A DNA stretch of 27,551 nucleotides from an uncultured Eubacteriales bacterium (GTDB lineage: Bacteria > Bacillota > Clostridia > TANB77 > UBA1234), in assembly GCA_964602275.1 (NCBI GenBank), contig CAZRQF010000010.1, forward strand, positions 1 to 27,551, read 5' to 3'. Positions within the stretch are counted from its first letter, which is position 1. The number at the start of each line of letters is the position of its first letter. Below, in pieces: positions 1 to 27,551 of the stretch. The translations under genes were made by a program, and so were the position numbers. The notes beneath the pieces are model-generated. The model worked only from the letters and a program-made list of their open reading frames with translations, did no database searches and was not told the origin of the DNA.

Positions 1-2
1 GA

Positions 3-707
3 AAATGCAGTAATTATGGAAAAGAATGTGCATTTAAATTTGCAAATGAAATTTCAAAAAATGATATTAGAATAATAAGCGGTCTTGCCGAAGGTATTGA
101 TACAGCTGCTCACAGAGGAAGTATTAGTAATAAAACTATAGCAGTAATTGGCTCAGGCTTCGACAAAATATATCCAAAATCAAATCTAAATCTTGTTTAT
201 GAAATTTTAGCAAATGATGGTGCAATAATTACAGAACATTTTTTTGATGTAGATGCATACCCTTTTAATTTTCCAAAAAGAAATAGAATTGTAGCAGCAA
301 TGTCAGAAGGCGTTTTGGTAATTGAAGCGGGAGAAAAAAGTGGTGCTTTAATTACAGCTGATATAGCCAAAAACTTAAATAAAAATCTTTATGTTATTCC
401 ATCTAATATAAATAATAATTTTGCAACCGGAAGCAACAATCTTTTGCATGATAATGTGAAAATAGCACTTTCGCCAAATGATATTTTAAAAGATTTTATG
501 GATATTTCACTTGTCACAAACAAAACATCTTTAAAAATTCCTTTGGAATATCAAGAAATTTATAATTTGCTATTAATTAGTCCCCTAACTTCTGATGAAA
601 TATGCAAAAAAACAGATCTTTCAGCTAGCAAAATTAACAGTACACTAACTCTTATGGAATTAGAATCATACATATGTAAAAGAAACGGAAAATTTACTCT
701 AGTTTAA
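3..707 (+). CDS. dprA: DNA-processing protein DprA/Smf, C-terminal 234 aa (5' end outside the window)
   Basis: Frame 3 is open from base 3, so the listed ORF 300..707 is only its tail. The translation reads ...IRIISGLAEGIDTAAHRGSI...PKRNRIVAAMSEGVLVIEAGEKSGALITADIA..., which are the conserved DprA core motifs. TAA stop at 705-707. Confidence 0.9.
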   Translation, partial: KCSNYGKECAFKFANEISKNDIRIISGLAEGIDTAAHRGSISNKTIAVIGSGFDKIYPKSNLNLVYEILANDGAIITEHFFDVDAYPFNFPKRNRIVAAMSEGVLVIEAGEKSGALITADIAKNLNKNLYVIPSNINNNFATGSNNLLHDNVKIALSPNDILKDFMDISLVTNKTSLKIPLEYQEIYNLLLISPLTSDEICKKTDLSASKINSTLTLMELESYICKRNGKFTLV

Positions 708-734
708 TTTTAACCTTAAATTTTACTTAAAAAA

Positions 735-765
735 GCCCAAAGAATTTTATCTTTGGACTTTTTTA
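735..765. terminator. Bidirectional rho-independent terminator between convergent dprA and the 1372-aa gene
   Basis: Stem CCAAAGA (737-743) / TCTTTGG (750-756) with a 6-nt loop. An A-run lies upstream and a T-run downstream, so a U-tract follows the hairpin on either strand. Confidence 0.7.
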
Positions 766-779
766 GTATCGTTTTATCT

Positions 780-3700
780 TTATTGACCTATTAAATCATG
801 AGCAAGCGAATTTATATCTCTATGAGTTGTATTATTTTTTGTATAATCACTTACATATGTTATATGCTCACTATCTGCATATTTTTCGCCAACTTCTCTT
901 GTAACTTTTGAAATTCCTCTTCCATCACTCGATGCGTAAATAGTAGTTTCAATACCTGCATTCTCTATTGCTTCATATTCTTGAATTGGTTCTTTACCAT
1001 CTGAACCTTGTACACCGTCTACTATATGTAATTCTATTTGTGATGTCATGCCAGCTTCTGCTAAGTTTAGTGCTATCTCTGCTGCTGGATATCCACCACT
1101 GCTATACCCAATTAATACAATTTCTTTATCTTTATATTCATCAGATTGTAATAATTCCGAAATATCATCTATAGTTTGATACCACTCATTCCATCTTCCC
1201 ACATCGCCTGTTCCTGTAGGGACAAGCAATGTATCAGCATATGTATTATTTTTTAATGTTTGGTTTGCAGTAGCTTCAATTCCTCCTGTTATTGAACCAG
1301 AACCACCAAAGTATACATATACTTTTTCAGATTCTTCATTTGTTCCTACCTTTTGGTCGTATTTGGTTTTTCCTGTTTTCTTTTGGCTATAATTTTGTAC
1401 TTTTAATGTAAGTGAAACGCTTGTCGTCGTTCCTTTTAGTGACTTCATTTTTGCAGTTATCTTAGCATATCCAATGCCTTTTAAAACAACTGTACCATCA
1501 TTTTGTATTGTTGCAACATTTTCATTGTTACTAATATATTCAATATTTTTTAATGTTTCTTCACTAAGTAAGGTTTCGTCTATTGGGAATTTATATGTTT
1601 TTTCTCCTATGTCTAGTTTTACTGTTGAGTTATTAGTTGTTAATTTTAATGTTTCAGCTTTTACATTAACTTCTTTCGTTACAGTATTTCCCGATGAAGT
1701 TTTTAATGTTATTTCTGCTTTTCCTGCTTTCTTAGCTTCTATCACACCATTATTAGTTACAGTAAGTGTCTCTTTATCTGAGCTTGATATTTCATATTCT
1801 TCTGTTGCGTTTTCTGGTTTTGTTGTTATTATTGCTTGTACTTTTTGCCCTGCAAATATCACATCATTTTTTGTATTTATCTCAATATTCATTTCTGTTA
1901 TAGGAATTATTTGATTTGTAACATTAACTACATATATATTTTCTTTTTCATCTTTTATGATTGTTGTTCCAAGTTCAACACCTATAATTTTATTTTCAGA
2001 AACTATTAAACTCTTACCAGAAATTACTTGTAAGTTTTCTACACCACTTAAAGTTACTTCTTCATCAAGGAAAATGCTCATTTGACTTGATGGTTCTTTT
2101 GTTTTTCTTTCTTTTACTACAATCTCTCTCGTTTCCATTGCTAATCTTGTACCAGTTTTATTATAGTAAGAAACTCTTAATGTATGCTTTCCTAATATGC
2201 TTGGAGTATATGCGATATTATTTACTCCTGCATTTTGATTTATATCTCCAACACCACTTATATTCCATCTTATAAAGCCATTCCCGTTATTTGGCGTTGC
2301 AATAGCACCTAATATTGTTTCTTCATCTAAATAAATTTCATCTGGTATATCAACCTTCAAACTATATTTTGGATTATATTTTATATCTATAGTTTGTGTT
2401 GCTATATTTTTAGTTTCATTAATATATGCTTTAACAGTTATTTTTACTGTTGCATCTTTAGTTTTTGAATTTTCTATAACTTTAGCTTCTGCATTTCCTG
2501 CATTATCAACAGAAATTAATTTTTCATTGCTACTAGTATACTTTATTTTTATATTTTCATTACCATTATGAGTAACCGTAATTTGAGTACTTTCGCCTGG
2601 CAACAAACTTGAAGTATCATACTTAACTTGCATTGAAAAATCGCTATCACATCTGTCACATTTATTAGCCTTTGTAAATTCATGATTTTCTCTTATTTCT
2701 AGTTTTGCATTGCATTTTTGGCACTCTATAGATTTTATATGTTTGTTACTATCACTTGAATTATTATATGTTGTTTTATAATTTTCTGAATCATGCTCAC
2801 AAATATAAGTTCCTTCTTGATAGCCACAACTACATTTACCATTGTTTAAAGTATGTGCTTCTAATTTGAAAAATCCTCGCTTACAAATTTCACAATAGTA
2901 ATACACTTTGTGACATGTTTCATCATATCTAACTTGATGCAAAGTAGGCCTTGGAGAATGTCCATCTAATATTTCAGTTGCACTACATTTCTTTTCTTCA
3001 TTTTTCTCGAATCCGCAATCAAAACATTTACCATTTGAACTGAAAATATGATTTTCAACATGAGTAAATGAACTATTACATGCCATGCAGCGCTCTGTAA
3101 TTTCATGAGTGTTTTCGTCGATACTAATACATTCAACTTTAAATATAGGATGCCCAGCATTAATATTATCTTTACTACACTTTTTAATAAAAGTACATTT
3201 TATACATCTGTTATCACTACCAAATTCATGATTTTCTTCAATCGCCAAATCACATTTTTTACATTTTATAGTATGCTTTGTTTCATCTATCGAAGAATAT
3301 ATATACTCATGTGCACACTCTACCTTATATGAACATACCTTGCATATTTTATTTTTATCAAAGTTATGTGCTTCTGCTCTAGTTGCAGAGCAGTTTTTAC
3401 AATTTAGCAGGTGTGTCTTTGCATTCACTTCTCCGCCACTATATTCAAACACATGATTTCCTTTATATCCACATGTAACGCAAACTTCGCCATTTAGATT
3501 GTGCTTTTCATTTTTAGTGCTACTACATCTTGTACAAGATAAAGTATGAGTTGTTGTAGTTTTTTTGCCTCCACTATATTTATATTCATGTCCAAGTGCT
3601 GTGCCACTTATTTCTCCACACTTTGTACATGTCTTTGGAGATGTACATGTTGCATTTTTCCATGTATGTGTACAATTTCTTTTATATCCACATTTTGTGC

Positions 3701-4898
3701 ATTTATCATTACTGTTGAAACTATGATTTTCTTCATAAGTATTACTACATTTTCTACATTTCAAACTGTGTTTTGTACTATTTACTGATGTGTATACATA
3801 TTCATGATCACATACCGTTTTATATCCACACACTTTGCATATTCCACTTGAATTTAAATTATGATTTTCAGATTTTGTTGCAGAACAATTTTCGCATCTT
3901 AATGTATGCGTATCTTTTCCGTATCCATCATCATCATATACATAATTATGTCCAAGTGCCGTGCCACTTGTTTCTCCACACTTTGTACATGTCTTTGGAG
4001 ATGTACATGTTGCATTTTTCCATGTATGTGTACAATTTCTTTTATATCCACATTTTGTGCATTTATCATTACTGTTGAAACTATGATTTTCTTCATAAGT
4101 ATTACTACATTTTCTACATTTCAAACTGTGTTTTGTACTATTTACTGATGTGTATACATATTCATGATCACATACCGTTTTATATCCACACACTTTGCAT
4201 ATTCCACTTGAATTTAAATTATGATTTTCAGATTTTGTTGCAGAACAATTTTCGCATCTTAATGTATGCGTATCTTTTCCGTATCCATCATCATCATATA
4301 CATAATTATGTCCAAGTGCCGTGCCACTTGTTTCTCCACACTTTGTACATGTCTTTGGAGATGTACATGTTGCATTTTTCCATGTATGAGTACATCCAGC
4401 CTTATAAGCACAAACTTTACATACATTATCCGAATTGAAGTTATGTGTTTCTTTTCTTGTCGCAGTGCAGTTAGCACATTTAAGCAAATGTCTTTGTGCC
4501 TCTGGAGTATCACCCATATACTTAAAACTATGGTCTAACACATCTATTTTTTCGGTAAAGCTAGCTCCACAAATGCATGTATATGTTCGCTCGCCCTCAT
4601 TACTACATGTAGCATTTTTAGTTATTTTGGCTTGATATTTGTGTGGCTCTCTATATCCACATACCGTACAAGTATGCAAATTATTCCAAGTATGTGCACT
4701 CGTTGCCACACTTTGAACTACACTATTACATTTTTTACAAAGCAAAATGGATGTATGTGTAGTGCTTGTAGTATTATATGTAATAGTTATATCAATATTT
4801 CCACAATTATTACATTTCATAGCGGCATATGTACATGCATATTGGCAACACAAAGCCACAAAAACGAGCGTTAGTAACATTATTAATTTTTTTCTCAT
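780..4898 (-). CDS. Secreted 1372-aa multidomain surface protein: signal peptide, Cys/His mini-module array, Ig-like (Big_2-style) repeats, C-terminal alpha/beta-hydrolase-like domain
   Basis: ATG at 4898 lies 9 nt after GGAGG. The signal peptide is MRKKLIMLLTLVFVALCCQYACTYA. Residues ~26-752 carry about 27 CxxC motifs by my count, in repeating modules. Residues ~755-1160 contain Big_2-like strings (KYTSSNEKLISVDNAGNAEA, ISSSDKETLTVTNNGVIEAKKAGKAEITL, YISNNENVATIQNDGTVVLKGIGYAKITA). The last ~180 aa have a GxSxG nucleophile elbow, VLIGYSSGGYPAA (codons near 1092-1109). TAA stop. Confidence 0.85.
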   Translation of the reverse strand: MRKKLIMLLTLVFVALCCQYACTYAAMKCNNCGNIDITITYNTTSTTHTSILLCKKCNSVVQSVATSAHTWNNLHTCTVCGYREPHKYQAKITKNATCSNEGERTYTCICGASFTEKIDVLDHSFKYMGDTPEAQRHLLKCANCTATRKETHNFNSDNVCKVCAYKAGCTHTWKNATCTSPKTCTKCGETSGTALGHNYVYDDDGYGKDTHTLRCENCSATKSENHNLNSSGICKVCGYKTVCDHEYVYTSVNSTKHSLKCRKCSNTYEENHSFNSNDKCTKCGYKRNCTHTWKNATCTSPKTCTKCGETSGTALGHNYVYDDDGYGKDTHTLRCENCSATKSENHNLNSSGICKVCGYKTVCDHEYVYTSVNSTKHSLKCRKCSNTYEENHSFNSNDKCTKCGYKRNCTHTWKNATCTSPKTCTKCGEISGTALGHEYKYSGGKKTTTTHTLSCTRCSSTKNEKHNLNGEVCVTCGYKGNHVFEYSGGEVNAKTHLLNCKNCSATRAEAHNFDKNKICKVCSYKVECAHEYIYSSIDETKHTIKCKKCDLAIEENHEFGSDNRCIKCTFIKKCSKDNINAGHPIFKVECISIDENTHEITERCMACNSSFTHVENHIFSSNGKCFDCGFEKNEEKKCSATEILDGHSPRPTLHQVRYDETCHKVYYYCEICKRGFFKLEAHTLNNGKCSCGYQEGTYICEHDSENYKTTYNNSSDSNKHIKSIECQKCNAKLEIRENHEFTKANKCDRCDSDFSMQVKYDTSSLLPGESTQITVTHNGNENIKIKYTSSNEKLISVDNAGNAEAKVIENSKTKDATVKITVKAYINETKNIATQTIDIKYNPKYSLKVDIPDEIYLDEETILGAIATPNNGNGFIRWNISGVGDINQNAGVNNIAYTPSILGKHTLRVSYYNKTGTRLAMETREIVVKERKTKEPSSQMSIFLDEEVTLSGVENLQVISGKSLIVSENKIIGVELGTTIIKDEKENIYVVNVTNQIIPITEMNIEINTKNDVIFAGQKVQAIITTKPENATEEYEISSSDKETLTVTNNGVIEAKKAGKAEITLKTSSGNTVTKEVNVKAETLKLTTNNSTVKLDIGEKTYKFPIDETLLSEETLKNIEYISNNENVATIQNDGTVVLKGIGYAKITAKMKSLKGTTTSVSLTLKVQNYSQKKTGKTKYDQKVGTNEESEKVYVYFGGSGSITGGIEATANQTLKNNTYADTLLVPTGTGDVGRWNEWYQTIDDISELLQSDEYKDKEIVLIGYSSGGYPAAEIALNLAEAGMTSQIELHIVDGVQGSDGKEPIQEYEAIENAGIETTIYASSDGRGISKVTREVGEKYADSEHITYVSDYTKNNTTHRDINSLAHDLIGQ
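3591..4388 (-). repeat. In-frame 360-bp tandem repeat (about 2.2 copies) inside the 1372-aa gene
   Basis: Every base from 3611 to 4028 equals the base 360 nt downstream, so 3611-4388 is 100% self-identical at period 360. Lines 3661-3960 and 4021-4320 are letter-for-letter identical. Identity breaks at 4389 (a vs t), and at 3600 and 3610 at the other end. The repeat encodes a 120-aa unit, CTHTWKNATCTSPKTCTKCGETSGTALGHNY...KCTKCGYKRN. Confidence 0.95.
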
Positions 4899-4961
4899 AT
4901 AAATTTACCTCCTCATTTGTAAATTTCACATTAGTATTAATAATTATTATAAGTTTTAAAT

Positions 4962-5921
4962 TTAGTTTTCATATCCCGCTTCATACTTTGAAAGCCATAT
5001 TCCAGTAAGTTCTTTTCCACCATTTTTATAACCCGTATTAGGTGTCGTATCAGTTTCAGCACCTGTATATTCTCCAAAGTAAAACGCTGGATGTTTTATA
5101 TATCCATCTTGTGTATAGTCTGTTGTAAGTTTGCTATATACTACGCTTATACTACCGCTTTCTTCTTTATAAGTATACCTAGGTATCCATACAAAAGCAC
5201 TTCCCTCTTTTGTAACTTTTTTGCCAACTAAACTTTCTTTTGTACTTTTTCTTACTTCATCGTTTGTCATTCCTTCAAGTTCTATATCGTCCACAAGCAT
5301 TACATTTGCCCATTGATTTACCGCTACACTATAATCATACCATTCTTCATCATATTCTGATGTTACCACCCAAGCGTTATAGATATCGATATATTTTACA
5401 GGTAGCATTCCACTTATAACTATTGGCTTGTTTACACCTTTTTCTTCGTCATATTCACCTGTTTGAGCTAATAGTTCGTTATCTAACTCACTTCTTATTA
5501 GTTCTTCTAAAGTATATATCTGTTTGCTTTCTAATAAGATAGCATTTTTAGAAATAACTTCGCCTGTTGAATAATTAACCACATAATCTCTTGTTACATT
5601 TGATAACCCAAGTGAAGATGCCATTTCTTCGGGAGTAACTAAGTAGTACCCATCACCGTAAGTTACGCCGTTAATTTCAATTGCATCAGTAGTAGTTAAT
5701 TTTTTGCCGACAAGTGGATAGATTGTATTATCCAATCTATTTTCCACTTGTCTTTCTTGAATTGCACTACTCACTTCTTTCATTTCATTATATATCTTTG
5801 TGAAATTAGCTTTGTTTATATTGTATTCGTATCCAATAAAAATACTAATACTAGCAAGTATAAGCAGAACTACTATTGTAATAATTAATGTAATTAATGT
5901 AATACCTCTTTTATTTCTCAT
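4962..5921 (-). CDS. Pilin-like protein with a prepilin-type (class III signal) N-terminus; function unknown
   Basis: The N-terminus MRNKRG/ITLITLIITIVVLLILASISI has a short basic leader ending in Gly, followed by a ~22-residue hydrophobic helix, as in type IV pilins and pseudopilins. Position +5 is Thr rather than the usual Glu. ATG at 5921 lies 12 nt after the upstream gene's TAG, and the gap contains GGAGGGA. TAA stop. Confidence 0.6.
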   Translation of the reverse strand: MRNKRGITLITLIITIVVLLILASISIFIGYEYNINKANFTKIYNEMKEVSSAIQERQVENRLDNTIYPLVGKKLTTTDAIEINGVTYGDGYYLVTPEEMASSLGLSNVTRDYVVNYSTGEVISKNAILLESKQIYTLEELIRSELDNELLAQTGEYDEEKGVNKPIVISGMLPVKYIDIYNAWVVTSEYDEEWYDYSVAVNQWANVMLVDDIELEGMTNDEVRKSTKESLVGKKVTKEGSAFVWIPRYTYKEESGSISVVYSKLTTDYTQDGYIKHPAFYFGEYTGAETDTTPNTGYKNGGKELTGIWLSKYEAGYEN

Positions 5922-5933
5922 CTAATGTCCCTC

Positions 5934-8900
5934 CTACTTATTAATAATTGTAACTCTGAAGCTACTATTGCTACTTGCCGTATTGTCAACATTGCTACCA
6001 GTATTTTCACTAGACATCATAACATACGGTGAAGCTGTACTTCCAATGTTAAAGTCCGTTATCGTTAAACCTTTGTAAAGATTTAATCTAGCACCTTTTA
6101 ATATATCAACATATTTCGCATTTGCCATAGATAATGTTGTTCCTGTTGCATTTGCGTTAAACGCTGCAACATATTCATTTTCTATTTTCGAAATGCCATA
6201 TCTTGATAGCTTAGATGTACCTATGCCCTCTATGTTTTGAGGTAATACTGCATCATATGATTTCGCAGTCGTTGCATTTGATAACATTACTGCTGCACCT
6301 ACATCTCTAGCCCTACTCATAAACATGTCGCTTTGTGTACTACTAATTCCATATCTATATTGTAATTTGTTATCTTCTCCCAATTCTACTTTACCAGAAA
6401 GATTTTTTGACAATACATATGCATCGTTTATTGATAAAGCACCTAATGAAGTATTGTCGCTTGTAAATCTTACATTTTTTGATACGCTTTGTGTTGTAGA
6501 AACTTTAACACTTGCCATATAACCAGACTTATCCTTAAATGAAAATGTTACATCTGTTAAATCACTATATACATTAAGTGTATATTTCTTTACATATTCA
6601 TTACTGCTATTTTTAGTCATTTGACTTTCAAATGCTTCTGGCGAAACAAACTTAACATCTCTATTTGCGATAAATGTTACAACTGAATATTTTCTATATA
6701 AAGTTGGTTCTTGCACGCTGTATTCAACCGTTAATGCTTCTGTATTAAATGTGTCTATTGTTTGAGTAACATTACTAGAATATCCATTATCATCTTTAAA
6801 CTCTGCCGTATAAATTCCATTTTTACTAACAACAACATAGAAAGAATATGCATACTCTGCAACTTCTCCTACGGTATTTTTAATTTCTACATATTTAGTT
6901 TTCTTAATAGTTGCATTTAATATGTTTTGTGCTTCATTTTTCGTCAAATCTATATTTTCATTATTTAGTTTTAAGTATTTTAGTGGCGATGTAGATTTAA
7001 CTACAAGTTCAAGTTCAACAGCATCTTTTCCATTTACAGTTGATATTACATTGTCGCTTATAAAAGTAAATCTACCAATCGGAACGATATCTACAGGAAA
7101 TTCATATAAATCTTTTTCATCAATAGTTAAAGTAACTTCTCTTGATTTTACATTAAATATACCATTTGAAACTATACATCTATACATATTTCCATCCATA
7201 TCTGCAGTTGCAATTGGTGTCTTATAACTATCACTCGTTTCTCCTACTATATCTGTCCATTTTTTACCGCCATCAATGCTTGTTTGCCATTTAAATGTAT
7301 ATTTACTTGGCACACCACCAATTACCGTTATTGTAAATGTTGTGCTTTCGCCTATTCTTAATGTCACATTTTGTGGTCCATTTACTATCGGTGCTGTATA
7401 TACTCGCAAATATCCAATATCGTATGTTTTGCCATTAATAACTTGAGTGCTTAAATGTATATCATAGCCCTCTTGATATACAGGTTCTATTGTTCCAGTT
7501 GCAAAATATAACTTATGAGTATTTTTAACATTTGCTTCAATTTGATTAATATTTAAATCACTTATAACATTTGAACTAATATCAATTACATCTTGATATA
7601 TTACATTTTTTCTACCTGCACTTTGAAGTACACCATCATAAAACTCAAGTTTTGATGTAGCTTTCAAACTTATATACGCAATCTTTTCGCCTCTTATTAT
7701 TGGTTTTGTTGTTATAACAACATCATCTGCCTTATTACCTATTGTAACCTTTGCTGTACTGTTATTTAAAATACCAACTTGACCACCTACAATTGTACCG
7801 CCAAATATATTAACATTACCCGTGTTACCATCTAATAAGGCAACACCTGCTCGTGAACCTGTTAATAAATTTTCGCTTTTTATTGTAACTTCGCCAGTTG
7901 TAAATACTCCTATTGCATCACCTTGATTTGTAGCGCTTGTGCTAGTCGCACTAATAGTGCCACCAGATATAGTAGCTGTTGCATTTCCTTTTACTAAAAC
8001 GCCTCTAACTGCTGAAATGTTTCCATTTGCAGTAACATTACCATTTACAAACTCTAATTTTGAATTACCCTCAAGAGTTATAGCACCATGTTCTGCTTCC
8101 ATATAATTTTCCGCAATAATATTTACATTACTTCCATTTACTATAACTTCGCTAGAAGCTTCCCCTCTAACATGAATTGGCTTTGCACCTCTAACTGTAC
8201 CGCCTGTAAATGTTGCTGTTCCCAAATTATCTAAAACATAATTATATATATTTGTAAGCGTTGGCGTACCATTAACTTCTAATGTACCTTTATTTAAAAT
8301 AAGTGTAGTTGAAGGATTTGCCGTTTTCTTTATCGTACCATTGCCACAAATAATAAGTTTTGAAGTAGTAGGAATTTCAATACCTGCATTTTCCGCTAGC
8401 GTAATATAATGACTACCTGTATCTAGCGTTACCGTTTTATTAGTTGGCACTTGTGCAGATTTTTCAGCAGAAACATCTTTTCTTACTACCACAGTTTCTA
8501 AAGTTAGTGCTGCATCAAAAGCTTGTTGCAATGTTTCATAATAATTTTCTTCGCTATTTCTTTTTATCATATAATTACTTGCAATAACTGTAACTTCAAA
8601 TTCTGTGCTTGCTTCATTGTAATTTGTTCCTTGAGAAGCCGTAACAGTTATTTTTACTTTTCCTGCATTCTTTCCAGTTACAATAATTTGATTTTTCGTA
8701 GAGTCAACACTACTAATTGCAATATTTTTATCACTACTTTTAGCAGTAACTGTACCATCCCCGTTATACGAATATGTTACATTTATAGTTTCATTTTCCA
8801 TAACACTTTGATTAGCTGACGATGTTATTGTTATAGTAGCATCTGCTCTTGATATTTCAAATTTTTTCGATGTGCTTCCAGTATAATTTTTTGAAGTACT

Positions 8901-11900
8901 TTTTGCTGTAACTATTAATTTAGCTTCTTTGCTAGCATTTATGTTATTACTATAACTATATTCAAAATCTTCCGCTCCTAATGTCGTATTAGTTCCTTTT
9001 GGTATTGGCACTGTTACCGTTGGTGTTGGTTTCTTTTCTTTTCCATCGTATACAAATTCTTCAATCGTACCTATGGTTGCATTGCTTAAATCATATTTTT
9101 TTATTGTCCAAGGTATTTCTTTTTTTTCCGTAGAACCATCTTTCCATTTGTAATTCTCTGGGTCTTTTAATGATATAGTTATATTTTCTGTGCCTGCATC
9201 TTTTCTCTTATTATTGTCTATTTGCATAGTATTATCATCAACACCTGTAACATTAGCAGTTTGCTCTTCTCCATTATATATGTAATCATCTTTATTTTCT
9301 AATTTCGGCACATCTAGAGTCGCCTTATCAACTGTTGCTGTTACATTTGAACCATCTGTTATATCTACAAATGTATTAGTTGTATAGTTTGTTCTAGTTG
9401 CTATTACCGTTACGCCTATATATTTTCCTACAAGTCCACTTCCTATTGTATAAGTCTTGCTTGTTGCACCATTTATGATTGTTCCGCTTGTTGCGGTGCT
9501 ACTCGTTGAATACCACCATTGATATGTAAGCGTACAATCACTTGGATTTATGGCGGATGTATCCAAACTTAAAGTTTGTCCATATGTATTTGTACCTTTT
9601 ATCGTTACGCTTCCACTAATTTCTGAACTAATAACATTAAATTCAACAGGTGCTGTTGTTGCTCCTTTATAATTTGTAGTTTCTCCAACTACTGCATACA
9701 TATAATATTTTCCTACATTTAGATATGTCGAACTTGTTACATTGCTCCATGGAGTTCCACCACTATTTGAGTTTGTAGTATTGTAATAATATGTTTCTGT
9801 TCCATTTCCTGTATTTCCCGAAATAGTTGGTGTCGATTTTGTTCCTCCATATGTATAGTTACTCATGCCTACTGTTGGGTTAATTGTTGCTTTGCTTACT
9901 GTTGCAGTTTTATTGTTTGTCGCATCTGTTATATCTGTAAATGTTTTTGTTGTATAGTTCGTTCTAGTTGCTGTTACTGTTACGCCTATATATTTTCCTA
10001 CAAGTCCACTTTCTATTGTATAAGTCTTACTTGTTGCACCATTTATATTTGTTCCGCTTGTTGCTGTACTACTTTCTGAATACCACCATTGATATTTTAA
10101 TGTACAATCGCTTGGTTCTATAGCGGATGTATCCAAACTTAAAGTTTGTCCATATGTATTTGTACCTTTTATCGTTACGCTTCCACTAATTTCTGAACTA
10201 ATAACATTAAATTCAACAGGTGCTGTTGTTGCTCCTTTATAATTTGTAGTTTCTCCAACTACTGCATACATATAATATTTTCCTACATTTAGATATGTCG
10301 AACTTGTTACATTGCTCCATGGAGTTCCACCACTATTTGAGTTTGTAGTATTGTAATAATATGTTTCTGTTCCATTTCCTGTATTCCCCGAAATAGTTGG
10401 TTCTGCTTTTGTTCCTCCATATGTATAATCACTCATGCTCACTGTTGGATTAATTGTTGCTTTACTTCCTATTGTAACTGTACATACAGCTGATGCCTCT
10501 GTGTAGTTTTTTGAAGCTCCCGCTGTTACTTTTATCGTTACACTTGTGTTTATTGCAAGCGTACTTAAATTTGATACTGTAACTGTAGTTCCACTTATTC
10601 CCACAGTTGCTACTGTTGTTGTAGTTTGTTCTGCATCAAGTGTTGCTCCACTATGATAAGCAGTTACATTAATCGATGTGCTACTTGTTCCATAAGGCAA
10701 ACTAACCGACATTGGACTTAATGTAATATATCCTGCTGCCTGTTTAACTTTAAATTCAGCTGTTGCCGTTGTTGTTCCTTTGTAGTTAGTTGTTTCCGCA
10801 ACTGTTGCATACATATAATATGTACCTGCATTTAATGATGTTGAACTTGTTACATTGCTCCAAAGAGTTCCACCGCCATTTGAGTTTGTAGTATTGTAAT
10901 AATATGTTACCGTACCATTACCTGAATTTCCTGAAATAGTTGGTGTCGATTTTGTTCCTCCATATGTATAGTCACTCATACTTACTGTTGGATTAATTGT
11001 TGCTTTACTTACCGTTAAATCATACTTTGCTGTTTTTGTTGCATAAACATATTGTGCAGTATCTTCTACCGTTGCAGTTATTGTTGCATTTCCTACGCCA
11101 ACAATTGTTACCTTTCCTGTGCTGCTATCTACTGTCGCCACATTTGCATTTGAAGATGTATATTTTACCGTGCCATCTCCTGTGTTGGTTAGCGGATTTA
11201 CAAAAGCTAAATCTCCATATGCTTTGCTTACTTTTGTTGTTGCATAACTTATGCTTGCTGATATTTGAACACCATAACCGCAAGTATCACATTTTCCGTC
11301 TGAATTACTATCTTTGTGATTTTCTTTATTATAAGTAGTTGCACCACAAACCGTACATACTTTCCAGTGATTTGTTTCATCCATTTTCCAACTAGATGAA
11401 GTATGCCCTAATGCATCACCATATGTATATGTTTCTGTTCCTTTTGCTGTACATCCCTCTCTACTACATCTGTAATAATACACGGCTGCCTCTGTACAAG
11501 TTGCACTACTTTTTAAATAGGTTGATGATGTATCTTTTGTTGTAAAACTATGTCCTACCGCATTCCATATTATAGCTCCACATCTTGTACATGTCTGTGG
11601 TGTTGTACAAGTAGCAGCTGCACCGTTAATATGACCTAACGCTGCAATTGTTTCGCCATCTGTAGCTCCACAAATAGTACATGCTTTTTGCTTATACCCC
11701 TGTTCTTCACAAGTTGGTTCTGTTATAGTTGCATATGAACCGTAATTATGTAAGCATGAGTAACCACAAATTTTACATTTGTGATCATCAAGCCATGTAT
11801 GATTTTCTGTTGAATCAGTTTCTTCTTTCGAACAACTACTACATGTACGCACAGGCGTATGTGTTGTTTCTGTTGTTTCATATGTAGTAGTCCAATTATG

Positions 11901-12896
11901 TTGATGCGGATCTTCATAAGTAAGAATTATTTGTCCATATTCATATTTGCCTTCTGTGCTCGCTACCGTTACTCCATCCGTCGCTCCTCTTACTCCATCA
12001 TATATATAGTCATATCCATTTGAATTCAATGCGCAATATAAATATGCATATGATGGTAGTGTCCTTGCAATCGACCTTGATGTACCAGATGCCGCAACCC
12101 ATGTGTTATATGTAGTTGGGCTACTTGGTATTGAAACTGAATATGTCTGATTTGCATCAAGCCTTGAATTAGCATCGGAATTCAGAGAGTCATACATACC
12201 AATCATTGCTAATGTTCCACTCGCACCTGCCGTACTACCGCTAATATCATAATATCCAACATATATTGGAGCTGATGTAAAATCAGTCTTATAATGTATA
12301 TATGCTCTTGTTACTCCTGCTGGAATACTATCTGTAAATTTAAGTTGCCTTGGTGTTCCGCTATCACTTTTGCTTATACCCGTTGCTGTTATCGTTACTG
12401 TTAAAGCTGTACTTCTTTCGTTTTTTACAATACAAATCTCAGTTTCATCATCAGACTTATCTGATATAGGTGATATGTACCCTTTCTCATATCCACAATA
12501 TGTACATATATCATCTACGAAATTATGATTTTGTATTATTTGATATGCACAATATTTACAATCACCTTGACACTCAGTATCATTCTTTGCCACATACACC
12601 ATACTATGTGGCGAACTACTACTCATTACATATCCACATACACATGTTCTCTTATGCCCAGATGCTCCCAAATTCTCAAAAAATGCTGGATAGTGTCCTT
12701 CTAGTGTAACGGCCGTAACATTACACTTTCCACATGTATAATTTACCTGGTGCGAACTACTCGTAATATCTGAATAAGTTACAACTAAAGGCCTATTACA
12801 AGCACCACATGTTGCAGCCTCCACTCTGCCGCCAAATCCAATTATAATTGTCGCTATTATTAAAATCATGCTAAATAACATTGCTTTATTTTTCAT
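5934..12896 (-). CDS. Giant secreted 2320-aa adhesin-like protein: Cys/His mini-modules, MBG/YDG-like and Ig-like repeats, parallel beta-helix, unassigned C-terminal ~400 aa
   Basis: The ORF track extends to 13055, but the ATG at 12896 (MKNKAMLFSMILIIATIIIGFGGRVEA, a typical signal peptide) lies 7 nt after GGAGGG. Cys modules occupy ~12480-12830 and ~11275-11910. Big_2-like strings include VKYTSSNANVATVDSSTGKVTIVGVGNATITA. MBG/YDG-like units include KATINPTVSMSDYTYGGTK...AGTYYMYATV and EEFVYDGKEKKPTPTVTV...NYTGSTSKKFEI. Glycine/asparagine-rich beta-helix rungs at ~7400-8575 include GNVTANGNISAVRGVLVKGNATATISGGTISA. An Ig-like domain at ~7125-7400 carries the DGNMYRCIVSN motif. TAG stop at 5934-5936. 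Confidence 0.85.
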   Translation of the reverse strand: MKNKAMLFSMILIIATIIIGFGGRVEAATCGACNRPLVVTYSDITSSSHQVNYTCGKCNVTAVTLEGHYPAFFENLGASGHKRTCVCGYVMSSSSPHSMVYVAKNDTECQGDCKYCAYQIIQNHNFVDDICTYCGYEKGYISPISDKSDDETEICIVKNERSTALTVTITATGISKSDSGTPRQLKFTDSIPAGVTRAYIHYKTDFTSAPIYVGYYDISGSTAGASGTLAMIGMYDSLNSDANSRLDANQTYSVSIPSSPTTYNTWVAASGTSRSIARTLPSYAYLYCALNSNGYDYIYDGVRGATDGVTVASTEGKYEYGQIILTYEDPHQHNWTTTYETTETTHTPVRTCSSCSKEETDSTENHTWLDDHKCKICGYSCLHNYGSYATITEPTCEEQGYKQKACTICGATDGETIAALGHINGAAATCTTPQTCTRCGAIIWNAVGHSFTTKDTSSTYLKSSATCTEAAVYYYRCSREGCTAKGTETYTYGDALGHTSSSWKMDETNHWKVCTVCGATTYNKENHKDSNSDGKCDTCGYGVQISASISYATTKVSKAYGDLAFVNPLTNTGDGTVKYTSSNANVATVDSSTGKVTIVGVGNATITATVEDTAQYVYATKTAKYDLTVSKATINPTVSMSDYTYGGTKSTPTISGNSGNGTVTYYYNTTNSNGGGTLWSNVTSSTSLNAGTYYMYATVAETTNYKGTTTATAEFKVKQAAGYITLSPMSVSLPYGTSSTSINVTAYHSGATLDAEQTTTTVATVGISGTTVTVSNLSTLAINTSVTIKVTAGASKNYTEASAVCTVTIGSKATINPTVSMSDYTYGGTKAEPTISGNTGNGTETYYYNTTNSNSGGTPWSNVTSSTYLNVGKYYMYAVVGETTNYKGATTAPVEFNVISSEISGSVTIKGTNTYGQTLSLDTSAIEPSDCTLKYQWWYSESSTATSGTNINGATSKTYTIESGLVGKYIGVTVTATRTNYTTKTFTDITDATNNKTATVSKATINPTVGMSNYTYGGTKSTPTISGNTGNGTETYYYNTTNSNSGGTPWSNVTSSTYLNVGKYYMYAVVGETTNYKGATTAPVEFNVISSEISGSVTIKGTNTYGQTLSLDTSAINPSDCTLTYQWWYSTSSTATSGTIINGATSKTYTIGSGLVGKYIGVTVIATRTNYTTNTFVDITDGSNVTATVDKATLDVPKLENKDDYIYNGEEQTANVTGVDDNTMQIDNNKRKDAGTENITISLKDPENYKWKDGSTEKKEIPWTIKKYDLSNATIGTIEEFVYDGKEKKPTPTVTVPIPKGTNTTLGAEDFEYSYSNNINASKEAKLIVTAKSTSKNYTGSTSKKFEISRADATITITSSANQSVMENETINVTYSYNGDGTVTAKSSDKNIAISSVDSTKNQIIVTGKNAGKVKITVTASQGTNYNEASTEFEVTVIASNYMIKRNSEENYYETLQQAFDAALTLETVVVRKDVSAEKSAQVPTNKTVTLDTGSHYITLAENAGIEIPTTSKLIICGNGTIKKTANPSTTLILNKGTLEVNGTPTLTNIYNYVLDNLGTATFTGGTVRGAKPIHVRGEASSEVIVNGSNVNIIAENYMEAEHGAITLEGNSKLEFVNGNVTANGNISAVRGVLVKGNATATISGGTISATSTSATNQGDAIGVFTTGEVTIKSENLLTGSRAGVALLDGNTGNVNIFGGTIVGGQVGILNNSTAKVTIGNKADDVVITTKPIIRGEKIAYISLKATSKLEFYDGVLQSAGRKNVIYQDVIDISSNVISDLNINQIEANVKNTHKLYFATGTIEPVYQEGYDIHLSTQVINGKTYDIGYLRVYTAPIVNGPQNVTLRIGESTTFTITVIGGVPSKYTFKWQTSIDGGKKWTDIVGETSDSYKTPIATADMDGNMYRCIVSNGIFNVKSREVTLTIDEKDLYEFPVDIVPIGRFTFISDNVISTVNGKDAVELELVVKSTSPLKYLKLNNENIDLTKNEAQNILNATIKKTKYVEIKNTVGEVAEYAYSFYVVVSKNGIYTAEFKDDNGYSSNVTQTIDTFNTEALTVEYSVQEPTLYRKYSVVTFIANRDVKFVSPEAFESQMTKNSSNEYVKKYTLNVYSDLTDVTFSFKDKSGYMASVKVSTTQSVSKNVRFTSDNTSLGALSINDAYVLSKNLSGKVELGEDNKLQYRYGISSTQSDMFMSRARDVGAAVMLSNATTAKSYDAVLPQNIEGIGTSKLSRYGISKIENEYVAAFNANATGTTLSMANAKYVDILKGARLNLYKGLTITDFNIGSTASPYVMMSSENTGSNVDNTASSNSSFRVTIINK
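9324..10463 (-). repeat. In-frame 570-bp tandem duplication (2 copies, 190 aa each) inside the giant gene, with a diverged partial third copy at ~10750-11006
   Basis: The Lys codon that opens KATINPTV recurs at 10461-10463 and 9891-9893, giving a 570-bp period. A 263-bp core (9553-9815 vs 10123-10385) is 100% identical. The flanks of each copy carry scattered substitutions. Confidence 0.95.
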
Positions 12897-13155
12897 CAAA
12901 TTCCCTCCAAATTGGTTTTCCTTTTGTTTAAAATTTTCATAGTCGTCAAGCATTTCTTCTCGTACTTTTTCTTTCCATCGCCTAAAGATGCGACTACCGC
13001 CCGCATGATTGCCACTTACACGCTTCGGCACCGAACTATTATTTACATCCCACATAATCGCATCTCACACCCTTTCCCAATTTGAAATTTTAAAACTTAC
13101 ATTGCTTTTGTCTTTCAAAACATAAGCAATACTATCTACACTTTTTGTCTTATCT
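12897..13155 (-). promoter_or_regulatory. Long (~260 nt) GC-enriched 5' leader of the giant-protein operon; candidate structured cis-regulatory RNA, class not identified
   Basis: This is the distance from the predicted -10 (13162-13167) to the RBS-supported ATG at 12896. Lines 12961-13020 and 13021-13080 are 48% and 47% GC by hand count, against ~27% in a typical coding line here. In the minus-strand RNA, UCGCAUC (12993-12987) can pair either with distal GAUGCGA (13064-13058) or with proximal AUGCG (13006-13002). A further hairpin is AUUGCUU/AAGCAAU (13101-13130). Confidence 0.35.
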
Positions 13156-13161
13156 TATCGA

Positions 13162-13190
13162 ATTATATCTTTTTAGAAAACAATTGTCCA
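13162..13190 (-). promoter_or_regulatory. Sigma-A-type promoter of the giant-protein operon
   Basis: The minus strand reads TGGACA (13190-13185), a 17-nt spacer, then TATAAT (13167-13162). That is one mismatch in the -35, a perfect -10 and optimal spacing. Confidence 0.65.
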
Positions 13191-13436
13191 CGCACCCGCA
13201 CGCACGCATATATAATATTAGAAGCAAATTAAACAAAAAGCATGCCAAAAGCGTTTACGGAAGCAATTTTCAAAAGAAAAGCTATTCACACATTATAGCT
13301 AAATGTTAAATTTATTTTACAAATATGTTACGAAAATGTTACAAAATTAGCTCGATTATTCCATTAAAAACACCAAACTTGCCATTCCGTAATCTCCTAC
13401 TTTCATTTTACATCTCACATAACTTTCTATCTATGC

Positions 13437-13469
13437 AAAAAAACTGGCACAAGTTCCTACTTGTACCAG
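13437..13469 (-). terminator. Rho-independent terminator after the yhaN-like gene
   Basis: An 11-bp stem pairs 13444-13454 with 13459-13469 around a 4-nt loop. It has one G-U pair on the minus strand. A run of 7 T follows on the minus strand (A-run 13437-13443 on plus). It begins ~30 nt after the stop at 13501. Confidence 0.8.
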
Positions 13470-13500
13470 TTTTGGCATATTTTATTAATTTGTTTTACTA

Positions 13501-15249
13501 TTACATTTTTATTAAATTATATTCTATTTTCAACTCATCTAATATTGCTTTTTCTCTGTCGCTACATGTAAACATTATTATTTGTTTTTCTTTTGAGATA
13601 TTGTTTAATGTTTGCATTATGTTTTTTAGTCGCTCGTCATCATAATAAGCAAATGCTTCATCTAGTATAATTGGCAAGTTTGATAGTTTGTTTAATATTG
13701 CAAGTCTAAAGCCAAGATATATTTGATCAATAGTTCCTGCACTTAACTTTTCTATTGATGTTATATCTCCAAATTTATTTTCTATTACTATGCCATTTAT
13801 TCCGTTGTACTTTACATTTGTATATTCTCCATTAGTTGTTTGTGCAACACTTTTTTGTATCTCCAAAGTAATCCCTGGAACTATTCTAGACTTTAATTCT
13901 TCATATGACTTTTCAAAAACTTCTAAAGCTAATTTTAAGCTTGCTTCTTTTTCAGTAATTTGATTTTGCTTTTCGTTAAGACTTTCTATTTCTTCTTCTA
14001 GTTCATTTAACTTGTTTACACCATTTTCTAATGTATCTTCTTCTATTTTCAATTTATGAGATTGCAATATATAATCTGTCTTAGTTTTTTCATATCCATC
14101 TATTAAAGTCTTTAGTTCCGTAAGTTTTCTTTCTATTATGCTCTTTTTTATGCCTTTAGTTTCTAGTTGTTGTAATTCTTTATTTTCTTTTTTCTTTAAA
14201 TCTTCTACTACTAAATCAAATTGATTAGTATCGACATTTGGTTGCGTTGCACTCGCTTTTTTAAAATTATTTATTGCAAGTAGAATTATTACAGGCAATA
14301 TTGAAACTAGTATTAAATAATTTTTAAAAATAATAGTCAATATAATTTCTATTATAGCAATCAAAGCCATTATGATATTAACTTTTTTCTTAGCAAGTTT
14401 TTCTTTTTTTTCGTTTTCCATAGCTTGCTTTTCAATAACTTTTTGTTCTGCATCATATATGTTTCGTTTCTCGTGTAAAAGATTTTGGTATTTTTCTTTA
14501 ATAGTGCAAACTTCGTTCATATTATTTATTTCTTTAGTTATTTCATCTAACTTACTTTCAATCTTTTTTATTTCACTTTCTATGATTTCCTGTCTTTCAC
14601 GCTTATGCAAAAGTTGCTCTCTTTGTATCTTTTTTAATGCCAACTCCCTATTTACAATGTTCTTAGGTTTGCTCTGCGTTCTATCTGTCCCCACCTCATC
14701 AAACAATATTTTTTCTAGTTTTTTAGTTACATTTTCATAAGATACATTTTCATCTCCCGATTGAATCATATTGGTTAATTTTTGTATAATATTTTTTTGC
14801 GAATTTATATCTACATCAATGTTCTTTTGTGTTATGAATGCTGTGTTTTCAAAAGTTTCTTCGTCCACCTCAAACTGTTCACTACCTATGATTACTCCTC
14901 TACTTTTATCTTTTGCAAAGTTATTAGTTATATCAACGCCAGTTGCATCAAATATTTTTGTACTGTTTTTATTAAAATCTCTATATACACTATAAACATT
15001 TCCACATGCTTCATACTCTGCTTTTCCACTAAACTCACTTTCTTGCCAAGGCTTATACCTTTCAACCTCAGAAAAAATGTTGCCTGCTTTATTTTTATTA
15101 ATGCCATAAAACATTGCCTTAATGAAACCCATTAATGTAGACTTACCAGATTCGTTTGAACCAACAATTAAATTTAAACCATCTACAAATTCTATATTTT
15201 TATTTTCTAATTTTCCAAACCCATTAACTTGAATATTTTTTAGTTTCAT
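13501..15249 (-). CDS. yhaN: SbcC/Rad50-like AAA ATPase of the YhaN (SbcE) type, with a central transmembrane hairpin
   Basis: The N-terminus MKLKNIQVNGFGKL...LIVGSNESGKSTL contains a Walker A motif. Long Lys/Glu-rich coiled-coil segments follow. The C-terminus has LSAGTIDQIYLGFRLA (signature motif) and PIILDEAFAYYD (Walker B). A hydrophobic hairpin VNIIMALIAIIEIILTIIF...LILVSILPVIILLAI spans aa 290-328. ATG lies 5 nt after AGGGAGG, 11 nt after the upstream stop. Confidence 0.8.
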   Translation of the reverse strand: MKLKNIQVNGFGKLENKNIEFVDGLNLIVGSNESGKSTLMGFIKAMFYGINKNKAGNIFSEVERYKPWQESEFSGKAEYEACGNVYSVYRDFNKNSTKIFDATGVDITNNFAKDKSRGVIIGSEQFEVDEETFENTAFITQKNIDVDINSQKNIIQKLTNMIQSGDENVSYENVTKKLEKILFDEVGTDRTQSKPKNIVNRELALKKIQREQLLHKRERQEIIESEIKKIESKLDEITKEINNMNEVCTIKEKYQNLLHEKRNIYDAEQKVIEKQAMENEKKEKLAKKKVNIIMALIAIIEIILTIIFKNYLILVSILPVIILLAINNFKKASATQPNVDTNQFDLVVEDLKKKENKELQQLETKGIKKSIIERKLTELKTLIDGYEKTKTDYILQSHKLKIEEDTLENGVNKLNELEEEIESLNEKQNQITEKEASLKLALEVFEKSYEELKSRIVPGITLEIQKSVAQTTNGEYTNVKYNGINGIVIENKFGDITSIEKLSAGTIDQIYLGFRLAILNKLSNLPIILDEAFAYYDDERLKNIMQTLNNISKEKQIIMFTCSDREKAILDELKIEYNLIKM

Positions 15250-15260
15250 AAATGCCTCCC

Positions 15261-16295
15261 TTACATGTTTTTATATACATATTCAATTGCATTTAATACA
15301 ATCTTTTCATCTTCTGGATTATCTTGTAATCGCATTAACATATTTTTTGTAAATATTCCTTTAAGTGTATCCTGCTTTGCAATTTCTTCAAGATTATACT
15401 CCAAATGCGTGTTATCGATAATTTCAGTTATATAGTTAGGTAACTCACTAACACTTTCTTTTAATTTTTGAATTGCTACATGTCTTGTACCCGTAAGGAC
15501 TAATCTATATATATCATTTTCCATATGCAAATTATCTATAATTTCTTGAACCGTTTGAAAATCGCTAATATCAATTTCTTTTATAACAAACTGTTGCTCA
15601 TCCATCTTTTTAAATTCAATATTTACTTTTTTGTCTACAACCTCTCCTATAATCAATCCATGCTCAGAAAGTTCGTCAAATCCACCCGCTAATAAACTGC
15701 CAGGATAGATTATATTTGAATCATCAATTTTTGGCATGTGAATATGCCCAAGTGCAACATAATCAAACTTCTGCAAATTTTTAGACTTCATATCATTATA
15801 TTTGTGTGTTACTCCATCTAAATTACCATGTGCAATTAAAATGTTAGTCTTACTCTCATCAACATCAATTTCGGAAACAACATCTCTATCAAATTCATAA
15901 TCATCAAATCCAAAGCCGTATACATTTATGCCTGCTACTTCATACATTCCTACATCACTACCAAAAATATATACATTTTCTGGCCAATCATATACATTGT
16001 ATGGCGAGTTCTTAATTAACGGATCATGATTTCCAGGAGTAATAAACACTTTAATATCTGGTATATCATTTAAGCAAGAAATAACATACTTAATTGTATC
16101 TTCTTCAACATATTTATTTTCAAACAAATCACCTGCAATAAAAACTGCATCTACATGCTCAGCTTTTGCAAGCTCAATACTTCTTTTAAAAACTTGCTTT
16201 TGGCTATTTCTTCTTTTTTTCACAAGCTCTCTATTAGATTTAATAGAAGAAAAAACCATATCAAAATGAACATCAGCAAAATGTATAAATTTCAA
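15261..16295 (-). CDS. yhaO: SbcD/Mre11-like metallophosphoesterase of the YhaO (SbcF) type
   Basis: The calcineurin-like phosphoesterase motifs appear in order: HFADVHFD, IAGDLFE, TPGNHD, IAHGNLDG, LGHIHMP. The start codon is TTG at 16295, 7 nt after GGGAGG. The gene is translationally adjacent to the SbcC-like gene. Confidence 0.85.
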   Translation of the reverse strand: MKFIHFADVHFDMVFSSIKSNRELVKKRRNSQKQVFKRSIELAKAEHVDAVFIAGDLFENKYVEEDTIKYVISCLNDIPDIKVFITPGNHDPLIKNSPYNVYDWPENVYIFGSDVGMYEVAGINVYGFGFDDYEFDRDVVSEIDVDESKTNILIAHGNLDGVTHKYNDMKSKNLQKFDYVALGHIHMPKIDDSNIIYPGSLLAGGFDELSEHGLIIGEVVDKKVNIEFKKMDEQQFVIKEIDISDFQTVQEIIDNLHMENDIYRLVLTGTRHVAIQKLKESVSELPNYITEIIDNTHLEYNLEEIAKQDTLKGIFTKNMLMRLQDNPEDEKIVLNAIEYVYKNM

Positions 16296-16327
16296 TTTGA
16301 AACCTCCCTATAAAAAAATATATATAA

Positions 16328-16356
16328 ATTATAAATCTAAGCAAAAATACTTTCAA
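16328..16356 (-). promoter_or_regulatory. Sigma-A-type promoter of the yhaO-yhaN operon
   Basis: The minus strand reads TTGAAA (16356-16351), a 17-nt spacer, then TATAAT (16333-16328). Confidence 0.6.
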
Positions 16357-16445
16357 GCGAACACGCAAATATATTTTACATCCGGCAAAGTAGCCTCACA
16401 AAAACATAGCAAAATCTTTGGTATAGTAGATATGCAAAAATGCGA

Positions 16446-16470
16446 TAAAAAAATCCGACTGTTGTCGGAT
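16446..16470 (-). terminator. Rho-independent terminator immediately after the coupling-protein gene
   Basis: Stem ATCCGAC (16453-16459) / GTCGGAT (16464-16470) with a 4-nt loop. A 7-T run follows on the minus strand (A-run 16446-16452). The hairpin starts right after the TAA at 16471-16473. Confidence 0.85.
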
Positions 16471-18513
16471 TTATTCGCTATATGTATTTTTCTTCTTTGG
16501 AGTTCCAAATAATTCATCAAATCTTTTTTCTAATTCTGCTTGCAAGTCATAATCATCCGGAAGTTCACGCACAGGCTCTGCCACTTGCACTTCTTTTTCT
16601 TTTGGAGCTTGCATTTGTGTTTCTCCTAAGCCTTTAAACATATCACCCGTACTTACTAACGGTTCTTCTACTGCTACTTTTACTTTCTCTTCTTTTGGCT
16701 TTGGTGTTGGTGCTGCAAATATATCGTCAAATGTTGGCATTCCAAATCCGCCATCTGCATCATTTCCAGCTATTATTTCATATGGATTTGTTATTTTATA
16801 ATTTCCTCTCTTTGTTTCTGTAGCGTCTAAATGGCTTATTTCACAAGCGGCTGCTTGTTTACGAAGAGGATGCATTTTGAAGTACCAATATTTTTGTGCT
16901 TTTATTGGACGCATACCTTGTATCAATATTATGCACTCTTGCGTGCTCATTCTTCTTAGTTCGTCTGGTGTCATTAACGCTCTTGCCATTATTTGGTCTG
17001 AGTAACCTCTTCCACTTGTATGTCCATCTTTATCTTCATTTTTTGATACGCTATCTCTTTTTATAGTTTTTTCACCTAGTTGTTTTGAAAATGTTTCTAA
17101 TGTTTTTTGTGCATTACTTCCTAAGAATAAATGTGTGCTACAATTTGCCATGATATTTTCTGTTACTTTTTCATCGTATATTTCCATTAACTGATCTATA
17201 CTTTGTAAAATTATGCTTATATGTAATCTCTTTGATCTACATGTACTTAATACTCTTTCAAAATTTGGTATTCTTCCGATATTTGCAAATTCATCTAATA
17301 TTAAAAACATTGGTACTGGAAGTGCACCACCGTTTTGATCACCAAATTCATATAATCTTTGGAACAATTGTGAAAAGAATATATTCATTAAAAAGTCGTA
17401 TGTGCTATGGCTTTCAGGTGTTATAAAGTATAATACAGATTTTTCTTTCGCCAATTCTTCAAATTCTATTGTATTTGTACTTGTTAATGCTGCTATTTCT
17501 TCTGAGTCAAAAGCTTCAAGCTTTGCAGCAAGTGAAACTAAGATGTTTGAAAATGTTTTTTCTGAACCAAGCCTTATTGTTTCAAAAGCTCTTCTTGCTG
17601 GATTGTCAAAAGGCAACTCCATAAACAAATTCATTAAATCTTCGCCTTCATTTTCTCCACCAAGTCTTACTAATGCTAAACAACTAGCAAGTGAATGTTC
17701 TTCTTCTGGTCTATTTAAAAGTACATAATACATCATTGCTTTTAAAAGTGCTTCTGATGTTTGATCCCAAAATGGATCGCCACCTTTTCCGCCGCCTTTT
17801 TCATCTTTTTTAGAAATTATTTTTGCTATAATATCTACATCGGTTGTATTTCTTATATGTGCCATTGGATTATATCCATCACTGTATCTAGGATCTGCCA
17901 AATTTATTACATGGATTTTATAGCCTTTTGCCTTAAATATTCCCGCTGTTCTGTCATATAGCTCTCCTTTAGGGTCTGTAAAAATGTACGACCCCAACAT
18001 TTGAAAAGCATTTGGAATAGCAAAAGATGCCGACTTACCAGAACCAGAACCACCTATTACTAAAATGTTACCATTTTTTGCTTCTGGTGGCTTTGGGATA
18101 ACTGGCAAATAATGATTTGCCGATAATATAAAACCTTCTTTTTTGCTAAGTACATTATACTCTTCACCTTTTGCCCAGTCACCAGAGCCATGTTCTATAT
18201 CTTTATATTCATTATCTCCAGTATTTTTAAACATCATAAATATTCCAAGTGCAAGTACAGCTATTCCAGTATATTTTAAACCATTTCCATAGTCTTTGAT
18301 TCCATCGCCGAAAGAATAGCTTAAATTATCGCCAAAATTTTGAATATTGTTAAACGATTCAATTAATGTTGGAATAAGAGCAGCATTTTCTTCTGCAATT
18401 AATTTATCATATGCTGTTTTTACATAAGCTGGAACGACAGTAAGGGCTAGTGCCACAAACACTACCCCCATAAGCACAAGTATTGCTTTATTTTTGCTTA
18501 GCCATGCTTTCAT
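16471..18513 (-). CDS. Type IV secretion coupling protein (T4CP), VirD4/TraG family
   Basis: There are two N-terminal TM helices (AILVLMGVVFVALALTVVPAYV, GIAVLALGIFMMF). Walker A is NILVIGGSGSGKSASF. The DPKGE motif is present (FTDPKGELY). Walker B is PMFLILDEFANIGRIP. The C-terminal tail is acidic. ATG at 18513 lies 8 nt after GGAGG. Confidence 0.9.
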   Translation of the reverse strand: MKAWLSKNKAILVLMGVVFVALALTVVPAYVKTAYDKLIAEENAALIPTLIESFNNIQNFGDNLSYSFGDGIKDYGNGLKYTGIAVLALGIFMMFKNTGDNEYKDIEHGSGDWAKGEEYNVLSKKEGFILSANHYLPVIPKPPEAKNGNILVIGGSGSGKSASFAIPNAFQMLGSYIFTDPKGELYDRTAGIFKAKGYKIHVINLADPRYSDGYNPMAHIRNTTDVDIIAKIISKKDEKGGGKGGDPFWDQTSEALLKAMMYYVLLNRPEEEHSLASCLALVRLGGENEGEDLMNLFMELPFDNPARRAFETIRLGSEKTFSNILVSLAAKLEAFDSEEIAALTSTNTIEFEELAKEKSVLYFITPESHSTYDFLMNIFFSQLFQRLYEFGDQNGGALPVPMFLILDEFANIGRIPNFERVLSTCRSKRLHISIILQSIDQLMEIYDEKVTENIMANCSTHLFLGSNAQKTLETFSKQLGEKTIKRDSVSKNEDKDGHTSGRGYSDQIMARALMTPDELRRMSTQECIILIQGMRPIKAQKYWYFKMHPLRKQAAACEISHLDATETKRGNYKITNPYEIIAGNDADGGFGMPTFDDIFAAPTPKPKEEKVKVAVEEPLVSTGDMFKGLGETQMQAPKEKEVQVAEPVRELPDDYDLQAELEKRFDELFGTPKKKNTYSE

Positions 18514-18556
18514 TCATGGTTCCTCCTTTGTAATTTGTTTAAATAAGAAAAGTTAA

Positions 18557-18730
18557 TTATTCTCCTACTTCTACTTCTTCTCTTGCTTTTGCTTGTTCTA
18601 ACGCTTCTTTTGCATCGTAATTGTTGTCAACTGTTGGAACATGATCTTTGCCATATTCACGAGATTTTCCTTTAGTAGGAGTGAACCTTGATTTACTATC
18701 ACTTGTTCCTAATCCCATGTTAATTCTCAT
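18557..18730 (-). CDS. Small hydrophilic protein, 57 aa (not in the supplied ORF track, below its size cutoff)
   Basis: My own translation of the minus strand gives MRINMGLGTSDSKSRFTPTKGKSREYGKDHVPTVDNNYDAKEALEQAKAREEVEVGE, followed by TAA. ATG at 18730 lies 9 nt after AAAGGGG. The ORF exactly fills the gap between the upstream ORF and the T4CP gene. Confidence 0.5.
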   Translation of the reverse strand: MRINMGLGTSDSKSRFTPTKGKSREYGKDHVPTVDNNYDAKEALEQAKAREEVEVGE

Positions 18731-18756
18731 CGCTTAAAACCCCTTTCAAAATTTAA

Positions 18757-19266
18757 CTAATCTCTTACCTCTAATGCTATATACGATTTGTTTGGCAACA
18801 TTTTTATTTTTGCCTTAACTTCATTTGCTTCGCTATCATAATAAAGTACAGGCTTTACTTCGTCACCAGCTTCTGGATCTATTATTGAAATCGGGCGTCT
18901 AAAATTAGGAGTATATTTTATATCTGTATATTCAGTAGCTTCTGTGCTATACAACTTTTTATAAGTTACAAAATCTGCTTTCTAGCCTACTGAAAGTTGG
19001 CCTGTTTCAAATGTTGCAGAATTTAATAATGCCTTACCATTGCCAACAGTCAAAAGCACTAAATCTTTTTTTGCATTTTCTGCTTCTCCATCGTTAAAAT
19101 AAAAAGTCTTTTTGATGCCTTCCGCTTCTTGCTTTACGGAACAATCAAGCTTTTGTAATGTGTACACCGCTTCACTATTCTCATCCGCTTTACTAATTAA
19201 AAAGGCTAATGTCTTCATATCATTCGGATCTAGTACTGTAAAATTTGAATTTTCTAATTCTCCCAT
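18757..19266 (-). pseudogene. 170-codon ORF of unknown function interrupted by one in-frame TAG (18982-18984); either a nonsense pseudogene or a 94-aa product with a silent tail
   Basis: Track ORFs 18982..19311 and 18757..18954 are in the same frame (19311, 18981 and 18954 are congruent mod 3). The junction reads ...GQLSVG-TAG-KADFVTYKKLYSTEA.... The downstream piece starts at a TTG with no RBS. The upstream piece has a good start at 19266 (AAAGGAG, 7 nt, then ATG; MGELENSNF...). The ATG at 19311 would lie at or before the predicted transcription start. Confidence 0.55.
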
Positions 19267-19317
19267 CTTTTTACTCCTTTTCCTGTTTAACGCCATTAAT
19301 TTCATTAGCATAATTTA

Positions 19318-19346
19318 ATTATACAACCAAATTATGTAAATGTCAA
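19318..19346 (-). promoter_or_regulatory. Perfect-consensus sigma-A promoter driving the unknown-ORF / 57-aa / T4CP cassette
   Basis: The minus strand reads TTGACA (19346-19341), exactly 17 nt, then TATAAT (19323-19318). The -35 overlaps the TGA stop of the cbpA-like gene (19343-19345). Confidence 0.7.
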
Positions 19347-20252
19347 TTTATTCTAGGCGTTTCACATGATATATTTTTTAATTGTTTATATAATTGAGTT
19401 TCCTCTTTTGATAACTGCTTTGGTACTACTATTTTTACTTCTGTAAGCATATCGCCTCGTGTGCCATACCCATCATAATATCCATGTCCCGCAATTCTAA
19501 GTCTTTCGCCTGACTGAATGCCTGCTGGCACTTCAACTAAAACCTTTGAATCAATTGTTTGAAGCTCTATACTTGTGCCAAGTGCTGCTTCCCATGGAGT
19601 AAGCGGTAAATCTGTAACTATGTCTGCACCGTCTAACTTGTACTTTTCATGTTGCAAAATATTTACCTTAATGTATAAGTCGCCCTGCGTGCCACCATTT
19701 TTACCGTAATTTTCCTTGCTCGGCAATTCTAATTTTGCCACCATTTCTTATGCCTTGTGGTATTTTAATTGTAATGGTTTTTATTTTTCCATCTGATGTT
19801 TTAAAAGCTATCTTTTTTTCTTCTCCCCAAAATACCTCTTCAAGTGTAACATCTATTTCAGACTCTATATCTTCTCCGGGAATTGGAATATCTTTTTTGT
19901 TTTTTTTATCTAAGTTTGTAACAGCTTTTTTTTCGTTTTTTCCAACAAACATCTCAAAAAAATCACTAAAACCACTTTCACCATTAAAAGCTTCTTTAAT
20001 GTTAGTAAAATTAAATCCGTCTTTTATTTTGTAAGCGAAATGCAATCTATCGTATTTTTTCTTAGATTCTTCGTTACCTAACACTTGATATGCTTCATTA
20101 ATATTTTTAAAATTTTCCGCCGCTAATGCATCCCCAGGATTAATATCAGGATGATACTTTTTAGCAAGCTTTCTATATGAACTTTTTATATCTTCTTCAG
20201 TTGCTTTGTCGCTATTTAAGCCTAAAATTTTATAATAATTTTTATACTTCAC
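19343..20252 (-). pseudogene. cbpA: CbpA-like J-domain co-chaperone (DnaJ class without zinc finger), split by a 1-nt frameshift
   Basis: The J domain is KNYYKILGLNSDKATEEDIKSSYRKLAKKYHPDINPGD. The DnaJ C-terminal domain continues in the overlapping ORF (GKNGGTQGDLYIKVNI...PLTPWEAALGTSIEL...GERLRIAGHG). The total length of 910 nt is not a multiple of 3. Removing one A from the A4 run (plus-strand T4 at 19710-19713) gives ...IRIAEQGNYGKNGGTQGDLY..., which matches the spacing of E. coli CbpA ...GQGTPGENGGPNGDLW.... The start codon is GTG at 20252. Confidence 0.8.
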
Positions 20253-20287
20253 TTTACTTCCATTCCTTACAAAAAACTTCTATAAAA

Positions 20288-20315
20288 ATTATATCATATT
20301 ATTTGGGCTTGTAAA
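20288..20315 (-). promoter_or_regulatory. Sigma-A-type promoter of the cbpA-like gene
   Basis: The minus strand reads TTTACA (20315-20310), a 16-nt spacer, then TATAAT (20293-20288). A TG dinucleotide lies one base upstream of the -10, making it an extended -10. Confidence 0.6.
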
Positions 20316-20357
20316 GTTTTTTTAACTCAAGCTTGCTTATATAAAGTACCATCATGA

Positions 20358-22556
20358 CTATTTCTTAAGCCTTAATGCATTTAATATTACTGTTATGCTA
20401 CTTATGACCATAGCAAAGCTTGCAATCATTGGATTTACAGCAATTCCTATTGGCTTTAATACGCCTATTGCAATCGGTATCATTAACGCATTATAGAAAA
20501 ATGCCCAAAATAAATTTTGCTTTATATTTTTTATAGTTTTCTTGCTAATATCTATAAGTTCTACAATAGAAGTTAACTCGTTTTTTATTAGCAAAACATC
20601 TGCAGAATCCATAGCTATATCCGTTCCGCTTTTTACACTTACACCTATGTCTGCTGTTGCTAGTGCCGGGCTATCATTTACCCCATCGCCACACATCATT
20701 ACATGCCTACCATCTTGTTTTAGTTTTTTTATTACATTTAATTTCTCTGCCGGCAAAACATTTGAAATCACTTTAGAAATATTTATTTCTTTTGCTATTT
20801 TCTCTGCAGTTTCTTTGTTATCGCCCGTTAGCATAATAGTCTGAATTTTATTATCATGTAACTTTTCAATAACTTCACATACATTATCTCTTATAATGTC
20901 GTTTACTCCTATTAGTGCAATTATTTCTGCTTCTTTTACAACATAAATTACACTATTGCCTTGGCTTGCCAATTTCTTTTCATCTGCACTATATTTATTT
21001 TCAATATTATATTTTTCAAGCATTTTTGCGTTTCCTAACAATACGCTTGAATTTTCTATTTTTCCTACTATTCCAAAGCCTTGCAAGTCTTCAAAATCTT
21101 TTACTTCTAATTTTTTAATTTTATTTTCTCTTAAATAATTTTTAAGCGCCTCACTTATAGGGTGAGTTGATTTTTCTTCAAGACTTCCAGCAAGTTGCAT
21201 TATTTCTTCATTTGTAAATTTAGAATAATTTTTTATTTCAGAAATTTTCAATTTTCCATAAGTAAGTGTACCTGTTTTATCAAAAACTACCGTATCAATT
21301 TTAGAAGCCGTTTCTAAGACTTCGCTCTTTTTTATTAATATGCCATTTGATGCACATTTGCCTTCACTTACAACTATTGCAAGCGGAGTTGCTAGCCCTA
21401 GACTACATGGACAAGCAATAACCAAAATTGTAACAAATGTTACTAATGCGGTTTGAAAAGTGCTGCCACAAATTAAATAAAATAAGAAAGTAACTATTGC
21501 TATACTAATAACTACCGGCACAAAATATCCAGAAACTTTATCCGCCAATTTTGAAATAGGTGCTTTGGTATTAGTTGCTTCTAAAACCAATTTTACAATT
21601 TCTGAAATAGTAGATTCTTTTCCAATTTTCAAGGCTTTATACTCGATATATCCATTATAATTTAAACTTCCTGCAATAACTTTATCTCCCACATTTTTTA
21701 ATTGTGGCTTACTTTCACCTGTAATAAAAGCTTCGTTCAAATGTGCCTTACCATATGTTATCTCGCCGTCTACCGCAAGCTTTTCACCCGGTTTACTTAT
21801 TACAATATCGCCTTTTTTTATTTCATCAATTGTAACAATTTTTTCTTTACCATCTACTTTTATAGTTGCATTATTAGGTGTCATTTCAACAAGTTTTTGA
21901 ATAGCTTCTTTTGTTTTGTCTTTACTTATGCCGTCTATGTATCTTCCCAATTTCACAAAATATATAACTATTGCGGTTGATTCAAAATATAAATTTTCTA
22001 TATATGATATATCCCCATTTAATATTTTGTACATACTAAATATGCTATATAAAAAACTGCTAATTACCCCAATGCCAACCAAAGTATCCATGTTTGGAGT
22101 AGCATGTATTAAATTCTTATAACCATTTTTTATAATGCCAAAACCATAAATTATAAAAATTATGGCAAACATCATAAGCGTTACTACATAGTTAACAGGA
22201 TTAAGATGTGGATTTAAAAATTTAATCGTAGGTAATCCTATCATATGTCCCATTGAAATATACATGAGTATGATTGCTAAAACTGAAAAAATAATAAAAA
22301 CTATCTTTTCTCTTTTAGTCTTGTTTTCTACTTTTAATTCTTTAAACTCGCCTAAACTTTTAAAGCCTGCTTTTGCCACAAACTCTTCTAGTTTAGCCTG
22401 ATTTAAAATCTTCTCATCATACTCAATAAAAGCATTTGCCATAACAAGATTAACACTTGCATTTATAACTCCATTTTGTTTATTCAAATATTTTTCCAAA
22501 CCGTTAGAGCATGCACTACATGTCATTCCCTCGATAGATAAAATAATTTTTTTCAT
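20358..22556 (-). CDS. copA: Copper-translocating P1B-type ATPase
   Basis: The N-terminal HMA domain carries GMTCSACSNGLE. The transmembrane CPC motif is ACPCSLGLATP. The phosphorylation site is VFDKTGTLT. The hinge is MCGDGVNDSPALA. The gene lies 3 nt downstream of copZ. Confidence 0.95.
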   Translation of the reverse strand: MKKIILSIEGMTCSACSNGLEKYLNKQNGVINASVNLVMANAFIEYDEKILNQAKLEEFVAKAGFKSLGEFKELKVENKTKREKIVFIIFSVLAIILMYISMGHMIGLPTIKFLNPHLNPVNYVVTLMMFAIIFIIYGFGIIKNGYKNLIHATPNMDTLVGIGVISSFLYSIFSMYKILNGDISYIENLYFESTAIVIYFVKLGRYIDGISKDKTKEAIQKLVEMTPNNATIKVDGKEKIVTIDEIKKGDIVISKPGEKLAVDGEITYGKAHLNEAFITGESKPQLKNVGDKVIAGSLNYNGYIEYKALKIGKESTISEIVKLVLEATNTKAPISKLADKVSGYFVPVVISIAIVTFLFYLICGSTFQTALVTFVTILVIACPCSLGLATPLAIVVSEGKCASNGILIKKSEVLETASKIDTVVFDKTGTLTYGKLKISEIKNYSKFTNEEIMQLAGSLEEKSTHPISEALKNYLRENKIKKLEVKDFEDLQGFGIVGKIENSSVLLGNAKMLEKYNIENKYSADEKKLASQGNSVIYVVKEAEIIALIGVNDIIRDNVCEVIEKLHDNKIQTIMLTGDNKETAEKIAKEINISKVISNVLPAEKLNVIKKLKQDGRHVMMCGDGVNDSPALATADIGVSVKSGTDIAMDSADVLLIKNELTSIVELIDISKKTIKNIKQNLFWAFFYNALMIPIAIGVLKPIGIAVNPMIASFAMVISSITVILNALRLKK

Positions 22557-22559
22557 AAA

Positions 22560-22769
22560 CTATCCCTCTATAATTTCAAATCCTAAATCTTCGATTGCTT
22601 CTTTAACTGCACTTATATCAGCATCATCATTTGCAGAAATATTAACAGTACCCTCTACATGACTTGCCAAAACTTCTTCAACACCTTCAAGCAAACTTAC
22701 AGCATTTTTTATACGATTTTCACAACCTGTGCACATCATGCCATTAACTTTTAAAACTATTTTTTTCAT
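22560..22769 (-). CDS. copZ: Copper chaperone CopZ (single HMA domain, 69 aa)
   Basis: MKKIVLKVNGMMCTGCENRIKNAV carries the MxCxxC metal-binding motif of a ferredoxin-fold HMA domain. It sits directly upstream of copA. GGAGG lies 9 nt before the ATG. Confidence 0.9.
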   Translation of the reverse strand: MKKIVLKVNGMMCTGCENRIKNAVSLLEGVEEVLASHVEGTVNISANDDADISAVKEAIEDLGFEIIEG

Positions 22770-22805
22770 AATTTAACCTCCATAAAATTAATAATTTCAC
22801 TTTCT

Positions 22806-22824
22806 ATTTTATCACAACAATGAT
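22806..22824 (-). promoter_or_regulatory. Possible extended -10 promoter of copZA overlapped by a short inverted repeat (candidate operator)
   Basis: The minus strand reads TGATAAAAT (22814-22806), which fits TGnTAAAAT. The -35 is poor (CTAGAT). The inverted repeat ATCA-N6-TGAT (22811-22824) overlaps the -10 and spacer. Confidence 0.3.
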
Positions 22825-22840
22825 AAAAATCTAGTGAAAT

Positions 22841-22870
22841 TTGACATACACATTCTGCTTGTAGTAAAAT
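22841..22870 (+). promoter_or_regulatory. Sigma-A-type promoter of the 618-aa membrane protein gene
   Basis: TTGACA (22841-22846), an 18-nt spacer, then TAAAAT (22865-22870). This is ~28 nt upstream of the GAGGTG RBS and ATG at 22899. Confidence 0.55.
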
Positions 22871-22898
22871 ATTATTAATATATTTATGAGGTGATTTT

Positions 22899-24755
22899 AT
22901 GCGTGAATGGTTAGAAGATTGGCTAGAAGATTCTTTAGCCGATGACGGTATTAGAGATGATTCAGAATTTTATGATTATATTGGACATATGAGATTAGTT
23001 TCTGCTAATCTTAGTAATATTCAAGTTACTCTTAAAAATGAAAGTTCATTTTTAAAACATTCTGTTGACGAAACTTTAGATATTGCCGAAACAATACAAA
23101 AGCTTCGCTTTGACTATTTTAATTTGTTAGTTTCTTCCGATAGTGTTGTTGAAATTAACGCCACTATTAACGGAAAAAACCATCTAAATGATATTTACAA
23201 GTTAGATGAGCAAATTATTAAGTTTACTACTGAAACTGAAAAACTAATTAATGATAACAATAAATTTAAAGCCGCAAACACTCTTAACGAATTGAAAGTT
23301 GCTTTAAAAAGAGCACAAAGTATAGATTCTTTTATTTTAGGTAGAGCAGAAAGAAAAATTGATGAATTTGGAGAGGAGATTGAAAGTGCTGACGACGAAG
23401 ATATAGACTACGAGCTTTTGGCTAATCCACCTATACTAAAACAGCATAATGTTTATAATACATATCCTCATCCATCTATGGGAGTTCCACAACCTCCATA
23501 CCAAAATGACACTAGACCACATACTGCTTATAATTTTTCAGCACATAATACTCCAAATAACTACGAAAATAATCCTTTATCGCAAAATAATGTTTCAACT
23601 TCTGTCGAAGAGCAGTATGGCATATTAAGAAATCAAGTTCCTGTTAGGATAGAGCATCATCGTTATAATGAAAATTTCTATCCACCGGAAGTTCCACCAC
23701 AAATGAAACAATGTGGTAATAATAGACAACCTGTAAGAGAAAGAAAAAGAACTATTGATAGAAAAAAGGTTGGTGCACTTGTTTTGGCCGCTTCTCTTTG
23801 TGTTGGAGGGCTTACATTATATAACAGTAATAAAAATAAAGATGTTAATATTCCAAATGTTCCTACACAACCTGCCTATACTGAAATGACACCTACACCT
23901 GAAGTTACACCTACACCTAAAATTAGTATCCAAGCAGAAGTTTCAAAAACTACTACATCACCTACTCTTTCAACTGAAACATATGCAACTGCAAATACTC
24001 AAGTAGCTACGCCTACCTCTACACCACAAAAATATGCAGAAGGAACTTTAGCATACACAGTTCAATTCTTAGATGACGAAATGATTTCTGTTGTGGCTAA
24101 TTCTCTTAGAAACTCTATGAACGGTCGTAATGGAAATCAAATTGCTGGATATGCAAACGGAGTTAATCAAACTTTTGATAACGATAGAGAATATGTTGAA
24201 TATGTTTTTAACACCTTAGACTCTAGAGCAAAAACTATGAGATATAGTGATAATTGTAATAGATTTGGCATAGCTCCACAAATGGAACAGCTTTCAGGCG
24301 ATGTTTCTAAATATTTAATTGTAAAAGCTTTAAACGAAAGTGGAAAATATAAACGAACAGATTACACAGCTGATGATATAGATTTTTATTGGACTATATA
24401 TGGCGGTAAAACTAATGCGTTTGATGTTAGAACTGTTAAAATCGAAAATGGTATATTAGTTGTAGATCAATTAATAGGTCATACATGTCATTTTTCTGGT
24501 GATATGGGAAAACTTATATCTTCTCATTGTGCCTTAGAATCTGCAGTTGAGGGAACTGGTCCTGCATACAAAGATAAACTTACAGGTGGTTTAACTCATT
24601 GTGCATTTGGAACACAAGAGGGTACAGTAATTTTAGATGAATCTCTTAAAGCTTATGATGCACTAGTCAATATCTTTGAACATGAATACGAGCTAAAAGT
24701 TAATGCCCCTGGAAAAGGCGTAAAAATTCAATACGAAAATGAATATGATAGATAA
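22899..24755 (+). CDS. Bitopic membrane protein of unknown function (618 aa)
   Basis: GAGGTG lies 6 nt before the ATG. The acidic N-terminus (MREWLEDWLEDSLADDG) is followed by helical or coiled segments. A Pro/Asn/Gln-rich low-complexity linker follows. There is one TM helix (VGALVLAASLCVGGLTLY), then a Thr/Pro linker (TPTPEVTPTPKIS). The ~230-aa C-terminal domain carries Cys/His pairs (GHTCHF, SSHCAL, LTHCAF). I could not recognise any family. Confidence 0.75.
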   Translation: MREWLEDWLEDSLADDGIRDDSEFYDYIGHMRLVSANLSNIQVTLKNESSFLKHSVDETLDIAETIQKLRFDYFNLLVSSDSVVEINATINGKNHLNDIYKLDEQIIKFTTETEKLINDNNKFKAANTLNELKVALKRAQSIDSFILGRAERKIDEFGEEIESADDEDIDYELLANPPILKQHNVYNTYPHPSMGVPQPPYQNDTRPHTAYNFSAHNTPNNYENNPLSQNNVSTSVEEQYGILRNQVPVRIEHHRYNENFYPPEVPPQMKQCGNNRQPVRERKRTIDRKKVGALVLAASLCVGGLTLYNSNKNKDVNIPNVPTQPAYTEMTPTPEVTPTPKISIQAEVSKTTTSPTLSTETYATANTQVATPTSTPQKYAEGTLAYTVQFLDDEMISVVANSLRNSMNGRNGNQIAGYANGVNQTFDNDREYVEYVFNTLDSRAKTMRYSDNCNRFGIAPQMEQLSGDVSKYLIVKALNESGKYKRTDYTADDIDFYWTIYGGKTNAFDVRTVKIENGILVVDQLIGHTCHFSGDMGKLISSHCALESAVEGTGPAYKDKLTGGLTHCAFGTQEGTVILDESLKAYDALVNIFEHEYELKVNAPGKGVKIQYENEYDR

Positions 24756-24759
24756 TAAT

Positions 24760-24793
24760 AAAAAATCGTACACAAATTTGCGTACGATTTTTT
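24760..24793. terminator. Bidirectional rho-independent terminator between convergent genes
   Basis: Stem ATCGTAC (24765-24771) / GTACGAT (24782-24788). It is flanked by an A-run (24760-24765) and a T-run (24788-24793). Confidence 0.75.
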
Positions 24794-24804
24794 GTATTAT
24801 ATTA

Positions 24805-26436
24805 TTATTTTTTCTTAATTAACAAAACAGCCAATATTACTATTACTACAACTAATATTATTATAATAACCAAGCTTACATCTATACTATTTCTTATATT
24901 ATTATTTTCATTTCTAATATCTTTAACTTCATTTGCTTTAGCCTCTGACACGCCTCTATAAACATGCTCTGTTTCACTTAATACAAATTCATATGAGCGA
25001 TTTTCATTATTTTCATTTTGTTTGCCATTTTGCATCTCATTTGGTTGCATTTCAAAGTTTTCTCCGCCTTGTGGCATTTGCATTCCATCTTCTCTATTTG
25101 GAATATCTTTCTTAAAATTATTTTGAATTAATTGATTTACAATTTCTTTTATTGTTTCTTCGCTAACGCCATCTGGAAGTGTTACTGAAGAAAAGTCTAA
25201 CGATTCGATATTAAACATATCTCCTTTTTCCATTTTATCAAATTGCATATTATCCAGCTCAGGCATATTTCCACTAGGTCTACCCATATTTTGCATTACG
25301 CCCGTATGACTTAGCTTTGTACCATTTTTATATGATGTAATATTTGTGTATACTCCATCTTTTTCGTCACCTACTATATCGCCACCAGAATATACATAGT
25401 ATGTGCCATTTTTAAACATTGGAGAACTACACTCTAAAATAGTAAAAGAATTTATCGGTTTAAACGCTATTATTGGTGTATCATTCTCATCTGTGATTAC
25501 AATCAAATCTGTGCTTTTCTGAGTTTTAGAAAAGTATAATTGCATAAATTGTTGTGCTGACGAATCTTCTATGCCCTCATACATATTTCCCGTTGCAATT
25601 ACAGTTCCACCATTTATAAAGATACCTAAATCTGCATCTAAGCCACTATCTTGAGATGTAGGGTGTGCTTGAGCACTAACAAATCCGCCGTTTATTGTAA
25701 TGTAACCATTAGAATCTATACCATCGCCCTCGCCATTTTCATTTTGCACAATTGCATAAAGAGAGCCACCATTTATAATTATATGGCTTACTCCATCTTC
25801 ACTTGCATTTAAGGCATCATCTCCAGAAAAGACTTCTATTGTTCCACTATTAATAGTTAAATGCATTTTACTTTCAATACCTTCATTATCTGCATTTACT
25901 CTTAAAGAACCTGTCCCCTCTATTAGTAGCGAAACTTTTGAAGATATCGCAGCATCATTTTTCACTTTGTTTCCTGCTTCATCATAATACTTTGCAACAT
26001 GTGAACCAGTTATTATATTTTTATTTTCTAAAACAATTTTAGCTCTCGCTTCACCTGCAATTTTATCATCTGCTGCCGAATTTATTAATATAGCAGGAGC
26101 AGTTTTACAAGTTATTTCTGCATTGTCTAAAATTAATGTGATGTCTTCATTAGTTTCCACTCTAATTTGTGTATCTTCAATTTTTCCAGTTATTCTGTAC
26201 TCTCCACCCTTTGTAATTGTTACTACTTTGTTCTCTAAATCTTTATTTTCTTCACTTACATCTGGATGATTTTCAATAGTCGTTTGTAGATATACATCAC
26301 CTTTTAAATCCGTGCTAATCTCTTTTCCATCTACCAAAATTTTATCACTTGAAAGTGTTATGGTAGTTTCTGCTGCAAAAGAAAAACTAAACATTAGTAT
26401 TATTAGCATTATGCTTATACTCAAAATTTTTTTCAT
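24805..26436 (-). CDS. Cthe_2159-type (DUF4353-like) carbohydrate-binding beta-helix protein with signal peptide and C-terminal TM anchor
   Basis: The start is moved to the ATG at 26436 (MKKILSISIMLIILMFSFSFA), 7 nt after AGGAGG. The longer track ORF (to 26502) has no RBS. The repeating beta-helix rungs are typical of this family: VVTITKGGEYRITGKIEDTQIRVET..ITLILDNAEIT, AAISSKVSLLIEGTGSLRVNADNEGIES, HLTINSGTIEVFSGDDALNA, IIINGGSLYAIV, GDGIDSNGYITINGGFV. The C-terminal sequence VSLVIIIILVVVIVILAVLLIKKK is a membrane anchor. Confidence 0.7.
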   Translation of the reverse strand: MKKILSISIMLIILMFSFSFAAETTITLSSDKILVDGKEISTDLKGDVYLQTTIENHPDVSEENKDLENKVVTITKGGEYRITGKIEDTQIRVETNEDITLILDNAEITCKTAPAILINSAADDKIAGEARAKIVLENKNIITGSHVAKYYDEAGNKVKNDAAISSKVSLLIEGTGSLRVNADNEGIESKMHLTINSGTIEVFSGDDALNASEDGVSHIIINGGSLYAIVQNENGEGDGIDSNGYITINGGFVSAQAHPTSQDSGLDADLGIFINGGTVIATGNMYEGIEDSSAQQFMQLYFSKTQKSTDLIVITDENDTPIIAFKPINSFTILECSSPMFKNGTYYVYSGGDIVGDEKDGVYTNITSYKNGTKLSHTGVMQNMGRPSGNMPELDNMQFDKMEKGDMFNIESLDFSSVTLPDGVSEETIKEIVNQLIQNNFKKDIPNREDGMQMPQGGENFEMQPNEMQNGKQNENNENRSYEFVLSETEHVYRGVSEAKANEVKDIRNENNNIRNSIDVSLVIIIILVVVIVILAVLLIKKK

Positions 26437-26519
26437 TTTCATACCTCCTATGTCTTTATAGCTTACCACAATTGTGTGAAAATTAAGTGAATTTATTAGC
26501 ATTTTTTATCATGTTTCAA

Positions 26520-26548
26520 TTGACGGGTCTGTAAAATCATGGTATACT
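26520..26548 (+). promoter_or_regulatory. Strong sigma-A-type promoter of the 129-aa gene
   Basis: TTGACG (26520-26525), a 17-nt spacer, then TATACT (26543-26548). TGG precedes the -10, giving an extended -10 TG. Confidence 0.6.
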
Positions 26549-26613
26549 TTTTATGTTTAATGATTTACCATTGGGTTGTAGTTATTACTTACAATTGTTA
26601 AGGAGGGGACTTA

Positions 26614-27003
26614 ATGGCTTTTTTAATTGTACTGCTTGTAATCTTGTGCATTGCTACCATCACATGGAGGGTTTTACGCTCAATTTTCGTAACACCCATT
26701 TTAACACGAATGACCACCACAGAAAACATGGCAAGTTCTATGCTCGGAATTGCTTCACCAAATTTTAAAACATGCACCTATGCTGAGTATTTTAAAGAAT
26801 TTAGTGAAATCTACCGGCAAATTTACCTATTGTACGAGATTACCATGATTTCATTTTGGAAGCAAAACAATACCCTCCTAGATTTTCTAATGTCAAAATC
26901 TGAAAAAGCTAGATGTGCCAATTTTATTTCTACCGCATACTTGTATCAGGAAAAATATTTTGAGCATAATCAAAGAGCTATTTGTGCAAGTTACTATATG
27001 TAA
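26614..27003 (+). CDS. Small N-terminally anchored membrane protein, unknown function (129 aa)
   Basis: AAGGAGGGG lies 5 nt before the ATG. The TM helix is MAFLIVLLVILCIATITW. The gene has its own promoter and terminator. I recognised no family. Confidence 0.65.
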   Translation: MAFLIVLLVILCIATITWRVLRSIFVTPILTRMTTTENMASSMLGIASPNFKTCTYAEYFKEFSEIYRQIYLLYEITMISFWKQNNTLLDFLMSKSEKARCANFISTAYLYQEKYFEHNQRAICASYYM

Positions 27004-27011
27004 TTTGAAAG

Positions 27012-27050
27012 AAAAAATGTGTATCTTATTGTTTTAAGATACACATTTTT
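27012..27050. terminator. Bidirectional rho-independent terminator between convergent genes
   Basis: A perfect 12-bp stem pairs ATGTGTATCTTA (27017-27028) with TAAGATACACAT (27035-27046) around a 6-nt loop. An A-run lies upstream and a T-run downstream. Confidence 0.85.
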
Positions 27051-27056
27051 ATTTAC

Positions 27057-27551
27057 TTACTTTTCAATAGAATTTACTAAAATTTCATTATTTTCATTTA
27101 CTTTTAGTTCAAAAGTAACTTCTTTTACAGCAGTTGATTCATCTTGCCAAGGGCGAAAATATTTAAAAGTAATCTTAGTTTCTCCACTTGATATTCCACT
27201 AAGTCTATATGTATGCACTCCGCCAACGCCAGTCATGCCATCTGGTGCTTCATCTTGAACATACTCATCCTCTTCAACGACAGCAATACTTTCATCATCA
27301 ATTTTGTATTGCCAACTGTACCCAGTTGTTGGGTTCTCCTCTAATCTTATAAATTGATAAATAGCGTATGTATCATATGTTTCAACCGAATAAAAGTCAT
27401 TTTCCACTTCATTTTCAATTTCATTATTTACATTATCTCTATTTTCAATTTCGATTTGACCATGAATATCATCATCTTTTCCAGTATTTCCACAGGCAGC
27501 AAGTGAAAACATTAATGCTAGAACTGCTAATATGCTTAAAATTTTATTCAT
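27057..27551 (-). CDS. Lipoprotein with a chagasin-family (MEROPS I42) cysteine-peptidase inhibitor domain
   Basis: The ATG is the last codon of the window, so the upstream region is not visible. The lipoprotein signal is MNKILSILAVLALMFSLAAC, with lipobox LAAC. The I42 hallmark motifs are ENPTTGYSWQY, GVGGVHTYRL and ITFKYFRPWQ. Confidence 0.75.
   Translation of the reverse strand: MNKILSILAVLALMFSLAACGNTGKDDDIHGQIEIENRDNVNNEIENEVENDFYSVETYDTYAIYQFIRLEENPTTGYSWQYKIDDESIAVVEEDEYVQDEAPDGMTGVGGVHTYRLSGISSGETKITFKYFRPWQDESTAVKEVTFELKVNENNEILVNSIEK

Follow-up and report, generated by a model that had tools for sequence, protein, structure and literature searches.

An uncultured Clostridia lineage encodes a conserved pair of a giant secreted protein and a Glu5-less pilin-like protein

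Results and discussion

Organization of the operon

Within the 27,551 nt stretch of DNA analyzed here (the window), which comes from an uncultured gut bacterium of the Clostridia, three minus-strand genes, A (longest ORF 5934-13055), B (4962-5921) and C (780-4898), lie one after the other. The initial annotation had given gaps of 12 nt between A and B and 63 nt between B and C, which are exact, and GGAGG-type ribosome-binding sites, which we also found: a GGAGGG before B overlaps the TAG stop codon of A, and a GAGGAGG precedes C. The predicted sigma-70-type promoter (TGGACA-17-TATAAT, 13162..13190, minus strand, 11/12 matches), earlier described as near-consensus, is the top sigma-70-like site in the 14-kb region. 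Its -35 and -10 boxes are kept in L086, a locus whose giant protein is 62% identical over the C-terminal module discussed below. Upstream of the promoter, GTAACAT direct repeats (13303..13347, minus strand), a candidate regulator site, also form a block kept between the window and L086, with diverging flanks.

Gene A most likely starts at ATG 12896 rather than at ATG 13055 of the longest ORF, because GGAGGG lies 7 nt upstream and a signal peptide (MKNKAMLFSMILIIATIIIGFGGRVEA/A; slash, predicted cleavage) is found at the resulting N-terminus. The product is a secreted giant protein of 2320 aa (5934..12896 with the stop codon, minus strand), and this start is consistent with the previously proposed leader of ~260 nt (12897..13155, minus strand), in which no Rfam family was found. 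The leader contains the in-frame upstream ATG 13055, the start used by gene callers.

As had been read by eye, a terminator scan gave no convincing internal terminator on the coding strand, and the next terminator is a bidirectional hairpin (735..765; hairpin at 737-756 with A and T runs on either side) that separates C from the convergent dprA gene and is common to both. The hairpin is kept in L088, where it directly follows B. The three genes are thus read, from sequence signals, as one operon predicted to be co-transcribed from one promoter. The dprA gene is not truncated but continues past the window edge.

Gene B encodes a modular pilin-like protein

Gene B (4962..5921, minus strand) encodes a 319-aa Glu5-less modular protein that is pilin-like, in line with its first description, as judged from a family alignment, a profile and an AF2 model. 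No other ORF in the window begins with a pilin-like N-terminus. Across the family (194+ clusters), Gly6 is invariant, Glu5 occurs nowhere and the consensus is K-G-[IV]-[ST]-L-[IV]-x-L. When the family profile was compared with the PDB, residues 8-56 aligned with positions 2-49 in type IV pilins of solved structure, a register that implies cleavage after Gly6, and AF2 modelled a helix at residues 9-63 and two beta domains. The class III-like signal and alpha1N segment (MRNKRG/ITLITLIITIVVLLILA…, 5832..5921, minus strand) are nearly identical to the N-termini of 69-167-aa pilins adjoining pilD in L056, L058 and L068.

The C-terminal "WIPR" domain (residues ~155-319, 4965..5459, minus strand), marked by the motifs GSxFVWIPRY and GIWxSKYEAGY, has no Pfam or PDB match but is homologous to residues 144-338 of a large pilin in L068 (34% identity, E 5e-27) that is encoded between pilD and pilB. 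In canonical pilus operons of related Clostridia, with the order pilM/N-pilA-pilD-X-pilB-pilT-pilC, X is a large pilin that carries this domain. By sequence likeness, both the N-terminus and the C-terminal domain thus link B to the type IV pilus operons of these Clostridia. In a subclade at 40% identity, B adjoins a Tad-like ATPase/platform cluster.

B might instead be an uncleaved signal-anchored membrane protein that tethers or acts beside A outside any filament, with a pilin resemblance that is ancestral only. This would fit the lack of Glu5 throughout the family, a Pfam N_methyl score of 16.6 bits (below the cut-off of 21.2), a Foldseek search of the B model against the PDB that returned no pilin or other match, the finding of no prepilin peptidase, ATPase or platform gene within the window, and a chromosomal position beside dprA that B keeps independently of pilus operons. 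However, an ordinary anchor helix would be far less conserved in sequence than this N-terminal segment, which matches pilins beside pilD, the profile matches in the PDB are pilins in a cleavage-consistent register, and tip minor pilins lack Glu5 as a rule (PMC10191384). We regard the signal-anchor reading as possible, though on the unlikely side.

The giant protein has a swapped N-terminal region and a conserved C-terminal module

Residues 28-1434 of A (8595..12815, minus strand) form a variable passenger region of Cys/His modules, Big_2, MBG-like and Ig repeats, in which Pfam matched Big_2 and SCAB-Ig only and 570-nt repeats span 9346-11016. Different strains carry swapped versions of the N-terminal ~1430 aa, and relatives replace the region with DUF285/LRR_5/MBG_2 architectures. 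Alignment of the giants revealed a sharp conservation boundary near residue 1435; N-terminal of it domain content differs, and C-terminal of it lies a module of ~885 aa (residues 1435-2320, 5937..8594, minus strand) that all giants encoded upstream of a B homologue share co-linearly, at 28-96% identity. The last 383 aa of this module were found in only 25 clusters among 1.84 billion proteins, with the match extending to the last few residues of the protein in 23 of the 25. Alignment columns in the terminal domain include the invariant motif Q-x-RYG-x4-Q-x-DMFM-x-RARD-x-GA (6294..6362, minus strand). The last 12 residues (SNSSFRVTIINK, 5937..5972, minus strand), a candidate plug strand ending in SFRVTIINK, follow the pattern [ASN][ST]FR[VAEI][TVI]I[IV][NG][KN]-stop in all partnered giants.

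The AF2 model of the end of A contains two confident Ig-like domains and leaves the final ~180 aa, with the last 12 among them, unmodelled; pLDDT was below 50 for the tail (residues 372-383 of the model) and 30-55 for the DMFM motif region modelled alone. An unmodelled terminus is as expected for a region that would fold on a partner. The initial annotation had seen no wall anchor in A or C, and searches with Pfam and NCBIfam likewise gave no LPXTG, SLH, choline-binding or other anchor in either protein.

Genes A and B are conserved as a pair

All B homologues of at least 44% identity follow a giant ORF (2371 to >4900 aa where complete) with a gap of -1 to 38 nt. Conversely, B lay directly downstream in 9/9 metagenome loci fetched by motifs of the A C-terminus, and those members of the C-terminal module family whose downstream DNA could be examined were all followed by B. 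A giant is encoded upstream of 18/18 close-subfamily B genes vs 0/14 other B genes. The A C-terminal module and B thus keep strict synteny, read from either partner, even among distant relatives, and the conserved core of the operon is a two-gene module, A plus B.

A segment of about 20 aa in B (HPAFYFGEY…GGKE, residues ~279-305, 5007..5087, minus strand) is present in giant-partnered B proteins only; the corresponding motif spacing is at least 57 in 18/18 partnered and at most 52 in 14/14 unpartnered proteins, a co-variation that is phylogenetically confounded, since every partnered pair comes from the same clade. B also occurs without a giant in more distant genomes, alone between sbcC and dprA, which implies that B has a function of its own.

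The lone B at this position would also be expected if the sbcC-B-dprA interval were simply an insertion hot spot for large surface-protein genes with no functional link to B, as would the swapping of passenger regions between strains and the clean indel of gene C described below. We consider this highly improbable, as independent insertions would not each bring the same 885-aa C-terminal module and tail and leave almost no gap before B, and the module family would not be confined to positions upstream of B where downstream DNA is examinable.

The strict synteny and the translational coupling could also reflect a role for B in maturation, secretion or processing of the giant, for example as an enzyme or chaperone acting on the A C-terminal module. 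The polar residues S241, R248, D268, S311 and K312 are invariant in the B C-terminal domain, and the invariant DMFMxRARDxGA of A could be a recognition or cleavage site. Yet B matches no enzyme family or fold, and its domain is also found on pilins in type IV pilus operons and in many stand-alone paralogues without giants, making a processing factor unlikely.

Gene C is a strain-variable accessory

Gene C (780..4898, minus strand) encodes a strain-variable secreted protein of 1372 aa with Cys/His modules, Big_2 and an alpha/beta-hydrolase-like end; a 360-nt tandem duplication (TRF, 2.2 copies, 99%, repeat families D2/D5) of a Cys/His module pair lies at 3588..4394 (minus strand). C had been assigned a serine-hydrolase head. 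The C-terminal domain (783..1382, minus strand) does carry a GYSSGG elbow and is probably an alpha/beta-hydrolase by sequence, although all matches are sub-threshold (Abhydrolase_6, E 0.005; Hydrolase_4, E 0.005; PDB 2xmz, E 0.02, aligned at the nucleophile elbow).

The earlier view of A and C as paralogues proved too strong: the best BLASTP match (29% identity, E 2e-11) reflects Cys/His module types, which are common to both proteins, and nothing else is shared. The post-signal Cys4 module, C-x2-C-x15-H-x5-C-x2-C, indeed follows an AXA-type signal peptide with identical spacing in A and C, but the claimed homology of the two copies is not significant with Cys and His fixed (P about 0.18).

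The three products had been proposed to form one surface structure. C is present at a locus with an 89%-identical B, and the trio is kept only in the close strain group L089/L090. C is missing from L088, where B and the A C-terminus are 96% identical and comparison with the window shows a clean indel at the stop codons, as well as from L084-L087 and L001-L011; no locus at 67-71% identity has it. C is therefore a strain-variable accessory and not a conserved partner. A structure in which B anchors both Cys-rich giants through the shared post-signal Cys4 module would account for co-transcription, the recurrence of the trio in L089/L090, the common module types and the identical spacing. We find it very unlikely, as C is so often absent and is without the conserved C-terminal module and tail, and as it is the C-terminus of A that is conserved with B, whereas the N-terminal Cys module differs among partnered giants. 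The part of the proposal that stood is the partnership of the pilin-like B with the giant A.

A possible docking mechanism

We give about even chances to a mechanism, built by analogy, in which B presents or anchors A via the conserved C-terminal module of A. A would be a Sec-secreted, adhesin-like protein whose N-terminal ~1430 residues form a rapidly evolving passenger with shuffled domains, with the variable Cys/His, Ig and MBG region as the distal, ligand-binding end, and whose last ~885 residues serve as a conserved stalk and docking module ending in a short beta-strand-like tail. B, translationally coupled to A from 12 nt downstream, joins a Glu5-less N-terminus with a class III-type signal and a long helix to a grafted C-terminal domain. 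It would insert into the membrane like a pilin and might either cap or initiate a type IV/Tad-type filament or remain a membrane-embedded pilin. From the conservation and the parallels below, we infer that B would physically bind the A C-terminal module and so hold A at the cell surface, the most likely contact being addition of a strand from the last ~10-12 residues of A to the beta-sheet of B, as for PilC/PilY1 on PilK. C would be accessory cargo, secreted and expressed from the same promoter. If A-B docking is true, the pair would be a Gram-positive counterpart of Gram-negative type IV pili carrying a large tip adhesin, with a docking mechanism that monoderm pili have so far been thought to lack.

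Comparison with known systems

The initial annotation knew of no described system with this composition, and no sequence homology of A or B to PilY1/PilK or modular pilins was detected; close parallels in organization nevertheless exist. The closest to A-B is PilC/PilY1-PilK of type IVa pili (PMC13533445; bioRxiv 10.64898/2026.09.18.752573; PMC7541494). PilC/PilY1 carries an SPI signal and combines a variable N-terminus with a conserved C-terminus; its plug of ~12 residues, which is disordered, attaches to PilK by adding a strand (PMC13533445; bioRxiv 10.64898/2026.09.18.752573). A is similarly a large non-pilin with an SPI signal, a variable, adhesive-type N-terminal part, a conserved C-terminal part and a short conserved tail that comes out disordered when modelled by itself, and is encoded beside a Glu5-less minor pilin, B. 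On the other hand, A is without the IPR008707/PilY1 beta-propeller and is 2-5 times larger, Pfam finds no GspK/PilK domain in B, there are no PilI/PilJ-like genes nearby, and the host belongs to a Clostridia lineage, monoderm type IVa pili being stated to lack PilC/PilY1.

The modular pilins PilB and PilC of Streptococcus sanguinis (PMC8179133; PMC9934059) resemble B in joining a pilin module to a grafted C-terminal domain, with a proposed role in functionalizing the filament tip. Their grafted domain is an adhesin, whereas that of B is of no known fold, and the giant, a separate but co-inherited protein, carries the adhesin-like mass. The tip subunits GspK (T2SS) and TadG/CpaL (Tad) supply their terminal strand in cis (PMC13533445). 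B is likewise large and Glu5-less with an extra domain and its own conserved end strand, and a Tad-like cluster adjoins it in one subclade, but no homology was detected and B lies outside any pilin/assembly operon in the window. The end strand of B, GIWxSKYEAGY, could complete the sheet in cis, like that of GspK, which would speak against strand addition by A.

A Tad-like cluster of the order TANB77 containing "pilin 938" (PMC11680825) comprises order-specific pilin-like proteins of unknown fold from uncultured gut Clostridia, one of them a minor pilin of ~620 aa that has a single N-terminal helix; compared by description, its gene sizes and order differ from those of the clusters here. Finally, giant adhesins anchored by LPXTG/sortase, SLH or choline-binding motifs share with A a multi-kilodalton repetitive Ig-like/MBG architecture and a Sec signal peptide. 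Unlike these Gram-positive adhesins, A has none of those anchors, and its conserved end is formed by a module that is specific to the lineage and coupled to the gene of a pilin-like protein.

A minus-strand operon encoding two large secreted proteins and a pilin-like protein

Three minus-strand genes follow one another in the window, which has a GC content of ~31%: gene A, encoding a giant secreted protein (longest ORF, 5934-13055), gene B, encoding a 319-aa pilin-like protein (4962-5921), and gene C, encoding a second secreted protein of 1372 aa (780-4898). The intergenic gaps are 12 and 63 nt, the GGAGGG ribosome-binding site (RBS) of B overlaps the TAG stop codon of A, and GAGGAGG precedes C. 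Judged from the sequence, the ATG at 12896 is most likely the true start of A; a GGAGGG is found 7 nt upstream of this codon, and the product, then 2320 aa with a leader of ~260 nt, opens with a classical signal peptide (MKNKAMLFSMILIIATIIIGFGGRVEA, followed by A). Among promoter-like sites in this region, the best (TGGACA-17-TATAAT, 11/12) lies at 13190..13162 (minus strand), and both hexamers are conserved in L086, a related locus whose giant protein is only 62% identical to A over the C-terminal module. The sbcC-like gene upstream has a separate hairpin at its end, a terminator scan gave no convincing terminator on the coding strand within A, B and C, and a hairpin between A and T runs (737-756) is common to the C side and the convergent dprA gene, which runs off the window edge.

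With respect to anchoring, the domains that Pfam and NCBIfam detected in A and C, whose C-termini read …FRVTIINK and …AHDLIGQ, were all of the Big_2 or Ig type, and no LPXTG, SLH, CW_binding, LysM or SH3 domain was matched in A, B or C. Given the ORF layout, gaps, RBSs, promoter-like site, absent internal terminator and shared hairpin, together with the absence of wall-anchor matches in Pfam and NCBIfam, the observation in the initial annotation of a three-gene operon whose two large products have no recognisable wall anchor is largely confirmed.

GTAACAT direct repeats are present upstream of the A promoter (~13303-13347, minus strand), with a counterpart at ~2540-2590 of L086. The repeat block is conserved between the two loci although the flanking intergenic sequence has diverged, and is a candidate operator. 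Scanning the window for Rfam families and tRNAs, the 260-nt leader included, gave no match.

The C-terminus of A and the pilin-like protein B form the conserved unit

At every locus where B is at least 44% identical, a giant ORF directly precedes B. The complete giants upstream of B range from 2371 to >4900 aa, and the gap to B from -1 to 38 nt. Their N-terminal domain content varies (DUF285, LRR_5, MBG_2), and their C-terminal ~885 aa are co-linear and 28-96% identical; this shared stretch has an abrupt boundary near A residue ~1435 (10+ loci) and an extreme C-terminal pattern of [ASN][ST]FR-x-x-I-x-x-x-stop. A itself carries an SPI signal by inspection, followed by an N-terminal region that varies and a C-terminal one that is conserved. 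A polymorphic toxin was rejected, since toxin systems have the reverse of this layout, in which the N-terminus varies and the C-terminus is conserved.

Word-indexed homologue searches with the A C-terminus gave almost no matches. Exhaustive HMMER with the last 383 aa of A retrieved only 25 clusters among 1.84 billion proteins, and in all but 2 of the 25 the match extends to the last few residues of the protein. In the reverse test, in which metagenome contigs were scanned with A C-terminal motifs, B was found immediately downstream in 9/9 loci, two of which duplicate earlier contigs. We also noted a ~20-aa segment of B, HPAFYxGEY…GGxE, flanked by the WIPR and WxSKY motifs, that is present in 18/18 B proteins partnered with a giant and 0/14 unpartnered ones, a contrast that phylogeny confounds. 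B stands alone between sbcC and dprA in genomes that are more distant, and is thus the older resident of the locus. Collectively, we consider a functional link between A and B very likely.

Gene C does not follow this pattern of association. In L088, where both B and the A C-terminus are 96% identical to those of the window, B runs straight to the terminator and dprA with no C, and C is likewise absent from loci with B at 67-71% identity. A C homologue is found 61 nt after B in L089 and L090 (B 89% identical). The indel is clean, falling between stop codons and ahead of the shared terminator, and C is an accessory gene. Given these absences, a conserved A-B-C trio does not hold, and the initial interpretation is supported in part; what stands of the proposed partnership between the pilin-like protein and the giants is A with B, by synteny in both directions.

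A different arrangement was seen in L013, L014 and L016 (~12750-20870, minus strand), where B has no upstream giant. At these loci a different giant ORF (>2695 aa) is encoded ~2 kb downstream of B on the opposite strand and has, at its end, a different conserved tail, …S[AT][ST][AV]SI[KT]I[YF]P[VI]EE, which may be an independent tail type.

B resembles type IV pilins without Glu5

Homologues of B form at least 194 clusters, all from uncultured gut or rumen Clostridia and none annotated. The leader of B (MRNKRG, followed by ITLITLIITIVVLLILASISIF) is short and basic with a Gly end, and precedes ~20-25 hydrophobic residues. Gly6 is invariant among 29 diverse homologues, the family N-terminal consensus is K-G-[IV]-[ST]-L-[IV]-[ST/A]-L-I-I-T-I…, and mature position +5 is Thr, Ser or Ala throughout, never Glu; Glu5 is characteristically absent from tip subunits (PMC10191384). 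B scored 16.6 bits against Pfam N_methyl, just under the cut-off of 21.2, and the NCBIfam matches to PpdD (E 2e-4) and GspG (E 1.4e-3) were both far below cut-offs. When the B family profile was compared with the PDB, 9 of the 12 top matches were type IV pilins (best E 0.0014), with residues 8-56 aligned on residues 2-49, and solved pseudopilins were matched as well. The alignment of residue 8 to mature residue 2 implies cleavage after Gly6. In an AF2 model of B (pLDDT 79), a helix spans residues 9-63 and is followed by a small beta domain and, after a linker, a second domain rich in beta structure (155-315); Foldseek of this model returned no PDB match, and the C-terminal domain matched no Pfam family, relaxed thresholds included.

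What we regard as the strongest evidence for a pilin-type B comes from comparison with pil operons in related MAGs (L056, L058 and L068). Proteins of 69-167 aa that share the N-terminus of B (KGITLVALVITIIVLLILA) are encoded there in pilM/N-…-pilA-pilD-X-pilB-pilT-pilC operons; the 69-aa relative passes N_methyl (22.4 bits), and X is a 514-633-aa pilin with the C-terminal domain of B (34% identity, E 5e-27). In a subclade with B ~40% identical, B adjoins a Tad-like cluster (T2SSE ATPase, T2SSF-like platform and ParA/TadZ-like ATPase). No prepilin peptidase, assembly ATPase or platform gene was found in the 27.5-kb window. We conclude that B is probably a genuine class III-signal pilin.

Several further features of relatives were recorded. 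In the canonical pilM/N-pilD-pilB-pilT-pilC operons (L056 2781-2996, L058 7344-7553, L068 7499-8521), the small proteins (69-167 aa) are the sole candidate major pilins and have Ala in place of Glu at mature position 5, the large pilin of the operon having the canonical Glu or Asp; it would be unusual for a major pilin to lack Glu5. A VirB4-like ATPase adjoins a Tad-like cluster in L018 and L007. Some genomes encode seven or more 550-630-aa paralogues with the same GITLIAL-type N-terminus and the WIPR domain of B, scattered in MAG Lapin-005 bin99, for instance, over L027, L031, L038, L039, L043, L049 and L060, and such proteins are found at many other loci too. Most stand alone, without pilus genes nearby, and together they constitute a large uncharacterised pilin-like family in gut Clostridia.

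The conserved end of A may dock on B

The AF2 model of the last 383 aa of A, built on 17 sequences, contains two confident Ig-like sandwiches in residues 1-200, similar to Fc and intimin. The last ~180 residues have pLDDT values of 30-55 and contain an invariant Q-x-RYG…Q-x-DMFM-x-RARD-x-GA motif and the final 12 residues. The tail peptide (SNSSFRVTIINK) shows the conserved pattern with low pLDDT, next to a pilin, B, without Glu5. Beyond Ig, the conserved module matched no Pfam family, relaxed thresholds included. An end that is strongly conserved yet unfolded alone is what would be expected for a partner-dependent docking element.

A comparable arrangement has been described for PilC/PilY1, in which the final ~10-12 residues contribute a beta-strand to PilK, a minor pilin without Glu5, and this addition holds PilC/PilY1 on the type IVa pilus tip (PMC13533445; bioRxiv 10.64898/2026.09.18.752573; both 2026). 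PilC/PilY1 is large and SPI-secreted, with a variable N-terminus, a conserved C-terminus and a tail that is disordered when modelled alone (PMC13533445; bioRxiv 10.64898/2026.09.18.752573). Monoderm type IVa pili (T4aP) are stated to have no PilC/PilY1 and to use modular pilins instead (bioRxiv 10.64898/2026.09.18.752573). With sequences that are unrelated, the A-B pair parallels each of these features of architecture, binding of A to B itself being suggested by analogy. PilC/PilY1 has a C-terminal beta-propeller (IPR008707; Pfam Neisseria_PilC), whereas A has Ig-like domains and an unmodelled end; no PilY1 propeller was matched in A by Pfam, including searches of sub-regions at E values of up to 5, nor was a T2SSK domain (GspK/PilK; Pfam PF03934 and related) in B. 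The pair falls outside PilY1, PilK and every known anchor family.

The shared architecture leads us to propose that B would present or anchor A through the C-terminal module of A, with B at a filament tip or kept in the membrane. Whether A docks on B is evenly poised, and it is rather unlikely that the contact would be C-terminal strand addition specifically. A-B is best filed as a variant of the pilin-presented large adhesin. A broader reading, which we consider less likely than not, is that gut and rumen Clostridia have a non-homologous counterpart of PilC/PilY1-PilK, in which rapidly domain-shuffling giant adhesins of 2300-4900 aa would be plugged, through a conserved C-terminal strand or module, into a Glu5-less modular pilin and shown on a type IV/Tad-type filament or a pilin anchor. 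Such a counterpart would upset what is currently stated of monoderm type IV pili, namely that a non-pilin tip adhesin is missing from them. Should B indeed present A, the pair would be the first case of a separate non-pilin giant adhesin on a pilin in a Clostridia (presumably monoderm) lineage, the separate adhesin-on-pilin design having so far been documented only for PilC/PilY1 of diderm type IVa pili. The design would then have arisen from unrelated sequences, the passenger would be exchangeable while the docking end stays fixed, and the surface retention of multi-thousand-residue proteins without a known wall anchor in uncultured gut bacteria would be explained. The prediction is narrow: the last ~12 or last ~180 residues of A should bind B.

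A and C share Cys/His modules and carry recent duplications

A and C had initially been taken for paralogues, which they are not in the full sense: BLASTP similarity is confined to their Cys/His modules (29% identity, E 2e-11). The claim that both open with a shared Cys module after the signal peptide stands as to spacing, C-x2-C-x15-H-x5-C-x2-C being equal in A and C. It does not extend to the other residues, whose similarity is not significant once Cys and His are fixed (P about 0.18), and the post-signal module of C matches an internal A module better than the post-signal module of A. The Cys/His modules matched no Pfam family, even at relaxed thresholds. Unrelated giants of related genomes also have Cys/His-rich openings right after the signal peptide, and such openings are a lineage habit rather than a hallmark of this operon.

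The C-terminal 200 aa of C contain a GYSSGG elbow of the G-x-S-x-G type. The only alpha/beta-hydrolase matches of this end are sub-threshold and centre on the elbow: it scored below the Pfam cut-offs for Abhydrolase_6 (18.0 bits; cut-off 26.3) and Hydrolase_4 (16.5 bits; cut-off 27), and PDB 2xmz was matched weakly (E 0.02), with the alignment at the elbow.

Near-perfect internal tandem duplications, in frame, were found in both C (3588-4394; 360 nt x 2.2, 99%) and A (9346-11016; 570-nt units, 86-95%), and both genes are thus in rapid flux. The duplications indicate very recent repeat expansion and bring a risk of assembly collapse in both genes. A phage-tail reading was rejected, as PHROGs gave Ig-domain matches only, in C.

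Neighbouring genes

Neither the plasmid DNA search nor the plasmid protein search gave a match. The window encodes a VirD4/TraG-type T4SS coupling protein (16471-18513, minus strand; T4SS-DNA_transf E 2e-82), whose gene lies in synteny with sbcCD and with dnaD/dnaC-like genes at chromosomal loci of distant relatives (L003, L009, L018 and L025). This has the look of a conserved gene of the chromosome and not of part of a mobile element, and the synteny led us to drop a plasmid or ICE origin.

The dnaJ-like gene (19343-20252, minus strand) consists of two overlapping ORFs, one with the J domain and the start of DnaJ_C and the other with the remaining DnaJ_C. Its counterpart in L025 is one intact ORF of 294 aa, and the split likely reflects a frameshift, a pseudogene or an assembly error. 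Further along, a 618-aa ORF with a single central hydrophobic segment and no Pfam match (22899-24755, plus strand) is convergent with the gene for a Cthe_2159-domain protein (24805-26502, minus strand), a beta-helix, carbohydrate-binding-like protein.

Follow-up and report, generated by a model that had tools for sequence, protein, structure and literature searches.

In 2025, two papers described parts of the IgA protease of Thomasclavelia ramosa (IgAse or ThomasA; UniProt Q9AES2) as what may be a new zinc-binding fold, a rod or 'periscope'; the same regions are called ZBD1 and ZBD2 in one paper (PMC12237041) and CTD2 and CTD4, 'metal-associated periscope domains', in the other (PMC12415215). 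The description of this fold comes solely from AlphaFold models and SAXS (PMC12237041, PMC12415215). In the AlphaFold3 models of ZBD1 and ZBD2, three-stranded sheets are linked by His2Cys2 or Cys3His sites, each CxxC being paired with one His and a further His or Cys; the ZBD1 model, of 129 residues, is about 110 Å long, and its subdomain I distantly resembles the zinc-binding domain of TFIIS (PMC12237041). Disulfides were neither seen nor predicted for the 24 Cys of IgAse, whose monodispersity was better with DTT (PMC12237041), and a fully extended rod fitted the SAXS data of isolated CTD2 (PMC12415215).

An uncultured Firmicute from the gut encodes, on the minus strand of the window (the whole 27,551-nucleotide stretch analysed here), two large proteins, predicted to be secreted, that carry arrays of related modules. 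Gene A (780..4898; 1372 aa, from the ORF and its translation) starts with a predicted Sec signal peptide read from the sequence (4824..4898, aa 1-25, MRKKLIMLLTLVFVALCCQYACTYA), in which inspection finds a basic n-region, a hydrophobic core and an A-x-A-like terminus. The Cys/His knuckle array (2643..4823, aa 26-752) follows, then a Cys-free Ig-like region (1449..2642, aa 753-1150) with three Big_2 matches (Pfam PF02368, E 5.1e-10, best stretch aa 1007-1070), and finally an alpha/beta-hydrolase-like domain with a GYSSG nucleophile elbow (783..1370, aa 1177-1372). The latter has weak Pfam matches to Hydrolase_4 and Abhydrolase_6 and a match to PDB 2xmz at E 0.021; its AF2 model, predicted from the single sequence (pLDDT 66.8), gave 42 Foldseek matches in the PDB at E≤1e-3, mostly to esterases or thioesterases. 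The public collection includes an identical gene A protein, whose source is a single NCBI contig 27,753 bp long. Neither LPXTG nor SLH nor a canonical lipobox was found in gene A by sequence or Pfam. Because of this lack of a recognisable anchor, the picture of a surface stalk is weaker for gene A than for many of its homologues, and any anchoring of the protein to the cell would be putative.

Gene B (5934..12896) encodes 2320 aa when started at Met54 of the listed ORF, which reaches 13055; this start (MKNKAMLF...) yields a typical signal peptide and agrees with the length given in the sequence-only reading. The signal peptide is followed by two knuckle arrays (12486..12809, aa 83-190, and 11271..11900, aa 386-595), both where that reading had estimated them, and by Ig-like repeats plus a C-terminal part that is long and rich in beta structure. 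Ten CxxC were observed in gene B, whereas 0.5 ± 0.7 were expected from shuffles. Adjoining genes A and B are genes for a coupling protein of a T4SS and for a pilin-like protein, and the window also contains, at 20358-22556, the gene of a heavy-metal P-type ATPase.

The count of about 27 CxxC previously given for the 1372-aa protein proved exact: there are 27, all within aa 26-752, and these residues correspond precisely to the 2643-4823 interval that the sequence-only reading had delimited. Together with two CxC knuckles (108/110 and 689/691), the array holds 73 Cys and 42 His, i.e. 115 Cys plus His for 29 knuckles, or 3.97 each, while the remaining 620 aa of the protein contain no Cys. Residue shuffling (n=5000) predicted 7.2 ± 2.4 CxxC for aa 26-752, with a maximum of 18, and 4.1 ± 1.9 for the whole protein.

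Both consensus strings quoted by the sequence-only reading were found verbatim in the translations, but the proposed length of ~30 aa for the type-1 module had to be corrected. The type-1 unit has a period of 26 aa, H-x-W-x4-C-x5-C-x2-C-G-x8-G, and begins at His, so that the His of 'ALGH' is the following unit's first residue. It is best read as a single Cys3His knuckle. The type-2 module is present as described, yet would be better viewed as two type-1-like units fused, a His2Cys2 knuckle followed by a His-Cys3 knuckle. Both types recur in a 360-bp tandem repeat inside gene A (3588-4394; 2.2 copies, 99% matches), which encodes a 120-aa super-module. Copy 1 (4035..4394, aa 169-288) comprises one type-1 unit and two type-2 modules, copy 2 (3675..4034, aa 289-408) is identical to it in protein sequence, and a partial, diverged copy 3 (3456..3674, aa 409-481) retains one unit of each type; all three are on the minus strand.

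A single rule, four ligands per knuckle, appears to fit these sequences. The leading His of an H-x-aromatic strand would be the first ligand, the Cys pair of the CxxC turn the second and third, and a Cys or His between that His and the CxxC the fourth; without this middle ligand, its place may be taken by a Cys a few residues past the CxxC. Five such sites would account for every Cys (13) and His (7) of the super-module; for them we propose, from sequence counts and the published IgAse models, {H171,C178,C184,C187}, {H197,H211,C215,C218}, {H226,C234,C237,C243}, {H245,H257,C261,C264} and {H272,C280,C283,C289}. Counted with simple regular-expression heuristics over mutually related repeats, 260 proteins contain 4.5 Cys plus His per knuckle (median 4.28), 5.9% of residues are His within arrays vs 1.4% outside, and a trailing Cys follows 43% of knuckles without a middle ligand vs 11% of those with one. 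Given such heuristics and such related repeats, the Fisher p-value from these counts should not be taken as a true probability. The rule has its exceptions: 1953 of 6499 unique knuckle contexts (about 30%) have no recognisable leading H-x-aromatic, and some units seemingly have just three obvious ligands, e.g. GYKGNH... and the final unit CDRCDSD. Between the ligands the sequence is short and polar, and few surface residues are conserved there. The earlier pairing of successive CxxC as in zinc ribbons is thus probably wrong in detail, since the ligand counts and the IgAse models point to one metal per knuckle.

Pfam-A and NCBIfam contain no model for these modules, in keeping with the earlier failure to assign them to a named family. 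There is nevertheless a relative, and one with a structural description, which the sequence-only reading had not known of. A profile built from 35 super-module segments (A1) gave a match of E 0.021 to 9qa6_A, a PDB sequence named 'IgA protease', precisely within ZBD1 (chain 853-966) and ZBD2 (chain 1073-1133). As this direct match is borderline, the claim of homology rests on profile-profile and transitive evidence. HHalign of gene-A-clade type-2 units (those of gene A, P0269 and P0002 only) against a ZBD2-like profile gave 93.7% probability and E 1.9e-7, with the His and Cys columns in register. Likewise, the second array of gene B contains, besides long type-1 variants (ATCxxxGxxxxxCxxC...ALGH), the unit GHTSSSWKMDETNHWKVCTVCG, which is 60% identical to ZBD1 over 25 aa (BLASTP, E 1e-6 for a single comparison). 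By these comparisons the array modules are homologous to IgAse ZBD1/ZBD2 (CTD2/CTD4), and those of genes A and B are relatives, with putative metal sites, of the predicted zinc-binding rod domains recognised in 2025. The modules therefore match a characterised family in part, through domains that are themselves known from AlphaFold models and SAXS.

The family is large, with about 4,463 cluster representatives at E≤1e-10 and up to 145 CxxC per member. The occurrence of the modules in other Firmicutes surface proteins, which had been noted earlier, is borne out by 741 full-length type-1 units spread over 140 of 269 sampled proteins, and so is the claim that they are extracellular and heavily stacked: among the 264 sampled homologues that start with Met, 226 carry a hydrophobic signal at the N-terminus. 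Lipobox-like motifs occur in 91 sampled homologues, and the fusion partners are extracellular (polysaccharide deacetylase, SLH, cohesin/dockerin, LRR and LPXTG). The array adjoins a terminus in 174 of 267 sampled proteins, starting ≤75 aa from the N-terminal signal in 133 and ending ≤140 aa before a C-terminal anchor in 41. The Cys positions are conserved, as a structural repeat would predict: in a 35-sequence alignment of homologues, C66 and C69 are invariant, and H29 and C50 are ≥90% conserved. Full-length gene A orthologues have 12, 15 and 27 CxxC ahead of a constant C-terminal part of 625-649 aa, a copy-number variation seen among distant orthologues (41-44% identity) and not among strains.

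We consider it likely, with a probability of roughly 0.65, that the arrays are zinc-clamped spacers of variable length which, in gene A, bear the Ig-like domains and the alpha/beta-hydrolase. In each array, tiny beta-sheet modules would follow one another in a chain, and a structural metal in a tetrahedral site, most likely zinc, would close each of them. If neighbouring strands or sheets contribute ligands to the same site, the metals would fasten the small sheets to one another by their ends and produce an extended, presumably rigid rod with almost no hydrophobic core. The predicted structure of the super-module is consistent with this: the AF2 model for residues 169-292 of gene A (pLDDT 86.9) contains only short strands, in three-stranded units, and its pTM of 0.52 is expected of an elongated chain. 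With about 29 sites across 727 residues, the gene A rod may be of the order of 60 nm long, as extrapolated from the IgAse ZBD1 model. It would act as a spacer, its length altered by gain or loss of modules, and would hold the Ig-like domains and the hydrolase away from the N-terminal end.

Of the two kinds of bead envisaged by the sequence-only reading, Zn-stabilised or disulfide-knotted, the evidence favours zinc and the stalk. Disulfide-knotted beads of the EGF-like or another Cys-knot type, stabilised after export and metal-free, would suit exported proteins, and Cys-rich extracellular repeats elsewhere are usually disulfide-bonded. We nevertheless regard them as highly unlikely: a 26-aa type-1 unit contains three Cys besides a single near-invariant His, so that pairing within the unit leaves one Cys unpaired; His is enriched about fourfold in the arrays; and the third ligand position is filled now by Cys, now by His, with a trailing Cys when it is empty. 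Moreover, the hosts are gut anaerobes, and the 24 Cys of IgAse show no observed or predicted disulfide and behave better with DTT. It is also quite unlikely that the sites bind metal in a non-structural role, as a cell-surface metal store or scavenger or as iron or redox-active rubredoxin-like centres. Their very high density (about 29 in gene A, up to 145 CxxC per protein), the P-type ATPase in the window, a weak sub-threshold Pfam similarity to rubredoxin-type knuckles and the proposal that environmental zinc may be a regulator (PMC12415215) would fit such a role. Yet fully coordinated, mixed Cys/His four-ligand sites are typical of structural zinc, and both IgAse papers interpret the sites in this way, whereas rubredoxins use Cys4 sites, and their Pfam models, like those of zinc ribbons, all score far under threshold. 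The ATPase gene, for its part, is about 15 kb away with unrelated genes between, and is conserved in genomes where no gene A relative was found.

It seems unlikely that the modules do the binding, as adhesin or ligand-binding repeats, rather than serving as a passive spacer, though such a binding role would be compatible with a metal-clamped spacer rod and does not exclude it. Some members, such as P0010, consist of nearly nothing but modules and an LPXTG anchor; mobile elements, which the T4SS coupling protein and pilin-like gene bring to mind, often encode adhesins; and second functions are possible in periscope-type domains (PMC12415215). Against this, IgAse catalysis does not need the ZBD domains, most sampled arrays adjoin a terminus, and the short, polar non-ligand positions offer few conserved surface residues. 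Membership of the eukaryotic C1 (phorbol-ester/diacylglycerol-binding) family is hardly tenable. PF00130 does score 31.8 bits on the super-module (cut-off 26.5) and 48.6 bits on P0003, and is precomputed on >20 homologues; however, the match covers profile positions 1-19 of 53 on P0003 and P0022 and 1-36 on the gene A super-module, no single stretch of P0003 or P0022 passes, the score being a sum of partial H-x-F...CxxC matches, and the second half of C1 (H-x2-C-x7-C) is missing. We rejected a C1_1 identity at the sequence level, the Pfam score being an accumulation artefact.

How, then, would a metal-clamped spacer rod compare with known systems? The first third of C1 resembles the N-terminal motif of the modules (H-x-aromatic...C-x2-C-G), the remainder being missing from them. 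Giardia CXXC-rich variant surface proteins are extracellular, CXXC-dense, reported to bind zinc and made by an anaerobic gut organism; they are, however, eukaryotic and apparently unrelated to the array modules in sequence. Zinc ribbons and rubredoxin-like knuckles (the TFIIS C-terminal domain, RPA12/C11, eIF2-beta) likewise have CxxC at beta-hairpin tips and three-stranded sheets, but use two CxxC per zinc, whereas the array modules seemingly bind one metal per CxxC, completed by His/Cys, and are extracellular and in tandem; all Foldseek and HMM matches between them were sub-threshold (best Foldseek E 0.33). The periscope proteins SasG and Aap (G5-E repeats; PMC9704523) are also rod-like surface stalks, built of small beta-sheet repeats that have a single layer and little hydrophobic core, and their length changes via near-identical DNA repeats. 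Their fold and sequence are unrelated to those of the modules, and G5-E repeats need no internal metal, zinc acting on Aap dimerisation through surface His and acidic sites (PMC12415215). IgAse stands closest. It is an exported Firmicutes protein with modules at a spacer position, the same predicted site types (His2Cys2, Cys3His), small three-stranded sheets and shared unit types; in ZBD1, type-2 units come after an initial long type-1 unit (ATCTTAGNSAYYTCDGC...IPAPGH). It has only 3 plus 2 predicted sites, separated by an Ig-like domain and adjoining a C-terminal sortase anchor, and has none of the tandem arrays made purely of 26-aa type-1 units that are common among family members. In contrast, the ~29 predicted sites of gene A form a single N-terminal array without interruption, in which the 120-aa super-module has recently been duplicated; gene A has no recognisable anchor, and its cargo is Ig-like domains and an alpha/beta-hydrolase in place of the M64 protease of IgAse.

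The arrays of gene A and gene B are best explained as chains of zinc-clamped mini-sheets which, on present sequence comparisons and models, would form an extended spacer that varies in length, the same kind of structure as the putative zinc-binding rod domains ZBD1 and ZBD2 of the Thomasclavelia ramosa IgA protease (IgAse). The gene A array (ORF 780-4898, minus strand, 1372 aa) spans exactly aa 26-752 (2643-4823, minus strand). By a knuckle we mean a CxxC or CxC turn with its further Cys/His ligands, one unit making up a type-1 module and two fused units a type-2 module. Residues 26-752 hold 73 Cys, 42 His, 27 CxxC and two CxC motifs, and Cys is absent from the final 620 residues of the protein. 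Residue shuffling (5000 shuffles) left 7.2 ± 2.4 CxxC motifs in this region (maximum 18) versus the 27 present; gene B (ORF 5934-13055, minus strand; 2320 aa from the likely start Met54) has 10, versus 0.5 ± 0.7 in shuffles. The gene B arrays were located in the translation at 12486-12809 and 11271-11900 (minus strand), matching the positions estimated in an earlier sequence-only reading, and both consensus strings proposed there were found in the translations.

The gene A array owes part of its length to recent duplication. The unit of a 360-bp tandem repeat at 3588-4394 (2.2 copies, 99% identical) codes for an entire super-module of 120 aa, in which one type-1 module is combined with two type-2 modules; the super-module is represented here by the translation of 4035-4394 (minus strand; aa 169-288). 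Gene B carries repeats of another sort: 570-nt direct repeats at 9346-11016, with a 272-nt core present three times at 86-95% identity and a 300-nt stretch present twice at 91%, encode Ig-like units of ~190 aa with SCAB-Ig and Big_2 Pfam hits.

Comparison across homologues defined type-1 as a 26-aa unit with His first, H-[TDS]-W-x-x-A-T-C-T-x-P-K-T-C-x-x-C-G-x-T-E-G-x-A-L-G. H-x-W opens every type-1 array, many arrays lack a trailing His at their end, and in terminal units His may stand in for the middle Cys. For these reasons the leading His was assigned to its own unit, so that the predicted ligand set of a type-1 unit consists of leading His, middle Cys and CxxC. The first half of type-2 reads H-x-Y-x-Y-x(7-9)-H-x3-CxxC (His2Cys2) and the second half H-x-[FL]-x(5-6)-CxxC-G-Y-K-x2-C (His-Cys3, with a trailing fourth ligand). 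Homologues such as P0020 and P0031 bear the type-1 middle Cys in the second half of type-2 instead, which shows the two types to be variations of a single pattern. The super-module's 13 Cys and seven His (20/20) all fit five four-ligand sites, sequence counts that agree with putative His2Cys2 or Cys3His sites. By crude pattern rules applied to mutually related repeats, gene A has 115 Cys plus His over 29 knuckles (3.97 per knuckle), the family 4.5 per knuckle (median 4.28; 260 proteins, 6961 knuckles), and a trailing Cys occurs in 43% of knuckles without a middle ligand versus 11% of those with one (36% versus <1% in a smaller set); these figures support, and do not prove, four ligands per knuckle. 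Knuckles are spaced at ~30 residues each in the 260 proteins.

The sequence-only reading had likened the CxxC spacing to that of zinc ribbons. Single modules do show zinc-ribbon, rubredoxin and HypA similarities in Pfam, all of them sub-threshold (for the zinc ribbons, 16.5 bits for Zn_ribbon_8 with a cut-off of 34.4 and 11.5 bits for Zn_Ribbon_TF with a cut-off of 29), besides an artefactual C1_1 match. Likewise, TFIIS-like and RPA12-like zinc-ribbon proteins are among the weak Foldseek matches of a super-module model to the PDB, where the best E-value was 0.33. A classical zinc ribbon was rejected on these profile and structure scores, and the pairing of two CxxC motifs on one metal was set aside because of the ligand counts, by which that detail of the reading is probably wrong. 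The same reading offered Zn-stabilized or disulfide-knotted beads as alternative materials for a stalk. While the zinc-bead stalk is borne out as far as the present predictions go, the disulfide option is disfavoured: an EGF-like, disulfide-rich repeat would have an even number of Cys and no need of His, whereas the type-1 unit combines three Cys with one near-invariant His, and His content is 5.9% in arrays versus 1.4% outside them, a four-fold enrichment (260 family proteins). The surroundings of gut anaerobes are, moreover, reducing, so that disulfides, the usual extracellular stabilizer, would not be favoured.

A different identity is suggested by Pfam C1_1 (PF00130), the eukaryotic phorbol-ester-binding domain, which exceeds its cut-off on the super-module (31.8 versus 26.5 bits) and on homologues, more than 20 of which carry a precomputed C1_1 call. 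The alignment covers profile positions 1-36 of 53 in the gene A super-module and 1-19 of 53 in the homologues P0003 and P0022; no stretch of the latter two proteins clears the cut-off by itself, their score being the sum of many partial matches. The full C1 motif, H-x12-C-x2-C-x13/14-C-x2-C-x4-H-x2-C-x7-C, was not found within one unit of ~50 aa. Judged by these alignments, C1_1 on these bacterial arrays is a systematic false annotation. Scans of Pfam-A and NCBIfam with both proteins and with single modules returned no model for the knuckle modules.

Support for the zinc-clamped chain comes from the IgAse. A profile built from 35 super-module segments (A1), searched against PDB sequences, matched 9qa6_A, 'IgA protease', at E 0.021 over chain residues 853-966 and 1073-1133, regions that correspond to ZBD1 (879-1008) and ZBD2 (1101-1171) of the T. 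ramosa enzyme. This match was obtained by the profile only; the best PDB sequence hit of a single super-module was an unrelated ASFV protein (E 6.8). ZBD1 opens with a long type-1 unit (ATCTTAGNSAYYTCDGC...IPAPGH), after which come type-2 units (GHTAGTEWKSDDTNHWHEC...), and BLASTP aligned ZBD1 to gene B at 60% identity over 25 aa (E 1e-6). Searched in the opposite direction, IgAse fragments matched 50 family proteins at E<1e-3 (Z = 1e6), with best-domain E-values down to 2e-13; these include P0059, P0086 and P0090, all of which had also been found by the gene A query. HHalign of a type-2 profile, made from gene A and its orthologues P0269 and P0002 only, against a ZBD2-like profile gave 93.7% probability and E 1.9e-7 with the His and Cys columns in register. 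Taken at the sequence level, these comparisons show the gene A/B modules to be homologous to the ZBD regions.

We modelled gene A residues 169-292 with AF2 and the A1 profile (pLDDT 86.9, pTM 0.52). The model contains short strands only, in three-stranded groups at 31-38/42-47/53-57 and 79-84/88-93/99-103, with the knuckle Cys at strand ends and the leading His beside strand starts; it thus predicts IgAse-like subdomains of three-stranded antiparallel up-and-down sheets. The low pTM at high pLDDT is consistent with an extended rod.

The sequence-only reading knew of no characterization of such modules, a statement that has become outdated, as the IgAse domains were described in 2025. The first of these papers, which named ZBD1 and ZBD2, presented AlphaFold3 models (pLDDT 85-87) in which putative zinc sites, predicted to consist of two His and two Cys or, in one case, of three Cys and one His, connect three-stranded up-and-down sheets (PMC12237041, PLoS Pathog 2025). 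There, ZBD1 is ~110 Angstroms long, catalysis does not need ZBD1/ZBD2, no disulfide was observed or predicted among 24 Cys, and monodispersity was better with DTT. Isolated CTD2 (that is, ZBD1) was a fully extended rod by SAXS (PMC12415215, PNAS 2025), and a third paper describes the domains merely as flexible beta-sheet domains (PMC12402451). The three papers contain no metal analysis, experimental atomic model of the domains or distribution survey, and our literature search for a description of the wider family returned this IgAse work only. So far the fold has been noticed in one protein, from predictions and SAXS.

The family itself is large. The gene A array query found 236 proteins, and A1 matched 13,158 of 1.84 billion cluster representatives at E<=1e-3, a list whose lowest-scoring part may hold unrelated Cys-rich proteins, with 4,463 matches at E<=1e-10 and 528 at E<=1e-30. 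Some of the matched proteins are as long as 6,716 aa, with as many as 59 stretches matched and CxxC counts rising to 145. No gene A relatives were found among GTDB species representatives. An N-terminal hydrophobic signal is present in 226 of the 264 Met-starting sequences in a set of 267 family sequences; within this set, 91 have a lipobox-like motif, the array starts ≤75 aa from the N-terminus in 133 and ends ≤140 aa from a C-terminal anchor in 41. As fusion partners the modules have polysaccharide deacetylases, SLH domains, cohesin, dockerin, CW_binding_2 and BspA-type LRR, as well as CotH, NPCBM, DUF6273, trypsin-like and GDSL hydrolases, and extracellular parts of Ser/Thr kinases. DUF6273 (PF19789) occurs together with knuckle modules in the homologues P0007, P0036, P0037 and P0096, and the T. 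ramosa IgA protease likewise has it as its N-terminal domain (PMC12402451); DUF6273 and the modules seem to be paired repeatedly.

Beyond its array, gene A encodes Big_2 Ig-like domains (Pfam) and a C-terminal domain (aa 1177-1372; 783-1370, minus strand) that is alpha/beta-hydrolase-like, with a GYSSG nucleophile elbow. Its Pfam match is weak (E about 0.07), and a low-confidence AF2 model (pLDDT 66.8) matches alpha/beta-hydrolases such as esterases and thioesterases; the protein probably carries this domain as its enzymatic cargo. A signal peptide was predicted for gene A, and no recognizable anchor was found. Among full-length orthologues the number of CxxC motifs is 12 in P0002, 15 in P0269 and 27 in gene A, and the C-terminal part that follows them is constant at 625-649 aa, which implies that evolution alters array length and little else.

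Between genes A and B lies a 319-aa pilin-like ORF (4962-5921, minus strand) whose N-terminus bears a prepilin-type methylation motif (MRNKRGITLITLIITIVVL), and it is possible that the surface proteins encoded here are linked to a pilus-like system. A prepilin-type methylation motif, knuckle modules and DUF6273 were also seen together in one protein, P0036. Upstream of gene B (13501-18513, minus strand) are genes for an SbcCD-like pair (an AAA_23 ATPase with a calcineurin-like phosphoesterase) and for a VirD4/TraG-type T4SS coupling protein, which hint at an integrated conjugative element; no match to the window was found in PLSDB plasmids by DNA or protein. At locus L001, the contig of the homologue P0001, a gene A orthologue (10001-13141) is followed by a 1837-aa Big_2 protein (13570-19083) in a chromosomal setting, with IF-2, RbfA and TruB nearby, so that the gene A/gene B pairing may be conserved and not tied to T4SS genes. 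The other neighbours in the window include a DnaJ-like protein, an HMA-domain heavy-metal P-type ATPase (20358-22556), a 618-aa plus-strand ORF with no Pfam match (22899-24755) and, within 24805-27551, a Cthe_2159-type carbohydrate-binding beta-helix protein and a chagasin-family (I42) peptidase inhibitor. Taxonomy was approximated through the ATPase, which is 68-74% identical to its counterparts in uncultured gut Clostridia MAGs and in Clostridium sp. CAG:343/CAG:492; the window, with a G+C content of ~30%, stems from an uncultured low-GC gut Firmicute.

Zinc-finger-like Cys/His sites count as chemistry of the cell interior. In these gut anaerobes, extracellular rods appear to be built mainly from them, and the window adds arrays of ~29 sites to the kind of module described in the IgAse; metal binding (zinc or another metal), ligand assignment and array rigidity are putative. 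What makes the modules interesting is how large their family is and that Pfam-A and NCBIfam lack a model for it, more than the gene A protein itself. The family comprises thousands of protein clusters, with fusions to deacetylases, S-layer anchors, cellulosome parts, kinases and LRR adhesins; its modules are at present mislabelled C1, and a curated profile would annotate much 'hypothetical' surface-protein sequence. The super-module offers a compact, repeat-verified construct in which five predicted sites within 120 aa account for all Cys and His. A far-reaching extension, to which we give only a small chance, is that the modules give a first view of an extracellular 'zinc-finger' superfamily in anaerobic Bacillota, very large and not covered by Pfam-A or NCBIfam, in which many surface stalks would depend on bound zinc and reduced thiols for integrity and length, such that host zinc withholding (e.g. 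by calprotectin) or oxidants would directly collapse or shed a whole class of surface enzymes and adhesins, the arrays possibly serving as a surface zinc reservoir too.

Gene A is a further member of a recently recognized kind of domain array, with a fold that so far is a modelled one. The weak Foldseek outcome resembles the IgAse papers' own experience, and the single Cys3His site of IgAse ZBD2 corresponds to the 'His + CxxC + trailing Cys' unit of the arrays described here. The gene A repeat and the orthologue counts would also suggest stalk-length variation of the periscope type; in periscope proteins copy number varies between strains, whereas here the variation is seen as a 360-bp repeat and as differences between orthologues.
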